From an uncultured Candidatus Saccharibacteria bacterium (lineage in GTDB: Bacteria; Patescibacteriota; Andersenbacteria; UBA10190): 64,000 bases of DNA. The DNA lies in assembly GCA_964562905.1 (NCBI GenBank), contig CAZLVG010000001.1, positions 2,297 through 66,296 of the forward strand, given 5' to 3'. The notes beneath the pieces are model-generated. The model was not told the origin of the DNA and made no database searches. It saw nothing but the letters and a program-made list of their open reading frames with translations. Below are positions 1 through 64,000 of this stretch, piece by piece. The position numbers and the translations under genes were made by a program. Every line of letters begins with the position of its first letter. Positions within the stretch are counted from its first letter, which is position 1.

Positions 1-1
1 G

Positions 2-1039
2 GTCAGCGCCGACATCGCGGCCGGCTCTTTTATTTTCAGAGCTACCGGCAGCACGGTTGAATTCGACGGTTATGTCAAGGCGCTGGGAGCCAAAGCGGCC
101 TTTAAGGAAACCGTTTTGCCGAAGCTGGAAAAAGGAGACACCCCGCAGCTTCAGGAACTGCTTCCGGAACAACACTTTACCCAGCCGCCTCCCCGATATT
201 CAGAGGCAACGCTGGTTAAAGCCCTGGAAGAACACGGTATAGGCCGTCCCAGCACATACGCTCCCACCATTGACACTATCCAGCGCAGAGATTACGTCAT
301 CAAAAACGAAGATAAAAAATTTCAACCGACCGAGGTGGGCGCTTTAGTAACCAACCTCCTGAAAGAACATTTCCCGGATATAGTTGATACCAAATTCACC
401 GCCGGTATGGAAAATGACCTAGACCTGGTTGCGGCCGGTGATAAACAGTGGCAGCCCGTTATCAGGTCTTTTTATGAGCCATTTCACGCCAACTTAGAAA
501 AAAAGGAGCGTGAGATAAACAAGAAGGAGTTGACTCAGGAGAAAACGGGTGAATCCTGCCCGGAGTGCGGAGGAGAGCTGGCTATCAAGCTAGGCCGTTT
601 CGGCAAGTTCAAGGCTTGTACCGGATTTCCCGAGTGCAAATACACCGAGCCCGTAGGCGAAGAAAAGGAACTGCAACAACAGAACAATAATGAAGTCTGT
701 CCCGACTGCGGTCGGCAGCTGGTGGTCAGACGAGGCCGCTTCGGTCCCTTCATGGGCTGTTCAGGTTACCCAGACTGCAAACACATCAAAAAGATAGAGA
801 AATCCACCGGCGTACTTTGCCCCCAATGCAACCAGGGGGAAATCGTCGAAAAAACCTCCCGGCGAGGCCGCCTTTTCTACGCCTGCAATCAGTACCCGCA
901 CTGCAAAAACGCCTTTGCCAACAAGCCCACGGGCCACCAATGCCCGCAGTGTGGCAGTTTGTTAGTAAGCGGAGCTCAAAACACCGTCCGCTGCTCCGAC
1001 AAGCAGTGCCAGTTTCAAAACCCCGGCAACTCTACCTAA
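2..1039 (+). CDS. topA: DNA topoisomerase I, C-terminal part (5' end lies upstream of the window)
   Basis: The frame is open from position 2 (VSADIAAGSFIFRATGSTVEFDGY...). It carries the conserved TopA motif EATLVKALEEHGIGRPSTYAPTI. Four C4 zinc-ribbon repeats follow (CPECGG...C..C, CPDCGR..., CPQCNQ..., CPQCGS...). Confidence 0.9.
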   Translation, partial: VSADIAAGSFIFRATGSTVEFDGYVKALGAKAAFKETVLPKLEKGDTPQLQELLPEQHFTQPPPRYSEATLVKALEEHGIGRPSTYAPTIDTIQRRDYVIKNEDKKFQPTEVGALVTNLLKEHFPDIVDTKFTAGMENDLDLVAAGDKQWQPVIRSFYEPFHANLEKKEREINKKELTQEKTGESCPECGGELAIKLGRFGKFKACTGFPECKYTEPVGEEKELQQQNNNEVCPDCGRQLVVRRGRFGPFMGCSGYPDCKHIKKIEKSTGVLCPQCNQGEIVEKTSRRGRLFYACNQYPHCKNAFANKPTGHQCPQCGSLLVSGAQNTVRCSDKQCQFQNPGNST

Positions 1040-1082
1040 GAAACACCAGCCCACCCGCCTACCATGGCTTGCGGGTGCAGGT

Positions 1083-1195
1083 ATAGCTATCACATTACGC
1101 CATGCCGCTCTGCAAATAAACGGGTGGCGCGGGCGGGGGGTGCGGGGCCGCGATAAGGACGCGCTAATAAGCATAGCGGCCTTGCAAATGTTGCC
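1083..1195. mobile_element. MITE-like repeat, copy 1 (intact left TIR, degenerate right TIR)
   Basis: It shares atagctatcacattacgccatgccgctct plus aaataaacgggtggcgcg and a GC-rich core with the elements at 6659, 53539 and 60541. It lies in the convergent intergenic spacer between topA and parB. Confidence 0.6.
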
Positions 1196-1232
1196 TCTAT
1201 ATTATCTCCGCTTTTTTTAATTACCCGGCCCT

Positions 1233-2654
1233 TTACACGTCATCCTCTCCCTGCGGCAGCGGCTTGGTGCCCAACAAACGTCCCAACAACTCATTGACAT
1301 CGCCCCGGCTATAACACCTGAACCTTATTTCGTAATGGTTCTTCTCCGGGCTGAAACTGACACGGGCATTATATCCGTAGCGGTCTTCCAACTCTCCACT
1401 GTATTTGGACTCAAAAGGAGTACGGCCGCCCCGGCTGCGGCGGGCGGAGTCGTCCACCTCCATAGCTCTCTGAATACGCCTGGCTCGCGTCTCCGCCTTG
1501 CGCACAGTCAGTCCTTCAGCTACCAGATGGGAATAAAAGCGTTTTTGTTTCTCTTCGTCGGGAATCATAAGTATGGCCCGGGCGTGACCGGCCGAAATCA
1601 CGCCGTCAGTCAGTCCCTGGCGAATAACTTTCGGCAACTGCAATACGCGTAGCATATTAGTAATGCTGACCCGGCTGCGCCCGATACGCTCTCCTATTTC
1701 ATGATGCGTCATGCCGTACTCATCGCACAACCGTTTATACGCCATTGCCTCCTCCACGGGATTCAAGTTTTCCCGCTGAATATTCTCTATCAGGGCCATT
1801 TCCAGCCGCGTGGAGTCCTCCCCCACCCCCCGGCGCACCACGCAGGGTACGCGCTCCCAGCCCAACTGCTGGGCAGCTTTTAACCTTCTCTCACCGGCCA
1901 CCAGCTGATATTTATCACCATGCCTCCTGACCACCAGCGGCTGCAAAATGCCGTGCTGGGCGATAGAATCCATCAGCTCCTGCATCTCCGCTTTATCAAA
2001 GTGCCGCCGCGGCTGGGTAGGATTGGTTTCTATGTCCCTAATTATCACGCTCCGCACCTTCTCCTCGTGCTTATCCCAGGCAGCGCCCTTCCTATCCTCC
2101 GAGCTGACCACGTTATCAAGCAGCTCTTCATCCGGCTGCCGCGCGCTGCCGGCCGGGGTGCCTTCACCCTCTTTTTCCCGCTCTTCCCCTCCTCCGGAAG
2201 TTTCCTCTTCCTCGCCGCCATCCACGGTCAAAGGGGTTACTAACGGTTGTTTGGGCCGTAATGTTTTCTCTTCTTCCGCTCCCGCTTCCGTTCCGCTGTC
2301 CTCCTTCTCTTCCTCCTTCGTCCGCGTCTGCACGTCCTGCATCTTACGTTTCGCCGGACTGGACTTTCCCGACCGGACGGAAGTCCCGTCTCTTGCCTCG
2401 CTCTCCGCTTGCCCTGACGCCGGGGACGAATCCTCGCCCACCACGCTTACCCTCTGTCCTGCGCCTTTCTTATTAGCAGCAGCTTCCCCCTCTCCACCGT
2501 TCTCCTCTCCACCAGTGTGTCCGCTGCCGGCCGCGTCATTTGTCCGTAGCTCCTTTTCCTCTTCCTCAAGGCGATCCACTACGTCATCGGCGCTGTCCAC
2601 GCCCAGCCTGGGAATAAGAGACTTAAGTCCTCCTTTGAACATTCTTTTTCTCAT
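1233..2654 (-). CDS. parB: ParB/Spo0J partition protein with long acidic low-complexity N-terminal extension
   Basis: ParB box LQPLVVRRHGDKYQLVAGERRLKAAQQLG and an HTH region. About 200 aa of Gly/Glu/Ala-rich sequence precede the ParB domain. It overlaps parA by 4 nt. Confidence 0.85.
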   Translation of the reverse strand: MRKRMFKGGLKSLIPRLGVDSADDVVDRLEEEEKELRTNDAAGSGHTGGEENGGEGEAAANKKGAGQRVSVVGEDSSPASGQAESEARDGTSVRSGKSSPAKRKMQDVQTRTKEEEKEDSGTEAGAEEEKTLRPKQPLVTPLTVDGGEEEETSGGGEEREKEGEGTPAGSARQPDEELLDNVVSSEDRKGAAWDKHEEKVRSVIIRDIETNPTQPRRHFDKAEMQELMDSIAQHGILQPLVVRRHGDKYQLVAGERRLKAAQQLGWERVPCVVRRGVGEDSTRLEMALIENIQRENLNPVEEAMAYKRLCDEYGMTHHEIGERIGRSRVSITNMLRVLQLPKVIRQGLTDGVISAGHARAILMIPDEEKQKRFYSHLVAEGLTVRKAETRARRIQRAMEVDDSARRSRGGRTPFESKYSGELEDRYGYNARVSFSPEKNHYEIRFRCYSRGDVNELLGRLLGTKPLPQGEDDV

Positions 2655-3415
2655 GAATATAAATTTAATAATTCTTCTGAAAGATACTGATAAGCTTTAG
2701 CCCCGCGGGACCTGCCCGCGTAGTTAATTATACACTGCCCCGCGCTGGGCGCCTCCGCCAGCTCCGTATTGCGCGGAATAACGCTTTCAAACACGTGGCC
2801 GGGAAAGGTCTTGCGCACTTGGCGCACCACTTTTCTGGCCATAGACACTCTCCTGTCATACATAGTCAGTAGCGCCCCTAAAACCTGCAGCCGGGGGTTT
2901 AGGTGCGACCGCACCAGCTCCACCGTCTGCAAGAGCTGCTCCAGGCCTTCCAGCGCCAGATATTCGCACTGCACGGGTATGAGCAAACGATCGGCCGCCA
3001 CCAAGCCATTAATGGTCAGCAAACCCAGGCTGGGAGGACAATCCACCAGGATAAATTCAAAATGATCCTTCAACGGCTTAAGAGCCCGGCGCAGCCGATA
3101 TTCCCGGTAAGGCCGCTGCATCAGCTCTATAGCCGCGCCGGCTAAGTTAGGAGTGGAAGCTATCAGATTAAGATTCTGAACAGCGGTGGGCTGCAGGGCC
3201 CGCAAAGCACTCTCCTGGCCCGTCAGCACCTCGTACAAAGTGACAGACTCGGCCGACAGCCGCACCCCTACCCCGGTAGTAGCGTTAGCCTGCGGATCCA
3301 GGTCAATGACCACGGTGGGATAGCCGGCTGCCGCTAAGTAGCCACCCAAATTAACGCTGGTGGTCGTTTTGCCCACGCCCCCCTTCTGATTAGTGATGGC
3401 TACCACTTCCGCCAT
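2651..3415 (-). CDS. parA: ParA/Soj family ATPase
   Basis: Deviant Walker A motif VAITNQKGGVGKTTTSVNLG, typical ParA length (254 aa), and operon arrangement with parB. Confidence 0.9.
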   Translation of the reverse strand: MAEVVAITNQKGGVGKTTTSVNLGGYLAAAGYPTVVIDLDPQANATTGVGVRLSAESVTLYEVLTGQESALRALQPTAVQNLNLIASTPNLAGAAIELMQRPYREYRLRRALKPLKDHFEFILVDCPPSLGLLTINGLVAADRLLIPVQCEYLALEGLEQLLQTVELVRSHLNPRLQVLGALLTMYDRRVSMARKVVRQVRKTFPGHVFESVIPRNTELAEAPSAGQCIINYAGRSRGAKAYQYLSEELLNLYS

Positions 3416-3573
3416 GGCTACGAAGAGAAGGAATTTGCCGCTATATTAATCAGCATACTGCTATTATTGTAATATAACTGCCGGCTTTTACACAACAACC
3501 CTTTCAGTAAGCGCTTTTCCACAAGAAGGACAGCTACAAAGCTTGGCAACTATTCCTATCTCCTTGCGATCAG

Positions 3574-3610
3574 TAATTCGTAACTCGTAACTCGTAATTC
3601 GTAATTCGTA
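3574..3610. repeat. Tandem heptamer array (TCGTAAT/TCGTAAC) x ~5.5
   Basis: Direct reading shows gtaattcgtaactcgtaactcgtaattcgtaattcgtaa. Its reverse complement matches motifs at 39961 and 60723. Confidence 0.8.
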
Positions 3611-3632
3611 AAAAAAACTTCCTTGATTTTCC

Positions 3633-3858
3633 CCTCCCTTGATCATTACTATCTACACATCTTATGACTATGTTGAGCCACTACAGCCATATTGAGGTAA
3701 ATCGGTTAATCCAGATGTTTTAAGAACGCTTAATTAAGGCAAGATTACATACGCCTTGTTTAAGCGAATAACGTTTCTCTGCTCTATAATTGGCCTAACA
3801 GTAGCTTTGTTATGCCTCCTAATAGACTTGTGTAGATAGTAATGCCCTTGATGGGGGA
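3633..3858. repeat. AT-rich spacer bounded by a 16-bp inverted repeat (candidate replication origin or regulatory region)
   Basis: cattactatctacaca (3644-3659) pairs with tgtgtagatagtaatg (3829-3844). Each arm is flanked by a direct cccttgat. The intervening ~165 bp are markedly AT-rich relative to the window. Confidence 0.4.
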
Positions 3859-3944
3859 ATTTAAGGGGAGAAAATTAGGGAGCAGTTATCCGGTATTTCC
3901 TTGCTAGTTAGCTCTTTTAATGTAAGCTATCATACTTGCATGCG

Positions 3945-4031
3945 GCCGCGGTGACGGAATTGGCAGACGTGATGGCCTCAAAAGCCATTGGGAGCAATCC
4001 CGTGAGAGTTCGAGTCTCTCCCGCGGCACCA
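3945..4031 (+). tRNA. tRNA-Leu(CAA), class II with long variable arm, CCA encoded
   Basis: Acceptor stem GCCGCGG/CCGCGGC. Anticodon stem-loop ATGGC-CTCAAAA-GCCAT gives anticodon CAA. There is a long variable arm and a T-arm GAGAG-TTCGAGT-CTCTC. The 3' end is ACCA. Confidence 0.9.
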
Positions 4032-4106
4032 GTTGGATAAGTTCACCCCGACAAGGCGGCCGGGTGCCGCCGGGCGGGGGCGAAAGTCTTCCGCCGGACG
4101 TCATAC

Positions 4107-5258
4107 CTATAAGAACACATACATCAGCACCAGGGCCGCGGCTAAAAGCCAGGCTATGGTAAAACCGGTGAAAGGCAGCACCGTGGCAAAAACGGCCACC
4201 AGGACCAGTGCCACCACGCCTTTGGAAACAGCCAGCGCCATCTCCAGCGCCACCACGTACTGCAAAGCCCCGACTTGCCTCCCCTGCTTATACAGCCGGT
4301 ACCACATGGGGATCCTAATGCCTATGAAGGCCGTTTTTGACAGGGTGTCCGTCAGTAAAACTCTAAGCGGGGTGGAAGATACAGGACGAAACAGATAGCC
4401 CAGTATCATGAAAGGCATGTGCATCCTTATAATATTCTTCCTGGAAAAGCGGTCACTTATCTCACCGACAAAGAAGCCCACCAACATCATTACCAACACG
4501 TTCAGGGAAGCCACCAGGCCCAACCGCGCCGCGCCGCCTAGAATAATGAACATGAAAATGGGCCAGAGTACCATATCAATCAGATTTTCTCCCCACCCTA
4601 TCATGGTCAGCACCATCTTACGGTGCCGGGGGGAAGCGATAATACGCCAAGGAGTGCCGTAGTTAAACTTCAGGCGGCGGTAATCCTCTTTGGTACGCAG
4701 CAGCGGGAACACGGCTAATAAGGCCAGGCAGGCGGCGGCCACAAACAACACCGGAAAACCGAAATGAGCGGCGATCAGACCGCCGGCCAGCGGGCCCAGC
4801 ACTCCCGCGCCCCTGCTTAGCGCGTACAACCAGGACAGTTCCGTCCCTTGGTTGTTCGCTTCGCTAAACAGGCAGACTTCGGTGTGGTAGGCCGGCCAGT
4901 AAAACAGCTTGAACAAAGTCAGTAATATCCAGGCGACCCAAAACAATCCCGGCAGCCACGGCAGCGAGGCCAGCGTCAGAAAATAAATAACAAAAAGGGG
5001 CATGGCAAGGGAAAGCGAGCGTTCCGATCCGAACCGGCCCACGAATTTCCCTCCCAGCGGCATGAGGACCGCGTACAGGGCGTAGTGAAGGGCGTAATAA
5101 AAAGCTATCTTGGACAGGGTAATACCCTCTTGGTAAAAAAAGACTGGCTCAAAGATCAGTATCAGCGCGCTGGCAAACGAAAAAAGAACAGTAAACGCGT
5201 ACAGCTCTTTCATTTCCCGTCTGGGCCTGACAGCGAACAGCCGGTAAAAAATGTTCAT
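4107..5258 (-). CDS. MFS-type transporter (polytopic membrane protein)
   Basis: About 12 hydrophobic segments. The MFS-like loop motif GGKFVGRFGSER lies between TM2 and TM3. Confidence 0.6.
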   Translation of the reverse strand: MNIFYRLFAVRPRREMKELYAFTVLFSFASALILIFEPVFFYQEGITLSKIAFYYALHYALYAVLMPLGGKFVGRFGSERSLSLAMPLFVIYFLTLASLPWLPGLFWVAWILLTLFKLFYWPAYHTEVCLFSEANNQGTELSWLYALSRGAGVLGPLAGGLIAAHFGFPVLFVAAACLALLAVFPLLRTKEDYRRLKFNYGTPWRIIASPRHRKMVLTMIGWGENLIDMVLWPIFMFIILGGAARLGLVASLNVLVMMLVGFFVGEISDRFSRKNIIRMHMPFMILGYLFRPVSSTPLRVLLTDTLSKTAFIGIRIPMWYRLYKQGRQVGALQYVVALEMALAVSKGVVALVLVAVFATVLPFTGFTIAWLLAAALVLMYVFL

Positions 5259-5293
5259 TGCCGTCTAGTATAACATTCTGCTAACTTAACCCC

Positions 5294-6619
5294 ATGAAAA
5301 AAGAGTCTCAAAAAACAAAGCCTTACCGCCTGGCTTTCGTGGGAGCCGGCTACGTAGGGCTGGTTTCCGGCACCTGCCTGGCGGAGGTGGGCCACAGCGT
5401 TATCCTGGTCGATAACAATAAAGAAAAAATAGCCCGGCTAAAGCGAGGAGGCATCCCTATCTATGAACCGGGTCTGGAAAGGCTGGTGCGCAAAAACGCG
5501 AAAGCGGGCCGTCTTACCTTTACCACCAACTTGCCGTCCGCCATCAAGAAGTCAGAGGTTATCTTCATCGCCGTCAACACCCCTCCCCTGCCAGACGGCC
5601 AGGCGGATCTGTCCTACGTGGCCGGCGCGGCGCGGCAGATAGCGCAGGCGGCCAACTCTTACAAGGTTATTGTGGATAAGAGTACGGTTCCCGTGCAAAC
5701 CGGCGAAAGAGTGCTGGAAACTATTAAGCAGCACAACCAAAAAACCGTTGACGTGGACGTGGTCAGCAACCCTGAATTCCTGCGGGAGGGCTCCGCCGTT
5801 GAAGATTTTCTCCAGCCTGACCGCATAGTGGTGGGCGTGGATAACAAACGGGCGGAGAAAATCATGCGTGCTGTCTACCGCCCCTTTAAAGCGCCGTTTA
5901 TCGTGACGGATGTGAAAAGCGCCGAACTCATAAAGCACGCCAGCAATTCTTTCCTGGCCACTAAAATCTCGTTCACCAACGCTCTGGCCCGCCTCTGCGA
6001 GCTGTCAGGCGCTAACATTGACCAAGTGGTTAAAGGCATGGGGCTGGACCAGCGCATCGGCCGCCACTTCCTCAAAGCCGGGCTGGGCTACGGGGGAAGT
6101 TGTCTTCCGAAGGACGTATCGGCCTTTATCTCCATAGCGAGGGAGCTAGGCTACAACTTCGGCCTGCTGAAAGAAGTTGCTAAAATAAACAACCGGACCC
6201 GCAGTCTGTTCATGCGTAAGATAAATCGGGCCCTGTGGGTTATTAAGGGCAGGACCGTAGCCGTGTGGGGACTGGCCTTCAAACCGAACACCGACGACAT
6301 GCGCAACGCGCCCTCCATAGAGATTGTCAACCAACTGCACGCTGACGGCGCCGCCATTCAGGCTTATGATCCACAGGCAAACCAGACAGCCAAAGCCGTT
6401 TTAGGCAATAAAGTGCGCTATAAGAAAAATATGTATGACGCCTTAAAGGGCGCCGACGCCCTGGTGATAGTAACCGACTGGGACGAGTTCAAGGAAGTTG
6501 ACTGGGACAAAGCCGCCTCACTGCTTGACAATCCTATCATCATTGACGGCCGTAACATGTATGAGCCCCAGGAGATGGAGAAGAAAGGATTGGTGTATCA
6601 CAGCGTGGGACGAGGATAA
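5294..6619 (+). CDS. ugd: UDP-glucose 6-dehydrogenase
   Basis: N-terminal Rossmann motif FVGAGYVGLVSG, catalytic-Cys region GGSCLPKD, and 441 aa, typical of the UDP-glucose/GDP-mannose dehydrogenase family. Confidence 0.9.
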   Translation: MKKESQKTKPYRLAFVGAGYVGLVSGTCLAEVGHSVILVDNNKEKIARLKRGGIPIYEPGLERLVRKNAKAGRLTFTTNLPSAIKKSEVIFIAVNTPPLPDGQADLSYVAGAARQIAQAANSYKVIVDKSTVPVQTGERVLETIKQHNQKTVDVDVVSNPEFLREGSAVEDFLQPDRIVVGVDNKRAEKIMRAVYRPFKAPFIVTDVKSAELIKHASNSFLATKISFTNALARLCELSGANIDQVVKGMGLDQRIGRHFLKAGLGYGGSCLPKDVSAFISIARELGYNFGLLKEVAKINNRTRSLFMRKINRALWVIKGRTVAVWGLAFKPNTDDMRNAPSIEIVNQLHADGAAIQAYDPQANQTAKAVLGNKVRYKKNMYDALKGADALVIVTDWDEFKEVDWDKAASLLDNPIIIDGRNMYEPQEMEKKGLVYHSVGRG

Positions 6620-6658
6620 ATCCAGTCGTTAATCTTTAGGAGCCGGCCAGGCAGTTGC

Positions 6659-6787
6659 ATAGCTATCACATTACGCCATGCCGCTCTATACGCGTGACGG
6701 GTCCTTATCGCGGCCCTGCGCCCCCACGCCGCGGTGCAGTGGCTCCGGGGCGCGGGGGACCCCGCGCGCCGCGCCACCCGTTTATTT
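6659..6787. mobile_element. MITE-like repeat, copy 2 (single TIR, inverted relative to copy 1)
   Basis: It begins atagctatcacattacgccatgccgctct and ends gcgccacccgtttattt, which is the reverse complement of aaataaacgggtggcgc in copies 1 and 3. The core is GC-rich and palindromic. It lies in the convergent spacer between ugd and the nucleotidyltransferase. Confidence 0.55.
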
Positions 6788-6844
6788 ATTGTTATCCGCC
6801 TTCGCCGGCTGGCGAACGGCAAAGTCAAAGATTTAACCGCTAAA

Positions 6845-7534
6845 TCAGGAATATTCGGAAAGCTTTCTGTGTGCCTCTTCCAACTGCTCCTTGTCATTGA
6901 CCGGCAGCCACCAGTCCGCTTCCACCACTTTTATTTTTTTACCTTTTTCCGCCATCATCTTCATCCATACGTCCGGAGTCTCATACTCCCCCCGGGCCGA
7001 AGGAGACACTTCCACCTCAAAGAAGCTCTGCTCCATCACCATCGCCCCGTTCCAGGCCAGATCCGACACGAACTCTTTCGGTTTTTCCACAGATTTGACC
7101 AGATACCCGCTTTCATCCGTAACCAGAATGCCCCAGTTTTCCGGATTGCTAACTCTTGACGCCAGCACCGCCAAGTCATACTGAACCAGCTCCCGCAGAC
7201 CCCGCGGCCCGAAAATATCATCCCCTACCATCCCCAGCCACCGGCCTTTGACCAGGTGCTTAGCCGCCCCAAAGGCGTGCGCCAAGCCCAGCTGTTCTTC
7301 TTGAACAACAAAAGTAATCGGGCGTCCTTCGTATCTCTTTGTTTTAAAATGTTCCCGTATAGCTCTTTCATGGGGGCCGCCGACAACAAAAATGAGCCGG
7401 TCTACCTCTGCCGGCAGCATGCGCAGCGCGTGCTCCACCACCGGCCGGGCGGCCACCGGCAACAACTGTTTCGGTCCTTCATAATACTTGGCCATCCGCG
7501 TCCCCTTGCCGGCCATCAGCACCACCGCCTGCAT
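6845..7534 (-). CDS. Sugar-phosphate nucleotidyltransferase (NTP-transferase family)
   Basis: N-terminal motif MAGKGTRM...PKQLLPV, typical of RmlA/GlmU-type nucleotidyltransferases. Length is 229 aa. Confidence 0.75.
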   Translation of the reverse strand: MQAVVLMAGKGTRMAKYYEGPKQLLPVAARPVVEHALRMLPAEVDRLIFVVGGPHERAIREHFKTKRYEGRPITFVVQEEQLGLAHAFGAAKHLVKGRWLGMVGDDIFGPRGLRELVQYDLAVLASRVSNPENWGILVTDESGYLVKSVEKPKEFVSDLAWNGAMVMEQSFFEVEVSPSARGEYETPDVWMKMMAEKGKKIKVVEADWWLPVNDKEQLEEAHRKLSEYS

Positions 7535-7568
7535 AGCAGCGCCCCAGTCAATCTCTTACCATAAAACT

Positions 7569-8990
7569 CTAGCCGCTGGGGGTGGGGGTAGCGGAAGGCA
7601 AGGGGGACCCCCAAGGGGTAATATTGAACTTACAGGTGGTATCTGCAGACATTATAAACTTAATAGACTCCTCCTTCTGGCCGGCCACAATAAGCTCCTT
7701 CTCCTGGCCAGCCACCCGCCAACAGCTCCATTCCTGATCGTAACCCCTGTACGGGGGAAGATCTTCTCCCACACTACCACGCAAAATCACTGCCTGGCCC
7801 GACGGCACATTTGTCTCGCAACGCCGGCCCGCCTGGGGGCCAACGGTGCCCAACTCCACCTTTGGCGCCGGCAGCCAGCAGTCTATTATCACCACATCAC
7901 TTGCTGTACTCCCTGTAACCGTCGCGTACAAGCCCGAAGCCCAGGACATGGGGTATCGATTCTGCCAGGCTGGGTAGGCTTTTAGTACCGGGTTGGGAGG
8001 AGGAGTGGGCGCGGCACACGTTAGCTTACAATCGCTTACCACGTGCTTTGCCACCACGCATGTGTGTCTAGGATTCCCGCTCTCATCCTTCTCATAAGAA
8101 CAACTTGCGGAAGCCGTGGCAGGTCTGCTACGGTAACTACTGTTGCACCTGAAGGCGGGCATGTCGCCGTCCTCCGGCGGCATACAAGGCGACTCGCACC
8201 AGATCTTCTCTGCAGCCTTTCTCTCCGCATGCTCCACTACCTCTGACGCTTTACAATCGTCTGAAAATCCCGCGAGCCTGCACGCCCTCTTCTCGGCTTT
8301 CTCCCTGGCTATTCTATACGCTTCCCGCGGATCTCGCAGAGGCTTATCATTTGACCCCGTTCCCACCAAAAGGTCCGTAGTATTGGTACCAGCGTTATAG
8401 CCATAGTCCGACTCCGGACAGTTTACCACCACGTAGTCGTCGGAGGGCGGCTCCGGCACGCACTCATAATTGCAATCGCACCCCCCAAAAACTTCCCCCG
8501 TCACCGCCACGGAAGCCACCCCCTCCTCCACTTGTCGTTGGAAGCCGCCATCCTCCCAATCTACCCCCTTCACTTCTGGATTATCACAACTGGCACTGCC
8601 TTGCCTTAGGCAGGAGTCTCCACACTTGTCACTATAATCAGGCTTGTTCACTTTGGATTCCACTCGGCTGCACAATTCTTCTTTAGCTTTATCCAGGGCG
8701 TTGCCTTGAGCCTCTTCTATCAACTTCATCCAAATTATATCGGCAACATCGTCCTCACCCGTACCCGCTGGCAAGCCAGGCCAGGACGCCTCACCTTCTG
8801 CCGCTACCGTTTCAGTTTCCGCATGCGTGTCGCTACAAGAAAGAGGCGGCAACGCTGTCTTAAGCTGTCTGGCGTATCTCTCCCAGCCAGCCACATAGAC
8901 CACCACTACCACAACCCCAACTACAAGCAGGCCCAAAACTACAGGCTTAAGAAACAATAAATTATTCCTCTTTTTCCGTCTCGTCGTCAT
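7569..8990 (-). CDS. Cys-rich secreted/membrane-anchored hypothetical protein
   Basis: N-terminal TM anchor (LLVVGVVVVVVYVAGW). About 30 Cys lie in the extracellular part. No family is recognised. Confidence 0.5.
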   Translation of the reverse strand: MTTRRKKRNNLLFLKPVVLGLLVVGVVVVVVYVAGWERYARQLKTALPPLSCSDTHAETETVAAEGEASWPGLPAGTGEDDVADIIWMKLIEEAQGNALDKAKEELCSRVESKVNKPDYSDKCGDSCLRQGSASCDNPEVKGVDWEDGGFQRQVEEGVASVAVTGEVFGGCDCNYECVPEPPSDDYVVVNCPESDYGYNAGTNTTDLLVGTGSNDKPLRDPREAYRIAREKAEKRACRLAGFSDDCKASEVVEHAERKAAEKIWCESPCMPPEDGDMPAFRCNSSYRSRPATASASCSYEKDESGNPRHTCVVAKHVVSDCKLTCAAPTPPPNPVLKAYPAWQNRYPMSWASGLYATVTGSTASDVVIIDCWLPAPKVELGTVGPQAGRRCETNVPSGQAVILRGSVGEDLPPYRGYDQEWSCWRVAGQEKELIVAGQKEESIKFIMSADTTCKFNITPWGSPLPSATPTPSG

Positions 8991-9086
8991 TTTTCAGGTG
9001 GAGGGCTAACCATACGCTATTTATTTCTCATTCCTTATCCACAGAAGAGCTCGCCATGAAGATTAAGTATAGCACGTTTTTTTTGG

Positions 9087-12000
9087 CTACACCGCCGGGG
9101 CGGGACTTGCTTGGGGAACCACGGGCATAAGGTCAACCTTGAGTTGAAGCTTGGCGTCGCGGGCAGAGGTAATTTGAACATTGTCCCGGGTAAAAGGCGC
9201 GTAGCCCGGCTTGGACACCGTCACCGTGTAACGGCCGGGCGGCGGCAGAGCGAAAAAGCGCCCGCGGTTGTCCGCCACGCGCGTCATGACCAGGCGGTTG
9301 GTCCCCCGCTCGTACAACCTGACCACCGCCAGGCCCAGCGGCACGTGGCTGACAGCGTCCCGCACCAGGCCATAGGACGGCTGCCGGCGCGCTTCCGACA
9401 CGATCTTGGCCACCACCAGCAACACGTACCCCAGCTCCAGGGTAAGAAACAGAGAACCGGGCGACATCAACAGCAATACCGTATTAAGCAAGGAACCGGC
9501 GATAAACACGGGCCAAGACAGCCGGTGGCCTTGGTACTGCGCCGCCTGCCATAAGCCCAGCCAGCGGGCTCTGAACGAGCCCACCGCCTCGCCGGTGGGC
9601 TTTAGGGGAATAACCAGATCTATCGGCTTACCTTCATCAACAATACTCAATTTTCCACCCGTGTATACCACCTCGCCTTCTTTAGCCTCAAAAGCCGAGG
9701 CCGCGGGCGCGAAGGCGAAACCTTCCGCCCTGACGGCTAAAGTGTATTCCCCCGGTGGCAGCGCCACGGCAAATAGACCTTTAGTGTTAGTGTAGAGCTT
9801 GCGCTTAACATTCTTGAGGCGATTATAAACTGTCACCCGCGCCCCTACCACTGGCTCCCCCGTCCGGTGATGCACCACCCGGCCATGATGCCAGGGGCCT
9901 TTGCGCCCCCGCAGCAAGGAAACCGCTTTTTCCAAGCGCCTCTTCCCCACCAGTTGCCCGAGGCGCTCCAGCAGGGAAATAAGGCCGGCCAGCAGTGATA
10001 CCGCGAACAAAGCTATATCCAACGGCCGCAGCACCAGGGAGATCAACGGCGGCGTCTCACGGACAGGCTCCACCAACTCCTCCTGTTCCTCTTCAACGCC
10101 GGCCGCCTCTTCCGGCAAGGCTCTGGTCACCACGGTAACCGTGTCGCTGTCCGCCAGCCCCTCCGCGTCCCGGACCACCAAGCTGAATATGTAAACCTCA
10201 CTCTCGCCCACCGCCCTGAAAGACGAAGTGGCGGCATCAGACGAGCTCAAATCAACCACGGGGCCGTCCAGCTGGCGCCACTGGTAACTCAATGGCGTGC
10301 CCTCGGGGTCGCGGGAGTCCGTGCCGTTTAAAATGACCAGGTCATCAGAACTTACCACCTGGTCTTCGCCGGCATCGGCTTCCGGAGGCAAATTTTTCGG
10401 AGTAGGGGAAGGAGAAAGCCGCGGCCCGGACGGCGAGGGGGAGGCGGCGGGGGAGGCAGGCACGGACGCCCCGGGAGAGGCTGGCGCCGGCCCGGTGGGG
10501 GCGGGCGCGGGGCTGGCCGGCAACGCCGGCGAAGCGGTGACCGCCCGCGCGCTGGGCGCCCAGGCTTCATTGCCGTAACTGTCCGTGGCATACAACTTGA
10601 ATGAATAGCGAGTGTTGGAAGATAACCCCGTCACCGTGGTACCCGTCGCGTCAACATCAGCCATCGTCTCGTCGTCTTCCTTGTCCCACTTCTGTGACGC
10701 GCGCTCCAGCACCGCCGCGTGGTCAGTGCCATAATACAGTTCATAAGTAAAGGAGTTGCTGTCCGTCGCCCGGCTCCAGGTCAACTGCACCGAGTCGGTA
10801 CCGGCCTGCGACACTTGGAAACCGGATAAAGAAGAAGGGGCGGCATTATCCACCTGGAAGGTATCGCTGATTGTTACTTCGCCCAAACCGGCGTCATCCC
10901 GCGGAATGACACGCAGGCGGACCGATGACGGTTCGCCCACGATGGGCCCGCCGGTATTCAAGGTGGACTGCGTATCCCACTTAAGCGTCACCTTCACGCT
11001 GCCCTCGTTAGTGTCTATAGCATTGTCTGTTCCCACTTGATAGCCATTACCGTTGGACAGGTCAGCCGATCCCTTGTCCGTACTGGCAGAGGTCAGCCAG
11101 GGCTTGTACCAGTGATCACCGTCCAGCGAGTACTGCACCCGCAATTTGGTCTGGTCCCGGTCGCCATCCGATACAGTAGTGGCAAAGGTGACGGTACCGG
11201 AGCCGTCGGTGCTCTGGGATATACTCGACGGCGCCGTAGCCGCCGGCGCGGCCGCCGTGCGCTCGTACCAGTACACGGTGCCCCGGTGGTGGTCGCCCGC
11301 CACGATATCAAAATCATTGTCGCCGTCAAGGTCGGACACGGCCACTCCCAGCACGCTCTGCAGGGAGCTGGTTATGGTTTTTTTGGTAAATGATTCGCTG
11401 CCGTCGTTATCAAACCAGTAAATACTGTTATCATCCTGGGCCGCGGCCACGATATCCTCATCGCCGTCCTCGTCCAAATCAACCGGGACGGCCGTTACCG
11501 CGTCCACGCTGGTGGCCACTTCTCCGCGCTGAAAGGCGTAAAAGTCAAGGTTCCGATACAATAACAGCATGTCGCCGGCCGGCTCCGCCGCGATGATGTC
11601 CCGCTTGCCGTCGCCATTAACATCGGCTGTGTCCAGGTATGTCTGCCCGGTGTTCGAGTCATCAATATCAATACGTGACCAACTGTACCCGTCAGCGGTG
11701 GACCAGCGCTGCAAGCCGGCGCTGCCGCCGGTGATTATGTCGTTATAACCGTTGGCGTTCACGTCGGCAATAGTAATGGCCGTCACGCCGGTGCCGGTGC
11801 CCATGGTGGAAGAGGTAAAAGTGCCGGAGCCGTTATTCATCCAACGTTCCAGCGTTACCTGTTCCCCGGCAGTGGTGGCTGTTACCACGTCTGGCGCGCC
11901 GTCACCGTCAATATCTCCGGCGTAAGCCTTACCCTGGCCGCCCGTTCCGATATCGGTACCGGAAAACTCAACCTCGCCCGTATTGCGGTACCAGCGCACG

Positions 12001-12434
12001 CTGGGCTGGGCGCTGGTAAAAGTAACCAGCAGGTCCTGGGCTCCGTCGCCGTCCAGATCAACCACCCGCACCCGCTCACTGTCTACGTCGTCCACCAGCT
12101 TAGCGGTAAACGTGCCGTCGTCATTGTTGATGTACACTTTTACCCCGTCCAGTCCGGCCGTTACCACATCCACGTCACCGTCATCATCTATGTCAGACGC
12201 CGCCACGCCCAATACCCCCACCGCTGACGTTTCCACTCCCATGACGTGCGCGGTGAAGTCCAGCGCTCCGGCCGGCCGCGGTACGGATAGAAACCGTATG
12301 CCGCCATAGGCCAGCGCCGCTGCCAAGCCCAGCGACAGCACGATCCTTAGCGCCGGCAAAGCTGAGACCCAGTGTGGACTAATCCGCCGGATGCTAAGGC
12401 TGGCCCTCTGTTTCCGCACTTGTCCGTTCATCAT
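9087..12434 (-). CDS. Giant surface protein with FG-GAP/VCBS-like repeats, FN3-like domain, Pro/Ser/Ala linker, TM segments and CarboxypepD_reg-like domains
   Basis: Repeated DxDGDGxxD/FG-GAP-like motifs (DIDDDGDVDVV, DLDGDGAQDLLV, DVNGDGKRDII, DLDEDGDEDIV, DLDGDNDFDIV). An FN3-like stretch (LSGFQVSQAGTDSVQLTWS...YSFKLYATDSYGN). A linker PAPAPTGPAPASPGAS. Two CarboxypepD_reg-like modules (GARVTVYN...GEYTLAVRAEGF and RLYERGTN...GRYTVTVSKPGY). Confidence 0.7.
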   Translation of the reverse strand: MMNGQVRKQRASLSIRRISPHWVSALPALRIVLSLGLAAALAYGGIRFLSVPRPAGALDFTAHVMGVETSAVGVLGVAASDIDDDGDVDVVTAGLDGVKVYINNDDGTFTAKLVDDVDSERVRVVDLDGDGAQDLLVTFTSAQPSVRWYRNTGEVEFSGTDIGTGGQGKAYAGDIDGDGAPDVVTATTAGEQVTLERWMNNGSGTFTSSTMGTGTGVTAITIADVNANGYNDIITGGSAGLQRWSTADGYSWSRIDIDDSNTGQTYLDTADVNGDGKRDIIAAEPAGDMLLLYRNLDFYAFQRGEVATSVDAVTAVPVDLDEDGDEDIVAAAQDDNSIYWFDNDGSESFTKKTITSSLQSVLGVAVSDLDGDNDFDIVAGDHHRGTVYWYERTAAAPAATAPSSISQSTDGSGTVTFATTVSDGDRDQTKLRVQYSLDGDHWYKPWLTSASTDKGSADLSNGNGYQVGTDNAIDTNEGSVKVTLKWDTQSTLNTGGPIVGEPSSVRLRVIPRDDAGLGEVTISDTFQVDNAAPSSLSGFQVSQAGTDSVQLTWSRATDSNSFTYELYYGTDHAAVLERASQKWDKEDDETMADVDATGTTVTGLSSNTRYSFKLYATDSYGNEAWAPSARAVTASPALPASPAPAPTGPAPASPGASVPASPAASPSPSGPRLSPSPTPKNLPPEADAGEDQVVSSDDLVILNGTDSRDPEGTPLSYQWRQLDGPVVDLSSSDAATSSFRAVGESEVYIFSLVVRDAEGLADSDTVTVVTRALPEEAAGVEEEQEELVEPVRETPPLISLVLRPLDIALFAVSLLAGLISLLERLGQLVGKRRLEKAVSLLRGRKGPWHHGRVVHHRTGEPVVGARVTVYNRLKNVKRKLYTNTKGLFAVALPPGEYTLAVRAEGFAFAPAASAFEAKEGEVVYTGGKLSIVDEGKPIDLVIPLKPTGEAVGSFRARWLGLWQAAQYQGHRLSWPVFIAGSLLNTVLLLMSPGSLFLTLELGYVLLVVAKIVSEARRQPSYGLVRDAVSHVPLGLAVVRLYERGTNRLVMTRVADNRGRFFALPPPGRYTVTVSKPGYAPFTRDNVQITSARDAKLQLKVDLMPVVPQASPAPAV

Positions 12435-14871
12435 TATTGTTCACCACAAAATTTATCATGCGCCCTTCCACATAAATAACTTTTGCCAGCTTCCCTTTCT
12501 CCAAATATTTCCTGACGTTAGCCAGCTGTTCTGCCCGCCGCTGAAGTAGCTGGCGGGAATCGCCCGCGGCCGCCTTAACCTCTCCCCTCACCCGGCCGTT
12601 AACCTGCACCGGCAAACTCACCTCCGTGGCCGCCAGCTTGTCCTCGTCATACTCCGGCCAATCGGCCCGGCTAACAGAAGGCTTATGGCCTGCCTTTTCC
12701 CACAGCTCCTCCGCCAAATGCGGGGCAAAGGGGGATAAAAGGATAATAAATGTCTCCCAGGTCCGGCGGGCCACCACCGGCTGCTCTTCCAGTTCGTTCA
12801 ACATCTCCATCATAGCCGCCACGGCCGTATTGAACTTTAGCCTGTCAATCCCCTCTGTCACCCGTTTGACCGTCCGCTGAAGCGCCAGGTCTACTTCTGC
12901 CGGCACGTCATTTTTGTCGGCAACTCTTTCCCCTACTTGCCAGACACGGTCAAAGAATCTCCTCACCCCTCTAACGCCGGCAGTATTCCACTCCACCGCC
13001 TTCTCAAAGGGACCTATAAACATCTCGTACGTCCGCAGCGTATCGGCGCCAAACTGCTGTGCCACTTCATCCGGATTGATCACGTTGCCCCGCGATTTTG
13101 ACATCTTAACGCCTGCCTTCCCCAGCACCATGCCGTGCGAGGTGCGCTTGGTATAAGGTTCACTGCTTGGCACCAAGCGCAAATCGTACAAAAACTTATG
13201 CCAAAATCTGGAATACAGTAAATGTAAAGTGGTGTGCTCCATGCCGCCATTGTAAAGATCCACCGGCATCCAATACGCCATAAGCTTCCCGCCGGCCAAC
13301 TCCTGGTCATTGCGGGGGTCGGTATACCGCAGGTAATACCAGGACGACCCAGCCCAGTTAGGCATGGTGTCGGTTTCCCGCCGGCCCTTTCCTCCGCAGG
13401 TTGGGCATGAGGCGTTAACCCACTCGGCCACGTTGGCCAAAGGAGAGCGGCCGGTATCAGTTGGTTCGTACCGCTCAACTTTAGGCAGCTCCACCGGTAA
13501 ATCTTCCTCGGGAACGGGAACTTCACCACATTCGTTGCAATAAATGATAGGAATCGGCTCGCCCCAATAGTGCTGCCGGGAAAACACCCAGTCCCTTAAA
13601 CGATAGGTAACTGCCCTCTTCCCCCTGCCCCTCTCCTCCAAATAATCCATGACCTTCTCTTTGGCTTCACTAGTCTTAAGACCATTCAAAAATCCTGAAT
13701 TAACCATTCGGCCCTCGCCCTCTTCCACCTGCTCTGTCTTGGTTATGGGCAAATCGTCGCCGCCTGGTCCGACCACCACGCGTTTTATCGGAAGTCCTAC
13801 GGCCTGGGCGAAGTCAAAATCCCGCCTGTCGTGCCCGGGCACCCCGACTACGGCCCCCGTACCCACATAAGCCAGGACAAAATCTGCTACCCAGATGAGC
13901 ATTTTCTCGCCCGTCAGGGTGTTCTTGGCTGAATATCCGGTGAACACGCCCGTCTTTCTTCCGCCTTCCTCCTGTCTCTCCAGTTCGGACTTGCGCAAAG
14001 CCGCTTTGACGTATTCAGTTATCTTGTCCCTGTTTTCCGAAGGTAGCTCCCCTTTGATTATCTTCTTTACCCAATCATGCTCCGGCGCCAACACCACAAA
14101 AGTGGCGCCGAAATTAGTGTCCGGCCTGGTGGTAAAACAGGTAATGCCGCGTCCAGTCCCGCCGACTTCGTACGTTATTTCCATTCCCTCGCTGCGGCCG
14201 ATCCAGTTTTTTTGTTGCTCTTTCACCCGCCGGGGGAAGTCCACTTCTTCCAATCCCGCCAGCAATTTATCCGCGTAAGCCGTAATGCGCAGCATCCATT
14301 GCTCCATCTCGCGTCTCTCAACTCGGCCTTCACATCTTTCGCACGCACCGCCTGCCACCTCTTCGTTCGCCAGTCCAATTTTGCAGGATGGGCACCAGTT
14401 AATAGGAGCTTTCTGCTTGTAGGCCAGCCCGTTTTTATATAACTGCAGGAAAATCCACTGTGTCCATCGGTAATAACCAGGATCCGTGGTATTTATTTCC
14501 CGAGTCCAGTCAAAAGAAAAACCCAATGATTTCAGCTGTTTCCGGAAGGTGTCGGTATTTCTCCGAGTCGCCTGGGCGGGATGGATGCCGGTCTTAATAG
14601 CGTAATTTTCCGTGGGGAGACCAAAAGCGTCCCAGCCCATGGGGAATAAAACATTGTAGCCTTCCATGCGGCTCTTTCTGGCTACTACGTCCAGCGCCGT
14701 ATAACCGCGACAATGCCCGACGTGCAGACCGTCACCGGAAGGATAGGGAAATTCCACCAGAATATATTTTTTAGGCTTGCTAGAAAAATCTTCGGCTGTA
14801 AAGATCCCCCTTTCCTCCCAGTACCTCTGCCATTTTTTTTTGATTATTTTTGGATCGTACCTCGCGGACAT
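12394..14871 (-). CDS. leuS: Leucyl-tRNA synthetase
   Basis: N-terminus KKWQRYWEERGIF, HIGH motif PYPSGDGLHVGHCRGY, and KMSKS motif VKMSKSRGN. Length is 825 aa. Confidence 0.95.
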   Translation of the reverse strand: MSARYDPKIIKKKWQRYWEERGIFTAEDFSSKPKKYILVEFPYPSGDGLHVGHCRGYTALDVVARKSRMEGYNVLFPMGWDAFGLPTENYAIKTGIHPAQATRRNTDTFRKQLKSLGFSFDWTREINTTDPGYYRWTQWIFLQLYKNGLAYKQKAPINWCPSCKIGLANEEVAGGACERCEGRVERREMEQWMLRITAYADKLLAGLEEVDFPRRVKEQQKNWIGRSEGMEITYEVGGTGRGITCFTTRPDTNFGATFVVLAPEHDWVKKIIKGELPSENRDKITEYVKAALRKSELERQEEGGRKTGVFTGYSAKNTLTGEKMLIWVADFVLAYVGTGAVVGVPGHDRRDFDFAQAVGLPIKRVVVGPGGDDLPITKTEQVEEGEGRMVNSGFLNGLKTSEAKEKVMDYLEERGRGKRAVTYRLRDWVFSRQHYWGEPIPIIYCNECGEVPVPEEDLPVELPKVERYEPTDTGRSPLANVAEWVNASCPTCGGKGRRETDTMPNWAGSSWYYLRYTDPRNDQELAGGKLMAYWMPVDLYNGGMEHTTLHLLYSRFWHKFLYDLRLVPSSEPYTKRTSHGMVLGKAGVKMSKSRGNVINPDEVAQQFGADTLRTYEMFIGPFEKAVEWNTAGVRGVRRFFDRVWQVGERVADKNDVPAEVDLALQRTVKRVTEGIDRLKFNTAVAAMMEMLNELEEQPVVARRTWETFIILLSPFAPHLAEELWEKAGHKPSVSRADWPEYDEDKLAATEVSLPVQVNGRVRGEVKAAAGDSRQLLQRRAEQLANVRKYLEKGKLAKVIYVEGRMINFVVNNNDERTSAETEGQP

Positions 14872-14886
14872 AGTTTTCAGTATACT

Positions 14887-16209
14887 CTAATGTAGCAGCT
14901 TGCGTGCTACCTCCACGCGCCGCTTTACTTCCTTCTCAAATCCTTCTTCGCCCGGACAGTAATAAATATTTTCCTGTATTTCATCCGGACGGTACCGCTG
15001 TTTAACCACATGGCCGGGGAAATCATGAGGATATTTGTAACCTACGCCCCGGCCGTGCTTTTTCATGTCCTCCACTGGCGCGTTGGTAATATGTCCGGGA
15101 GGCCGGGCATTACCGTACTTTTCCACATCTTCCTTAGCCGCTTCCTTGGCCGCGTACACGCTGTTGCTCTTGGGAGCAGACGCCAGGTAAGTGGCCGCTT
15201 GCGCCAGGGCAAACTCTGCTTCCGGCAGTCCTACCCACTCCAGTGTTTGCGCCGCCGAGACTGCCACCATTAAAGAGTGCGGGTCGGCGTTGCCGATATC
15301 CTCGGAAGCGAAGATAAGCATGCGCCGCATGATAAATTTAGGGTCTTCCCCAGCCGCCAGCATACGAAAAAGATAAAACAGCGCCGCGTCGGGATCGGAG
15401 CCCCGCAGGCTTTTGATAAAAGCGGAAATGGTATCGTAGTGGACGTCTCCGGCTTTATCGTATTGAACAACGGTGTGTTGCGCGGCCGCTTCCACCTGCC
15501 GCCGGCCGATTTTACCTTCCCGCGTCGTTACTGCCGCTCTTTCAAGCACATTAAGCGCCCGGCGGGCGTCGCCTCCGGACATTTCCACCAACAGCTTCCC
15601 GGCCGCCGCCGATAAAGTAATTCCGGCATCGGCACCTTCGCCCAGCACAGACAGAGCGCGCTTTATTATCTTTTTCATAGCTGCCGGCCCCAACGCCTCC
15701 AACCGCACTACCTGCGCCCGGGACACCAAAGCCTTTATCACCTCAAAATAAGGGTTTTCCGTGGTCGCCCCCACTAAAGTAACCGTGCCCTCTTCCACGG
15801 CAGGCAGCAACACATCCTGCTGTGCCTTATTAAAACGGTGTATTTCATCCACTATCAGTACCGTCCTTTGGCCCAACCGCTGTCGGTTGCCAGCCGCGTC
15901 AATCACTTTCCGTAAATCCTTAACTCCGGCTGCCACGGCGCTTACTCTTTCCGGCGCTGCCTTCATTCTGTCCGCGATAAGGTAAGCCAGTGTGGTCTTG
16001 CCCGCCCCCGGCGGGCCCCATAGGATAAGCGATCCTGCCTGCCCCCGCTCCACGGCCCGGCGCAGCGCGGTGCCGGAACCCAATATCTTTTTCTGCCCCG
16101 CGAAGTCACCCAGCTTCCGCGGCCTGACCCGCGCGGCCAACGGCCGGCCCTGGCTTCGGTCGGAACTAGGCCAAAAATCATTATGTCGTTCTGCGGCAGT
16201 TCGCTTCAT
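14887..16209 (-). CDS. rarA: Replication-associated recombination protein A (AAA+ ATPase)
   Basis: Walker A motif [13 protein letters not shown]. The MgsA/RarA C-terminal region ([31 protein letters not shown]) is present. Confidence 0.9.
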
Positions 16210-16228
16210 ATCCTAAAAATACAAGTAA

Positions 16229-17794
16229 TCAGCGGTAACAGCGAACCGAGAATAAACTTTCTTTTTGGCTTACCTCCCGGAAAGATGCGTCGCCCGCCGG
16301 CTTCAAACTGCGATCGAGCACGTTATACACCAGACAGGATCCTTTTTGGACCGCTAGCGAACCGTACTCAACTGGAATGTCTTTATTGTCAATCAAACGG
16401 CGGTAAAAACCGACATCCGCCCAGTTAATACTTCCGTGCTTGTCATCCGACACAACTATTTCTTCCGGCCGCTGTCGCACGGCCGCCCGCAGCGCTTCCT
16501 TAAAGCCATAACCATTAAAAGCCTCCACGCTTTTGCCCGGATAAACCGTAAAATAGTTAGCCGTAAAAGCCGACGCCTCCAGCGCCAGTAAAACGAATAC
16601 GGCGGCAACCAATAATGTCTTCCCTCGGCTAAAAGTTTTCAGAATGTACGCCAGGCCATAACCGGAAACAATCAATATAATAAGCCCCATGCTCATGGTG
16701 CGCGTCACGTGTCCCGTGCCCGCGGTTAAGGTTAACGCCGCCGCGGTGGGCGCGGCGGCTAAGTTTAGCAGCAAAAACACGCCGTACCTATCCTTATCAG
16801 AACGTTTTTTCCAAAGAAATGCTGCCAGTCCCATCATAAAGAGCACAAAGACCGTTACCAATAACTCCCCTCCGTAGCCAATGGCGTGTCTTAGATTAGA
16901 GTCACCTTCCAAAAGCAAATAATAAGGGCCAAAATGACGGATGTAGTTAACAATGAAAGTCATAATTTTATACGGCCAATCCACGGCGGATGAATAAAGG
17001 TAAGTTATAGACTTAAAGCGGGCGGTCAGAGCGCCCGGGTGGGACAGCAGAAAATACAGGTAAGGCGTCACCGCGGCGGTAAAGGCCGCCGCCACCAGCC
17101 AGGCCTTCTTGATCCGGCGCCGACGCGCGTACACCAACACCCACGCCAGAAACATGGCCCAAGTCAAAAGCCGCCTCGGGGAATGGGTGTATATTGACAG
17201 GCCCATAAAAAGGCCGGCCAGCGCCTGGTACCATAAATTTCGTACGCCTCCGTTACGATGATACGCCAGGTACAAAAACAACAAGGCGTACACCACTACC
17301 GTCAACTCTGACACAGTTTCAAAGGCAACGCGCGACATAGTGAAAAACCACGGCAGAAAAGCGGCGGCGGCTAAAGTGTACAAAGTTACTATTCTGCTTC
17401 TGAACATCTGGTGCAGCAGAATGCCCGTCCCCACCCAAAAAGCCAGAAAAAATGCCGCGCTGGTAGCCCGCAGGGTAAATTCCGACGGTCCGAACAGATA
17501 AAACATCAGCGCGGCGCCGCATATATAAATCGGATTCTTGTACTCCCCGAACGCTTTGAAATACAAGGGGAGGAAGGCGCCGTGTTCATCCCGTCCGGTC
17601 TCGGCCACCAGGATTGCGTTATAACCAATGGAAGTCTCGTCCGCGTACAATCCCCTGGGAACACTGTCCAACTGCCACCCATGGACAAATAATGTTAACA
17701 GCAACAGCGCCAGTAAAGCCGCGCCGAACCATATTTTGCCGCTATTGAATATAGGCACCATCGGACTACTTAGTTCTTTAACCGTTCGTTTCAT
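16229..17794 (-). CDS. GT-C fold glycosyltransferase (GT39/PMT_2, ArnT-like) polytopic membrane protein
   Basis: Motif DETSIGYNA near the first periplasmic loop. More than 10 TM helices. Arrangement resembles ArnT/PMT_2. Confidence 0.7.
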   Translation of the reverse strand: MKRTVKELSSPMVPIFNSGKIWFGAALLALLLLTLFVHGWQLDSVPRGLYADETSIGYNAILVAETGRDEHGAFLPLYFKAFGEYKNPIYICGAALMFYLFGPSEFTLRATSAAFFLAFWVGTGILLHQMFRSRIVTLYTLAAAAFLPWFFTMSRVAFETVSELTVVVYALLFLYLAYHRNGGVRNLWYQALAGLFMGLSIYTHSPRRLLTWAMFLAWVLVYARRRRIKKAWLVAAAFTAAVTPYLYFLLSHPGALTARFKSITYLYSSAVDWPYKIMTFIVNYIRHFGPYYLLLEGDSNLRHAIGYGGELLVTVFVLFMMGLAAFLWKKRSDKDRYGVFLLLNLAAAPTAAALTLTAGTGHVTRTMSMGLIILIVSGYGLAYILKTFSRGKTLLVAAVFVLLALEASAFTANYFTVYPGKSVEAFNGYGFKEALRAAVRQRPEEIVVSDDKHGSINWADVGFYRRLIDNKDIPVEYGSLAVQKGSCLVYNVLDRSLKPAGDASFREVSQKESLFSVRCYR

Positions 17795-17835
17795 ACTCTG
17801 ACCTTACAACACCCGGCTGCCCGCGCCAATGTGGT

Positions 17836-19245
17836 ATGCTGGGGCCTAGCAAGTTTATGGCTCCAATTAATAAAACTTTTGCCGCGCTTCTCCTGGTAAT
17901 AACCTTGCTGGGTCTGGGCCTGCGGCTCGTACGCTATGACTCGGTACCGCCTTTTACCGAGACGGCCGATGAGTTTATCTATCCCTGGTACGGGATGTCG
18001 CTACTAAAAGAGGGTGTGCCTACCAGTTGGTCCAATTTTGCCGCTTATGAAGAATTTGAAGAAGTTGAAATATGGGGTCAATACTACCGCCTGGTGACTC
18101 CTTATCTGGACAAACCGCCCTTATATCCGCTGATCACCGGCGGCGCTGCGCTCATGACAGGAGCCTCTGCTTTTTCTGACGTGCGCCTTGCGGTATTAAG
18201 ACTTATACCGATAGCGTTGAGTGTAGTCACTATATTTTTGACTGGTCTTGTCGGACGGCGCTATTTCGACCGTAACACAGGTCTTTTGGCCGCTGCTTTG
18301 TACGCCACGATCCCAACCGTAGTTTTATCTAACAGACTTTCCGTCGCCGAAAACCTGCTAACCCCCCTCGTTCTGGCAGGCTTATTCCTGCTGGCCGGCC
18401 GGTTAAAGACAGAATTATCGCGCGCGGCCCTGATATTGCTAGGCTTGCTGTCGGGCCTGGCCGTTTTGACCAAACAAACCGGTCTGGCGCTGGCGGCGGT
18501 TTTTTGCTGCTTTTTTCTGTCGCGACGGCAGTGGAAAAGAGCTTTATTCATGGCCTTAGCCGCCTTGGCATCCCTGGAGATTTATTTTGCTTTCGCCGCC
18601 TATTATGACTGGCAGTTATTCGCCAGCGTTGTGCGTGAGTTCAGCGGCTATCACACCGCCGGCGCACCCGAAATAGCTTACGCGATTTTCCGCCTGCCCC
18701 TGGTCGGCCACGGCGGAGGCCTCTTCTTTGACGGCGCCGTGCTGGCCGGCTACATTCTGCTGTTTGCCTCTCCTTTTTGGCTGCTTAATGAACACAAAAA
18801 AGGTCTCTCCTATCTCCAAACGTCCCTGCTGCTTGGTTTTCCCTTTATTTATACGATTGTTTTGGGCCTTATGGAATCAGGACATAAGTCAGCCTACTTT
18901 TTCGGTTGGCACCTGTACCCTCTCTTTCCTTTTTTAACACTGTTACTGGCCAAGGCTATGCTGGACCTGTGGCAGCGGCCGGACATCTTAAAGGCGGCCT
19001 TCTTGTACCTTGTCTTGGGGTCATCCACTGTTAGTTTTCTTCTGTTCCTTTTTCCGCGTTTTCAAGACTGGTGGCAGTTTATTCTCACTGTTATGTTCGC
19101 GGCCGCCGCTGTGTTTTTTCTGTCGCCCCGCCCCAAAGACCGTCGCGCTTTGCTGACAGTCAGTTTTATCATTTTTATGGCCGTTAATATTACGACGGTG
19201 CTGTTCGCGTTCCACCTTTATCCCAGCGGGCCGCAGCCTCTTTAA
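17836..19245 (+). CDS. GT-C fold glycosyltransferase (PMT_2-like) polytopic membrane protein
   Basis: ADEF motif in the first loop and multiple TM helices. It is divergent from the previous GT-C gene. Confidence 0.6.
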   Translation: MLGPSKFMAPINKTFAALLLVITLLGLGLRLVRYDSVPPFTETADEFIYPWYGMSLLKEGVPTSWSNFAAYEEFEEVEIWGQYYRLVTPYLDKPPLYPLITGGAALMTGASAFSDVRLAVLRLIPIALSVVTIFLTGLVGRRYFDRNTGLLAAALYATIPTVVLSNRLSVAENLLTPLVLAGLFLLAGRLKTELSRAALILLGLLSGLAVLTKQTGLALAAVFCCFFLSRRQWKRALFMALAALASLEIYFAFAAYYDWQLFASVVREFSGYHTAGAPEIAYAIFRLPLVGHGGGLFFDGAVLAGYILLFASPFWLLNEHKKGLSYLQTSLLLGFPFIYTIVLGLMESGHKSAYFFGWHLYPLFPFLTLLLAKAMLDLWQRPDILKAAFLYLVLGSSTVSFLLFLFPRFQDWWQFILTVMFAAAAVFFLSPRPKDRRALLTVSFIIFMAVNITTVLFAFHLYPSGPQPL

Positions 19246-19254
19246 GCCGACTGC

Positions 19255-20889
19255 TTGACGCCGCCTATGCGCCCGCTTATCAGATGGATAGATAAGCACG
19301 CGGCAGTGATAATGGCCGCCATAGCGGCGCTTTACCTGGTTTACGCGGGCGCGTTGAGCGCGATGGATCACTTCGGCCTGCGCACCCAGCTGTCCGATCT
19401 GGGGCATATGGAGCAGGCTATTTGGCAGATAACCCAGGGGGACCCGGCCATGACACAGTCGGATCCCGCGCTTAACCTGCCGCGGATGCGGGTGCACGCC
19501 AATGTGATTTTTTATCTTATCGCGCCTTTTTACGCCCTTTTCCCCTCACCTGTCACTCTGTTGCTTCTGGGCACGGCCGCGGTGGCTTCCGCGGGCTTCC
19601 TGTTTTTTCTGCTGGCGCGCCATGTCTTAAACAGCCATTCGCTGGCGCTTCTCTTCGGCGTTGCCTTCCTGGCTAATCCGCTGGTCCAGGAAGCCAACCT
19701 TTACGATTTTCACCCCATAGTGCTGGCTTTCCCGCTTTTTCTGGCCGTCCTGCTGTTCCAGGAAAAACGCCAGTGGGCCGGTTATTGGCTAGCTTTGCTG
19801 CTGCTCCTGTCCGTCAAGGAAACCCTGCTGCCGGTGGCAGCCGCCATAGGCGTGTATGTGACCATCCGCTCCTCTAAAAAACACGGTCTTATAACCATAC
19901 TGGCCGCCGCCACGTACTTCTTCGCGCTAAGCGAACTGCTGCCGCTGGCAACCGGCTTCCCCGTGGCGGAGCTTCAGCCTAGATTTGATTATTTGGGCGC
20001 CACTCCCAAAGAAGCCCTGGTTAAGGCCTTGACCAGCCCGGGCGAGCTGCTGGGGGTAGTACTGCCACGTGATAAGTTAACCTATCTGGCCTATCTGGCA
20101 CCACAAGGCAGCTTCCTGGCCGTTCTTTCACCCCTGGCCGCCTTGTGGGCTCTGCCCCCCATTGCGTTCAACCTGCTTGACCTCCTTGGCTTCCAGGTCC
20201 GAATCACCGGCGCGTACCACTCCGGCCTGGTAATCACTGCCGCGTATGCCGCCGCTCTTTACGGACTGCGTTTTGTCAGCCGCCGGCGGCCTGGCTGGTC
20301 TCGCGGCCTGATAGGACTGTTTGTCCTGCAAGCGGCGGCTATCTCCCTGGTCATGAGCCCGACCCCTTACGGACTGCTGTCGTCTTGGCGAGACTTCCGT
20401 TTAAACCACGACTACGACAAATTTGCCGACATCGCCACTCTTATCCCTCCCCGCGCCGCTCTGTCCACCCAGAACGGCCCCGCCGCCCACCTGGCTGCCC
20501 GCGATATTGTTGTCAAATATCCCCATAACACCCAGGCTGTGGATTATATCCTGCTGCACGTACATGATCCCACCAACTGTAACAACGGGATGTTTTTTGC
20601 CGACAGCCCGTCGGTGGCTTTTCCATCATGGACCGGTAAGTATAAAAAAGAGACACTTGACCCGGCCTTCGCTGAAAACGATTTCGGGGTCTTGGCTTAC
20701 CGTCCGCCCTGGTATTTGTTTAAACGCGGCCACAACCGCCAGCTTAACGCTAAGGCGTACGAAAAAGCTATGAAAGACCTGCGCCGGTACCCGCCTTACG
20801 CGGTAAAGCGTCAGCTTAAGTGTAATTCCGTCGACAGGTTGCAGGAGCTATATGCCGAACAGTTGTCTCGTGTTGGTCTGGGTAGCTAA
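19255..20889 (+). CDS. DUF2079-like integral membrane protein (glycosylation-associated)
   Basis: N-terminal signature HFGLRTQLSDLGHMEQAIWQ, typical of DUF2079. The protein is polytopic and sits 9 bp after the GT-C gene. Confidence 0.55.
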   Translation: MTPPMRPLIRWIDKHAAVIMAAIAALYLVYAGALSAMDHFGLRTQLSDLGHMEQAIWQITQGDPAMTQSDPALNLPRMRVHANVIFYLIAPFYALFPSPVTLLLLGTAAVASAGFLFFLLARHVLNSHSLALLFGVAFLANPLVQEANLYDFHPIVLAFPLFLAVLLFQEKRQWAGYWLALLLLLSVKETLLPVAAAIGVYVTIRSSKKHGLITILAAATYFFALSELLPLATGFPVAELQPRFDYLGATPKEALVKALTSPGELLGVVLPRDKLTYLAYLAPQGSFLAVLSPLAALWALPPIAFNLLDLLGFQVRITGAYHSGLVITAAYAAALYGLRFVSRRRPGWSRGLIGLFVLQAAAISLVMSPTPYGLLSSWRDFRLNHDYDKFADIATLIPPRAALSTQNGPAAHLAARDIVVKYPHNTQAVDYILLHVHDPTNCNNGMFFADSPSVAFPSWTGKYKKETLDPAFAENDFGVLAYRPPWYLFKRGHNRQLNAKAYEKAMKDLRRYPPYAVKRQLKCNSVDRLQELYAEQLSRVGLGS

Positions 20890-21636
20890 CTCAACCCTAT
20901 CAAGCGGCACCCTTCTTAGTTCCGCTACTTTTCGAGCCACCAATTCCACATAGGCCGGCTCGTTGCGTTGCCCCCGATAAGGCTCCGGCGCCAGGAAAGG
21001 GCAGTCCGTTTCCAACAACATTCTGTCCAAAGGAACCACGCGGGTCGCCTCGGCCGCCTCCCCGGCATTCTTGAAAGTCACTACCCCGTTGAAAGCAAGA
21101 TACATGCCTAATTCAAGATACTCCTCCGCCTGCCGGCGGCTGCCGTTGAATGAGTGCATCACGCCTGGGGGCAGCTGGTCCTGGCTGTAAGAAGCCAACA
21201 GTTTGATGACTTCATCGTGCGCATCAATATCATCGCCGCTCCTTACATGAAAAACGATCGGCAGGCCATGCGATCGCGCCAGCGCCATAAAACCGGTCAG
21301 TGCCTTTAACTGCTTCGGCAAATTTCCCCCCCGATACAAGTCAATCCCTACCTCGCCCACTGCCTTAACCTCTTCTTCCCGCGCCAGCCCGCGCAGCCGC
21401 CTCCAGTCGCCCTCTTCCAAATCTTCCGCCTCGCTCGGGTGAACCCCCACCGTTGCCCCTACTCCCACACCCTGACCGCGGTACTGCCGCGCTAGACTAA
21501 TAGCCTTCTCGCTGCTCGCCACGCCCGTACCCACCTCAACCCAGCCTCCAACCCCGGCTTCCCGCGCCCTGCTAATAACCTCTTCCCTGTCACCGTCAAA
21601 CTGGGGAAAAGCGACGTGCGCGTGGCTGTCAATCAT
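20848..21636 (-). CDS. tatD: TatD family metal-dependent hydrolase
   Basis: Start MIDSHAHVAF, with the conserved His/Glu/Asp ligands of the TatD TIM-barrel family. Confidence 0.85.
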   Translation of the reverse strand: MIDSHAHVAFPQFDGDREEVISRAREAGVGGWVEVGTGVASSEKAISLARQYRGQGVGVGATVGVHPSEAEDLEEGDWRRLRGLAREEEVKAVGEVGIDLYRGGNLPKQLKALTGFMALARSHGLPIVFHVRSGDDIDAHDEVIKLLASYSQDQLPPGVMHSFNGSRRQAEEYLELGMYLAFNGVVTFKNAGEAAEATRVVPLDRMLLETDCPFLAPEPYRGQRNEPAYVELVARKVAELRRVPLDRVELATQTNTRQLFGI

Positions 21637-21637
21637 C

Positions 21638-21901
21638 CTAGCTCTCCCCCGCCCTTACTATCAGCCATAAATTCCTCACATACACCAATATACCCACACT
21701 CTGCCCCGCGATAAACACCGGATCCCTTATGTGTACAGCGTAAACCAGCAACCCCATGCCCCCCGCCAGGCTCAAATACCAAAAAGCTTTGGGTATCACC
21801 GACCGTCCCTGCTTCTCCGACACTACCCACTGCACAAAAAAACGCATAAAAAAGGCCGCCTGCGCCCCAAAACCCAGCCACAACCACAAATCTTCAGGCA
21901 T
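21638..21901 (-). CDS. Lipid-A-disaccharide synthase N-terminal domain (LAB_N) small membrane protein
   Basis: Signature W..LGF.AQA.FF.RF.VQW..SEK...S..P..FW..SL.G......Y......VF..GQ......Y.RN. This domain is typically coupled to polyprenyl-phosphate GT2 enzymes. Confidence 0.75.
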   Translation of the reverse strand: MPEDLWLWLGFGAQAAFFMRFFVQWVVSEKQGRSVIPKAFWYLSLAGGMGLLVYAVHIRDPVFIAGQSVGILVYVRNLWLIVRAGES

Positions 21902-22586
21902 ACTTTCCGAAGCCTTTCGCCCGGCGCACTTTAATCAAGCCCGCCGCCGCGCGCCATATCCTATTCCTGATACCGTATTTTGAACGCCCATGCCTCCTGG
22001 GAAAATGCCGCACCGTGTGCTGGGCAACCCTAAAACCAGCCGCTGCCATCAAGAAAGGGAAAAACCTGTGGGCCCCCTCGAAAGCATCAAGACAGGCTAC
22101 CACCTTCCGGTCAAATACCCGCAGCGGACAGCCAATGTCGCGAAAGTCGTCTTTCAAAACCAACCGCTGCGCCGCGTTAGCTATCCACGAAGACGCCTTC
22201 CTAACCAGTGAATCCCGCCTTCTTTCCCTCCACCCTACCACCGCGTCGTACCCCTCTTCCAGCCTTTTAAACATGGCCGGAATGGCAGCCACGTCGTCTT
22301 GGAGATCCCCATCCAAAGTAACTATTACCCTGCCCGCCGCCGCCCGAAAACCAGCCAACAAAGCCGCTGTCTTTTTCTTGTTATTCTCAAATCTAATGAC
22401 CCGCGCCGCGCCGTCTCCAATCTCATCCAAACGATTACAAGTGGCGTCACTCGACCCGTCATCCACAAAAATAACCTCGTACCCGCCGGCCAGCCCCATC
22501 CCGCTCAAAACTTTTTTTATCTGGTCAAAAAGCGGCTGCACCGAATCCTCCTCGTTATACACTGGAACCACCACGGAAATATCCAT
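21894..22586 (-). CDS. GT2 polyprenyl-phosphate glycosyltransferase (DPM1/GtrB-like)
   Basis: Start ISVVVPVYNEE and motif VIFVDDGSSD, typical of the GT-A fold dolichyl/undecaprenyl-phosphate sugar synthase family. Confidence 0.85.
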   Translation of the reverse strand: MDISVVVPVYNEEDSVQPLFDQIKKVLSGMGLAGGYEVIFVDDGSSDATCNRLDEIGDGAARVIRFENNKKKTAALLAGFRAAAGRVIVTLDGDLQDDVAAIPAMFKRLEEGYDAVVGWRERRRDSLVRKASSWIANAAQRLVLKDDFRDIGCPLRVFDRKVVACLDAFEGAHRFFPFLMAAAGFRVAQHTVRHFPRRHGRSKYGIRNRIWRAAAGLIKVRRAKGFGKYA

Positions 22587-22615
22587 ACCCTAATATAAAC
22601 ACCACTTCCCCGCTT

Positions 22616-23056
22616 ATGCTATCCTTCACTCACACCATCTTGAGTCTTCCCCTGGCCGACCTCTTCCACAATCCCGCCGCCATCTTCCTCGCCGCCTTCC
22701 TTCTCCACCTAGCCGCCGACGCCATCCTCCACTGGAACGTGGATCCGACCAGGCGGCCCTATCCCTACAAGTTCGTGGCTCTTGACGTGCTATCCGGCCT
22801 CGCCCTGGCCCTGCCCATCGCCGCCGGCCGCTGGCCAGTCCTGTCCACCCTGGCTGCCATTGCCGGCGGCAACGCGCCCGACGCCATTCACTCTTTGTGG
22901 TACATCTTTAAGCCCACCAAGTACAGCAAATATATTCATTGGCTAGAACCCTTCCTCTCCTTCCACAAAAAAATCCAGCGCGAGACCACCAGTGTCCCCC
23001 TCGGCCTAGCCTCGCAAATAATCCTCATCGCCCTGGCCCTTTCTCTCGTCTTATAA
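22616..23056 (+). CDS. Hypothetical small membrane protein
   Basis: Three to four hydrophobic helices and no recognised motif. Confidence 0.4.
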   Translation: MLSFTHTILSLPLADLFHNPAAIFLAAFLLHLAADAILHWNVDPTRRPYPYKFVALDVLSGLALALPIAAGRWPVLSTLAAIAGGNAPDAIHSLWYIFKPTKYSKYIHWLEPFLSFHKKIQRETTSVPLGLASQIILIALALSLVL

Positions 23057-23391
23057 TCCAAAACCCGGTACACTAATCCCGTGCCAAACAACAACAAACC
23101 CGCCACCAAAGGATGGCGTCCGCGAAGCCGCCGGCGAGCTAGCCGAAGCCGTTAAGATTGGCTTTGATCGCACGGCCACCAAAGACGATTTAGCGACACT
23201 TGACAAGAGAGTCGATGGCCCAGACAAGAAAGTTGACAATCTTGATAAGAAGTTCGGCAGACTCGCGCGCGGCCAAAAAGCCATGCTTGGCATTCTGGAC
23301 GAGAACAACAAACTGCCTAAAGAAATACGTCGTCTACCCGAACGCGTCGCTCGCCTCGAGCGATCAGTCTTCCACCGCTGATAACTCTACG

Positions 23392-24444
23392 TTAACCCGC
23401 TAGTTCTTCGCCAGTCTTAGAAGTTGACACTAAGTCATTAACAAAAGCACTCACTACCACCGCCGCCGGCACCGCCAGCAGCACCCCCACTACCCCTACC
23501 AGCCTCGCCCCCAAGAGCACCGCCAAAATCGTCACCAACGGATTTAAGCCCGTTGCCTTGCGCATGATGAAAGGAATCAGCAGGTGATTTTCCGCCTGCT
23601 GTACCAGCAGGTAGAACAACGCCACCCCCAAGCCCAACAGCCACGACTGGGTAAACCCAACCAAGACCGCCGGCACCGCCGCTATTATCGGCCCCATAAT
23701 CGGCACCAACTCCAGTACCCCCGCCACCAAACCCAACAGCAGTGAATACGGCACTCCCATAATCCACAAACCAGCCGCTACCGTAACGCCGACTATCACC
23801 CCCAGCGACAGCTGAGCCACTACCCAGCGCCCCATCACTCTCTGCGTCCGGTCAATCACCATTTCCACGTAAGCCAAATGTCTAGCCGGCACCACCATGC
23901 GGAACGGCTTTTTTACCGCCTCTTTGTCCACTACCAAATACAAAGCGATCACGAACATGAAAATCAGCGTAAACACCCCGGAGAACACCGTGCGCGTCTG
24001 TCGAAACAGCCCCGCCCCTACATTGGTCAAGTCCTTCCCCACTCCGGCCAGCGCCTGCTGCCACGCGCTGACGGCTCCCCTAACTTCCCCCGTAGAAGGA
24101 ATCAAGCCCCGAACGCTCAAATACTCCATCAAAGCCGGCAGGGCATGGGACAACTGCGTCAACTGCTCCGTCAGCGGCGGTATGATCAGCGATACCACCA
24201 CCGCCGCCACCACTAGCACCAGCCCGTACACCAGCGCCACCGACACCGCCCTTGGCACCAGGTACCTCTCCAGCCTGTCAGCTACCGGCCGGATGGCGCT
24301 GGCCACCACCACCGACGCGAACAACATCAGTAGAAAATCAAATATTATGTATATGAACCAGAAGCTTATCAGCACCAGAACAACCCTGAAGACCGTTCCC
24401 GTCGAGATATCCACGTTACTGTTAGCTTTTGGATTAACAGTCAT
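23392..24444 (-). CDS. AI-2E family transporter (UPF0118/PerM-like)
   Basis: 8-TM architecture with the C-terminal conserved stretch (LNPLVTILAVLLGARLVGVVGVLLAVP) characteristic of the AI-2E family. Confidence 0.75.
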   Translation of the reverse strand: MTVNPKANSNVDISTGTVFRVVLVLISFWFIYIIFDFLLMLFASVVVASAIRPVADRLERYLVPRAVSVALVYGLVLVVAAVVVSLIIPPLTEQLTQLSHALPALMEYLSVRGLIPSTGEVRGAVSAWQQALAGVGKDLTNVGAGLFRQTRTVFSGVFTLIFMFVIALYLVVDKEAVKKPFRMVVPARHLAYVEMVIDRTQRVMGRWVVAQLSLGVIVGVTVAAGLWIMGVPYSLLLGLVAGVLELVPIMGPIIAAVPAVLVGFTQSWLLGLGVALFYLLVQQAENHLLIPFIMRKATGLNPLVTILAVLLGARLVGVVGVLLAVPAAVVVSAFVNDLVSTSKTGEELAG

Positions 24445-24453
24445 GGTTAAATA

Positions 24454-25737
24454 TTAACCCGTTCGCAACTGCTGTTCAAAAACATCGGGCGAGGATTGCG
24501 GCCCCAGCACAGCCACCGCCCGCTGGTCTGTCCGCAGCAATGCTCGCGCCGTGCTCTGAATTTCCCGCGCCGTTACTGATAAAATTCTTCGTTCTATATC
24601 ATCCGGCGTCATCACTTTCTTCTGCAACAGTTCCTGCATTCCCGCAAATACAGCCAGGGAATTGGTTTCCTCCAGCTCCAGCGCCAGCCGGCCTTTTATC
24701 ATCTGCCTGGCCTTGTCTATTTCGGCCTGCGCCACCGCCTCCTGCATAATCCGGTCATACTGCCGCAAGATAAGCTTGAGGGCAAAACCGGCCTTATCGG
24801 TACGCAACCCAGCCTGCGTTTCAAATCCGCCGGTATCCGTAAGATTTTCCGAAGAAGTACGCAGGGAGTAAGCCAGACCCTTGTTTTCTCTTACTTCCAT
24901 AAACAAACGGCTGCTCATGCCGCCGCCCAGAATGACAGCCAGTACTTCAGTGGCCCACCGGCGTTCATCCCTCAGCGACGTGCCGGGCACACCCACTATC
25001 AAATGAGTCTGGTCCAGGGAAGACCTGTTTTCAAAGACAAGCCGCTGGGTTGGCCCTGCTCGCGCCCGCTCCGGTTTTGTTTCCTTACCGCGGGGAAGAC
25101 CCCGAAACCATCCCTCTATCTTGGATAGGATCCCGCGTTCTCTGAAGTTGCCCGCGACGACCACCACCGTGTTGCCCGTATGGTAGTGGCATCCCGTGTA
25201 ATTCAGAAAATCGTTTCTGGTAAACCGGGCTACCGTCTCTGGTGTTCCGTCGACCCGGCGCCCCAATGGATGTCCGCCGAACAGCGCCCGGCGCCAAAGA
25301 TGATTAACATGCCTCATCGGGGCATCCGTATGCATTTTAATCTCCTCCATAATAACTCCCCTCTCGCGCTCTATCTCGCGGGACGGGAAAACGGAATTAA
25401 GCAGAATGTCCGCCACGACATCCCCAGCCAAGTCCAGATGATCCTGAGCAGCCTTTACGTAATATCCCGTTACTTCTTCGCCTGTAAAAGCGTTATATTC
25501 CGCTCCCATATTGTCCAAGGTTTCGGCAATCTCCAGCTTGTCAGAGCGTTTACGGGTCCCCTTAAAAAACATATGTTCCAGAAAATGCGAAAGTCCGCTT
25601 TGCTTTTCTTTTTCATAACGGGAGCCCACACCGATCAACACCAGTAGGGTAAACGCCTTACCTTCCGTGCGCGGCAACAGCAGCACGCGCAAGCCGGACG
25701 GCAACCTCTTTTTTACTACCGGGAAATCTTCAGCCAC
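24454..25737 (-). CDS. M16 family zinc peptidase (insulinase-like)
   Basis: Inverted zinc-binding motif HFLEHMFFKGT (HxxEH) and the downstream Glu region. Length is 427 aa. Confidence 0.85.
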   Translation of the reverse strand: MAEDFPVVKKRLPSGLRVLLLPRTEGKAFTLLVLIGVGSRYEKEKQSGLSHFLEHMFFKGTRKRSDKLEIAETLDNMGAEYNAFTGEEVTGYYVKAAQDHLDLAGDVVADILLNSVFPSREIERERGVIMEEIKMHTDAPMRHVNHLWRRALFGGHPLGRRVDGTPETVARFTRNDFLNYTGCHYHTGNTVVVVAGNFRERGILSKIEGWFRGLPRGKETKPERARAGPTQRLVFENRSSLDQTHLIVGVPGTSLRDERRWATEVLAVILGGGMSSRLFMEVRENKGLAYSLRTSSENLTDTGGFETQAGLRTDKAGFALKLILRQYDRIMQEAVAQAEIDKARQMIKGRLALELEETNSLAVFAGMQELLQKKVMTPDDIERRILSVTAREIQSTARALLRTDQRAVAVLGPQSSPDVFEQQLRTG

Positions 25738-25760
25738 GCCTTCAACTTCGCGCTTTAAAC

Positions 25761-27077
25761 TTAACTGCCGAGTTTGCCGCTTACTACCCCCGGCACTTCG
25801 GCCAGCGGCACCCTCTCCTGTTCCATGGTGTCCCTGTCCCTGATGGTGACCGCTTTATCCTCTAACGTTTCAAAATCCACTGTCACGCACCAAGGAGTGC
25901 CTACCTCATCCTGACGCCGGTAGCGCTTGCCTATGGACTGCGTCACGTCATAGTCACAACTGAATTTTCCGGCCAGTCCGCGAGCCAGCGGCTCGGCCAC
26001 TTCCAGCAGTTTATCCTGGCGGGACAGCGGCAATACCGCCACCTGGTAGGGCGACATCCTGGCCGGGAATTTCATTACTACCCGCTTCTCCTGCCCGCCC
26101 TTGGCCGAAGGCGCCTTTTCTTCACGGTAGGCCGACACCATCATAGCCAACACAGTGCGGTCCACCCCAAAAGTGGGCTCCACCACATGCGGTACGAACT
26201 TCTCTCCCGTCTCCGGATCGGTATAACTCATGTCCCGGCCCGACTTTTCCATGTGCAAGCGCAAGTCATAATCAGCCCGGTAAGCCAAGCCGTAGAGTTC
26301 CTGCCTGCCGAAAGGAAAGTTAAACTCCAGGTCTACCGTCCGACGGGAATAGAAGGCCCTCTCCTCCTTGGAAATCTCGTGTTCATGAATTTTACTACCG
26401 TCAATGCCGCAAAGATTGACCCACTTGTGCATTTCTTCCAGCCATCTGTCAAACTGCGGCCGCCACTTTTCCGGACGTATGAAGTACTCAATTTCCATCT
26501 GTTCAAACTCACGCGTGCGGAAAATAAAGTTGCGGGGGGTAATTTCGTTGCGGAACGCTTTACCGAGTTGCGCTATGCCGAACGGAATTCTGTGCCGCCC
26601 GGACGCCAGCACCAGCGGGAAATTAACCAGCATGCCCTGAGCCGTTTCCGGACGTAAATACACCACCGAGGAATCGTCTTCCTTGGGACCCAAGAAAGTC
26701 TTGAACATCATATTAAAGGCCACCGGCTCCGTAAAGCTGTCTGCGGCCCGGCAACGCGGGCAAGGAGCGGACATATCTATCTCGTCGGACCGATAGCGGC
26801 GGCGGCACTGCCTGCATTCCGTAAGGGGATCGCTGAACTCGTCGAGATGGCCGCTGGCTTCCCATACTTTGGGATTCATTATCAGTGCGGAATCCAAACC
26901 AACCACGTCCAGCCGCCGGCGCACAAACATGTCCCACCACGCCTGCTTAATATTGTTTTTTAGCAACACGCCCAACGGGCCGTAATCCCAGCTGCTAGCT
27001 AAACCACCGTAGATTTCCGACCCGGGAAAAACAAACCCCCGCCTTTTGGCCAAAGAAACAATTTTTTTCATGTCCAT
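25761..27077 (-). CDS. glyQS: Glycyl-tRNA synthetase (alpha2 type)
   Basis: N-terminus IVSLAKRRGFVFPGSEIYGGLASSWDYGPLGVLLKNNIKQAWW is the canonical GlyRS class II motif 1 region. Length is 438 aa. Confidence 0.9.
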   Translation of the reverse strand: MDMKKIVSLAKRRGFVFPGSEIYGGLASSWDYGPLGVLLKNNIKQAWWDMFVRRRLDVVGLDSALIMNPKVWEASGHLDEFSDPLTECRQCRRRYRSDEIDMSAPCPRCRAADSFTEPVAFNMMFKTFLGPKEDDSSVVYLRPETAQGMLVNFPLVLASGRHRIPFGIAQLGKAFRNEITPRNFIFRTREFEQMEIEYFIRPEKWRPQFDRWLEEMHKWVNLCGIDGSKIHEHEISKEERAFYSRRTVDLEFNFPFGRQELYGLAYRADYDLRLHMEKSGRDMSYTDPETGEKFVPHVVEPTFGVDRTVLAMMVSAYREEKAPSAKGGQEKRVVMKFPARMSPYQVAVLPLSRQDKLLEVAEPLARGLAGKFSCDYDVTQSIGKRYRRQDEVGTPWCVTVDFETLEDKAVTIRDRDTMEQERVPLAEVPGVVSGKLGS

Positions 27078-27157
27078 GCCCTTAACTTACCAGTTTATGC
27101 TCCTCCACCTAAAGTAAACTGGCCGGCCTCCAAAAACAATGTTTACGTCCTGCGCCA

Positions 27158-27682
27158 CTACACATTCCAGGGCATTTGCCTCTCGGCCGGCATCCCTCGC
27201 CGGCGGCGCGCCTCCCGTTGCAAGTCCTTGGTAATTTCGCGATACCGTTCGTCGCGCGCCCGTGCCAACTCATGTTCCCGCCTCCGCCAGCTGGTGTCAA
27301 ATCCCCGCTCCGCCTCCTTTTTTCTTAACTCAAACCTTTTCCTGGCTTTTTCCTCGGCTCGCTCTTCTCCCAAAACACCCGCTTTCCGCTCGTAATAACT
27401 AGCTATACTTTGCTTTTGTCGGCGCAGCTTACCTTTCAACTCGCCCCTCGCCTTTCGTCTATCTTTTACTAGCCGCCTGCGCTTGGCCTGATAATTTTCT
27501 CTAGCCTCGCGCCTTCGTTTCCGCTTCTTCACCTCGTAACTGCTAAGGCTCCCGGCCAGGGGATTTAGCTGCTGTATCGGTCCGGGCGGCCCCAGGCGGC
27601 CCTTCCACGCGCGATCCTCCGAGCCGAGCCCTTCTCTTGGTGAAGAGCTAAGACCGAATAATCTGGAGATAAAGCCGGGCAT
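27158..27682 (-). CDS. K/R/E-rich hypothetical protein (predicted coiled-coil/charged)
   Basis: About 45% charged residues (KKRKRRREARENYQAKRRRLVKDRRKARGELKGKLRRQK...). No TM segment. It is followed 4 bp later by the stop of the upstream gene. Confidence 0.45.
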   Translation of the reverse strand: MPGFISRLFGLSSSPREGLGSEDRAWKGRLGPPGPIQQLNPLAGSLSSYEVKKRKRRREARENYQAKRRRLVKDRRKARGELKGKLRRQKQSIASYYERKAGVLGEERAEEKARKRFELRKKEAERGFDTSWRRREHELARARDERYREITKDLQREARRRRGMPAERQMPWNV

Positions 27683-27686
27683 GGCT

Positions 27687-29669
27687 CTACTGAACTCTCC
27701 CTTTGCCCGGCGCCGCCGTCTCCGTGTCCGGAAACGACGGCAAAGTTGCGCTTATGGCTTCGTCCGTAAACTGGTCCACCGCCGTCAGGTTAGTCTTATT
27801 GAGCAACGGCACGCTTTCTCCCCTCTTGTTCTCGCCCGGTGTGATAGCTACCTGCATATGCAGTTCCTGGTAAGGAACAGCTTTGCCTGTCAATCCCTCC
27901 ATGTAAGGAACAGTCCACTTAAGAGTCCCGGTGCGTTCATTAAATTCAAATTGTCCCGCAGTTTTATACATCTGACCCGTGTAGCTGACGCCATCCGGCA
28001 AAACGGCCGTCAGGCGCACGTCTCCCACATCATTCAGTGTTGATCCTATGCGCCAGCGGACAGTGTAAGTCGTTTCTTCGCCAACCTGCGGCGGCAGGGG
28101 GCCGGAGCTGATCAAACCCAAACGCCCGTCGTCATACAAGGCCGCGGCCTGTAAAATTAGGTTCGTGCGCACCGAGATAACCGCCCGGTCGGAGATCACC
28201 CGGCGCGGCTGTCCGGCCGGGGCCGGCAGGTCGGGGCTGTCCACGGTAGCCGTCGTTACCAGCACGTGGTTCTTGGCTTCCGCAGTATCGGCCAGCGTGT
28301 CGGTATCAAAAACGGAGAAAGAGTAGTTGACGGTTCCCTCCTGCTGCGGCTGCAGCACGGCTAATTCGGGCACCGTGGCCGCGGACCAGAAAATCTTTTT
28401 CTCCACCGGATCGTAAAAGCCGGATGACAGCTCCAGAGAGACGGGATTAAAGCTGGCGCCTTCAAACTTCACTTCCACGATCACGTCCTTAAGACCCACC
28501 GTGCCCACGTTGCGGTAGCGAACCTCTCCCGATATTCTGCTCCCCGCCCGTACAGCAACGGGCTGCGTGCTGCCGTTGTAAACCTGCTGCACTACCACTT
28601 CGGAAGTTGAAATATTTACCACGTGGCTAAGCTCACGCTGCACGAAATTTTCCCCTCGCTGCGAAATACCCGCCTCAAAATCTATCACCCGTTTTTCACC
28701 AGTCTGTCCCTCTACATAGAATACCAGCGTCAGCTCCTTATCCCCCAACGGCTCTAACCGAGACAGACGCCAACTGGAATCCACCGTGGAAAAACCGGGC
28801 GTAAAATCAATATCTTCCAAAGCCAGTTGTACTCCCGGAGCAGGTTTCACCTGCAAATACACGCCTTCCAGGGCTCTGCCGCTTAAATTACGCACCATCA
28901 CGCTGGACATAACGCGCTCGCCGCTGGCCGCGTCATCAGCAATGTTAAGCGAGACGTCCAAAGGCAGAGCCGTAATGGTAGTCGCCTTGGCTGCCGTTTT
29001 AGGAAACCTGCCGCTGGGAAAATTCTCGGGCGTCAGTACTAACTTGGTTCGGACCGTAGCCGTCTCATTCTGCTCTCCAATCAACTGTCCTCTGACTATG
29101 AGCTCTCCCTCTTCCCCGCTATTCAAGCGGCCTATTTTAAACACTATCTGCCTCCCTGAACGTTCAATTTCCTTGCTGGCGCTACGATAAGTGAAACCGC
29201 GGGGCACGTCTACCACCAGCTCCACGTCCAGCCAATTAACCCGGCTGGCATTGCCGTAAGAGATGCGGTACACAATTTCGTCACCGGCGGTGAACTCCGG
29301 CGGAGCCCCTACCTCCAAGACCACCTGGTTTTTCGTAACCGTCCTCGCCGACCTGTACATAACCGTAGCGGCGACGGCCACAATCATAATTATCAACAGC
29401 AGAGCCAGTATGCCTGAAAACCGCAATACTCTGCCCCACCGCTTCGCCCTGATCAAAGACAGATTTTTAAACTTGAGCGCGTTAAGAATGTCTGACGCTT
29501 TTTGAGGTTTTACTACCGGTCGCTGCCTCTTTACGCCAAGACGTTGGAGCTCTTCCTGCCTGTGACGCACTTCCTCCGACTGCTCTCTGGCGTATAAGTC
29601 ACGGCGAATAACGCCCAGCTCATCCCCCCTGTCTTCTTCTTTTCTCTTCTCTTCTTCCTCGCCTGCCAT
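27687..29669 (-). CDS. Membrane-anchored surface protein with DUF11/CARDB-like repeats
   Basis: Charged cytoplasmic N-terminus, a single TM (ILALLLIIMIVAVAATVMY), then about 550 aa of beta-rich repeats resembling conserved-repeat-domain surface proteins. Confidence 0.5.
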   Translation of the reverse strand: MAGEEEEKRKEEDRGDELGVIRRDLYAREQSEEVRHRQEELQRLGVKRQRPVVKPQKASDILNALKFKNLSLIRAKRWGRVLRFSGILALLLIIMIVAVAATVMYRSARTVTKNQVVLEVGAPPEFTAGDEIVYRISYGNASRVNWLDVELVVDVPRGFTYRSASKEIERSGRQIVFKIGRLNSGEEGELIVRGQLIGEQNETATVRTKLVLTPENFPSGRFPKTAAKATTITALPLDVSLNIADDAASGERVMSSVMVRNLSGRALEGVYLQVKPAPGVQLALEDIDFTPGFSTVDSSWRLSRLEPLGDKELTLVFYVEGQTGEKRVIDFEAGISQRGENFVQRELSHVVNISTSEVVVQQVYNGSTQPVAVRAGSRISGEVRYRNVGTVGLKDVIVEVKFEGASFNPVSLELSSGFYDPVEKKIFWSAATVPELAVLQPQQEGTVNYSFSVFDTDTLADTAEAKNHVLVTTATVDSPDLPAPAGQPRRVISDRAVISVRTNLILQAAALYDDGRLGLISSGPLPPQVGEETTYTVRWRIGSTLNDVGDVRLTAVLPDGVSYTGQMYKTAGQFEFNERTGTLKWTVPYMEGLTGKAVPYQELHMQVAITPGENKRGESVPLLNKTNLTAVDQFTDEAISATLPSFPDTETAAPGKGRVQ

Positions 29670-29679
29670 ACTGTCAATT

Positions 29680-30435
29680 CTACCGCAAAATCGCTGCTTG
29701 TGGCACGGTTAGGGATACAACGTATTCGCGCCAGGCTCTAACCAGTTGCTTAGCCTGCTCGGAGGACAAGGATATGTTGAGCGCTTTTTCTGGATATTCA
29801 GAGACATACCGTAGAACTTTCAGCATGTCAGGCGTCAGCGACGACCTGGCCCGCGACATTACGCTGAGGCTGTTTCGGCGAACAGACAGGCAGGACAAGC
29901 AGAACCAGCTACCCTGTCCGGGGTCCAACACCACCGCTTCCGAGGGGATCTTCGTCCGGCAACGCTGACAACGGCCAAGCAGCGGCAGCACGCCGGCCTC
30001 TCGCAATGATAACAAAACCAGAGCTGTCTCCAGAAGGCACCTCTTGGCGTAGGGTAGGGAGGGCCACAGTTCACATGCCTGCAGCAGCGCGTCATAAAGC
30101 CTGGCATAGACAGCTTCCTCCTCCAGAACATTCATCATGACATGTACTACCCTCTGGACGCCCTTTACCGCCTCCTGGTCGTCGTGCAGGGGTCTGAAAT
30201 ACTGCTGCGTATCCGCCGCCTGCAGAAAAAAACGTCCCTGGCTGCCTGTCACCAGTGCCACTACCTGCGTCAACGGCTCACCATGCCCGCCCCGCCGGGA
30301 CGGTATACGGCGCACCCCCTTAGCCACCACTTTTATGATGCCTTTTTCCCTGCTAAACAACGTCATCAGCCTGTCGGCCTCGCCCACGCTGCGCCGGGAC
30401 AGTACCAGTGCCTGCAATTTATCCCGATACACCAC
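29680..30435 (-). CDS. recO: DNA repair protein RecO
   Basis: N-terminal OB-fold signature ALVLSRRSVGEADRLMTLFSREKGIIKVVAKG and a C-terminal Cys4 zinc motif (CQRC...CLSC). Confidence 0.8.
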   Translation of the reverse strand: MVYRDKLQALVLSRRSVGEADRLMTLFSREKGIIKVVAKGVRRIPSRRGGHGEPLTQVVALVTGSQGRFFLQAADTQQYFRPLHDDQEAVKGVQRVVHVMMNVLEEEAVYARLYDALLQACELWPSLPYAKRCLLETALVLLSLREAGVLPLLGRCQRCRTKIPSEAVVLDPGQGSWFCLSCLSVRRNSLSVMSRARSSLTPDMLKVLRYVSEYPEKALNISLSSEQAKQLVRAWREYVVSLTVPQAAILR

Positions 30436-30447
30436 CTCTTCACCCCC

Positions 30448-33375
30448 TTATGACACTTTGACCACGCCAAGGTGCGTCCCTCGGCCGTCCACTTCAAAGT
30501 AACCGCCAGTCTGTTTCTCCCCGCTTGCCTCCTCCACTTTGTCTGCCTGCAAGGCGGAAGTAATTTCGTTACGATGCTCCTTGAAGGCCCGTCTTAACTG
30601 TTCATCTTCTGTGCTGAACAACAATATTATACGATCATTTAAGGTGTAACCGGCTTGGCGCCGTAATACCTGACCGCGCCGCACTACCTCCCGCGCCACC
30701 CCTTTTCGCCACAAGTCGGGTGTTATAACACAGTCAACTTCCACTGCCACCGGTGGCCTGCCCCCGAGGGAGTAACTTTCCATTCCCTCGCTTGGCTCCT
30801 CAATATAGGCCAGCTCTCCCACGTTTACCTCTTCCCTGACCAGTTCGGCAATCTCCTCGGGAAGTTCAGCTTCGCCCTTCCTTCGGTGTACTTTCATACC
30901 GCGTAGCGGCTGCCTTACTTTGCCCACCCCGCGCTTTACCCTGTCTGCCAGGCCAGCGTATGCGTACTCCTGCGCCGTTCGCATCAGCCGCCGCAACTGC
31001 CTGGTTTCTTCAATTACTTTTTTGTCAGCCGGCTGCCAATCCGTAAGATGAACTGACAAAGGCACTTTTTTGTTTAAGCCGACAACTAGATGCTGGTACA
31101 TTGCTTCCGCGGAAAAGGGCAGTAAAGGTGCCAACACTCCCGACAAGCGGACTAGGACGTCATACAAGGTCCGCAAGGCCTGCTTGTCGCCCGCCACAAA
31201 CCTGGAACGTGAGCGTCTGATATACCAGTTAGACAGGTCTTCCACCACGGGCCTGACGGCCCGGGCGGCCGTCACGTAGTCGTACCTGCTCAAGGCAATA
31301 TCAATCTTCTCGGCCAGCTGTTCCACCTGGCCCGCAATCCACATGTCCAGCGTGTGTCTGCCACCTTCTCTTCCCGTTGGCTCAAACTTGTGTAAGTCGG
31401 CATAGGTTAAGAAGTAGCGGTAACTGTTCCACAAAATCAACATAGTTTTGCGGTAGTGATCCGTCATGTCGTCTTCCGACACGCTCATATCTTCGCCGTA
31501 CATTATGGGACTGGACATAAAGTACAGGCGCAACGTCTCGCCACCGTATTTCTTTATTATTTCCTTGGGGTCAGGGTAATTGTTATACGATTTTGACATT
31601 TTACGGCCGTCGTCGCCTTTCATCACGCCCGTAACCACCGCGTTCCTGAAAGCCGGAGATTGCCACATAGCGCCTGCTATAACATGCAGGTAGTAAAACC
31701 ATCCCCGCAGCTGACCAGTGTATTCCACCACAAAATCAGCCGGGAAGCTGTCTTTGAATTCTCGCCTGTTTTCAAAGGGAAAATGCCGCTGGGCCGCCGG
31801 CATGGAGGCCGATTCAAACCATACGTCAAGTACTTCCTTAACCCGGACCATCCGGCCTGTACACGAGCAGTCCCAGGTAATTTCATCAATATCCGGACGG
31901 TGCAAGTCAGCTACTTTTTTACCCGACGCCCTCTCAATTTCTTCAACAGAACCCTTAACCTGTACACGGCCGCAAGCAGCGCACTTCCAAACCGGAAGCG
32001 GCGTGCCCCAGTAACGGGAACGAGACAGGCACCAGTCGGGGGCAGTTCTAAGATTGTAAGCAAACCTCCCCTGCTTAAAATGCTCCGGCACCCAGTTCAC
32101 TGCCTCATTCTCCTGCAGAAGCCGGCTGCGCAGCCCGTCCAGGCGCATATACCATGCCCGCTGTGCCCGATAGATTAGAGGAGTTTCACAGCGATAGCAA
32201 AAAGGGTAAGAGTGTTTTATGGCGCCTTTATCAAACAGCAACCCGCGCGCGGACAGACGATCAACTATACCCGGGTCAGCCTCCTTGTAATAAACGCCCC
32301 GCCAAGGAGGTAGTTCGCTGGAAATCATGCCTTCTTCATTCACGGTCACAAAAACGCTCAAGCCTTCTTTCTGCCCCAGATCAAAATCGTCCTGGCCGAA
32401 AGCAGGAGCTATATGCACCACGCCAGTTCCTTCTTCCGTAGTCACGAAAGACGCCGGGTACACTTGGAAATCGTTATCTCCCCTGGGTCCATACGGAAAC
32501 AAGGGTTCATATTTTAAGCCCACCAGTTCTTTGCCTTCAAACTCGCTGGTTATTTCCTGAAGCCTGTCCTTGTACCTTTCATACGCAGTCCGCGCCAGCA
32601 CAACCTTTTGACCGTCATCAGCAATTGCCTCCACATACTCAACTTCAGGATCAACCGCCAAAGCTCTGTTAGCCGGCAAGGTCCAGGGGGTAGTCGTCCA
32701 AGCCAAAAAATACCGGTTGCGTCCGCGCTCTTTGAATTTAACCGTCACCGCTGGATCTTCTACTTCCCGGTAAAAACCTTCATCCATAGTAATCTCAAAC
32801 TTGGACAAAGGCGTGGCGCAGCGCGGGCAATATAAAGAGGAACGCACCCCTTCATAAATGAAATCTTTTTCGTACAACTGCTTAAAGATCCATATCACTG
32901 ACTCCATGTAGTCCCTGTCCATGGTCCTGTACGCTCCTTTCATGTCCACCCAACGGCCTATATGATTGACGTACCAGTGCCATTCCGAAGACACATCCGA
33001 CACGTAATCCCGGCAGGCCGACACAAACTTGTCCACGCCCAGCTCTTCAATATCCTTCTTGCTTTTTATACCCAGCTTTTTTTCCACTTGCGTTTCCGCC
33101 GGCAAGCCGTGGCAATCCCAGCCCCACACCCGCCGTACCCGCTTGCCCTTCATGGTCTGGAACCGGGGTATGATATCCTTGGCGATGCTGGGCAACAAGG
33201 TGGCGTAATGAGGAATACCGGTCACGAAGGGAGGACCGTCGTAAAAAGAATAACTGTTGTCCTTAGGACGTTGCCTAATCGATTCTTTAAAAACGCCAGT
33301 TTCCTCCCACAGCTTCAGAATTTCTTCCTGCATCTCAAAAAGATCCAGGTCTTGTTTTAACGGCTTGAATTTCAT
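30448..33375 (-). CDS. ileS: Isoleucyl-tRNA synthetase, type 2 (eukaryote/archaea-like)
   Basis: Motif SFYDGPPFVTGIPHY (type-2 HIGH-region signature), WDCHGLP and KMSKS. Length is 975 aa. Confidence 0.9.
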   Translation of the reverse strand: MKFKPLKQDLDLFEMQEEILKLWEETGVFKESIRQRPKDNSYSFYDGPPFVTGIPHYATLLPSIAKDIIPRFQTMKGKRVRRVWGWDCHGLPAETQVEKKLGIKSKKDIEELGVDKFVSACRDYVSDVSSEWHWYVNHIGRWVDMKGAYRTMDRDYMESVIWIFKQLYEKDFIYEGVRSSLYCPRCATPLSKFEITMDEGFYREVEDPAVTVKFKERGRNRYFLAWTTTPWTLPANRALAVDPEVEYVEAIADDGQKVVLARTAYERYKDRLQEITSEFEGKELVGLKYEPLFPYGPRGDNDFQVYPASFVTTEEGTGVVHIAPAFGQDDFDLGQKEGLSVFVTVNEEGMISSELPPWRGVYYKEADPGIVDRLSARGLLFDKGAIKHSYPFCYRCETPLIYRAQRAWYMRLDGLRSRLLQENEAVNWVPEHFKQGRFAYNLRTAPDWCLSRSRYWGTPLPVWKCAACGRVQVKGSVEEIERASGKKVADLHRPDIDEITWDCSCTGRMVRVKEVLDVWFESASMPAAQRHFPFENRREFKDSFPADFVVEYTGQLRGWFYYLHVIAGAMWQSPAFRNAVVTGVMKGDDGRKMSKSYNNYPDPKEIIKKYGGETLRLYFMSSPIMYGEDMSVSEDDMTDHYRKTMLILWNSYRYFLTYADLHKFEPTGREGGRHTLDMWIAGQVEQLAEKIDIALSRYDYVTAARAVRPVVEDLSNWYIRRSRSRFVAGDKQALRTLYDVLVRLSGVLAPLLPFSAEAMYQHLVVGLNKKVPLSVHLTDWQPADKKVIEETRQLRRLMRTAQEYAYAGLADRVKRGVGKVRQPLRGMKVHRRKGEAELPEEIAELVREEVNVGELAYIEEPSEGMESYSLGGRPPVAVEVDCVITPDLWRKGVAREVVRRGQVLRRQAGYTLNDRIILLFSTEDEQLRRAFKEHRNEITSALQADKVEEASGEKQTGGYFEVDGRGTHLGVVKVS

Positions 33376-33383
33376 CTTCCGCT

Positions 33384-34064
33384 TTACGCTTTACCCCGGC
33401 GCACTGTCTCTTCCTTTCTTTCCTTATTGGCTAAACCTCCCGCTGGTGAAGGCTCCTTCTGAACCATCTCCTGATAAACCTTCGTCAGCTTTTTCACCCG
33501 GCGTTTCCAGGCTCCCCTGTCAGAGCCTTCCAGAGGCATCACCACCACCCGGCTTTCAGGATAGCCGTGCCGCTTGGTTAATGTCTTTTTATCCTCGGAA
33601 GAACCAACTATTATCCGCTTAGCTCGCTTGCAAAGCCTACTGAAGGCCACTCGGGTCCCCAGCATAAATGAACGGACAAATAAATTACTCTCACTTTTTC
33701 CCCGCGGCACGTAATGAAAAGTCGTAACTATACGCCCAGGATACAAATACGGAATCAGTCCTTCGGGAGAATGGAATACGTCCAGCCGGGCTGCTGCTAG
33801 AAAAGAAGAAATCAGCATGTGAGAATACACTACGGGCAAGTAGCGACGGTACTGAATGAAAGGAAAACGCTTTATAACCACGTTGGACCTAGCGAATTTT
33901 TTGGTACTTTTCATGCGCTTGTCAAAAAAAAGCACCCAAGTGTGTTCCTTTTTTTTATCGGCGTCTATCAAATTCATAATCAGTTCTTCCGTATAACGAG
34001 CGATCTTGGGGTCATATCTTTTGTGCTGGCGCAGTATTATGTGCGCGTCAATTCCTATTCTCAT
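33384..34064 (-). CDS. Glycosyltransferase family 4-like N-terminal domain protein (C-terminal catalytic half missing; possible pseudogene or truncated GT)
   Basis: Start MRIGIDAHIIL, typical of GT4. The inter-domain segment KRAKRIIVGSSEDKKTLTKRHGYPESRVVVMPLEGSD is then followed by a K/R-rich tail instead of the GT-B C-terminal domain. The annotated ORF start at 34283 is probably too far upstream. Confidence 0.45.
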   Translation of the reverse strand: MRIGIDAHIILRQHKRYDPKIARYTEELIMNLIDADKKKEHTWVLFFDKRMKSTKKFARSNVVIKRFPFIQYRRYLPVVYSHMLISSFLAAARLDVFHSPEGLIPYLYPGRIVTTFHYVPRGKSESNLFVRSFMLGTRVAFSRLCKRAKRIIVGSSEDKKTLTKRHGYPESRVVVMPLEGSDRGAWKRRVKKLTKVYQEMVQKEPSPAGGLANKERKEETVRRGKA

Positions 34065-34282
34065 AGATATGAGGCCAGTATATAGGACTTGCTCCTTCAA
34101 GCCAAGTATGAGTCCGGCGGAGCCGCGGCCAGAGAAGCGACGGACAGGCGGAGAGAATCTCTTATAAAAGGGGGCGGGGAGGCCGGCGCGGCCGGCCGCC
34201 GTCCGAACTCGCTCGCCAGGCTCAAGCCAGCTCCGCTCCGGACGGACCGATAAAAGGCAGACGAGGCACAGGTCCTGCACCA

Positions 34283-35992
34283 TTACATCACATCAGGCTT
34301 GCTAATGCCCAAAAGGTCAAAAACACGTCCCAAGACAGCGCGCGCCGCCAGCACCAGCTGCAACCGACTGCTGGCTATTCTTTTATTGTCAGCCGCCAGC
34401 ACAGGCACATGGCGGTAAAAAACGTGCAGGGCGCGGGCCATATCCCTGGCATAGTAAGCCAATAAATGAACATTATGAGTGTTCACAATGTCTTGAACAA
34501 TTTCCGGAAAACGGTACAGTTGTCGTATCAGTTCCAGCTCCAGGGTGTGGGTCAGGGCAGGCCTGTCCGTAAGTTCCATCCTGTATCCAATCTGGTCTAT
34601 TATCCCTTTTTCCTTAGCGCGCCGCAGAATGGACTGTAAGCGTACATAAGCGTACTGGAGGTAATAGACGGGATTACGCTCGCTGCGCTCTTTGGCTAAG
34701 TCCAAGTCAAGATCCATGTGCGAGTCCAGCCGGTGTTGTACCAAGAAGAATCGCGCGGCGTCGTAACCTATCTCCCGTATAAGGTCCTGGGGGGCGAACA
34801 CCTCGCCTTTTCTCTTGGAAAGCCTGACTGGCTTGCCTTGGCGCACCAGGCCGAACCACTGGGACACCACCAAATGCAGCTTGCTCGTATCGTTGCCCAA
34901 CATTTCTAGCGCCGCTTTTAACTTAGGCAAATGACCCTGGTGATCCGCTCCCACCACCGTCACTATGACATCAAAACCTCTGTTATATTTATCCTGGTGA
35001 TAACCTATATCCGGTGCTATGTAAGCGTACTGCCCGTCACTTTTGACCAGTATCCTGTCTTTGTCGTCTCCGAACAATGTCGTCTTTAGGTACACCGCGC
35101 CGCCTTTGCTAAAAGTTACCCCCCGCTTTTGCAACTGCTGCACTGTCTTTTCTATTACGCCTCTCTCGCGCAGTTCTTTCTCGCTGGTCCATACGTCAAA
35201 ATGTATCTTGAGGACATCGGCCACGGTCTTCTTTATCAGTTCCAGTACCTCTTCCGCCGCTTGCTCCCCTGCTTGCTGCACTATTTCTTTATCATCAAGG
35301 TCACGGGGCACAAACTCTTTGCCTTCGTCTTCCCGCCACTTTTCACCTATATCCCTGGCTAACTCCTTCACGTATTCCCCCTGATACAAGTCCCCTGGTA
35401 GCTCTACGTCATACCCGCTCTCTTGCAATAGTCTCAACAGCACCGACCGTCCTAGGCGCGTGATCTGACTGCCCGCGTCATTTATGTAATACTCCCTGGT
35501 CACATTGTAGCCAGCGCATTCCATAACCCGTCCCAGCGTGTCCACGCTGAAAGCCGTGCGGCAATTGGCCAGAGTTAAGGGGCCAGTGGGGTTAGCCGAA
35601 ATGAATTCCAGGTTTATTCTTTTGCCGCGGCCGATGTTGATGCCGCCACAAACATCTTCCTCAATGACGTTATCTAGCCGCGAAGTTAGCCAGCCGACAT
35701 TAAGACGGATATTCAGGAACCCGCGTTTGGCTGCCGTGAGACGGCCCACGTACATCTTCTTGGGCATGTGCCGCGCTATGGCCTTCACGATTTCCAGGGG
35801 TTGTTTACTCCGGATAAGCGGAGCTAGCCGCAGAGCCACGGGACTGGCGTAGTCGCCCCGTTCGCGGTTATCCTGCCACTCCACTGTCACCTCTGGCCAC
35901 TGCTTCCCCCATGCCGGCAGCTCGCCTGCCTGTACGGCTGCCCGCACGCCTTCCTGGATATCCTGCCTTAACGCTTCTTTAAGATTCAGCAT
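34283..35992 (-). CDS. argS: Arginyl-tRNA synthetase
   Basis: Motif FISANPTGPLTLANCRTAFSVDTLGRV (HIGH-like region of ArgRS) and C-terminal DALR anticodon-binding domain motifs. Length is 569 aa. Confidence 0.9.
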   Translation of the reverse strand: MLNLKEALRQDIQEGVRAAVQAGELPAWGKQWPEVTVEWQDNRERGDYASPVALRLAPLIRSKQPLEIVKAIARHMPKKMYVGRLTAAKRGFLNIRLNVGWLTSRLDNVIEEDVCGGINIGRGKRINLEFISANPTGPLTLANCRTAFSVDTLGRVMECAGYNVTREYYINDAGSQITRLGRSVLLRLLQESGYDVELPGDLYQGEYVKELARDIGEKWREDEGKEFVPRDLDDKEIVQQAGEQAAEEVLELIKKTVADVLKIHFDVWTSEKELRERGVIEKTVQQLQKRGVTFSKGGAVYLKTTLFGDDKDRILVKSDGQYAYIAPDIGYHQDKYNRGFDVIVTVVGADHQGHLPKLKAALEMLGNDTSKLHLVVSQWFGLVRQGKPVRLSKRKGEVFAPQDLIREIGYDAARFFLVQHRLDSHMDLDLDLAKERSERNPVYYLQYAYVRLQSILRRAKEKGIIDQIGYRMELTDRPALTHTLELELIRQLYRFPEIVQDIVNTHNVHLLAYYARDMARALHVFYRHVPVLAADNKRIASSRLQLVLAARAVLGRVFDLLGISKPDVM

Positions 35993-36074
35993 ACTTTATA
36001 AGTATAACCAGAAAGCGTTAAAAAACCCCATTACTCATCCTGGTAACGGGGTGAACGAACAGAAATAGCCTTGG

Positions 36075-37181
36075 TCAGACGCGCCGAAGCTTCTGCTCGT
36101 AACGAACCCTTCGGCAGCGCTGAAAACCGTATTTATGCAACCGGCAGTCGCCGCCCCGGCAAGCCTTCTGGCACTCGTCCTTGGTACGCTGGCCCAAGAA
36201 GGAAGTGTCTAGGGACATTTTGACCAGACTGGCCACCGTCTCCAGCGACAGGCGGGTAACGGGGTACTCAAAGTGCTCCGTGCCGTTGTGCAGCTGGCCG
36301 TAAGGCTTGGCGTAATACCATCGGCCTTCCCGGTACGGTACGCCCTCGCCGCGCAACTTCTCCCAGTCGCGCTCCCGGACGTCGTCTTGAGCTTCCTGCT
36401 CGGCAATATTCACCGCCTGGGCCAAGTCGTCCAAGTTAAGGTTGGCTTTGTTGTTGGTGAAAACGTGAATATGACCGTCAGGATCCTGCTGTACCACGAC
36501 GTCGGCTTTAAACCAGGCGCGGGCGGCCGTACTCACGTGCCAGTTGTGGTCCTCGTCGGCGGGAACCGCCACCACTACCAGCCGCAGCTCTTTTCCTTTC
36601 GGGCCATTTATGGTCTCGTGTCTTCCCTGCCGGCGAATGAGCTGCGCCGCCCTGTGAAACACTTCCTGGTCCCACACAAACATCCTCACCAGGTCCTTCA
36701 GGTGCTCAATCACCCTGTGCTGCTCTGGCTCCGTGAAGGTGCCGCCGCTGGCTTCGGCCAGGTGGCGCCGCCAGCGAAACAGCAGGCGCGTCAAGGAATA
36801 TACGTCATAAGGGTGCCGCGCTTCCACGGCCTCCCTGCGCCCAGGATTCATCTGCCCGCCGGTTTCAGCAAAGTTGCAGAAAGCCACCATCTGCCTCCAC
36901 CAGGGGGCTTTCTCAACCAGGTTGAGGGCCTTGGCTACCAGCGCCAGGCAACAGCCCTTCTTGCGTCCTTCTCCCGTGTCAGGGTCGGGGTGCTCATCAA
37001 AAGGACCGCCGCCCACCCCCAGCCACAGCCTCCCGTCGGGACAGTATTTGTCCAGGAAAGCTCTGTCTCCGTATTCCTCTACGGCCACTAAAGCCGCAAC
37101 TTCCTCCAGGTGAGGGTAAGCATGCAGCTCCACTGGCACATTCTCCGCGGCCACCGAGATTTCACAGGTCACCGTGTCCAT
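36075..37181 (-). CDS. Hypothetical protein with C-terminal Cys cluster (zinc-ribbon-like)
   Basis: No family recognised. Contains LGVGGGPFDEHPDPD and C-terminal CQKACRGGDCRLHKYGFQRC. Confidence 0.4.
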   Translation of the reverse strand: MDTVTCEISVAAENVPVELHAYPHLEEVAALVAVEEYGDRAFLDKYCPDGRLWLGVGGGPFDEHPDPDTGEGRKKGCCLALVAKALNLVEKAPWWRQMVAFCNFAETGGQMNPGRREAVEARHPYDVYSLTRLLFRWRRHLAEASGGTFTEPEQHRVIEHLKDLVRMFVWDQEVFHRAAQLIRRQGRHETINGPKGKELRLVVVAVPADEDHNWHVSTAARAWFKADVVVQQDPDGHIHVFTNNKANLNLDDLAQAVNIAEQEAQDDVRERDWEKLRGEGVPYREGRWYYAKPYGQLHNGTEHFEYPVTRLSLETVASLVKMSLDTSFLGQRTKDECQKACRGGDCRLHKYGFQRCRRVRYEQKLRRV

Positions 37182-37319
37182 CGCTATCTCCCTTCAAATT
37201 CGGGGGCGCCAAAAAATTCCCAAAGAAACTGCCTCTTTGGGTTGGGTAAGAACAACTTGTCAAGCTACTCAAGCTGCCTCAAGCTACCTCGACAAGTTAC
37301 TATTATATGCTACAACAGG

Positions 37320-37868
37320 TCATCTTGTCAAGGGAGGCACCTCGCTGGGCGCTTTCCGCGGTCCAGGCTGCTGGCTAACCGCGTACCAATGCTTGTACAC
37401 ATCAGACTTAACCTTCAAAGGTCCATTAATATGCCGCAGATGCAGCTCCACGTTCTGGCTGCCGGCTGTGTTTAAACCTAAAGAGCCGGTGTTAGTAAGC
37501 AGCCGTTCCATAATGGTTTCGTTCACCGTTATATCTGTAATGTAGTCGTGACGCACCGTAACCATACGCTTATGCAACAGCCCCTCTCTGGACATAACGC
37601 GGCTGTCAGTAACGGCGTAATGCACGAAGAAAGTCAGGTAGAGCGCCGGCACCACCATCAAAACGGCCACCAGAAGTAACAACACGCCCAGCAGCGGGAT
37701 CCAAAAGGACAGCGCTACCGCCGCTCCTGCCAGTAACAACACTGGCAGCCACCAGAAGACAAACAGATACCTGCCGCTTACGCCGAAAGTGCGCAACACT
37801 TTCTCACCCGGCATCAGAAATTTTTTCCAGTACCGTTCGTGCCGTTGGTGGCCCATACGGTAAAGCAT
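37320..37868 (-). CDS. Bacterial PH-domain (bPH_2/YdbS-like) membrane protein
   Basis: Two N-terminal TM helices followed by a PH-like beta domain. Architecture typical of the YdbS/YdbT family. Confidence 0.55.
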   Translation of the reverse strand: MLYRMGHQRHERYWKKFLMPGEKVLRTFGVSGRYLFVFWWLPVLLLAGAAVALSFWIPLLGVLLLLVAVLMVVPALYLTFFVHYAVTDSRVMSREGLLHKRMVTVRHDYITDITVNETIMERLLTNTGSLGLNTAGSQNVELHLRHINGPLKVKSDVYKHWYAVSQQPGPRKAPSEVPPLTR

Positions 37869-37990
37869 ATAAGGCTTACCCCTTCAAGCCAAGGGCGTCC
37901 CGCCGGTCTTAAGCCAGCCTATCTCCGCCTGGACCGGGACACGGGGACAGCCGGAGCGCGAGTCCCACGTATATAACTTTCTTTTTTTGA

Positions 37991-38458
37991 GTGAGGGAGC
38001 ACAATAGAAACATGCCCACCCTGGCTTACAACCGCCGGGCTAAATTTGACTACCACCTCCTGGAAACACTGGAGGGAGGGCTGGCGCTGCTCGGCACTGA
38101 AGTAAAATCGGCTAAAGCCGGCAATCTAAGCCTGCGCGGAGCTTTCGTGACCATACACCATAATGAAGCTTACCTTACCAACGCCACCATACCGCCCTGG
38201 CAGGTAAAAAATACGCCCCGCGGCTACGATCCCGCCCGCCCGCGCAAAGTACTGTTGAAAAGAAGTGAGCTTAAGCACCTTATCGGCAGTAAACAATCAA
38301 AAGGCTTGACAGTTATCCCTATAAGCGTTTATACTAAAGGACCGCGCGTAAAGCTTGAACTGGCACTGGCCCGGGGAAAAAAGAAGCATGACCGCAAACT
38401 GGAGAAAAAGGAAAGAGACATCCGGCGCGAGGTGGCCAGAACGTTGCGCGGAAAATAG
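37991..38458 (+). CDS. smpB: SsrA-binding protein
   Basis: Motif NRRAKFDYHLLETLEGGLALLGTEVKS. Length 155 aa. It lies immediately upstream of the tmRNA. Confidence 0.95.
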   Translation: MREHNRNMPTLAYNRRAKFDYHLLETLEGGLALLGTEVKSAKAGNLSLRGAFVTIHHNEAYLTNATIPPWQVKNTPRGYDPARPRKVLLKRSELKHLIGSKQSKGLTVIPISVYTKGPRVKLELALARGKKKHDRKLEKKERDIRREVARTLRGK

Positions 38459-38859
38459 GGGCGCGTTATGGCCTCGACGGGTTGTTGTTTACCCAATCTG
38501 CGTGCTGTGTGCTGTGAGCCGCTCACATAAATAAAAGGGTTCACCAAAGTTCAAGTGCGAACTTATTTAAGCGGGTGAAGACGGCTTTGGCCCCTTCATT
38601 TGCTACCGCTGCCGCTTAAACACCGGCAGCCATCGCCTCGCTCCTGCCGCCGGGCGCGAGCAGCGGTGCCAGATCAGGCGGATAGGGCGGTTTGGTTTGA
38701 GAGACAAGCTGCCTGACTTAAAGCACATTCTCCTCACGTGCGCCTGAAGTCTTTGCCGGTCTGTTGCTGCCCGCGTACGTAAAACTGCCAGACCGGCTAC
38801 GCGCGTAGATGATTGCGTATCCACATCCCGCACGCGAGTTCAACTCTCGCCGCGTCCAC
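38459..38859 (+). ncRNA. ssrA: tmRNA (ssrA)
   Basis: The 5' end GGGCGCGTTATGGCCTCGACGGG matches the tmRNA 5' consensus. The 3' tRNA-like end has T-arm GCGAG-TTCAACT-CTCGC. Acceptor 3' strand CGCGTCC pairs with 5' GGGCGCG, including the G3:U70 alanine identity pair. Discriminator A is followed by CC. An internal reading frame ends ...FATAAA-TAA, resembling a proteolysis tag. Confidence 0.85.
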
Positions 38860-39416
38860 CGACCTTCGCTCTCCATCTTTGGCGGAGGGTGCCGTCCACA
38901 GCCTCCGAGCTTTAGCAAGGAGCGACGGACGGCTGCAATAATTGCATGCGGCAATATGTTTATGTATTGCGGAATAACAGAAAAGATCAGCAAACAGATA
39001 GCCTGAATAAAAGGCTGCAGCAACATAACCAAGGTGCGTTCCAGCAACAACAGATAGTAGGCCTTGGTACGTCCATTGGTTCTGCGGATTCAGAACAAAG
39101 AAGGAAGCGCTAATCTTCGAAAAATATCTTAGGGGCGGTTCAGGCGCCATGTTCAGGTATAGGCATTTAGCGCCAAAACAGTAACCCCTAGGCTTCGCTT
39201 TCCGTAAGCCAGCGGCTAGTTTTGACAAATCCAGCCCTAAGCCGAATGAAGCTTAAGATGAACGATAACATAACGGAGATACTGGCATTTCCTGGAAAAG
39301 GAGAGTTTTTTCGCTTTGCCTCCCGGTCGGCTTTCCACAGCCTCCCGGCCGGCAGCGCGCGAGATTTTTCAAGCCCGCGACTATAATACCCAGGACATTT
39401 AAGTTACGGTTACTGT

Positions 39417-39917
39417 GTGTTTAAGTTCTGCCCGCGCTGCCGGAGAAAAATACGGAAAAGGCGCGACCGCTACGAATGTGCGAGCTGCGGGTTTTGTCTT
39501 TTTGTTAACCCGCCGGCCGCTGTGGCCGCCATAATTTACGACAACCAAAGACAAGTTCTGCTAACGCGAAGGGCCCGCTCCCCGCGCCGGGGATATTGGG
39601 AACTGCCGGGCGGTTTTGTTAACACCGGCGAATCGGCGGAGGAGGCGCTGCGGCGCGAAGTGCGCGAAGAGCTGGGAATATATTTGAAGTCCAGCCGTTA
39701 TCTGTGCTCCCGCCCTAATGTGTACCGCTACCGGAAAATGACTTACCGCCCGTTGGACCTGTTCTTCACCGCGCCGCTGCCGCCGGCAGCTAACATTGCC
39801 CCAGACCAAAGTGAGGTGTCCCGCTGGCGCTTGTTCCCCCCGCCGGAGGTGCCCTGGTCCAACATAGCCTTTAAATCCTACCGGCCCGTGCTGCGCCGCT
39901 GGTTCCAGCCGTCTTAA
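39417..39917 (+). CDS. NUDIX hydrolase with N-terminal zinc ribbon
   Basis: CPRC...CASCG zinc ribbon, then NUDIX box GGFVNTGESAEEALRREVREELGI. Confidence 0.85.
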   Translation: MFKFCPRCRRKIRKRRDRYECASCGFCLFVNPPAAVAAIIYDNQRQVLLTRRARSPRRGYWELPGGFVNTGESAEEALRREVREELGIYLKSSRYLCSRPNVYRYRKMTYRPLDLFFTAPLPPAANIAPDQSEVSRWRLFPPPEVPWSNIAFKSYRPVLRRWFQPS

Positions 39918-39960
39918 GGGACGCAACCGCGCCTGCACTTCCGCCCCGCCAATACAAATC

Positions 39961-39990
39961 ACGAGTTGCGAATTACGGATTACGAACCAC
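39961..39990. repeat. Dispersed ACGAGTT(A/G)CGAATTACG motif copy (upstream of infC)
   Basis: acgagttgcgaattacggattacgaacc matches the heptad arrays at 3574 and 60723. Confidence 0.6.
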
Positions 39991-39994
39991 AAAT

Positions 39995-40576
39995 TTGCTA
40001 AAAAAGCCAACTTCGGCTATAGTAGCCAACATGCCCAGCAGGCGCAGACGCTTCCGGTCGCGACCCAAACCGCAACCCCAAAAACCTCCCGTTAATCAGG
40101 AGATAAAAGCTCCTGAAGTGAGGCTGGTCGGCCGGGATGGACAGCAACATGGCGTGGTACCTTTAAAAGAAGCGCGCGTTCAGGCGGCCCAACAGGGCAC
40201 GGACCTGGTCATGGTGGCTGAAAAGGCCGATCCCCCGGTAGTGCGTCTTATGGATATAGGCAAGCACATGTACGAAAAAAGAAAGAAACAAGCTAAACAA
40301 AAAACAAAAAGCAAGGGGGGAGATATCAAGGGAATACGTATAGGTTTTCAAATGGGACAGCACGACTGGGAGAACCGTACCAAGCAAGCAGCTAGATTCC
40401 TTGAACAAGGCAATAAAGTCCGCCTGGAGATCCGGCTGCGCGGGAGAGAACGAGGACGGCTTGCCTTAGCTGAGAAAACCATGCAAGAATTCATAGCCGC
40501 CATACCGGCCGGCGCTAAAATTGAGGATACCATCAGCAAATCACCGCGGGGGCTGAATGTCCTTCTGGTCAGATAA
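39995..40576 (+). CDS. infC: Translation initiation factor IF-3
   Basis: Motifs EVRLVGRDGQQHGVVPLKEA...VMVAEKADPPVVRLMD and C-terminal domain IKGIRIGFQMGQHDWENRTKQAARFLEQGNKVRLEIRLRGRE. It has a basic N-terminal extension. The true start may be a non-ATG codon. Confidence 0.85.
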   Translation: MLKKPTSAIVANMPSRRRRFRSRPKPQPQKPPVNQEIKAPEVRLVGRDGQQHGVVPLKEARVQAAQQGTDLVMVAEKADPPVVRLMDIGKHMYEKRKKQAKQKTKSKGGDIKGIRIGFQMGQHDWENRTKQAARFLEQGNKVRLEIRLRGRERGRLALAEKTMQEFIAAIPAGAKIEDTISKSPRGLNVLLVR

Positions 40577-40669
40577 GAGTAAGGAAGCGGTCGCGGCTTT
40601 TCCCCCGACAACCAGTTAATTCAGCCCCATAACCTGGCTTAAAAGATGTCTAACTCCACCGGACTATAA

Positions 40670-40867
40670 ATGATGAAGCAGAAAACTAACCAAGCGGCTC
40701 GCAAGCGTTTTACAATGTCAGCCAGAGGCAAGGCTAAACGCCGTCCCGTGCATCAATCCCACTTTAACGGCAAGGACACGGGGGAAGAAACCCGGCACAA
40801 ACACGTCTCGGCTCCGGTTTCGCCGGCCGACAGGCAGCGTCTTAGAAATCTGCTGCCCTACCAATAA
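40670..40867 (+). CDS. rpmI: 50S ribosomal protein L35
   Basis: 65 aa, basic, with motif KQKTNQAARKRF, in the conserved infC-rpmI-rplT order. Confidence 0.8.
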   Translation: MMKQKTNQAARKRFTMSARGKAKRRPVHQSHFNGKDTGEETRHKHVSAPVSPADRQRLRNLLPYQ

Positions 40868-40894
40868 ATTTTCTTAATCCTTATCGTCAACACC

Positions 40895-41293
40895 ATGCCC
40901 AAAGCCAAAAGAAGCGCGACCAAAAGAGCCCGGCACAAAAAATGGCTTAAGCGAGCCAAGGGGTACCGCGGATCCCGCAGTCGGGTGTTCAAGAGAGCGA
41001 AAGAAGCCGTGCTGAAGGCCGGCCAGCACGCCTACCATGACCGCCGCAAGAAGAAAAGTGTCCAGCGCGGCACCTGGCAGATCCGAATCAACGCCGCCGT
41101 CCGCGAGCACGGTATGTCCTACGCCCGTTTTATCCACGGCTTGCGCCAGGCCGGCATCTCGCTGGACCGGAAAGTCCTGTCCCACCTGGCCGGTCGGCAG
41201 CCAGAGATATTTGCCAGGATAGCAAAAACGGCCAAGAGTGAAACCGAGGGCCGGCCAGAGCCCAGCAGGCGTGCGCCGGCAAAAAGAGGTTGA
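40895..41293 (+). CDS. rplT: 50S ribosomal protein L20
   Basis: Start MPKAKRSATKRARHKKWLKRAKGYRGSRSRVFKRAKEAVLKAGQHAYHDRR and ...WQIRINAAVREHGMSYARFIHGL. Confidence 0.95.
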   Translation: MPKAKRSATKRARHKKWLKRAKGYRGSRSRVFKRAKEAVLKAGQHAYHDRRKKKSVQRGTWQIRINAAVREHGMSYARFIHGLRQAGISLDRKVLSHLAGRQPEIFARIAKTAKSETEGRPEPSRRAPAKRG

Positions 41294-41320
41294 CGGCTTG
41301 CCTGCGAAAAGCCGCTGCTG

Positions 41321-43645
41321 ATGAGCAAAATATTAGTAACCGGCGGAGCAGGATTTCTGGGCAGCCATCTGTGCGACCGGCTAGTACAACGCGGAGATGA
41401 AGTCATATGTGTGGACAACTTTTTCACCGGCCAGAAAAGAAACATCACCCACCTGCTGAAAAACCCTTTGTTCGAGCTTATACGCCACGACATCGTGGAG
41501 CCACTGGCGGTGGAAGTAGACCAGATTTACAACCTGGCCTGTCCGGCCTCGCCGGTACATTACCAGCACAACCCCATCAAAACCATAAAAACTTCCACGG
41601 TGGGCATGGTTAACATGCTGGGGCTGGCCAAGCGCGTGGGAGCTCGGCTGCTGCAGACATCCACCTCGGAAGTTTACGGAAATCCCGCTGTCCACCCCCA
41701 GCCTGAAACGTATTGGGGGAACGTCAATCCTATAGGAACCCGCTCCTGTTACGATGAAGGCAAGCGCGTAGCCGAAACCCTGTGCATGGATTACCACCGG
41801 CAGAACCATGTTGATATTCGCATTGCCCGGATTTTCAATAGCATCTTAGCCAATGAAACAGTCTTACTATTCAACAACAAGCACATTCACACAGAGTCAA
41901 TAGAAAAATACGTCGATTCTCACCTAGCCTCGCGCCTGGATCCGAACCCGCCACGCGTACTGATCCCCACGTTTGATCCCAGATCATGCCGAACCCGCTT
42001 AGCAGAGGCAAGCGCAGTCACCAAACACCGATGCAGAACCGATTGTTATGAACTCTCACTCCGCTACGGCAGAAACGTCAAAGTCACTGGAGATCACAGC
42101 GTGTTCACCCGAGGACAAAACGGAAGGCCCACGGCAATACCAGTACGCCAGCTGAGTGTTGGTGATTACGTAGCCATCCCGGCAAAGCTGCCGGTAGTCG
42201 AGCAAAACCGCCAACGCGTAGAGCTTGGTGAAGCCCTGCTCCGGTCACTACCAGATACCGAATTATGGGACTACGCAGTACGTGCTACAACTCTTCAAAA
42301 AGTCATTACAGAACGGCGAAACGAAATCATAAAAATTATAGAAAAAAGCAGGCGATTTAACGCCGAACGGCAGCGCAATGCTTACACATGCGCCTACAAT
42401 AAATACCGACGAAGATCACTCCTGCCACTCTATGTGCTCAAACGTCTCCGCATTTCAGTACCCAAAGAAGGCAAAATTCGCGTGTACAAATCCGGCGCAC
42501 ACATCTGGCTTCCCGCCACCATCAATGTCACACCCGATCTACTGTGGTTGATCGGCCTTTTCATCGCGGAAGGAACATCTCACTTCCAGAAAGGAAAGAG
42601 CGCGTTTATATCCCTCTGCTCCGACGAGCACCTACTCAAACGAGCACAAAAAATTCTTGAAGCGCTTGGTTGCCATGTTGTGTATCGTCCTGCCTATGAT
42701 AATAAGGGACCGTCTATCTTTGCGCACTCAAAACTTCTGTACTTTCTGTTTGACCACGTCCTAGACATCTTACCCGACAAGCAGTTCCCAGCCTGGATTA
42801 TGCAACTACCACTCTCAAAAATAAAGCACGTCCTAGAAGGATACCGCGAGGGAGACGGCACGCACAGTGGTAAAAAAATAGGCAGCGAACTCTGTTTCAA
42901 CACTACGAGCAAAAACCTGGCAGACCAGTTAACCTATACCCTTCTACGCTTTGGCATTGTCGCTTCAGTTGGCAAGTACAACACTACCTTCAGAAAGCGC
43001 TATGAGAACCGGCGGTTCCCATTTTATAGAATAACTATTTGTGCGCTAGACAATTTCGATATACTCAGTTGGGACAGCAAAGTTCAACAAACCCTCAACG
43101 CCAAAAGAACTGGCGATATCGTGTGGTCAAAAATCAGAAGCATTAAACCAGTCGCCAGATCAGCCTACGTGTACGATTTCACCGTCCCAGGCTCTGAAAA
43201 TTTTATTGCCGGCAATGGGATATTTTGCCACAACACCTACGGTCCCCGTATGCACCCGGCAGACGGCCGCGTCGTCAGTAATTTCATCATGCAAGCTCTG
43301 GAGGAAGCGCCCCTCACGGTTTACGGAGACGGCAGCCACACCCGCTCTTTTTGTTACGTGGATGACATGGTAGAGGCTCTTACAAGGCTCATGGATCAAG
43401 AAAAGGAGACGGGGCCGGTTAATCTGGGTAACCCCGAAGAAACTTCCATGCGGGAGCTGGCCCGCCTAATCATAAAATTGACTCGCAGCCGCTCTCCCAT
43501 CTCCCGTCATCCCCTGCCGGCCGACGATCCCCAAAAACGGCGCCCCGACATAACGAAAGCCGGACAAATTATTAACTGGCGGCCGGGCACTTCCCTAAAG
43601 GCGGGTTTGCAAAAAACTATTGCTTACTTTAAGAGCTTGCCGTAA
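41321..43645 (+). CDS. UDP-glucuronate decarboxylase / UDP-xylose synthase-like extended SDR, interrupted by an in-frame intein (host protein ~309 aa + 465-aa intein)
   Basis: N-extein: [19 protein letters not shown]...YDEGKRVAE...RIARIFN. C-extein: [49 protein letters not shown]. The two exteins are contiguous in UXS/RmlB-like homologs (ARIFNTYGPRM). Confidence 0.85.
41840..43234 (+). mobile_element. Intein with LAGLIDADG homing-endonuclease domain, inserted in the UXS-like gene
   Basis: Block [11 protein letters not shown] (Ser1), block [12 protein letters not shown], two LAGLIDADG motifs ([11 protein letters not shown] and [11 protein letters not shown]), C-terminal blocks [22 protein letters not shown], and +1 Thr. 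The insertion point lies within the conserved RIFN|TYGPR substrate-binding motif. Confidence 0.85.
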
Positions 43646-43654
43646 TTTCCTGGC

Positions 43655-44179
43655 CTATTTCAGCAAGCAGTCTGGTCCGGGCGGCAACAGCTTCATCTGT
43701 TTACTTTGCGCCAGTATGGCTTGAGTTTTGTTGTCAACCAGCACCAGCCGCACGTTTTCTCCCTGGGATTCAGCCAGCACCTCGCCGTCACAAGGCACCA
43801 TCAGGCTGAAACTACCTGACGAAAGCTGCTCCGGACTTAAGTTGCCTACCTTTAAACTGACTCGGGGCAGCCGCAGCATCAACGCGGACGACTGGCTGCG
43901 GATGGCGGACACGTTCTCAGCCAAGCTGACTGTCACCGGCACCCCGGGCAGCAAGCGGGTAGTAGATGTTTCCAGGACGCCTATCTCGTAAGTAAGCGAG
44001 GCTCCTCTTATGGAAAGACCTCCCACCTGCAAAGCCAACCACACCAACACCAGCAGCGCCGCCACGCTCACGCCCCCTGCCAGGTAATATTTGTTCATAG
44101 TCGCTCCTCTTTTTTCAGCTCTCTTAAAAATGTATACCTTAGGCGTCGCTCGCGCAACCAGGGAGCGTGCACGTTCCAT
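43655..44179 (-). CDS. Hypothetical secreted/membrane-anchored protein
   Basis: N-terminal TM anchor (AALLVLVWLALQVGG). No recognised domain. Confidence 0.4.
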   Translation of the reverse strand: MERARSLVARATPKVYIFKRAEKRGATMNKYYLAGGVSVAALLVLVWLALQVGGLSIRGASLTYEIGVLETSTTRLLPGVPVTVSLAENVSAIRSQSSALMLRLPRVSLKVGNLSPEQLSSGSFSLMVPCDGEVLAESQGENVRLVLVDNKTQAILAQSKQMKLLPPGPDCLLK

Positions 44180-45063
44180 GGCGACTCAAAACGCTTAAAA
44201 AGGCGGCGGATCAGCCTGGCTTTGGGCATGTCCGGCGCTTCCTGCTGCGCCAGCAGGCGGCCTTCTTTGCGCGCCACCGCGAAGAAATCCCGGCGCGTTG
44301 TCCATGACGCCAGTACCATCAGAGTAGGAACCATCATCAGCACGGCGTACGCCGCCAGGTTCACGCCTAATAGTAAATCATACAATCCGTGTAGAAACCA
44401 CGGGATGACGAAGGCCAGAAAATAAAATTTGCGCGGGCGCCATAAATCCAGCGCAGCCCGGGCCAGCCAAGCGCCCATCAGACCTCCGAAACTTACGTGG
44501 GCCAGCGTGGAGACAAGGAACCGCAAAAAGAAAACGAACACCAGCGTGTCGTAACTGCCCGCCGTAAACAGATTGAGGAAATACAGCGTGTTTTCCAGCG
44601 TGGCAAATCCCAGCCCCGCCGCTATACCCACCACCAGTCCGTCAAAAACCTGGTCAATAGACTTGCTGCGGACGATCCACAGCCGCAGTAATACGTACCT
44701 CAAACCCTCTTCCACCATGGCCACCATCAGAAAAGCGCCCACCGCCGGCAACACAATATCCAGCGGGCTGCGCAACGGCGTAATCGCTCCCACAAAATAA
44801 TGGGAGGTGGCCGGCGACAGCTGATGCCACAGCTGCGACAGCCATTTTTCCGCCCGGAAAGCCGGCCAGACCAGCACCAGACCGGCGGCGAAAGCGCCGG
44901 CTACCAGAGTGGCGGGAACGGGCCGGTCACTGCGCCTCAGATACCACAACCAGATGAATAGCGTGGCTGGCAGTAAACTTAGGAGAAAAGCGATGATGCC
45001 TATAGCCAGTCCCGGCGGCAGATAAATAGCGGGAGTCACGCCGTTAAGTATAACACCGGTCAA
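44095..45063 (-). CDS. PrsW-family intramembrane metalloprotease-like protein
   Basis: Polytopic membrane protein with the MVEEGLRY (EExxK/R-type) and GFATLEN motifs characteristic of the PrsW/CAAX protease superfamily. Confidence 0.55.
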   Translation of the reverse strand: MTGVILNGVTPAIYLPPGLAIGIIAFLLSLLPATLFIWLWYLRRSDRPVPATLVAGAFAAGLVLVWPAFRAEKWLSQLWHQLSPATSHYFVGAITPLRSPLDIVLPAVGAFLMVAMVEEGLRYVLLRLWIVRSKSIDQVFDGLVVGIAAGLGFATLENTLYFLNLFTAGSYDTLVFVFFLRFLVSTLAHVSFGGLMGAWLARAALDLWRPRKFYFLAFVIPWFLHGLYDLLLGVNLAAYAVLMMVPTLMVLASWTTRRDFFAVARKEGRLLAQQEAPDMPKARLIRRLFKRFESPWNVHAPWLRERRLRYTFLRELKKEERL

Positions 45064-45183
45064 AATAACCCGCTACGCCACGGCCTAAAAAGCGCCTAAA
45101 AAGCGGCGGCTGTCTTTTTTTCTCCTATACCCTTTTCCCCGCCGCTATTTCCACCCGCCAGGCGGGAATGGTCAACCCAAAAT

Positions 45184-45588
45184 TCAAAGGGAAGACGACT
45201 TAAACACTTCCGGCCGATAGGGTTTCAGCCTGACCACTTTAACCTCTTCCTTGCCCGCGCGTTCAAGTAGACGGCGTACGGTATCGTCATCCGGCTTCTG
45301 GTCGTACCCGAGAGCCAGAACGTCAAACTCCAGTTCCTCTAGGAGACGGTAGGGACGAGGGTTAGGCCACTCGTCACCTAACAAAGCTTTACGCACAACG
45401 GACAGAGCTAATACTTTTTCAAGACGGACCCGTTGCGGCAGTCTTGGTTCTCTCCTTTTCACGTGCCTGATATAACTGTCCCGCGCTACTACCACCGTCA
45501 GGCGGTCTCCCCATGCCAAAGCTTGGCGGAAAAAATAACGGTGGCCCGCGTGCAAGGAGTCAAAAGTCCCGAACACCAGCACCGTCAT
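45184..45588 (-). CDS. Cytidylyltransferase-like nucleotidyltransferase (small, 134 aa)
   Basis: The GTFDSLHAGH (T/HxGH) motif at the N-terminus is typical of the FAD synthetase/CTP-transferase-like family. Confidence 0.6.
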   Translation of the reverse strand: MTVLVFGTFDSLHAGHRYFFRQALAWGDRLTVVVARDSYIRHVKRREPRLPQRVRLEKVLALSVVRKALLGDEWPNPRPYRLLEELEFDVLALGYDQKPDDDTVRRLLERAGKEEVKVVRLKPYRPEVFKSSSL

Positions 45589-45914
45589 TCAGGATTTTTT
45601 CTAAAAACGCGGTCATACGAGGCATAATCACGAGTGAGGTGCCTAGTCCTTTTCAACCTCTGCTCATCAATAGACCGCAGCATTTCTGTATTGATAAGCG
45701 GCGCGCCTTCCTTCACGGTCGCCGGCGGACCGGGATCACGCCGCAGTCTGGTCCACGCATAATTATATACCAGCCAAAGACCTATCCCGGCAAACATGAC
45801 GGCTAACAAATATCTGAAGCGCGAGTCCGCTAATACCAACCACAGGGACGCCCCGGCGTTTTTCACGCGTCCGTACCAGCCGCGTAGCCAGTCTTTATTT
45901 CTAACGTTGTTCAT
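45585..45914 (-). CDS. Hypothetical small membrane protein
   Basis: One TM segment (FRYLLAVMFAGIGLWLVY). It is translationally coupled to neighbours. Confidence 0.4.
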   Translation of the reverse strand: MNNVRNKDWLRGWYGRVKNAGASLWLVLADSRFRYLLAVMFAGIGLWLVYNYAWTRLRRDPGPPATVKEGAPLINTEMLRSIDEQRLKRTRHLTRDYASYDRVFRKNPE

Positions 45915-46470
45915 TTTTCTGTAGATAAAAAACTATTGACATATCCAGATTAAAGTTCTGGCCCTCGCCAGGCCTAATAAGTAAAGAGTCTATTTGCACC
46001 AACCCTTGTATATGCTCCATGGCCTCCAAGTACCGCAGCAGCATGGACGGTCGGGCCGAGGCTGACACTGAGATAGTGAGAGGGAAGATGGGTACACTGT
46101 GGCCTTCTTGATCCTTAAGGTCATGACCTTCCCTGATATTGACCACGTCAATTTCCAGGCCGGTACGTTGCGCCACGCTTTCCACGCGCTCCAGCACCTG
46201 AATAGTGTCCCTATCTTGGGGAACTACCACCGCTAGCCGTTCCAGGGAGCCTTTTTCCCTCTTTATACCCTCTGCCAGCTTTTCCGCGCGTTCTTTCACG
46301 TCCGCCGCCTGCTTAATCTGGGAACGGCTTCTTTGTACCATGGTGGCCATGGCGGCCGCCTTTCTCCACAAGTACGGCTGGACCGCCATCAGGCCGGCCG
46401 CCACCAGGACAGTGACAACCAACACCCGCAGACGCTTCCTTACCCGGGGGCGCAAGTTATTGATCCACAT
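45901..46470 (-). CDS. pilO: PilO-like type IV pilus assembly protein (set 2)
   Basis: N-terminal TM then periplasmic coiled-coil and ferredoxin-like domain. Position after pilM-pilN. Confidence 0.55.
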   Translation of the reverse strand: MWINNLRPRVRKRLRVLVVTVLVAAGLMAVQPYLWRKAAAMATMVQRSRSQIKQAADVKERAEKLAEGIKREKGSLERLAVVVPQDRDTIQVLERVESVAQRTGLEIDVVNIREGHDLKDQEGHSVPIFPLTISVSASARPSMLLRYLEAMEHIQGLVQIDSLLIRPGEGQNFNLDMSIVFYLQKNEQR

Positions 46471-47110
46471 AGTCCTCCTTAAGCGTTAAAGTAAATTCAT
46501 AGGGCGCGTTGACAGGATTCAACAGGTTAGCGCGAGGAGCTTTCACGTCTTTTACCCAGGGCAGCTCGCCAAGCCGTTCTTCAAAAACCACCAGCGAACT
46601 GCGCGCCACAGAGGAACCGGAGAAATAAATGGTATTGCTCTCGCGGTCGGCTTCTAATCTCCCAATGATTATGCCGGACGGAACAATATCCAGCAAGTCG
46701 GGAATAATATCGGACCAAACCAGTCTTTCCCGCCCCAGGGAATCTATAACTTCCAACAAGCTGTTATACCTTTTTACCTCACTTTTCTTTCTGTCGTAAG
46801 CGGCGACCTGCCGCCCCAGTTCAGACTCCGCCGTTCTGTTGGACGTTAAGTTGGCAAAACCCCACAAGCCGACACTGACCGCCGCCGCCAACAACGCCAG
46901 GGACAAGAGTCCGACTGCCACCGCGCGCGCAAAACGAGTCACAGCGTTCAGCGTAACTTCCTGGCGCAAGCTCCAACGCCTAGCGGGAGGCAGCAGGTTC
47001 ATCTGTTTTTGCGCCATAGCGTCAAGGTTAGTCCCCCAAGTTTTCGTCTCTAAGAGCCAGGCCGATGGCCGTAGTAAAATGCATGGCGTCAGCCGTGGAG
47101 ATGTTGGCAC
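46457..47110 (-). CDS. pilN: PilN-like type IV pilus assembly protein (set 2)
   Basis: Short cytoplasmic N-terminus (NLLPPARR motif region), one TM, periplasmic domain. Overlaps pilM and pilO. Confidence 0.6.
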   Translation of the reverse strand: MPTSPRLTPCILLRPSAWLLETKTWGTNLDAMAQKQMNLLPPARRWSLRQEVTLNAVTRFARAVAVGLLSLALLAAAVSVGLWGFANLTSNRTAESELGRQVAAYDRKKSEVKRYNSLLEVIDSLGRERLVWSDIIPDLLDIVPSGIIIGRLEADRESNTIYFSGSSVARSSLVVFEERLGELPWVKDVKAPRANLLNPVNAPYEFTLTLKEDYVDQ

Positions 47111-48140
47111 CTCCCGTCGTTACTTTCCCTCCCACGTTAGTCCAGGGACTGCCTAGCTGTACAGGAACTCCGGAAAAAATCTTTCCGAACTCCCCGGTCA
47201 TGCCGCTTAAATTAGATCCGCCGCCGGCCAGCAGTATAGCTCTTACCCTTTCCTCGGGCGGCAGTTGCACCACCATCTCCTTAACCACCCGCTCCACCTG
47301 CCGTATCAGCTCCAGCACTCCTTCTTTCAAAACTTCCCTAAGTTGCGTGCCCTCTTTCCCGGCTGGCCCCGCGGCTGACTTTTTCTCGGCCGCTTCGGAC
47401 AAGGATAGGCCGAGCCTGGCGGCCAGCCGCCGCGTAAGGTCGTCGCCCCCCGTCTGAATGCTGGCCGTATACCGCATGGCACCACGGTCAAAAAACACCA
47501 CGTTAGTCGAGGTAGCGCCCAGATCAATAACCAGCACACCCCGTATGTCCGCCGCTTCCTCTCTTGACCGAGGCAGCAGGCAGCGTACCACCGACCTGGC
47601 TTCTAGCTCCAGCGCCATGACATTCAAACCCAAGCCGTCCAGCACAGCCAACAAAGGATCAACAACTTCGCGCTGAGCCACGCCTACCAGTACCTGGTGG
47701 TAGCGGCCTTCCCGCGACGAGTCCACCGGTTCCCAGTCAAGATAAACCTTGTCTAGGTCAAAAGGGATGTGGCGCCTGATCGCCCAACGTACAGCCTCAT
47801 CAGCTTCCCGTTCTTTCATAGTAGGCAAATCAATAACCCGCAGAAAAGATTGCATCTCTGGTATGGAAGCTACCGCGTATTTTTCTTTCACCGGTAAAGG
47901 GGAACAACGGGTCATAGCTTGGCCGAGTGCTTTAGTAACGGCTGGTATGTCTTGCACTATTCCTCTTCGCATAAGACGGGGAGCCAGCGGCGACCAGCAC
48001 ACCGTGCGCAATAGCGGATAATCCCCGCCCGTCACCTCGGCCACCTTTATGGACTTGTCAGAGATGTCTATACCAATCATAGAATTCCGTCGGGAACCGA
48101 CATGCCTGACGACAGCTCGGCATCCCACTGCTCTATCCAT
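47028..48140 (-). CDS. pilM: PilM type IV pilus assembly ATPase-like protein (set 2)
   Basis: Actin-like fold motifs IGIDISDKSIKVAEV and LVIDLGATSTNVVFF. Length 370 aa. Confidence 0.85.
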   Translation of the reverse strand: MDRAVGCRAVVRHVGSRRNSMIGIDISDKSIKVAEVTGGDYPLLRTVCWSPLAPRLMRRGIVQDIPAVTKALGQAMTRCSPLPVKEKYAVASIPEMQSFLRVIDLPTMKEREADEAVRWAIRRHIPFDLDKVYLDWEPVDSSREGRYHQVLVGVAQREVVDPLLAVLDGLGLNVMALELEARSVVRCLLPRSREEAADIRGVLVIDLGATSTNVVFFDRGAMRYTASIQTGGDDLTRRLAARLGLSLSEAAEKKSAAGPAGKEGTQLREVLKEGVLELIRQVERVVKEMVVQLPPEERVRAILLAGGGSNLSGMTGEFGKIFSGVPVQLGSPWTNVGGKVTTGGANISTADAMHFTTAIGLALRDENLGD

Positions 48141-48418
48141 AACTCCAAGCGATCAATCAAGTCCGTGGACAGGTCCAAAGTATTCGCCGGCTGCTCGACT
48201 GTCCCGGGCGGCTCCAGATACAACAAGGTTAAAACCAGATACAGCCCCAGCAGTAATACCAAAACGGCGGCCATAATGTCTAGAGCGTGGCTGTGGCCGG
48301 TCAACACCCAGCGCCCAACCGAACGAAACTTGTTCTTGAGCTTGTGGGTTAAGCGCAACCAGTTCTCTTTATCCGTGAGTAGTTTTACGTCAATCTTCAT
48401 AACCACTTTCTTGACCAT
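48077..48418 (-). CDS. Hypothetical small membrane protein (low confidence)
   Basis: 113-aa ORF with one TM (IMAAVLVLLLGLYLVLTLLYL), lying between the two pilMNO sets and overlapping the pilM start by about 60 nt. Confidence 0.3.
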   Translation of the reverse strand: MVKKVVMKIDVKLLTDKENWLRLTHKLKNKFRSVGRWVLTGHSHALDIMAAVLVLLLGLYLVLTLLYLEPPGTVEQPANTLDLSTDLIDRLELWIEQWDAELSSGMSVPDGIL

Positions 48419-49070
48419 CGCCCTCTTCGGCCAATATGGATATCACCGCTTGCGCGCTAAGATGCCCTGTTTTTTGCGGCTGCTGGCTGTCTTTTTCGGA
48501 CGAGCCGGGCGGTCCGCCGGGCGGCGCCGGCAGTCCCGCTCCGAGTGGCCTTTTGACCGACTCTCTCACTGTAAACTGCCAGTCAGCCACCTGTACCAAG
48601 TACGGCTGGTACTCCAGATAATGGAGCCAGCGCAGCGTATTTTCAGGGTCGCCGGCAGCGACAAGATGCATCCTAACTTCTCGCAAAGGCCCTGATGGTT
48701 TTATTATGTTGCCTTTTTCATCTTTCTTTATCTCTTCTTCCACATCCGGTATGGTCAGTCTGACATTGAAATCAGCAGCAGATTTTTCCAGTCTCCCTAT
48801 CACACTGCTCAAGTCGTCCCGACGAGGCACGAAGGCCAAAATACGGTTGATATCGTGCCGGCGGTCAGCCAGCTTCTCCTCCAGCTCCGTCAGGCGGCTG
48901 GCGCTGGCCAGGCTTTGCTCCAGCGCCGACCGGAGGCTGGCCGCGGCGCGCCGCTTATCTTGAATAAAGGAATGCAGTCCCAGCACCACTCCCAGTAGCG
49001 CCAGGATCAGTACGGCCTCAACTACTCTCCATATTATCAGCTGCTTGATTGTCCGCTTGGCCAGCAACAT
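48390..49070 (-). CDS. pilO: PilO-like protein (set 1)
   Basis: TM then coiled-coil (LTELEEKLADRRHDINR). Position after pilN. Confidence 0.6.
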   Translation of the reverse strand: MLLAKRTIKQLIIWRVVEAVLILALLGVVLGLHSFIQDKRRAAASLRSALEQSLASASRLTELEEKLADRRHDINRILAFVPRRDDLSSVIGRLEKSAADFNVRLTIPDVEEEIKKDEKGNIIKPSGPLREVRMHLVAAGDPENTLRWLHYLEYQPYLVQVADWQFTVRESVKRPLGAGLPAPPGGPPGSSEKDSQQPQKTGHLSAQAVISILAEEGDGQESGYED

Positions 49071-49076
49071 ATTCTC

Positions 49077-49604
49077 CTACCTTCTGTGTAATTTAAAGGA
49101 AAAAGTGGGCTCCGGCTCCAGGGCAAAATTACGCAGCGGCGCTTCCACTTGCCGCACCCAGTCTAGCCCTTTCAGCTTTTGCTGGTATTCTACCACCGCC
49201 TGGCGTTCGGAAGCGGTTCCGTTAATAACCAGTACTGAAGGTTCTTCTTCGTGAACCTCTAAGCCGGTCAGGCGCAAAGCCGGCGGCATAATCTCTAACG
49301 CGTCCTCCACACTGTCCGACCAGGGCTGGTAACTTACACGTCGCTGCTCAAACTCGCGCAGTAACCGGTTAACTTCCTCCACCTCCCTGACCACCTCGGA
49401 GTGAAAACCATCTCCTTCCGTTTTGCTGCCAGCCATCCCTTCTTCGATCTGCTGAAAAACCACAAAGATAGCCGCCAGTGCTCCTACCAGCAGCAGCAAC
49501 AGCAGGTAGATCCTGTTTAAAAAGCGTCCCAAGCGGCACAAGTATAAACGCCTGGTGCGCTTTCTCAGAAGAGGTTTAGGCAGGAGGTTTATTTCTTTAC
49601 TCAT
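49077..49604 (-). CDS. pilN: PilN-like protein (set 1)
   Basis: N-terminus EINLLPKPLLRKR (PilN N-terminal PilM-binding motif), one TM, periplasmic domain. Confidence 0.7.
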   Translation of the reverse strand: MSKEINLLPKPLLRKRTRRLYLCRLGRFLNRIYLLLLLLVGALAAIFVVFQQIEEGMAGSKTEGDGFHSEVVREVEEVNRLLREFEQRRVSYQPWSDSVEDALEIMPPALRLTGLEVHEEEPSVLVINGTASERQAVVEYQQKLKGLDWVRQVEAPLRNFALEPEPTFSFKLHRR

Positions 49605-49629
49605 ACGTTACCGCCGCAACTGCTCCTAC

Positions 49630-50655
49630 TTATTCTACCTGCCTAAGAGACAGGCCTAAGGCAGTGGAAAAGTGCACTGACTCTCGTAATGACAAGGGTA
49701 TCTTCTTCTTAGCCGATTTTAAAGGCAAGATATTGACCCAGGGATTGCCGCGCTGCACATGGACGTTATCAAAAAAGCGCAGAAAAACCCGATCTAGTCC
49801 AGGAAAGTTAGCGCCGCCGCCGGTTAACAATATCTCTCTGACCTCGTGCTGCTCGTCAATACTGTTATAAAACTCCACAATGCCCAATATCTCCATAACC
49901 AACCCTTCCTGCGCCGCTCGCATTCTCTCTGCCATCAAGGCTGCCTCTTCCTCCGGCAGCTCCTCTTCCCTAGGAAAAGACAACTCTTTAGCCTCGCGGG
50001 CAGGCAACGCTTTGAGGAGGTCCTGTCCCCCCCGCTGCAAACTAGCCGTAAACCGAATAGTCCCGTGGTCATGAATCACCACGTTGGTAGCTGTCCCCCC
50101 CAAATCAACCAGTAACAGGCCCTGATGAGCTTTAAGCTCTCGCGAAACCAAAGCCCGCACAATGGCCTGACTTTCCAGCTCCAGCGCCGCCACGTCCAGC
50201 TGTAACTCATACAGAACCTCTAACAGCGGATCTACCACCTTTTTCTGAGCTGCTCCCACCAACACCTCCTGCTTACCTTCAACCACTTTATGCCCCGACT
50301 TAACAGGCTGCCAGTCAACATATACGTTCTCCAGTCCAAAGGGAATATGCCGCGCCACTTCCCACGGCACTGCTTCTTCTATCTCCTCCGGGTCCATAAT
50401 GGGCAACTGCGTCACCCGCAAAAATGACTGCGTTTCCGGCACGGAAACCGTTACCGGATCGTCCCACGACAACAGCCGGCAATATTTCCTAGCCCGGGAC
50501 AGTGTCTTTTTTAAAATGGAAGGTTGTTGTATTACGCCCCGCTCAATAACTCCGTTAGGGATTGGTTGCCAGCAGTGGGCCAGCAGCCGACGTGGAGAAC
50601 TTTCCGACAGCTGAACCACCTTCACGGAACGGTCCGATATGTCTAGGCCTATCAT
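49630..50655 (-). CDS. pilM: PilM (set 1)
   Basis: Motifs MIGLDISDRSVKVVQL and LLVDLGGTATNVVIHDHG. Length 341 aa. Confidence 0.85.
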   Translation of the reverse strand: MIGLDISDRSVKVVQLSESSPRRLLAHCWQPIPNGVIERGVIQQPSILKKTLSRARKYCRLLSWDDPVTVSVPETQSFLRVTQLPIMDPEEIEEAVPWEVARHIPFGLENVYVDWQPVKSGHKVVEGKQEVLVGAAQKKVVDPLLEVLYELQLDVAALELESQAIVRALVSRELKAHQGLLLVDLGGTATNVVIHDHGTIRFTASLQRGGQDLLKALPAREAKELSFPREEELPEEEAALMAERMRAAQEGLVMEILGIVEFYNSIDEQHEVREILLTGGGANFPGLDRVFLRFFDNVHVQRGNPWVNILPLKSAKKKIPLSLRESVHFSTALGLSLRQVE

Positions 50656-52064
50656 TGCACCTCCTCCCAGGAAATAAACTTATACTGCCCGGTGGTGGGG
50701 AAATAAGGCGGGGGTAAGTATAGCATGTTGGGATCGTACTCGGAGACCCCTTCCTGGTAGCCGCTGACTACCGTGCCGTCAGAGTCAACCCAACTGGTGA
50801 CGGGCACCAAGTTACTGGCTATCATGCCGTAGCGGGTGATCCTGGTTTTCAGTCGGTGCTCTCCATAATAATAGTACCGGCGGCCGAACCTCCCTTTCTG
50901 GGCTATATAAGCACCGTCCAGCTGCAGGTAATCGGGAGCGGCGGAATAAGGAATGAGCACGTGGCGCTGGGCTATAGCTCCCAGCGCGCGCGAGCCGTCC
51001 TTCACCCCGCCATAGCTGATGTCACCATTAACAATAATGTCCACGTTAGTGCCGGGCGCGTCGGGAAATCTGCCCGCGGCCACCGTAACGCGGTCCCTTA
51101 CTTCTCCTTCCATCCACAGCGTATCTTCCACATATATCACGCCCCCGGACGGCACCAACTGTGTTCCCAAAAAGGTTTCCTGGCCGATATCGTGCGAAGT
51201 CCATTGCCAGCCCGTCTCCGGAAACCACGACCATATGTTTGACCCTTTACTGTTCACTTCGTACATGGAGTAAGTGTTGTCCGCGTTAAAAACCAGATGG
51301 TAGCCATAATTACCTGAAGTACCGTAATAAGTGCCGGCCTGCTGCGCCAGGTCTTTCATGTCCAGCAGGTCCAGCGTCAACGAAGCGTAATCCACCACCG
51401 GCACCGGAAATTCCCATAAATCCCGCATCTCCCCGCTTCCCCACACCCCCGGCTTCTCTTCGTAGTCGCACCCGTGATGCGGCTGGCAAATGTAAGTTTC
51501 TTTAGCGCTGGCCATTAGGCTCTCCGAATAACCGTCCATCCTTATCCCTCCGTTAGCGTGTACCGGACCGTTTATCTCGCCGCCGTACCACACGTCACTG
51601 TTGGTTATAGACGAGTACCGCGCCAGCGACTCTTTGCCATACCGTGCCTTTAGGGTAACTTCCCGGCTTGGCTGGCTGGACGTGGTGCCTACTGACTGGA
51701 TCATAACCACGTCACTCCCGGACAGTGACTGAAACGTAACCTCAAAGGAGCCCAGCACCCCCGCGTATTGATCTTCCACTTCCCGTGTTTCGGAGGAAAA
51801 ATCTTCCGTGCTGTGCGCCAGCCGCCAGCGGCCGTAGTTGAGACCGGCTTCCGCGATCTGAAAAGCCAGCTCGTCGCCGGACTGCAGTACGGCCTCGTGG
51901 TAAGTGCGGCTGACTAAGCCCGCCAGGCCCGTAAAAATGACCACGAACATAACTACGAATACCAGTGTCATTATCAGCACGCCGCCTCGCTGGCGGCTAA
52001 CGCCGCCGGAAGCTCCTGCGCCAAAGCAATCCCTCAAGAAGGACATGAATATATAATAACACAC
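50652..52064 (-). CDS. PilX-N-like minor pilin / pilus-associated protein
   Basis: N-terminus QRGGVLIMTLVFVVMFVVIFTGLAGL followed by AFQIAEAGLNYGRW (PilX_N-like). The C-terminal domain is large and beta-rich. Confidence 0.6.
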   Translation of the reverse strand: MCYYIFMSFLRDCFGAGASGGVSRQRGGVLIMTLVFVVMFVVIFTGLAGLVSRTYHEAVLQSGDELAFQIAEAGLNYGRWRLAHSTEDFSSETREVEDQYAGVLGSFEVTFQSLSGSDVVMIQSVGTTSSQPSREVTLKARYGKESLARYSSITNSDVWYGGEINGPVHANGGIRMDGYSESLMASAKETYICQPHHGCDYEEKPGVWGSGEMRDLWEFPVPVVDYASLTLDLLDMKDLAQQAGTYYGTSGNYGYHLVFNADNTYSMYEVNSKGSNIWSWFPETGWQWTSHDIGQETFLGTQLVPSGGVIYVEDTLWMEGEVRDRVTVAAGRFPDAPGTNVDIIVNGDISYGGVKDGSRALGAIAQRHVLIPYSAAPDYLQLDGAYIAQKGRFGRRYYYYGEHRLKTRITRYGMIASNLVPVTSWVDSDGTVVSGYQEGVSEYDPNMLYLPPPYFPTTGQYKFISWEEVQ

Positions 52065-52086
52065 CGCGGTTATTCAAAAACCGCGG

Positions 52087-53547
52087 TTACCGCCACGTGG
52101 AAAACCAGAACAGTTTTTCGTACAAATCATGCGGTAAAAAGAAGCCGTACGTTAAGGGACTGAACACTAAAAACATAGCCGCCGCCGCTCCCAGCAGTAC
52201 ATAATAATAGGGGGGCTGCTTCATCAAGCTCCCTTTTCTGAAAAACCCGGTTCCGTCCAACCAGAGCAGACCCGCCAGTAAAGCGAACAAAAGAGGCGTA
52301 AGGTAATGATAAAGAAACAGCGCCCGCGGTACGCGCGCCAAAGGTACATAAGAGATAATATAACCGGCCAGCGGAATGAAAACGGCTTTATTATAGCCGT
52401 CAGAACCTAACCTTTTCAGAGATTCCAATTTATAAGCCGCGAAAAAATCTCTTATTTGTTTACTCCGCCTGTACAGGAATGAATAACACATGCCAAGCAG
52501 TGAAATAATCAACAGAGCGCCTATGCTCCACCAGACAACCAGATTACCCAGAAAATAAATGGAGGCTACGCGGCCTTCACCGCCGCTTTGCGTCCAGTAA
52601 AAAACGGGGGTGCCGACATACGGCCAACTCCACCAGCGACTGGCATCCGGATGGGTAGCTTCAAGGTTGTAGTTAGCGTCAAACATGATCCGATGTAATT
52701 CTATCGTTTCTTTGACAAAAGTTACGGGCAGCCAACCTTCGTCCCACTGCGGTACCCGCCAGGCATCTCCCGGTCCGGACTGTGTGAGCAAAGCAAAATG
52801 CAGCGCCCAGCCTGCCCCGTAGACAGTCAGGCCGCTGGCCGCGATTAGCAGAGCAACTGCCAGATAACGAGCTAACATCTTGTAAGATGAGACATTAAGC
52901 ACGCGCCAGGCCAGTATTACCGCCAGCACACCCGCGGCCACCAAGCCGGTAAACTTCGCGCCTACGGCCAGTCCGGCCAAGGCTCCTGCCGCGCACGCGC
53001 GCCACGCCCATCTCTGCCAGTGAAAAGGACTTTTCCTGAATGATTTTTCCATCCCCAAGTAGGCGCTTAGACAACCAAAAACAGCTACCAGCAGCACGCC
53101 GTCCAGGGATATTACGCGATTTTGCACGGTCAGAGCGTTATCAAATATAACCATCATGCTCCCTAAAAAAGCTGCCGCCTGTCCGGCTCCCAACTGTCTT
53201 AACAATATAAAAATCACGAGCGGCAGCAACATTCCCATAAGCGCCGGTACGGCCCGCAGTCCGATAGGAGACACAGCACCGTACCTCTGCCCTATATTGG
53301 AAAACGACAAGTCTCCCTCATAACCAGCCAGTTTAGCGGCGCCCGCCACCAGCAGCTTGGCGTGGGGCGGATGGATATCAAAAAATCTCTCTCCCGTACA
53401 GCAGTAGGCCGTAACGAACTTTCCAAAATGAACCTCGTCAAAAACCACTTGCCGCGGATAGCTTAGCCACATAAATTGAGTGGCCGCGGCCAGCGCGAGG
53501 ATAACCAACAATAATTTGAACCGCTGCGACATAAGTACAGATATCAC
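52087..53547 (-). CDS. Protein O-mannosyltransferase family (GT39/PMT) GT-C glycosyltransferase
   Basis: Strong PMT signature VFDEVHFGKFVTAYCCTGERFFDIHPPHAKLL (loop-1 DE motif). About 11 TM helices. Confidence 0.8.
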   Translation of the reverse strand: MISVLMSQRFKLLLVILALAAATQFMWLSYPRQVVFDEVHFGKFVTAYCCTGERFFDIHPPHAKLLVAGAAKLAGYEGDLSFSNIGQRYGAVSPIGLRAVPALMGMLLPLVIFILLRQLGAGQAAAFLGSMMVIFDNALTVQNRVISLDGVLLVAVFGCLSAYLGMEKSFRKSPFHWQRWAWRACAAGALAGLAVGAKFTGLVAAGVLAVILAWRVLNVSSYKMLARYLAVALLIAASGLTVYGAGWALHFALLTQSGPGDAWRVPQWDEGWLPVTFVKETIELHRIMFDANYNLEATHPDASRWWSWPYVGTPVFYWTQSGGEGRVASIYFLGNLVVWWSIGALLIISLLGMCYSFLYRRSKQIRDFFAAYKLESLKRLGSDGYNKAVFIPLAGYIISYVPLARVPRALFLYHYLTPLLFALLAGLLWLDGTGFFRKGSLMKQPPYYYVLLGAAAAMFLVFSPLTYGFFLPHDLYEKLFWFSTWR

Positions 53548-53655
53548 ATTATGCCATGCCGCTCTTCAAAATAAACGGGTGGCGCGGGGTGGAGGGTGCA
53601 GGGCCGTGCCAGGGCCCGTTATAAGTATAGCGGCATGGCATAATGTTACCTCTGT
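53539..53655. mobile_element. MITE-like repeat, copy 3 (complete, both TIRs)
   Basis: The perfect TIR tcacattatgccatgccgct ... agcggcatggcataatgt is embedded in longer imperfect terminal similarity (agatatcacattatgcc... / ...ggcataatgttacctctgt). The element is near-identical to the reverse complement of the 60541-60656 copy. Confidence 0.75.
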
Positions 53656-53821
53656 AGATGTTTATTTTATGCGACAGTATTATTTTCCTCCACTGTCGTC
53701 AACGGCCATGTCTGTGCTCTGCGCTAATTAATCTAACTACGTCAAGCGCTAGCCGCTGGCTGTCCGGGCTAGACCGTCGGTACCGGCTGGCAACCGCCGC
53801 CGTAACGACCGCCGGCTGAAA

Positions 53822-55639
53822 TCAAGGCGAGGGCGAAGGGCTGGGAGAGGGCGAAGGGCTGGGAGAGGTGTCATCGTCAACTATAATTACCCCGGCCGGC
53901 GGGCCTAAAGACACGCTGTGGGCGTGGCTAAAGGCGCGGGCCAACGCCGCCGCGAAGTCTTCGTCCCCCTCCACCTGATCGTCGCCCTCCACCGCCGCCG
54001 GCACCGTTTGACTTAAGGAACCGCCCGGTTCAAAGGTGAGCGTGATGTCACTGCCGCTGTAATCGCCATCCGACCGCGCGGCCGACCCGTCCTGAAATTC
54101 CAGCCGGACGGTCAACGTATCATCCACCGATGACGACAAAGACACCTTAAAAGCAATCGGCGTGCTGTCGGAGGCATCCCCTTCAGTCACCGGCAGCGGG
54201 TTGGACAATACTACGTCAGGATCGGCTGGGTCCACGTTCTGAACGGTCACCGCTACCGGAGAGAGAACTTCTTCCGCCGCGCAAGTGCCGGCCGGACCCT
54301 GGCAGCTGCCGCCGACCACGCTGCAGCCGGAGGGACCTTCAGCGACCACTTGAGTCTCGCAGCCGCTCTCCCATCCCCCCCAGTACCAGCTGCAGCCGGC
54401 GTCATCGGCGCAAATAGTGCGGCAGGTGCCGCCAGCGCCGCACATTTCACCCGCGGGACAGTCAGTGTCCTGTGAGCAAGCCGCGTCGCTTGATGATACA
54501 TGGCACTCTTCACCGTTAGCGCACCAGCTCCTGTCCGAATCCACCAGCGGGTCGGGTTCCGGACACGCCATCGGGCCACATTCCAGTCCGGGGCAGGCCC
54601 CGCCGGCGTCATATCCCCCCCGGCAGGAAGCCGACGCGCCTCCGCCGGACGCCGCCCGGCAATCAGGCGTCCACGTGGTCCGGCACTGGCTGACTACCCG
54701 CCAGCGGCCGCAGCCAGTAAAGGTGCCGGAATCTATATATTGGCAGTCAGTAACACAGCTGCCCGGGCAGTCCAGCGAGGTGGCACAGCTGTCCTGTTCG
54801 CAAAACATAGCAGTATCGTCGGCCGGTCCTCCTTCGTCATAGGAAGCGAAAGTAAGCTCGTACCAGTCATTTTCGTAACAGTAACCGTTAAAACAGGCGC
54901 TGCCGGCCGGACAAGTCCAGTCCGGACAGCTAGCCGTGGGGCAAGTACCGCTAAGCGGGCACAGCGCTCCCGTACCGCACCACGTACCGGGCCGGCAAGA
55001 CTCCCCTTGGACCGGCAAATCCGGCGCCGTCACTCCGCAAAAGCCGGTCAGGGGGCACAGCTGCCCGTCGTCGCACAGCAGGCCCGGCGTGCAAGCGGTA
55101 CCCGAAGTCGGCGGCCCCGGTCCCGGCGGAGGGTCGCACACCCCCGTGGAAACGTCGCAATCGCGCCCGTCGGGACATGAAACACAGGAGGCGGGCCGTC
55201 TTTTCTCCGTCACGTAAGTTACGGTCCGCACGTCACGCGCCTCTCCTCCGGCTGTGGTCCAGGCCACTTCTATCTCAACCTTTTTAAAATCCTCCGCTTC
55301 ATCAGCAGTCAGCGGGTCATCCACATAGGCAATACTGGTTGTCATCTGATACTGTTCATTATCCCGGCTAACCGTCTGCGGAGCCGCGTCTATCACTCCC
55401 TCCGGCTCTGCCGGGTCCGGGGACGTATAGCCCACGTCGCTGTAAGGCAAGGAGTCGATGTACCCTTTCTGCTCGTTCAAAATGGACAGCGCCGACAACT
55501 GGCGCTCCGCTCCGGTAAGCAGGCGCGTAGTCAGAACGGAAAGTCCCAGCACACTGACGCTCACAAACCCGATAATAAAGACTGACACCAACACGCCGAC
55601 AAGGCTCTGTCCTCTACAAACTTCCCCTGTGTCCTTCAT
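53822..55639 (-). CDS. Cys-rich cell-surface protein with C-terminal Calx-beta domain and (SP)n tail; pilus-associated adhesin candidate
   Basis: N-terminal hydrophobic anchor. About 60 Cys in repeated CxxGxxC modules. Calx-beta motif DYSGSDITLTFEPGGSLSQTVPAAVEGDDQVEGDEDF. The C-terminus is SPSPSPSPSPSP. It is co-oriented directly upstream of the PMT gene. Confidence 0.6.
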   Translation of the reverse strand: MKDTGEVCRGQSLVGVLVSVFIIGFVSVSVLGLSVLTTRLLTGAERQLSALSILNEQKGYIDSLPYSDVGYTSPDPAEPEGVIDAAPQTVSRDNEQYQMTTSIAYVDDPLTADEAEDFKKVEIEVAWTTAGGEARDVRTVTYVTEKRRPASCVSCPDGRDCDVSTGVCDPPPGPGPPTSGTACTPGLLCDDGQLCPLTGFCGVTAPDLPVQGESCRPGTWCGTGALCPLSGTCPTASCPDWTCPAGSACFNGYCYENDWYELTFASYDEGGPADDTAMFCEQDSCATSLDCPGSCVTDCQYIDSGTFTGCGRWRVVSQCRTTWTPDCRAASGGGASASCRGGYDAGGACPGLECGPMACPEPDPLVDSDRSWCANGEECHVSSSDAACSQDTDCPAGEMCGAGGTCRTICADDAGCSWYWGGWESGCETQVVAEGPSGCSVVGGSCQGPAGTCAAEEVLSPVAVTVQNVDPADPDVVLSNPLPVTEGDASDSTPIAFKVSLSSSVDDTLTVRLEFQDGSAARSDGDYSGSDITLTFEPGGSLSQTVPAAVEGDDQVEGDEDFAAALARAFSHAHSVSLGPPAGVIIVDDDTSPSPSPSPSPSPSP

Positions 55640-55650
55640 ATGCGGCTCGG

Positions 55651-56325
55651 TTATGGAAAGGCCGGAGCGGCCGGCGGCAGCGGAGGAGCGCTGCCGGCCG
55701 CGGTATCTCTTAACCGTCCCCGCCGCGGCGTGACCTGGGTTTTGATAACCGCCGCCGGCGGGTCCTGGTCCTCGTCGGCATCAACTAAAAAGGTAATCTC
55801 TACCCGATCAACCGCCTTTAAGTCGTAGGCGGGATCCACTGCCTGCGCGCCGGCCCCGCCCAGCGAATAATAAACCAACAGCGGCTTGGCTTGCGCCGCG
55901 TTCCTGAAGCCGCGGGCCAGCACCTGCGGCGACTCGGTCCCCGTGCCTCCCATTTCCGTCACTCGGCGCATAAGTTTATCGCCGTCCACCCAGTACTGCA
56001 CCATCTCCGGCTCACTGTCGTCGTCGGCGTTGGTGTATATCACTATCTCTCCCGGGCCGGCGCGCCTTAACCACCTTTCCGCCTCACCGCTGAATTGGCC
56101 GTCATCGTCAAAATCCACGTTGCCGGCGTTGCGGATAGCGTCGCTCATCCTGTCCATTTCCGCCTTGGCCTCTTCCACTATCCTGCCCTGCTCTATCTGA
56201 AAGCGCGAGATACCCGCCACCCTCACCGCCAGCGCGAACAAGGCCGTCAACACCAGCGCGCCCGCCGCCGCCACCAGCAATACCTCAATAAAGGTCAGGC
56301 CTCTTTTGTCATTCTCAATCATCAT
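55651..56325 (-). CDS. Type IV pilin-like protein (prepilin N-terminal cleavage/methylation domain)
   Basis: Class III signal KRGLTFIEVLLVAAAGALVL (G|LTFIE). Confidence 0.8.
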   Translation of the reverse strand: MMIENDKRGLTFIEVLLVAAAGALVLTALFALAVRVAGISRFQIEQGRIVEEAKAEMDRMSDAIRNAGNVDFDDDGQFSGEAERWLRRAGPGEIVIYTNADDDSEPEMVQYWVDGDKLMRRVTEMGGTGTESPQVLARGFRNAAQAKPLLVYYSLGGAGAQAVDPAYDLKAVDRVEITFLVDADEDQDPPAAVIKTQVTPRRGRLRDTAAGSAPPLPPAAPAFP

Positions 56326-57172
56326 CCAGAATTCTCACCTGGCGCGTGCTAACGGTCAGGTTAGCGTTAACGGGATCGCTAAGCACGGCCTGGAAGCTTT
56401 CATTCCCCTCCGGCTCGGTATCAGCCACGATATCCACCATAATCATCTTTGACGTCTGGCCGGGATCAAAGACCACCGTCTCCGTTTTGGACACATAATC
56501 CTGGCCGGCCGTCGCCGAATCGGGCTGGGTGGCAAAATCAACCGTCACCCGCAGGGGATACTCATGGGACAGAACCACGGTCAGCGGAGCCTGATTATCG
56601 TCGGGCGGGTCGCCTTCATTAACGCTTAACGGCGAAGACGGATCAAATTTAACGTTCGGCAACGAGGTGGTCAGGCCCAGCGCCCCGCATTCCACGTCCA
56701 GTTCATGATCCCAGGACCTGACATAATACCGCGTTCCGCCTACCGCCCCGGTCATGTCCGCGGCTTCGGCCGTAATAAGCTGGCATCTTCGCTCCACCGT
56801 CAAATCATGGCCCAGCGAGGACACCTTAAGCGGAACCCCCGCTCCGCCAGGCTGAAACGACAGCTCGGCAGCGCCGATAATATTACCGCTACTGTCTGAC
56901 ACCGCCCGCACCAGCGAACCTTCACTTATCAGGCCGGTCGGCGCGTAGGTCCCGCTATTTAAAAGAAACAAAGTGTACTCTACTCCCGCTTCCGCTATGT
57001 GAAAGGCTTGTTCTTCCTGCTCCTGGTCGACTACCTGGTGCGACTGCCTGACCGCGAAGTTCAGCCAGGCCGTTACCACCACCAGCAATATCACCAAGAA
57101 CATCAACGTTATGGTCATCACCGCTCCCCGCTGGCCGCGCCGCGCTCGGGCCCGTCTTCCGTAGTCCAGCAT
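56315..57172 (-). CDS. PilX-N-like pilin with Calx-beta domain
   Basis: N-terminus QRGAVMTITLMFLVILLVV...AFHIAEAGVEY and C-terminal Calx-beta-like motif VDFATQPDSATAGQDYVSKTETVVFDPGQTSKMIMVDIVADTEPEGNESFQ. Confidence 0.6.
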   Translation of the reverse strand: MLDYGRRARARRGQRGAVMTITLMFLVILLVVVTAWLNFAVRQSHQVVDQEQEEQAFHIAEAGVEYTLFLLNSGTYAPTGLISEGSLVRAVSDSSGNIIGAAELSFQPGGAGVPLKVSSLGHDLTVERRCQLITAEAADMTGAVGGTRYYVRSWDHELDVECGALGLTTSLPNVKFDPSSPLSVNEGDPPDDNQAPLTVVLSHEYPLRVTVDFATQPDSATAGQDYVSKTETVVFDPGQTSKMIMVDIVADTEPEGNESFQAVLSDPVNANLTVSTRQVRILDDD

Positions 57173-57177
57173 AGTGT

Positions 57178-57798
57178 TTACTCCTCTATTACCTCTCCTA
57201 AATTAGTTTTTAGGTTGCGCAGCTGCACCTGCGACATTACTTCCACCGGATCCGGTTCCTGATTAGGATCAACATCTATAATAAGGCGAAATTGCAGGTA
57301 TTTTACCTCCGTTACGTCCGAAGACGATAAAGGCTCGCTGTCGGCCGGGTAATCGCCGGAATAATAAATAAAAATGGGCGTAGCCCCGTTGCGCACGGCG
57401 CCCACCGCCGTGGATACCTCTTCCGTATTTTCATCATAAACTAGAGGATCTCCCCCTGGTACGATCACCCCTCGCTTAAGGTCAGTCCCCTCCAGCTCGT
57501 AACGTATTCTTTCAGTAAGTCCGTCCTGGTCCACGTCGGAATAAAAAACTATCTTTTGCGGCTGTGCCGCGGCCAGCGGATAAGCGCCCGTGTCGGACAC
57601 GCGCAGCTCCCTCAACGACTTAGACAGCCGCTTTAAATGTACCCTGGCCGACTCCGTGGAACTGGCTTGCATAAACACTAAACGCGACAGAGGATATCCC
57701 GCGGCCATTAAGCGCAACAGCGCTACCAGAATAACAGAGCTGAAAAAAGCCACCAGTATCACTTCAATAAACGTGACTCCTGGTGATGGCCGGCTCAT
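57178..57798 (-). CDS. Type IV pilin-like protein
   Basis: Class III signal SPGVTFIEVILVAFFSSVILVALL. Confidence 0.8.
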   Translation of the reverse strand: MSRPSPGVTFIEVILVAFFSSVILVALLRLMAAGYPLSRLVFMQASSTESARVHLKRLSKSLRELRVSDTGAYPLAAAQPQKIVFYSDVDQDGLTERIRYELEGTDLKRGVIVPGGDPLVYDENTEEVSTAVGAVRNGATPIFIYYSGDYPADSEPLSSSDVTEVKYLQFRLIIDVDPNQEPDPVEVMSQVQLRNLKTNLGEVIEE

Positions 57799-59309
57799 TG
57801 CTGCAAGGTCATTTCAATCCTGGCTCGGGTGCTTCCTTCCGACACCGTGACTGTCTGCTGGCCTTCTTCAAACCCGGGCGCGCTCACCGTCAGCTCGTAA
57901 TCTCCCCCCGACGGCAAATCGCTGAACAGCACCTGTCCCACCGCGCCCGTGCCCAGTTCCTCGTCAATGCCCTGGCCTACCAGCCGGACGGTGGCGTTGT
58001 CCACCGGCTGCCCCTCGGGATCAACCACCGTCACGTGCAGCGAATAAGGGGTGTAGGGCACCAACGTTACCGTCATGTCCAGGTTGTCACCAGGATTGAC
58101 GTTCAAAGGCAGCACGAAGCTGGTCTCTTTTATATCGTAACCCGTCGCCGCCCCTGGGATGGTAAAGTCATACTGATCCCACACTAAGTCATCATAACCG
58201 GCCTGTCCCGCGTCGTCCGTGCTGCCGTCATGGTCCAGTACGTACACGTTATCTCCCTCGCCGTCCACCCCTATGGTTTTAGTGCCCCGCAAATTGTAGT
58301 CCAGGCTGACCGGCGTTCCGTCTTCTTCCCGCGTTGTTATAGAAAGGCCGGCCAGGCTATCTATGGCAAAGGTTTTACTGGTTACCTCGCCAATTATGAT
58401 GGACAGGTGGGCGTGGTCCGCGTCGGGCACGAAATCGACCGTGGTATCGTAAGTCTGCTCGGACGTGTAGCCGGGCGTGCTTACCGCCAGCTCATAACTG
58501 TCAGAACTTTCCGGCAGTCCCGGCAGCACCAGCCTGCCCTCGCTGTTGGTCTGGGTGTTTATATCAATGGGCGGGTCCACCGTCTCGTTCACTAGCCGCA
58601 CATCGGCTCCTTCTACCCCCTCGGCGGCGGCGTTCAAAGCCTGGAAATCCAAGGTGCCGCCCTCTTCTCCTCCCTCCATGCCCGGCGGCGCCACGTAGGT
58701 TACCAGCAAGACCGATCCTGTCTTGTTAGGCTGCTGCCAGGTAACTTCCACCCGGACCTGTTTGTAATCGGCGTTATACTCGTCTCCGGGCGGCGTGCCT
58801 TCACCGCCCTCACCGCACGCTCCCGTCACGTCACCGTGCGCCAGGTGAGCGTCCAGCGCCGAATCGGGCACCTGCAGCGTTCTCTCCGATGACGTGCCCG
58901 GCTTGTGGCAAATAGTTACCGTCTCTTCTCCCTCGCTGCTGCCGGCCGCTTGTCCGTCAAAGTAGTCGTCCACGTACCTGATGTCGGTATACACCGTGTA
59001 AGTTACGCCGCCGCGCTCCACCTGCTCTTCTTGTGGTATGCTGCCGCTGGGCACCCCGCCTTCCGTTCCCACCTCCGCGTAGGGAAGATTGCGCACCATC
59101 TCCATTCTCTCATTAGCCAGCGCCACCGCCATTATCCGTCGCTCTCCTTCCTGTACCGTGCGCAGATTAAGCACGAACAGTCCAAATATGCCCGTCAGGG
59201 TGGTACCAATAATAAAAGCGGCGATGAGCAATTCAATCAGCGTGAATCCCCTATCATTTGGCAGCTTGATAAAATAGCTTATTAACTTTGATAGCGGTTT
59301 AAATGACAT
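57795..59309 (-). CDS. Large pilin-like protein with CarboxypepD_reg-like domains
   Basis: Prepilin signal DRGFTLIELLIAAFIIGTTL. The 450-aa C-terminal region contains CarboxypepD_reg-like repeats (ATVRLVGQGIDEELGTGAVGQVLFSDLPSGGDYELTVSAPGFE). Confidence 0.75.
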   Translation of the reverse strand: MSFKPLSKLISYFIKLPNDRGFTLIELLIAAFIIGTTLTGIFGLFVLNLRTVQEGERRIMAVALANERMEMVRNLPYAEVGTEGGVPSGSIPQEEQVERGGVTYTVYTDIRYVDDYFDGQAAGSSEGEETVTICHKPGTSSERTLQVPDSALDAHLAHGDVTGACGEGGEGTPPGDEYNADYKQVRVEVTWQQPNKTGSVLLVTYVAPPGMEGGEEGGTLDFQALNAAAEGVEGADVRLVNETVDPPIDINTQTNSEGRLVLPGLPESSDSYELAVSTPGYTSEQTYDTTVDFVPDADHAHLSIIIGEVTSKTFAIDSLAGLSITTREEDGTPVSLDYNLRGTKTIGVDGEGDNVYVLDHDGSTDDAGQAGYDDLVWDQYDFTIPGAATGYDIKETSFVLPLNVNPGDNLDMTVTLVPYTPYSLHVTVVDPEGQPVDNATVRLVGQGIDEELGTGAVGQVLFSDLPSGGDYELTVSAPGFEEGQQTVTVSEGSTRARIEMTLQQ

Positions 59310-60516
59310 TGACCAGGTTGTAGATGGGTGAAATAACGGATACCGCCAGCGCTCCCACCGCCAGACCTATGAGCACCATCAGAATGGGCTCCATAATGGA
59401 AGTCAGGTTCTTCATGGTCTGGTCAACTTCACCTTCATAAAACTGCGCCGTCTCTTTCAATACTTGGTCCAACGCGCCCGTCTCTTCTCCTACCCTTATT
59501 ATATTAACGACAATCGGAGGAAACAGACGGCCGAAACCTTCCAGAAATTCACTTAATTCCTTGCCTCCCTTTACGTGCTCGCGCGCCTGCGCCAGCACGC
59601 GCGCGTAGCTAGGGTGGGGAGTGTTGGATCCCAGAATATCCAGAGCCTTAATGTAAGACACGCCGCTGGACAGCAGCGCGCCCAAGTTACGAGAAAAACG
59701 GGCTAAGTTTATCTCTTGCATGATAGGGCCAATCACCGGCGTATAGAGCAGCCCGTGCATGACAGCGGCCTTAACAGACTGCAGACGCAAAAGACCCCAG
59801 GCCGCGGCCACCAGAACAAACGCGCCTACGAAGAAAAGCAGCCAGTGAGCTTGAAAAGCGTCGCTGATGGCTATCAATATCCTGGTGGGCAGCGGCAGCT
59901 CCACGTCAAAACCTTCAAAGACCTCCACCAGCTTGGGCACCACGAAGAACATCATGGCCACCCCTACGGCAATAAGGGACAAAATAATCACTATGGGATA
60001 CATAAGGCCTCCCTTGACCGCCCGGCCCAGCTCATATTCTTTATGCAGCTGCTCCGCCAATACTTCTAAAGATTCTTGCAGCCGGCCGGTCGTCTCCCCT
60101 ACTCGCACAAAACTGACAAACAGCGGCGGAAACACATTAGGGAAAACCGACATCCCCTCGGCCAGCGTTTTGCCGCGGTCTATGTCACTGTGTAATGACT
60201 TCAAAGCCGTTCTCATGGCCCTACTACGGGTTTGCTCCTGTAAGGTCACCAGCGATCTTTTGACATCCAAGCCAGAACGCAACATGAGCGCGAAGTAGCG
60301 GGCGAACAGCGCGCGCTCCAGGGAGGATGCCCGGTTAAATAAGCCGGAAAAAACAGCCGCTCCCGGCAGCCGCTGTGCCTTTCTGCTGTAACTTGTCAGC
60401 AGTATACCCTCGCCTAACAGGTTCTGTCCCAAAACGGAGTGGTCGGGCGCCTCGCGCATCCCCCGCACTATCTCACCCGTCTTCTCCCGCCGTCCTTCAA
60501 AGGAATATATAGGCAT
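59299..60516 (-). CDS. pilC: Type IV pilus inner-membrane platform protein PilC (GspF family)
   Basis: Two GspF repeats, each with 3 TM. Motifs LEQ.G...AL..M.YP..I. Confidence 0.9.
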   Translation of the reverse strand: MPIYSFEGRREKTGEIVRGMREAPDHSVLGQNLLGEGILLTSYSRKAQRLPGAAVFSGLFNRASSLERALFARYFALMLRSGLDVKRSLVTLQEQTRSRAMRTALKSLHSDIDRGKTLAEGMSVFPNVFPPLFVSFVRVGETTGRLQESLEVLAEQLHKEYELGRAVKGGLMYPIVIILSLIAVGVAMMFFVVPKLVEVFEGFDVELPLPTRILIAISDAFQAHWLLFFVGAFVLVAAAWGLLRLQSVKAAVMHGLLYTPVIGPIMQEINLARFSRNLGALLSSGVSYIKALDILGSNTPHPSYARVLAQAREHVKGGKELSEFLEGFGRLFPPIVVNIIRVGEETGALDQVLKETAQFYEGEVDQTMKNLTSIMEPILMVLIGLAVGALAVSVISPIYNLVNVI

Positions 60517-60540
60517 CCCGGCAACAATTAATGCTAATAT

Positions 60541-60656
60541 ACAGAGGTAACATTATGCCATGCCACTATACTTGTGACGGGCTCTGGCGCGGCCCATGCA
60601 CCCCCGCGCCGCGCCACCCGTTTATTTAAAGAGTGGCATGGCATAATGTGATATCT
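60541..60656. mobile_element. MITE-like repeat, copy 4 (complete, both TIRs; inverted relative to copy 3)
   Basis: acagaggtaacattatgccatgcc...ggcatggcataatgtgatatct. It is about 90% identical to the reverse complement of copy 3, including the GC-rich core and the aaataaacgggtggcgc box. Confidence 0.75.
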
Positions 60657-60722
60657 ATAACTCACAGGTTTAAGTATAAATAATTATCCCTCCACCGACC
60701 AACCTCACCTCGCCCACACTAG

Positions 60723-60752
60723 CTACGAATTACGAGTTACGAATTACTGATT
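60723..60752. repeat. Dispersed heptad motif copy ACGAATTACGAGTTACGAATTACTG
   Basis: Near-identical to the reverse complement of 3574-3610, including the flanking attactgat. It lies immediately downstream of the pilB stop. Confidence 0.7.
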
Positions 60753-60760
60753 ACAAAACC

Positions 60761-62506
60761 TCATTCCCTGGCTACGCGCAACACTTCTTCTAAGCTGGTT
60801 ACTCCGCTGGCCACTTTCATAAAACCGTCCTCCACCATGCTTACCATGTTCTGTCCTTTGCGCGCCGCCTCTTCCAGCTGTCCAGAAGTAGTCTGCGGCT
60901 TTATTATCTGCTGCATTTCGGACGTTATTTCCATAACCTCGTAAATACCGATTCGCCCCTTGTAGCCGTCGTGACACCGCTGGCAGCCGCCCGCTTCGCC
61001 CGTCTTATAAAGCGGCATCTCCGTCCAGTCGGCATTGCTTTCAACTACTCCTTCCTTTCGTAAAACATTCAATACGCTGTCCATGTCAAACTCGTCCTGC
61101 AAATCTTTAACCAAAGCCGGCGTGAACTTCGACCGCCGCCGGCACTTGTCGCACAACCGTCTCACCAGGCGCTGGGCCAGAACTAGGTTTAAGGTGGAAG
61201 CCAGCAGAAAAGCTTCCACTTTCATGTCCCGCAACCGCGGCAAAGCGCCGGCCGCGCTGTTAGTGTGCAGCGTAGACAGCACTAGGTGCCCCGTCAGCGC
61301 CGCGTTAACGGCCAGCGAAGCCGTCTCCTCGTCCCGGATCTCACCTACCATAATAATGTCCGGGTCCTGCCGTACCAGCGACCGCAGGCCGTTGGCAAAC
61401 GTAAGCCCGATGCGGGAACGCACCTGGGTCTGATTAATGCGGGGCATACGGTATTCTATCGGGTCTTCAATAGTGCTGATGTTCACTTCCGAAGTGTTTA
61501 CCTCCTTCATAACCGCGTACAGCGTGGTGGTTTTGCCGGAACCGGTAGGACCTGTGACCAGTATCATACCGTGCGGGTGGTGAATGGCCTGGCGCAGTAC
61601 CTTTAACTGTTTTTTGTTTATTCCCAGGTCATCCAATCCCAGCCCCTGCCCTGATTCGTCCAACAGGCGCATTACTATTTTTTCACCGTCATAGACCGGC
61701 AGGGTGGACACGCGGAAGGCCACTTTGTAATTGTCGGACTCTATTTTAAAACGGCCGTCCTGCGGCAAACGGTGTTCATCAATTTTCAAATTAGCCAGCA
61801 CCTTCACCCTGGCCACCAGGCCGGGCAACACCGTCTTAGGCAGTATCAGCATATCCCGCAGAATCCCGTCTATACGGTAGCGAACGATAACTTTCTTCTC
61901 GGCGGGCTCTATGTGAATATCCGAGGCGCCTTCCAGAATGGCGTGCTTCAAAATTGCCTGGGCGATACGTATAACCGGCAGGTCGTCAGCCGATTCAACT
62001 TGCTCCCCCTGCTCCACTACATTTTTAAGTTCTTCGCCGACTACGTCTGAAAGCTCCGCCTTCAAGCTCTCTTGGTATTGGTTCAGCACGTTCTGTATGG
62101 AGGCAACGCTGGCCTGAGCCACCTCCACGGGCATGTCCACCTTTTTGCGCAAGAACTCCACCATTTGCCGATCGCTGGGGCTGGCCATGGCCACCCGCAG
62201 CCCTTTATCCGTCTGCTCGTAAGCTATGATCATGTGGCCGCGCGCCGTGGATTCAGGAAGAACGTTAAGCACTTCCCGCGGAACTCTCTTATCTCTCAAA
62301 TCAACGTAAGGCACCTGCGCCGCCTCCGCCTGAACTTTGGCCAAGTCTTCGCCGTCCACCAGGCCGCTGTCCACTAAAGCAGCCTGCCAGCCGGCACCGG
62401 CCTCCAGCTGCCGCTTTATCTCCTCCAGCTCTACCTCTTTCTTGAACAAATCTCTGCTAGCCAGCGTTTGCAGGATATTACCAATGGCGACAGTATCCTC
62501 TACCAT
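60761..62506 (-). CDS. pilB: Type IV pilus assembly ATPase PilB (GspE family)
   Basis: Walker A motif LVTGPTGSGKTTTLYA, Asp/His boxes, and tetracysteine CDKC...CQRC. An N-terminal GSPII_E_N domain is present. Confidence 0.95.
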   Translation of the reverse strand: MVEDTVAIGNILQTLASRDLFKKEVELEEIKRQLEAGAGWQAALVDSGLVDGEDLAKVQAEAAQVPYVDLRDKRVPREVLNVLPESTARGHMIIAYEQTDKGLRVAMASPSDRQMVEFLRKKVDMPVEVAQASVASIQNVLNQYQESLKAELSDVVGEELKNVVEQGEQVESADDLPVIRIAQAILKHAILEGASDIHIEPAEKKVIVRYRIDGILRDMLILPKTVLPGLVARVKVLANLKIDEHRLPQDGRFKIESDNYKVAFRVSTLPVYDGEKIVMRLLDESGQGLGLDDLGINKKQLKVLRQAIHHPHGMILVTGPTGSGKTTTLYAVMKEVNTSEVNISTIEDPIEYRMPRINQTQVRSRIGLTFANGLRSLVRQDPDIIMVGEIRDEETASLAVNAALTGHLVLSTLHTNSAAGALPRLRDMKVEAFLLASTLNLVLAQRLVRRLCDKCRRRSKFTPALVKDLQDEFDMDSVLNVLRKEGVVESNADWTEMPLYKTGEAGGCQRCHDGYKGRIGIYEVMEITSEMQQIIKPQTTSGQLEEAARKGQNMVSMVEDGFMKVASGVTSLEEVLRVARE

Positions 62507-62529
62507 CCGTATAGTGTACCATAAAACCC

Positions 62530-63276
62530 ATGGACGACCGCGCTCTGGAAGTGAAAGACCTCACCGTAAAGTTGGGGGGGCACACCGTACTTGATAACAT
62601 TAACTTCGCTGTGGAGGCGGGTTCCGTTACCGCCATCATTGGTCCTAACGGCGCCGGCAAGTCCGTATTGTTGAAAGCCGTGCTGCGCCTTACTCCCAAG
62701 GCCAGCGGCCGCGCGCGCATATTCGGAATTGACCATGAAAAATACCGGCAGGTCTCCCCCTTAGTTTCGTACATCCCGCAATCCCCCGCCTTTGATCCTG
62801 CCTTTCCCTTGACTGTGCAAGGACTTTTCTCTTTAAAATCCCTCCGCCCCTTAGGCATGAGTCGCGGCGAAAAGTTGCGCGCGGATGAGCTGCTGGATAT
62901 GGTGGGAGCCAAACACCTGTCGTCAAAACGGTTGAGCGCCCTGTCAGGGGGCCAGCTCCAACGCGTGCTGCTGGCTTACAGTCTTATGGACGAACCGAAG
63001 CTCCTGCTGCTGGACGAACCAGCAGCCGGTATAGACGTCAGCGGACAGGAAACTATCTATCCCCTGCTGGCCCGTATTCAGAAAAAAGAAAACCTTACTT
63101 TAATCATAGTCAGCCACGAATTGCAGATCGTTATGGAATACGCCAGCCAAGTGCTTTGCCTTAACAGGAAAATTCTTTGTGCCGGTCTGCCCCACAAAGT
63201 GCTGTCCAACGAAATACTGAAAAAAATGTACGGCACGGAAGTGCGGCACTTCACTCATAACCAGCACCATCTGTGA
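62530..63276 (+). CDS. Metal (Zn/Mn-type) ABC transporter ATP-binding protein
   Basis: Walker A motif GPNGAGKSVLLKA, ABC signature LSGGQLQRV, Walker B LLLLDEP. ZnuC-like, 248 aa. Confidence 0.85.
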   Translation: MDDRALEVKDLTVKLGGHTVLDNINFAVEAGSVTAIIGPNGAGKSVLLKAVLRLTPKASGRARIFGIDHEKYRQVSPLVSYIPQSPAFDPAFPLTVQGLFSLKSLRPLGMSRGEKLRADELLDMVGAKHLSSKRLSALSGGQLQRVLLAYSLMDEPKLLLLDEPAAGIDVSGQETIYPLLARIQKKENLTLIIVSHELQIVMEYASQVLCLNRKILCAGLPHKVLSNEILKKMYGTEVRHFTHNQHHL

Positions 63277-64000
63277 CCGCTGACTTTATCGTCATATTGT
63301 CACTGCCCTTCTTCCAGCGCGCCCTGGCAGTGGGGCTGATCCTGGGCGCCTTGATGGCACTGCTGGGAGTGATAGTGGTACTGCGGCGCCTGTCATTTTT
63401 TTCCGACGCCATCGGCCACTCCGCGCTGACCGGCATCGCGCTCGGCCTGCTGCTGCAGATCGACCCGTTTGTCAGCGCTTTTGTGTACACGCTGTTGGTG
63501 GCAGCGGCCATCTCGGGTGTGCGCCTGAAATCCCGCCTGCCGCTTGATTCCCTGCTGGGCGTCTTTTTTGCCGCCTCCGTGGCTCTGGGTGTGATTATCA
63601 TTCAACTTATACCCGGCTACCAGGCTAATCTTATAGCTTTCCTGTTTGGTGACATTCTGACCGTCAGCCGTTTTGACGTCATCCTCTCCCTGGCAGTGGC
63701 CGGCGCGGGGGCGCTGGTTATGCTGCTGGCCGGAAAAACGTTCGTGGCTATAGCTTTTGACGCCTCGCTGGCCCAAGCCGAAGGCGTGCCGGTAAGCGTC
63801 TATGAGCTGGTGCTCATGTTGCTGTTGGCGGCCGTAGTGGCTTTAGCCATAAAGTTCATCGGGGTTATTCTGGTCACGGCTATGCTTATCATTCCCGCCG
63901 CCAGCGCGCACAACATATGCCGCACCTTGTCCTCCATGTTCGTTGTCAGTGTGCTCATCGGCCTCGTCTCCGTAGCGGCGGGCATGACGGCCAGTGCCGC
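63273..64000 (+). CDS. ABC-3 family metal transporter permease (ZnuB-like), 3' end beyond window
   Basis: GTG start overlapping the znuC stop (GTGA). Polytopic membrane protein with motifs SFFSDAIGHSALTG and IIPAASA, typical of ABC-3 permeases. The frame is open to the window end. Confidence 0.8.
   Translation, partial: MTADFIVILSLPFFQRALAVGLILGALMALLGVIVVLRRLSFFSDAIGHSALTGIALGLLLQIDPFVSAFVYTLLVAAAISGVRLKSRLPLDSLLGVFFAASVALGVIIIQLIPGYQANLIAFLFGDILTVSRFDVILSLAVAGAGALVMLLAGKTFVAIAFDASLAQAEGVPVSVYELVLMLLLAAVVALAIKFIGVILVTAMLIIPAASAHNICRTLSSMFVVSVLIGLVSVAAGMTASA

Follow-up and report, generated by a model that had tools for sequence, protein, structure and literature searches.

The 64,000-nucleotide stretch of DNA analysed here, which we call the window, carries four copies of a short inverted-repeat unit, and with a probability of roughly 0.75 these repeats are a family of non-autonomous DNA transposons (MITEs) of Candidatus Andersenbacteria. 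The element looks like a new, undescribed family of an ordinary bacterial MITE resembling RUP and Correia, and not like a new kind of element. The MITE-like character ascribed to it in the original prediction is supported by a set of features: the units are small and non-coding, they have terminal inverted repeats (TIRs) and sharp, TA-bounded ends, their flanks are unrelated, and orthologous sites are empty.

CPR/Patescibacteria have small, tightly packed genomes whose mobile DNA is poorly known; a literature search for MITEs in this group turned up no paper. The host, a Candidatus Andersenbacteria (CPR) bacterium, has intergenic spacers of mostly less than 100 bp, and its genome had rightly been called compact.

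Census and anatomy of the repeat unit

A search of the 64-kb window with an nhmmer profile, built from seven full copies (three from the window and four from elsewhere), finds four copies and no fifth: C and D are intact, A is decayed, and B is truncated and rearranged. The TIR core ATTAYGCCATGCCRCT occurs exactly six times in the window, every time within one of the four copies; with three mismatches allowed, shuffled sequence contains on average 1.9 such sites, and 0 of 100 shuffles reach seven. The subterminal box AAATAAACGGGTGGCGC is exact in 4/4 window copies, against 0.25 expected. Profile census and above-chance counts together confirm the predicted repeat of about 116 bp with four copies in 64 kb. 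The places of the copies had been given correctly, while their limits are corrected to those below, where the flanking TA is counted in A, C and D.

Copy A, 1082-1201, plus strand: full-length, decayed; right TIR with mismatches and a 1-nt deletion
Copy B, 6660-6789, minus strand: truncated, rearranged; one L-type TIR at 6660-6685, second TIR missing
Copy C, 53536-53656, plus strand: intact 117-nt element at 53538-53654; TA at 53536-53537 and 53655-53656
Copy D, 60540-60659, minus strand: intact 116-nt element at 60542-60657, TA-flanked, inverted relative to C
Left TIR core of C, 53546-53563, plus strand: ACATTATGCCATGCCGCT; its reverse complement TGGCATAAT is an outward extended -10-like motif
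Right TIR core of C, 53629-53646, minus strand: perfect complement of 53546-53563
R-end TIR core of D, 60550-60567, plus strand: ACATTATGCCATGCCACT
L-end TIR core of D, 60632-60649, minus strand: perfect complement of 60550-60567
Subterminal box in C, 53569-53585, plus strand: AAATAAACGGGTGGCGC, invariant in the four window copies
Box in the other copies, exact AAATAAACGGGTGGCGC: A 1114-1130 (plus), B 6771-6787 (minus), D 60611-60627 (minus)
GC-rich core hairpin of C, 53574-53620, no strand assigned: ACGGGTGGCGCGG...CCGTGCC...CCCGT, predicted fold

The two full copies lie on opposite strands, as had been noted. Aligned without gaps over 119 columns they are 92% identical; a repeat search reports the likeness as two segments, one of 91 nt at 85% and one of 35 nt at 91%. 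The TIRs had been described as perfect over 17-18 bp; in both C and D we find a perfect repeat of 18 nt, ACATTATGCCATGCCRCT, and over 28 nt the ends are still complementary at 89% in C and at 86% in D. Both arms of D have an A where those of C have a G. A box and a GC-rich core had been claimed for both full copies and are present, the box being in fact shared by all four. Of the two copies called degenerate, one of them with a single TIR, B indeed keeps only one, while A has both ends and a decayed right TIR, agcggccttgcaaatgt; the TIR of A has CGTAAT in place of CATAAT. Compared with A, the core of B is inverted relative to its L-type end, and B carries an extra internal insertion of about 34 nt.

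Read from the left, the unit consists of TA, a left TIR of the form YAG-AYATCAC-ATTATGCCATGCCRCT and the box AAATAAACGGGTGGCG, followed by a variable GC-rich hairpin core, a right TIR of the form AGYGGCATGGCATAAT-GTKACYTC.. and again TA, with TAYAGAYATCACATTATGCCATGCCRCT as the element-end sequence. TA stands on both sides in 7/7 full copies (three in the window, four elsewhere), and the similarity between copies ends exactly there. The whole unit is predicted to fold as a single long hairpin, whose z-score is -6 to -9 in C and D; in the long forms found elsewhere it ranges from -6 to -8. Across the seven copies 83% of the stem cells are paired, and the arms pair with each other, not with themselves. 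Four stem-pair positions change on both arms together, and one relative (L043) has unmatched TIR variants, GCC on one arm against GAA on the other. Core length ranges between about 45 and about 130 nt, with no conservation at the base of the core stem; the termini are the best-conserved parts. Reading frames through the units are short or interrupted by stops, and their translations gave no match in a protein-database search.

Neighbouring gene calls bear out the claimed intergenic position of every copy. A is flanked by the convergent 3' ends of topA and a parB-like gene, and B by those of UDP-glucose dehydrogenase and nucleotidyltransferase genes. C occupies the spacer separating the gene of a Calx-beta protein from that of a PMT glycosyltransferase; its L end faces the PMT gene, whose likely ATG (53532-53530, minus strand) lies 3 nt from the flanking TA. 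D is found between the stop of pilB (T2SSE) at 60761 and the start of pilC (T2SSF) at 60516, and a TTATACT -10-like hexamer sits 13 nt upstream of it.

Empty sites and relatives in other lineages

Of the 39 loci returned by a metagenome scan, just three are real relatives, namely L034, L043 and L056. The family thus far comprises the four window copies and at least five elsewhere. Window copies represent a short form of 116-117 nt, whereas other lineages hold long forms of 168-192 nt with an extra internal segment; these lie at unrelated loci in two other Andersenbacteria lineages, as insertions with respect to their own relatives. The distribution is patchy, with the family in three Andersenbacteria lineages and no member in about 100 kb of other relatives. 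Together the copies form a decay series of the sort that MITEs would be expected to show: C and D are intact, A is decayed, and B and L034 are truncated.

What do the corresponding sites look like where the element is missing? At four loci, namely pilB-pilC, Calx-beta-PMT, pheS-pheT and the leader of a membrane-protein gene, the orthologous site in relatives lacks it, these filled and empty sites being compared between species and not within one population. The pilB-pilC spacer measures 9 bp in L078 and L089, whose PilC proteins are 76% and 79% identical, and about 110 bp, also element-free, in L080 and L083; the Calx-beta-PMT spacer measures 3 bp in L078. The window spacers of C and D also hold other extra sequence. 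Between pheS and pheT, relatives have 44-54 bp, compared with about 215 bp in L056/L108, where the spacer contains the copy L108b. The copy L108a follows, at a distance of 17 nt, a -10 box, TTTGTTACAAT, whose position relatives share; taking away the element and one TA leaves a leader of 49 nt, against 45 nt in relatives, which comes close to a clean excision. The idea that the element had replaced a native promoter in L056 was rejected, the native -10 box of L108 being intact upstream of the insertion.

Between lineages, non-orthologous copies share 84-89% identity, although the four-fold degenerate sites of pheS are saturated, at 35% identity, between two carrier lineages. The loci retrieved from these other carriers have no gene orthologous to one in the window. 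Judged by these identities, the family is far younger or more constrained than neutral host sites. The recent or ongoing mobilisation of which the original prediction spoke is thus supported in part only: the window copies diverge from one another by 8-15%, and two of the four show decay, which on sequence divergence is not a fresh burst.

Could the repeats be a by-product of segmental duplication or of assembly, the two circumstances named at the outset as fatal to the idea? We give this hardly any credence. The flanks of the different copies are unrelated throughout, which excludes a segmental duplication. Assemblers do stumble at the hairpin, where the contigs of L092, L091 and L096 collapse or break; the family nevertheless turns up again in assemblies of JGI, ENA and NCBI that derive from different samples, and an artefact is excluded because two other Andersenbacteria lineages, assembled independently, carry it at other loci.

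Transposition weighed against other readings

How would such a unit move? A transposase encoded elsewhere in the genome would recognise the TIRs, probably together with the subterminal box AAATAAACGGGTGGCG, and would cut and paste the unit into TA dinucleotides of AT-rich spacers, thereby duplicating the TA. The termini, TA/YAG...CTR/TA, suggest an enzyme of the IS630/Tc1-mariner type, as is likewise proposed for the pneumococcal RUP. The GAAATGTC variant of the TIR may resemble the ITR of mariner Mos1, a likeness on which this reading does not rest. We infer the TA duplication, the class of transposase and the effects on expression; the flanking TA could be part of the element instead of a target-site duplication, and selection on a hairpin function would account just as well for the paired changes in the TIR arms and for the high conservation across lineages.

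Among the 56 ORFs of the window there is no transposase, integrase/recombinase or Y1 (RAYT) domain, and scans of genomes, metagenomes and viruses that required an exact 18-mer detected no parent IS, that is, no longer element with the same TIRs. The exact 18-mer TIR has 33 single matches in 185,579 species genomes, all in unrelated taxa and none accompanied by the box; they were rejected as relatives and regarded as chance or coding matches. In the viral scan the TIR found no match, and five matches to the box were judged to be chance, as was the match of a GAAAT variant of the TIR to phage iterons. Blastn comparison of the element with GenBank phages and PLSDB plasmids gave no match.

A different question is whether the unit does something where it lands. 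With low confidence, it may act as a small regulatory cassette, which, once inserted, would be transcribed as a long 5'-UTR or an intercistronic hairpin. Such a role is possible because each TIR carries an outward TGGCATAAT and the core forms a one-way, terminator-like hairpin with UUUAUUU. The opposite strand of the box, GCGCCACCCGTTTATTT, provides the end of the stem followed by a U-run, and in the predicted fold the core hairpin precedes UUUAUUU(U) on the strand complementary to the box; in C, UUUAUUUU follows the hairpin on the minus strand, and the two together resemble an intrinsic terminator that would act in one direction. Scans for consensus promoters and terminators make no call at any of the copies, in the case of terminators because the stem is bulged and the loop long. 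Taken further, the element might be a mobile transcription cassette of a streamlined CPR genome, with outward extended -10 promoters (TGGCATAAT) in its TIRs and a one-way terminator core, whose insertions re-wire or split packed operons (pilB/pilC, Calx-beta/PMT, pheS/pheT) and whose cross-lineage copies are kept 84-89% identical by purifying selection on these functions and not by recent transposition alone. We regard this extended form as possible but doubtful.

One can also dispense with the transposase altogether and view the repeats as a selected cis-regulatory hairpin module, be it a terminator/promoter or an mRNA-processing or stabilising stem-loop, which spread by recombination or arose repeatedly and was conserved for its function. 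All copies do lie at gene ends or in 5' leaders, in A, B and C the core hairpin with UUUAUUU is directed at the gene upstream, and the outward TGGCATAAT of both TIRs is like native extended -10 boxes in the window (TGCTATACT) and at related loci (TGTTACAAT, TGGTATACT). The conservation across lineages, far above that of neutral sites, would fit as well, and so would the essential genes pheS and pheT that lie directly downstream of two copies in L108, where the element must therefore permit or provide transcription. However, besides the silence of the simple scans, D is oriented so as not to terminate toward pilB, A and B would yield antisense transcription only, and the junctions of relatives work with spacers of 3-9 bp and no element; the sharp TA-bounded ends and the truncated copies, moreover, are features of transposition. 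A module without transposition is hence unlikely, and a cis-regulatory function need not compete with the MITE, which could have been exapted for it.

The remaining proposals fare worse than the MITE. One alternative already offered was a small structured RNA family, in which a hairpin RNA would be expressed from every copy; the very stable predicted folds, the four stem positions that co-change on both arms and a TATACT hexamer at the R end that points into the core of C and D would suit it. Yet at the gathering threshold of Rfam 15 only tmRNA and tRNA matched in the window, and relaxing the limit to E <= 10 around copy C, and to E <= 1 for L056, L043 and L034, brought no match; core length and pairing at the core stem base vary while the termini are conserved best, the TIR variants in L043 do not match, and both orientations relative to neighbours occur. 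The hexamer is missing in A, B and the long forms, and an internal TATACT promoter driving a core RNA was rejected for being confined to C and D. This leaves the RNA genes highly unlikely. The other alternative of the original prediction, a REP-like family, takes its most specific form in a REPIN-like doublet moved by a RAYT (an IS200/IS605-type Y1 transposase). Size (about 116 nt), multiple copies and the extragenic hairpin of two inverted arms recall such doublets, but the individual arms are not imperfect palindromes, TA stands on both sides here in place of the one-sided target motif of REPINs, and no window ORF has a Y1_Tnp domain, all of which renders the doublet very improbable indeed. 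More improbable still is an invertible promoter switch (inverton), in which a site-specific recombinase flips the segment between the inverted repeats. The inverted core of B would accord with it, as would copies upstream of surface-structure genes (pilC, the PMT glycosyltransferase, the membrane protein). No recombinase domain is encoded in the window, though, and the -10-like motif resides in the repeats themselves, so that it would be unaffected by an inversion of the core; a single orientation is seen at the L095 locus, in five independent assemblies, and at the L056/L108 locus, in two, A and B lie between convergent 3' ends, and the sites are empty in relatives.

Known systems and wider meaning

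Bacterial MITEs are non-coding units of less than 200 bp with TIRs, 5'-TA-3' termini, a target-site duplication and a long stem-loop (PMC2229807). At 116-192 nt the units described here also stay within a size limit for MITEs set at about 200-500 bp. Closest in build is RUP of Streptococcus pneumoniae, which at 107 bp (116 bp here) is likewise non-coding and intergenic, with TIRs, TA termini and target and a long stem-loop, both elements being thought to be mobilised in trans (PMC2229807). In contrast to RUP, whose TIRs match IS630-Spn1 and which has about 100 genomic copies, no parent IS of the present element was found in the exact 18-mer scans; its TIRs are longer (18-28 nt), it shares no sequence similarity with RUP, and its host belongs to the CPR.

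The Correia elements of Neisseria (NEMIS, CREE) are similarly TA-flanked with long TIRs of about 24-26 bp, fall into two size classes set apart by an internal segment (107/155 bp, compared with 116/168-192 nt) and insert beside gene starts and inside operons (PMC2229807). They can create promoters at one or both ends and yield RNase III substrates (PMC2229807; PMC2649163). The outward TGGCATAAT motifs would predict Correia-like promoter behaviour for the present element. The two are unlike in sequence, and promoter, IHF-binding and RNase III functions are demonstrated for Correia, while here we infer them; the present copy number, four per 64 kb, is that of the window alone.

ERIC/IRU and other MITE-like repeats of enterobacteria, which measure about 127 bp, are likewise imperfect palindromes outside genes; they end in TA, and their transcripts form stem-loops (PMC2229807). 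ERIC differs in having TIRs of 7 bp and in often being conserved at orthologous sites, in contrast to the long TIRs and the presence/absence differences seen here. REP/REPIN-RAYT systems share the hairpin-forming extragenic repeats at gene 3' ends, but REP units are individually palindromic and RAYT-associated, neither of which is seen for the present element in the window.

A MITE family common to several Andersenbacteria lineages would imply an active or recently active transposase, and its sharing would imply some exchange of genes, or the conservation of a master element, among organisms that are regarded as highly reduced. Copies in the pilus operon and before pheS and pheT could alter expression, in the former case that of the machinery for episymbiont attachment and DNA uptake. 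Beyond its CPR setting, the operon insertions and its use in curating MAGs, it is a typical bacterial MITE. Knowing the family helps this curation, since the hairpin breaks or collapses metagenome assemblies, as in the contigs of L092, L091 and L096.

Window copies and their gene context

All four stretches named in the original prediction are found in the window. The core of the terminal inverted repeat (TIR), ATTAYGCCATGCCRCT, has six exact sites there, every one within copies A-D, and a shuffled-sequence control gave a mean of 1.9 sites even with three mismatches permitted. Chance would give 0.25 exact sites of the box AAATAAACGGGTGGCGC, an invariant subterminal motif, and all four copies have it without a mismatch. 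When a profile was made from seven full-length members of the family, three of them from the window, it recovered exactly these four copies and no further match.

Copies of the repeat in the window (flanking TA counted for A, C and D)
A, 1082-1201: between topA and a parB-like gene, convergent 3' ends
B, 6660-6789, truncated: between a UDP-glucose dehydrogenase gene and a nucleotidyltransferase gene, convergent 3' ends
C, 53536-53656: between a Calx-beta protein gene and a PMT-family glycosyltransferase gene
D, 60540-60659, reverse orientation: between pilB and pilC

The repeat search returned C and D as an inverted pair (I1 and I3), as had been claimed, and their identity, predicted at about 90%, measures 92%; A is ~85% identical to either. 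Both carry their own 28-nt terminal inverted repeat, with 89% complementarity in C (I10) and 86% in D (I12). A single TIR had been claimed for one of the degenerate copies; this is B, in which one TIR remains, the core runs in the opposite orientation to that end, and an additional internal insertion of ~34 nt is present.

PilC homologues place the host in Candidatus Andersenbacteria (CPR/Patescibacteria), and the nearest non-self PilC is only 79% identical. The window is highly compact, with 56 ORFs and spacers mostly below 100 bp, and A-D occupy four of its largest spacers. A TTATACT hexamer precedes copy D by 13 nt, and the pilC ATG follows the copy after 23 nt. No transposase, integrase, resolvase or Y1 domain is encoded among the window ORFs.

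The window has other repeats as well. Tandem copies of a heptamer, (GTAATTC)n, are present in three intergenic spacers (3573-3611, 60724-60747 and ~39960-39990), one set being the reverse complement of another and one adjoining copy D. At 53829-53868, immediately upstream of C, the 3' end of the Calx-beta gene has a perfect tandem repeat of 18 nt, GAGGGCGAAGGGCTGGGA x2.2. The window's largest spacer, between parA and tRNA-Leu, contains a 42-nt inverted repeat (3618-3659 / 3829-3870, 71% complementary) around an AT-rich segment of ~170 bp, and 3618-3870 may be a second MITE-like unit. Among the genes, an NAD-dependent epimerase/dehydratase gene (41321-43645) is split by an intein bearing a LAGLIDADG homing-endonuclease domain, an intein is also present in gyrB of the related locus L091 (17153-20581), and the tmRNA gene (38459-38861) follows smpB (37991-38458) directly, an unusually tight arrangement.

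Empty sites and copies in related lineages

Relatives show what these sites look like when empty. The pilB-pilC gap is 9 bp in loci L078 (PilC 76% identical) and L089 (79%), and the Calx-beta-PMT gap is 3 bp in L078. Two further loci, L080 and L083, have a pilB-pilC spacer of ~110 bp with a TATACT-type -10 box and without the element. No family members were found elsewhere in the fetched DNA of these four loci. A different MITE-like insertion of ~95 bp, with the TIR CAGTAACAA(C/T)TACTTC, sits exactly at the pilC start codon in L090 (214-308; Logan SRR22388308 contig, PilC 77% identical to the window's). TATGCCC is directly repeated on both sides, so that the ATG is regenerated. Since the spacer is 9 bp in L089 and L078, at least two unrelated miniature elements have hit the pilB-pilC junction in Andersenbacteria.

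A metagenome scan yielded three genuine relatives (L056, L043 and L034), the remainder being chance matches. L056 is also Andersenbacteria by PheS homology, and its organism is represented at greater length by the ENA contig L108, which has two copies of 192 nt. One of them occupies the pheS-pheT spacer, which in relatives measures 44-54 bp. The other is in the leader of the membrane-protein/pheS operon, 17 nt past a TTTGTTACAAT box whose position is conserved in relatives; without the element and one TA this leader measures 49 nt, against 45 nt in relatives. A third lineage (GCA_001001305.1 and loci L091-L096) has a 168-nt copy between divergent genes, with the variant CACATTATGAAATGCCAC on both arms.

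The hairpin is awkward to assemble and evidently causes mis-assembly in MAGs: several assemblies are broken or collapsed by it, and one locus is damaged in independent assemblies. The element is collapsed to TIR-NN-TIR in L092 (14650-14690), and has lost its right half in L091 (14650-14748); L096 (7128-7290) ends in a fold-back. The long-form cores (L034 1100-1190; L056/L108) contain a motif CCTGAGCCTGTCGAAGGACGAAGCC, partly duplicated in L034, and a palindrome GCCTGCCTGCCGGCAGGCAGGC; this may be a small GC-rich repeat nested within the MITE. Related phage contigs (L102-L107, IMG/VR; e.g. L102 11300-11360) carry three 15-nt iterons, CCACAT(TA/GG)TGAAAT(G/A), adjoining TGACA..TGTCA operator-like palindromes; an exact match of one iteron junction to the GAAAT TIR variant 18-mer was judged a coincidence.

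Anatomy, identity and age of the family

The seven full copies align to one layout: TA, YAG-AYATCAC-ATTATGCCATGCCRCT, CTT, AAATAAACG(C)GGGYGRCG, a variable GC-rich core, AGYGGCATGGCATAAT-GTKACYTC.., TA. Similarity ends at the TA on both sides in all seven. The copies in the window are of a short form; those of other lineages are long forms, which include an additional internal segment. Every form is predicted to fold into a single long hairpin, which the TIR stem closes (z = -6 to -9). In this stem, 83% of cells across copies are paired and both arms change at four positions; pairing is not kept strictly, as L043 has a mixture of two TIR variants. In the core stem neither length nor pairing is conserved.

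These features agree with the MITE-like character originally proposed and with the textbook description of bacterial MITEs: below 200 bp, non-coding, with a long stem-loop, TIRs and 5'-TA-3' termini (PMC2229807). That description also includes a TSD, for which the flanking TA would be the candidate here. Among Correia elements, too, there are two size classes, which differ by an internal segment, and the 107-bp RUP, with a TA target, is attributed to IS630-Spn1 (PMC2229807). We conclude that the repeats are a new, putative MITE family. Their TA, YAG...CTR, TA termini suggest that an IS630/Tc1-mariner-type transposase would act on them in trans; no transposase appeared among window ORFs, and no parent IS in exact 18-mer scans of genome, metagenome and viral collections. 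The family also had no match in phage or plasmid collections. In our literature search no paper dealt with MITEs in CPR bacteria or contained these sequences.

Can the repeats be explained otherwise? A structured small RNA family, one alternative raised at the outset, is disfavoured by a variable core, copies in both orientations and conservation that is best at the termini; the Rfam check gave no match. The REP-like alternative, a REPIN/RAYT doublet, fits poorly with arms that are not self-palindromic and the absence of a Y1 gene from the window. An inverton would call for a recombinase, which the window does not encode; moreover, independent assemblies show a single orientation, and the -10-like motif lies within the repeats themselves. 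Segmental duplication is contradicted by unrelated flanks, and an assembly artefact by recurrence of the family in independent assemblies: its presence in JGI, ENA and NCBI data marks the element as real.

How old, then, is this MITE family? Between L108 and the L091 lineage, pheS has 79% protein identity and four-fold degenerate sites are 35% identical, that is, saturated. Non-orthologous element copies from the same two are nevertheless 84-86% identical, and window copies reach up to 89% with L095. The family must therefore be younger by far than the split between lineages, as a result of activity or transfer, or else be constrained. Of the recent mobilisation first proposed, a very recent burst is argued against by 8-15% divergence and two decayed copies in the window.

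Possible effects on expression

Read outward, each TIR gives TGGCATAAT, which resembles native extended -10 boxes (TGCTATACT in the window, TGTTACAAT and TGGTATACT in related loci). In the predicted fold, UUUAUUU(U) comes after the core hairpin on the strand complementary to the box, making the element terminator-like in this single direction. With low confidence, we infer that it might combine a one-way terminator with outward promoters; consensus scans called no promoter or terminator at any copy. Behaviour of this sort is documented for Correia elements (PMC2649163). To CPR genome biology and the curation of MAGs the family is of modest interest, and would be of more if this regulatory-cassette reading is true. 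In A, B and C, and not in D, the terminator-like direction is towards the upstream gene. The two L108 copies are followed directly by the essential genes pheS and pheT, so that transcription must be allowed or supplied by the element at these sites.

Follow-up and report, generated by a model that had tools for sequence, protein, structure and literature searches.

A GT39-type protein O-mannosyltransferase homologue is embedded in the type IV pilus operon of a CPR lineage

In a 64,000-nucleotide stretch of DNA (the window) from an uncultured Candidatus Saccharibacteria bacterium, we found a gene for a protein O-mannosyltransferase (PMT) homologue of family GT39 that forms part of a type IV pilus operon. 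The enzyme family, the intact catalytic motifs and the position in the operon are established. The best-supported reading is that PMT glycosylates pilus proteins, a prediction to which we give an even chance of being right; both the pilus-protein acceptors and the identity of the transferred sugar are what we infer. If true, PMT would represent a new route for adding sugars to pilus proteins, in an ultrasmall CPR bacterium. Our literature search found no paper linking PMT to type IV pili, which agrees with the view of an earlier note on this DNA that PMT-based pilin glycosylation had not been described.

The open reading frame of PMT extends to a GTG codon (52087-53547, minus strand, 486 aa). 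A database protein identical to PMT (P0001) has 481 residues, so the ATG at 53532 is the probable start instead of the GTG at 53547. The translation includes VVFDEVHFGKF...FFDIHPPHAKLL, in which the earlier note had recognised a PMT loop-1 signature; the Pfam domains, the motifs and the match of the predicted structure bear this out. The Pfam PMT domain (PF02366) matches with 2.9e-39 and 135.5 bits (cutoff 22.7) over profile positions 3-242 of 245, and the C-terminal four-TM module PMT_4TMC (PF16192) matches over its entire profile with 1.2e-34 and 120 bits (cutoff 32.4). The PDB sequence matches are fungal Pmt4, Pmt1 and Pmt2, the best at 3.6e-52. In the 481-aa numbering, D32 and E33 of the DE motif in the first external loop align with D77 and E78 of ScPmt1, and R403 and F406 of the R-x2-F motif in external loop 5 align with R649 and F652. 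The DE and R-x2-F residues were shown to be essential in MtPMT, where the R-x2-[Y/F] motif of external loop 5 contacts the donor phosphate and the acceptor (PMC12331936). In the fungal alignments, the Asp of the "LILLDA" segment falls opposite D144, which makes D144 a candidate counterpart of the second essential Asp of MtPMT (D176). All five residues (D32, E33, D144, R403 and F406) are invariant in the alignment of 29/29 PMTs of the clade, and the DE motif is also kept in 51 of 52 other homologues, with a gap in the remaining one. The AF2 model (pLDDT 79.9, pTM 0.87) has 9i5k as its best Foldseek match in the PDB (E 2.6e-19, TM 0.79), and the top seven matches consist of Pmt4, Pmt1 and Pmt2 structures (E 2.6e-19 to 3.6e-11, TMq 0.75-0.79). 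AglB and ArnT come next after the PMTs, and these two and Emb are much weaker (E >= 1e-5, TM <= 0.45). On sequence and model, PMT is a genuine PMT-family GT-C enzyme with intact catalytic motifs, and is apparently active.

The genes around PMT (Table 1) form a T4aP-like type IV pilus operon of the monoderm/CPR type, with T2SSE, T2SSF and PilM_2 matches over their cutoffs and N_methyl/GFTLIE motifs. Pilus genes flank PMT on both sides, as the earlier note had placed it, and four of the flanking ORFs have prepilin-type N-termini. The prepilin motif of p504 is RGFTLIELL, and p504 orthologues occur in loci with and without PMT (PMT+ and PMT-). Between p206 and PMT lies a variable cassette in which every gene encodes a prepilin-type protein; the N-terminus of p285 cross-matches p470 in tblastn, and p224 cross-matches p206 homologues. 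On the other, downstream side, PMT is usually followed by p470, which has a C-terminus reading PPPYFPTxGxYxFISWEE, a mean column identity of 61% in its alignment (A3) and more than 500 relatives in metagenomes; p470 has no match in Pfam, NCBIfam or the PDB. The PilN and PilO matches of the two modules that follow are weak and under the Pfam cutoff, and the module order is the same in relatives. No major pilin gene was found within the window, and PilQ is not expected in CPR (PMC6744442).

Table 1. Features of the window discussed in the text, with the evidence for each
Feature	Coordinates	Strand	Evidence
GT2, 230 aa, candidate polyprenyl-phosphate-sugar synthase (possible donor supply)	21894..22586	-	Pfam Glycos_transf_2 8e-29
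Two tandem pilM-pilN-pilO modules (50655-48390; 48140-45901), 113-aa ORF between	45901..50655	-	PilM_2 5.7e-31 and 7.6e-33
p470, conserved pilus-operon protein, PilX-like N-terminal helix	50652..52064	-	alignment, conserved C-terminus
PMT, GT39 protein O-mannosyltransferase homologue, MIR-less, 481 aa	52087..53532	-	Pfam, PDB, AF2/Foldseek, alignment
Palindromic repeated REP/MITE-like element, 16 nt upstream of PMT ATG	53548..53644	.	inverted arms, fold, copies
p605, large pilin-like 605-aa protein, directly upstream of PMT	53822..55639	-	PilV-like N-terminal domain, Calx-beta, Cys count
(SP)7 tract codons, C-terminal end of p605	53825..53866	-	translation
p224, pilin-like, second cassette gene	55651..56325	-	prepilin motif RGLTFIEVLL; N_methyl 0.0033, under cutoff
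p285, first cassette gene, PilX-like hydrophobic N-terminus	56315..57172	-	Calx-beta 4.5e-16
p206, core minor pilin	57178..57798	-	prepilin-type N-terminus GVTFIEV
p504, PilV-like minor pilin with CarboxypepD_reg domains, core gene	57795..59309	-	N_methyl 1.6e-6, CarboxypepD_reg 3.2e-22, TIGR02523 pilV 3.5e-5
pilC platform protein	59299..60516	-	Pfam T2SSF 7.6e-56
Palindromic element copy, pilB-pilC gap	60552..60647	.	16-nt arms, 1 mismatch each; aligned with other copies
pilB-type assembly ATPase, first gene of the operon	60761..62506	-	Pfam T2SSE 7.2e-135, MshEN 2.1e-14

In ~27 species-level genomes of the clade, PMT (39-64% identity) is situated between the minor-pilin genes and p470, and it is co-oriented within the pilus operon at loci L001, L003, L004 and L005. 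Metagenome contigs carrying close relatives of p470 have PMT directly upstream in 9/9 informative loci. In the same operon of other CPR lineages, PMT is absent from 41/41 loci and p206 abuts p470; in PMT- loci the end of p206 and the start of p470 are a median of 24 nt apart, and fewer than 300 nt apart in 52/54. Such a distribution points to a single lineage-specific insertion that was retained, and the clade's pilus-operon PMTs form one clade in the NJ tree. We conclude that PMT was inserted once in an Andersenbacteria-like CPR clade and that the arrangement has been kept throughout the lineage. The earlier note had named a lack of conserved PMT-pilin adjacency in related genomes as a refuting outcome; the association of PMT with the pilus genes is strongly conserved, in the ~27 genomes and the nine contigs, and refutation on this ground fails.

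The gap between p605 and PMT is 274 nt long and contains a palindromic element whose 16-nt arms (53548-53563 and 53629-53644) match perfectly and whose predicted RNA fold is -51 kcal/mol (z = -7.2). Besides the copy in the pilB-pilC gap, related palindromes occur at 1094 and 6670, giving four sites in 64 kb, with six arm matches in the window against 0.04 expected. A MITE copy between the two genes had been proposed, and a repeated MITE/REP-like palindrome with inverted arms is indeed present. These repeats would suit the idea that a mobile element or a rearrangement placed an unrelated PMT beside the pilus genes by chance, which we consider scarcely credible: the palindrome is absent from the orthologous loci, where the p605-PMT gap is 4-8 nt and the gene order is the same, and the arrangement is shared by the ~27 genomes and all nine contigs. 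A chance adjacency in this genome only is refuted by the synteny. Since the repeat-free loci keep the same gene order, the palindromic element arrived later, in an operon that was already in place; the ancestral p605-PMT spacing is 4-8 nt, and we infer that p605 and PMT are co-transcribed.

The Cys-rich 605-aa protein was claimed to lie directly upstream of PMT on the same strand, and the coordinates confirm it. Residues 9-143 of p605 are 36% identical to p504 (E 3e-14), a Pfam Calx-beta domain occupies residues 496-590 (9e-12), and 40 of its 41 Cys are invariant alignment columns across five orthologues. The Ser/Pro C-terminus described in the earlier note is also present, although (SP)7 has one repeat more than was counted there. 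The AF2 model of p605 is confident for the Calx-beta domain alone and leaves the tail unstructured. The earlier note put p605 forward as the acceptor; as a conserved partner of PMT it does not hold up. The family is limited to the closest relatives, with just four homologues, each at 58-62% identity, in a search of 5.8 billion proteins; the S/P tail occurs in three of the five orthologues, and a tail-less orthologue also has PMT directly after it. The upstream neighbour of PMT varies, and in at least five genomes of the clade PMT directly follows p206 without a cassette. Tracts of the (P[ST])n type are found in pilus-locus proteins at 5/16 PMT+ loci and 0/29 PMT- loci, where the PMT+ loci are one clade and the comparison does not count independent events. 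At five cassette-less loci, no pilus-locus protein contains an S/T/P tract, and the core pilins yielded no acceptor motif specific to PMT. The p206 loop "YPxDxxNPL[PT]T" was rejected as a PMT-specific acceptor because it also occurs in PMT- lineages. The S+T content of p206 and p470 is slightly higher in PMT+ lineages, a difference confounded by phylogeny and GC content.

The main rival reading is that PMT, like actinobacterial Pmt and the GT39 enzyme of C. bescii, is a general secretome O-glycosyltransferase that acts on many secreted or surface proteins with Ser/Thr/Pro-rich linkers, with pilus proteins at most incidental acceptors; the operon site would then provide co-expression only, or be a frozen accident, the genome being small and dense in operons. 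We regard this as possible but doubtful. It is consistent with the single GT39 locus per genome among the 80 loci retained after scanning, with two surface proteins carrying S/P/T tracts beyond the pilus locus in the same window (a 1115-aa FG-GAP/PKD protein at 9087-12434 and a 473-aa protein at 7569-8990), and with the persistence of PMT in cassette-less loci. At locus L030, moreover, PMT is kept at the same chromosomal site from which the pilus genes have gone. The closest non-CPR relatives of PMT reside in general glycosylation neighbourhoods (GT2, DUF2079 and methyltransferases) and in no pilus loci, and known bacterial GT39 enzymes are broad-spectrum (PMC11727336, PMC6151902). However, PMT has been held at the exact intra-operon site through divergence to ~40% identity and cassette turnover, with tight spacing to pilin-type genes, and proximity of PMT to pilus genes recurs independently in three other CPR lineages (loci L079, L072, L080 and L083), all of which argues for a pilus-related role.

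Some of the same loci bear on the acceptor class. At L079 another multi-pass membrane protein precedes PMT, and at L080 and L083 PMT stands beside a GT2 and a DedA/VTT lipid-carrier-related protein. Related GT-C families (PMT_2/ArnT-like and DUF2079) modify lipids and glycans, and such genes occur in the window at 17836-20889. These observations would fit a PMT that acts on an envelope polymer or lipid which the pilus crosses or binds, or one that serves as a membrane scaffold of the pilus machine. We hold this to be improbable, given that both PMT-specific Pfam domains match, that protein O-mannosyltransferases account for all of the best structural matches, and that the DE motif and the acceptor-side R-x2-F motif are invariant; by established knowledge, the characterised GT39 members all act on proteins (PMC12331936, PMC6151902). 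As for the donor, the best PDB relatives of the GT2 are ArnC (1e-29), GtrB-like sll0501 and DPMS (1.6e-17), and no NCBIfam equivalog cutoff was reached. The "upstream DPM1-like GT2" of the earlier note is this gene, which lies ~30 kb from PMT and is not adjacent to it; its sugar is not assignable from the PDB and NCBIfam matches.

In the ancestor of the clade, a GT39 PMT gene was inserted into a widespread CPR pilus operon (pilB-pilC-p504-p206-p470 and two pilMNO modules), between p206, the last core minor-pilin gene, and p470, and it has been kept there since. Under the reading that PMT glycosylates pilus proteins, the product is predicted to be an integral-membrane GT-C enzyme whose active site lies on the membrane's outer face. 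It may draw a hexose from a polyprenyl-phosphate-sugar, supplied by a GT2 such as that in Table 1, and attach it to Ser/Thr residues of pilin-type proteins, within exposed stretches that are Pro-rich or disordered. These proteins would be modified while anchored in the membrane via their N-terminal helix, prior to entry into the pilus. Likely targets would be the large, hypervariable and often Cys-rich pilin-fusion proteins whose genes directly precede PMT, including p605 with its (SP)7 tract, and the core pilins may be further targets.

The eukaryotic PMT1/2/4 enzymes (fungal Pmt and human POMT1/2) provide the best sequence and structure matches and have the catalytic residues in common with PMT. 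They are obligate dimers of the ER membrane with a luminal MIR β-trefoil between the membrane modules, whereas PMT has no Pfam match to the MIR domain; it has 481 residues against 760-817, and the fungal alignments jump from ~326 to ~545, skipping chain residues ~327-544. The bacterial GT39 enzymes, such as Rv1002c/MtPMT of M. tuberculosis and the Pmts of Streptomyces coelicolor and Corynebacterium, combine PMT and PMT_4TMC without MIR, as here, and resemble PMT in the DE of external loop 1, the R-x2-[FY] of loop 5, the predicted GT-C fold, the expected polyprenyl-phosphate-sugar donor and, putatively, a further invariant Asp. In exported proteins, the known members prefer Ser/Thr segments rich in Pro (PMC12331936). 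Actinobacterial Pmts are general secretome modifiers without a link to pili, whereas PMT lies in a CPR type IV pilus operon; it is not their orthologue, scoring 26.7 bits with the NCBIfam equivalog NF058602 (cutoff 800) through the C-terminal portion alone. The closest precedent for a PMT sited in the locus of its substrates is the non-actinobacterial GT39 enzyme Cbes_1864 of Caldicellulosiruptor bescii, encoded in the locus of its multidomain secreted substrates with alternating Pro/Thr(Ser) linkers (PMC6151902). Those substrates are cellulases, the host is a Firmicute and the activity was shown genetically, whereas that of PMT is predicted.

Among known pilin glycosylation systems, PglL/TfpO (PilO) enzymes act at the periplasmic face on the membrane-anchored pilin, and TfpO adjoins pilA. 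Unlike PMT, they are of the Wzy_C family and hand over whole oligosaccharides that were preassembled on undecaprenyl-PP. The earlier note had equated known pilin glycosylation with this type, overlooking TfpW of P. aeruginosa Pa5196/PA7 (group IV pilin), a GT-C enzyme that adjoins pilA and O-arabinosylates pilin Ser/Thr from a donor derived from a polyprenyl-phosphate-monosaccharide (10.1101/2020.04.19.049825). In Pfam-level comparison, PMT has PMT-family domains alone and no homology to TfpW or PglL/TfpO. TfpW is from another GT-C family (Emb-like, with a DDX motif and C-terminal TPR) and adds D-Araf oligomers to the major pilin of a diderm proteobacterium, but functionally it equals the role proposed for PMT. 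PMT agrees with the functional class of pilus-locus-encoded pilin glycosyltransferases (TfpW, TfpO/PglL) in its placement inside the pilus gene cluster, which is conserved across relatives of PMT.

The earlier note recognized an ORF of the PMT type at this locus (a GT39 protein O-mannosyltransferase homologue, PMT below), and this assignment is sound: the signature is present, and the scores against both Pfam families, PMT and PMT_4TMC, are far over the gathering scores. An identical protein of 481 aa (P0001) exists in the database collection, so the ATG at 53532 is the likely start. The nearest solved structures by sequence are fungal PMTs, namely Chaetomium Pmt4 (3.6e-52), ScPmt4 (3e-50), and ScPmt1 (9e-41), and the luminal MIR domain is skipped in these alignments. 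In the 481-aa numbering, D32/E33 align to D77/E78 of ScPmt1 and R403/F406 to its R649/F652; mutagenesis of the M. tuberculosis enzyme identified the Asp of the DE motif and the R-x2-[Y/F] pair as essential (PMC12331936). The AlphaFold2 model of PMT (pLDDT 79.9, pTM 0.87) has strong structure matches to PMTs only, with TM values of 0.75-0.79, and far weaker ones to AglB, ArnT, and Emb. The window's PMT is a bona fide, MIR-less GT39 enzyme and, judged from its sequence, is apparently catalytically active. It is not an orthologue of the actinobacterial Pmt, whose NCBIfam equivalog is not reached (26.7 vs 800 bits).

Every gene at 44-62.5 kb is located on the minus strand, and the type IV pilus operon there has the transcription order pilB, pilC, p504, p206, p285, p224, p605, repeat element, PMT, p470, pilM-pilN-pilO, a 113-aa ORF, and a second pilM-pilN-pilO (neighbour proteins are named by their aa length). 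The pilB and pilC products match T2SSE (7e-135) and T2SSF (8e-56), p504 carries CarboxypepD_reg domains and is a PilV-like prepilin, p206 and p224 are prepilins too, and in p285 a PilX-like N-terminus is combined with a Calx-beta domain. The protein directly upstream of PMT, p605, has the length, Cys-richness, and Ser/Pro end that had been reported for it. Its first 135 residues share homology with the p504 pilin domain (36% identity, E 3e-14), indicating a large pilin-fusion protein and not a generic surface protein. Its predicted structure (pLDDT 49.9) is confident for the Calx-beta domain only. We found four homologues of p605 in a collection of 5.8 billion proteins, all at 58-62% identity. 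Of the 41 cysteines, 40 do not vary, as would fit a disulfide-rich module outside the cell. Cross-matches connect p285 with p470 (N-terminus), p224 with p206, and p605 with p504, and p285-p224-p605 looks like a diverged second minor-pilin set to which Calx-beta and Cys-rich modules were added. The 64-kb window lacks a small major-pilin gene, and a search for a major pilin near PMT in the window and 30 related loci gave large or minor-type prepilins only; a small prepilin near PMT is seen only in the unrelated locus L072 (L numbers denote PMT loci of other genomes). Downstream of PMT, p470 has no match in Pfam, NCBIfam, or PDB profiles and is best described as a conserved protein of the pilus operon whose N-terminus is PilX-like. 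The tandem pilM-pilN-pilO modules, which are kept in L003, L004, and L005, indicate that the operon codes for duplicate alignment subcomplexes. As is typical of a small CPR genome, the window also carries many genes for aminoacyl-tRNA synthetases, namely those for Arg, Ile, and Leu and one of class II.

Features of the window and their positions
Feature	Position	Strand	Description
Repeat copy	1094-1109
tRNA-Leu(CAA)	3945-4031
Repeat copy	6670-6685
473-aa protein	7569-8990		S/P/T tract; ends in SPLPSATPTPSG
1115-aa surface protein	9087-12434		FG-GAP/PKD/fn3/CarboxypepD_reg; S/P/T-tract linker ASPAASPSPSGPRLSPSPTP
Second glycosylation cluster	17836-22586		the next three features and a TatD gene
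PMT_2-family GT-C	17836-19245
DUF2079 membrane protein	19255-20889
GT2	21894-22586		230 aa; polyprenyl-phosphate glycosyltransferase group; best relatives ArnC, GtrB-like sll0501, archaeal DPMS
tmRNA gene	38459-38861		97.5 bits
pilM-pilN-pilO, tandem duplicate	45901-50655	-
p470	50652-52064	-	61% mean column identity in its alignment (A3); >500 metagenome relatives; widespread in CPR pilus operons; invariant C-terminus PPP-[FY]FP...SW
PMT	52087-53547	-	encodes VVFDEVHFGKF...FFDIHPPHAKLL; Pfam PMT 2.9e-39, PMT_4TMC 1.2e-34
Repeat copy	53548-53644		within pilus operon, just 5' of PMT
p605	53822-55639	-	605 aa; adjoins PMT upstream; (SP)7 end; 41 Cys; Calx-beta domain
p285-p224-p605 cassette	53822-57172		looks like a diverged duplicate of p470 (N-terminus), p206, and p504; Calx-beta gained by p285 and p605; ~300-aa region with 40 conserved Cys gained by p605
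Repeat copy	60552-60647		within pilus operon, pilB-pilC gap

A palindromic element whose 16-nt arms match perfectly lies in the 274-nt gap between p605 and PMT, and its strong predicted RNA hairpin (-51 kcal/mol, z = -7.2) could affect mRNA stability or read-through. The element recurs at three further intergenic sites of the window, one of them between pilB and pilC; the repeat family is ~120 nt long, palindromic, and intergenic, with the 16-nt arms ATTATGCCATGCCGCT. A MITE had been proposed between the two genes, and a palindromic repeated element does lie there, for which MITE is a reasonable, if putative, label. In orthologous loci, only 4-8 nt separate the p605 orthologue from PMT, which indicates that the element arrived later. 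We infer that p605 and PMT are co-transcribed; scans for promoters and terminators around PMT gave matches no more numerous than the shuffled expectation.

Homologues with 47-64% identity, located by exact protein match, lie in the co-oriented order pilB-pilC-p504-p206-(0-4 variable genes)-PMT-p470-pilMNO-pilMNO. A scan at one genome per species yielded 80 PMT loci, whose neighbourhoods were searched by tblastn with the window's pilus proteins. The adjacency of PMT and pilin genes pointed out in the earlier note is kept across species: pilus genes flank PMT in about 27 of the 80 loci, which belong to Andersenbacteria and similarly placed MAGs with a PMT identity of 39-64%. A chance adjacency in the window's genome alone is refuted by this synteny. 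A comparable pilus-gene neighbourhood was not found by tblastn around the PMTs of about 30 non-CPR bacteria, where the sole match is a PilB in L040 (36% identity) on the opposite strand about 6 kb off. In the NJ tree, the PMTs embedded in pilus operons fall into a single 29-member clade, with D32, E33, D144, R403, and F406 kept in all 29; two members, L030 and a 2.2-kb contig, are without pilus neighbours. In the reciprocal test, in which metagenomes were scanned with the p470 alignment, PMT is immediately upstream of close p470 relatives (at least 56% identity) in nine of nine informative loci, and accompanies distant relatives from other CPR lineages (35-45% identity) in none of 41. The p206-p470 gap of operons lacking PMT has a median of 24 nt and is <300 nt in 52 of 54, and in the PMT clade, at loci with both core genes identified, it is never <1346 nt, the length of the PMT gene. 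In the simplest history, PMT was inserted once into a widespread CPR pilus operon, at the junction of p206 and p470, and was retained from then on.

In the NJ tree, which is without support values, the clade is placed with proteobacterial, acidobacterial, and myxococcal PMTs (Proteobacteria, Acidobacteriota, Myxococcota) at 40-50% identity, and the PMTs of other CPR lineages (30-36% identity to the clade) are not its sister group there. This suggests that the clade PMT may have been gained by horizontal transfer from non-CPR bacteria. Pilus genes are usually not near PMT in the deep-branching CPR clades, and looser associations recur in four loci. L079 (7892-12726) contains a multi-pass membrane protein, PMT, a T2SSE ATPase, and PilC; L072 (3024-6043) contains p504-p206-p470-prepilin, a divergently oriented gene for a secreted protein containing a ~50-aa (PT/PA)n linker, and then PMT; and L080 (2339-6549) and L083 (9989-13651) share the order PMT-(GT2)-RuvX-DedA/VTT-PilM.

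These loose recurrences favour a functional link, and they speak against PMT being a general secretome O-glycosyltransferase merely housed in the pilus operon, the main rival explanation, which we consider somewhat unlikely. It draws support from two other surface proteins of the window with S/P/T tracts, the 1115-aa and 473-aa proteins, which lie outside the pilus locus and are possible alternative PMT substrates by their sequences, and from L030 (9995-12151), where PMT occupies the same chromosomal site without pilus genes. Non-pilus genes lie upstream of PMT in L030, and directly downstream are the genes, CTP-transferase-like and PrsW, that in other loci normally come after the pilus block, indicating that PMT stayed in place through the loss or relocation of the pilus genes.

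The (SP)n tail of p605, proposed earlier as the acceptor, is a plausible acceptor site but not a conserved partner. Of the five p605 proteins, three have the tail, and PMT directly follows a tail-less orthologue after an 8-nt gap, which rules out the tail as the cause of the linkage. The immediate upstream neighbour of PMT varies by genome and is p206 in L009, L014, L028, L034, and L036. All cassette genes, the variable genes between p206 and PMT, code for prepilin N-termini, and many cassette proteins are of very large size and rich in cysteine, reaching 98 Cys. Pilus-locus proteins contain (P[ST])n tracts in five of 16 loci with PMT versus none of 29 without it, a comparison of one clade with the rest and not of independent events; in L027 and L029, the tract is within the p206 orthologue itself. 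We found no acceptor-like motif specific to the core pilins of loci with PMT. The Pro-rich loop of p206, YPxDxxNPL[PT]T, was ruled out as a PMT-specific motif, occurring in lineages without PMT too. A small S+T excess of p206 and p470, and not of p504, in lineages with PMT (MWU p ~5e-5) was dropped as acceptor evidence, being confounded by phylogeny and GC content.

Regarding the sugar donor, the DPM1-like GT2 of the earlier note is of the polyprenyl-phosphate type, with archaeal DPMS among its best relatives, but it is situated 30 kb from PMT. It adjoins two GT-C-type genes (PMT_2 and DUF2079) and may serve them equally well. Neither GT2 nor the nucleotidyltransferase reached an equivalog threshold for a sugar assignment.

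The best explanation, for which the case is about evenly balanced, is an active GT39 enzyme with type IV pilus proteins among its selected substrates. Such an enzyme would modify exposed segments of pilus proteins that are rich in Ser/Thr/Pro, on the external side of the membrane, with the substrates still anchored by their N-terminal helix and, by analogy with TfpW, TfpO, and PglL acting on pilins, presumably before pilus assembly. We put forward more tentatively, as rather doubtful, a dedicated pilus O-glycosylation module, in which the pilus operon of an episymbiotic CPR lineage took up a eukaryote-like PMT a single time, possibly from non-CPR bacteria, and the enzyme now decorates hypervariable, disulfide-rich adhesins of the pilin-fusion type, core pilins, or both; such decoration might then tune host recognition or shield the pili from proteases and phages. 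A non-protein acceptor or a scaffold role of PMT is very improbable. The PMT-pilus link itself is a solid comparative-genomic association, and glycosylation is predicted.

CPR/Patescibacteria may make up a large share of bacterial diversity, and type IV pili are their main predicted host-contact organelle; to our knowledge, nothing is known of post-translational modification of CPR pili. A PMT fixed in the pilus operon of a whole lineage provides a concrete candidate enzyme, with natural comparison sets in operons with and without PMT and in cassette-bearing and cassette-less loci. A Saccharibacteria pilus study predicts O-glycosylation sites only and asks for experiments (PMC11623550). Neither a GT39 PMT tied to type IV pili nor a pilus glycosylation enzyme in CPR is described in the searchable literature, in agreement with the novelty claimed earlier. 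Should PMT prove to be a general enzyme of the secretome, the finding would be ordinary. A dedicated pilus module would be the first pilin glycosylation system based on GT39 and, in CPR, the first pathway of protein glycosylation linked to the host-attachment organelle, and GT39 biology would reach past Actinobacteria, Firmicutes, and eukaryotes. Bacterial GT39 enzymes modify Pro/Ser/Thr-rich segments of secreted proteins, and the C. bescii GT39 gene is located within the locus of its substrates (PMC6151902). Pilin O-glycosylation by pilin-locus enzymes is well known from TfpO/PglL and from one GT-C enzyme, TfpW (10.1101/2020.04.19.049825), which was overlooked when known pilin glycosylation was ascribed to PglL/TfpO-type enzymes only; beside PglL/TfpO and TfpW, PMT would represent a third enzyme family for pilin O-glycosylation.
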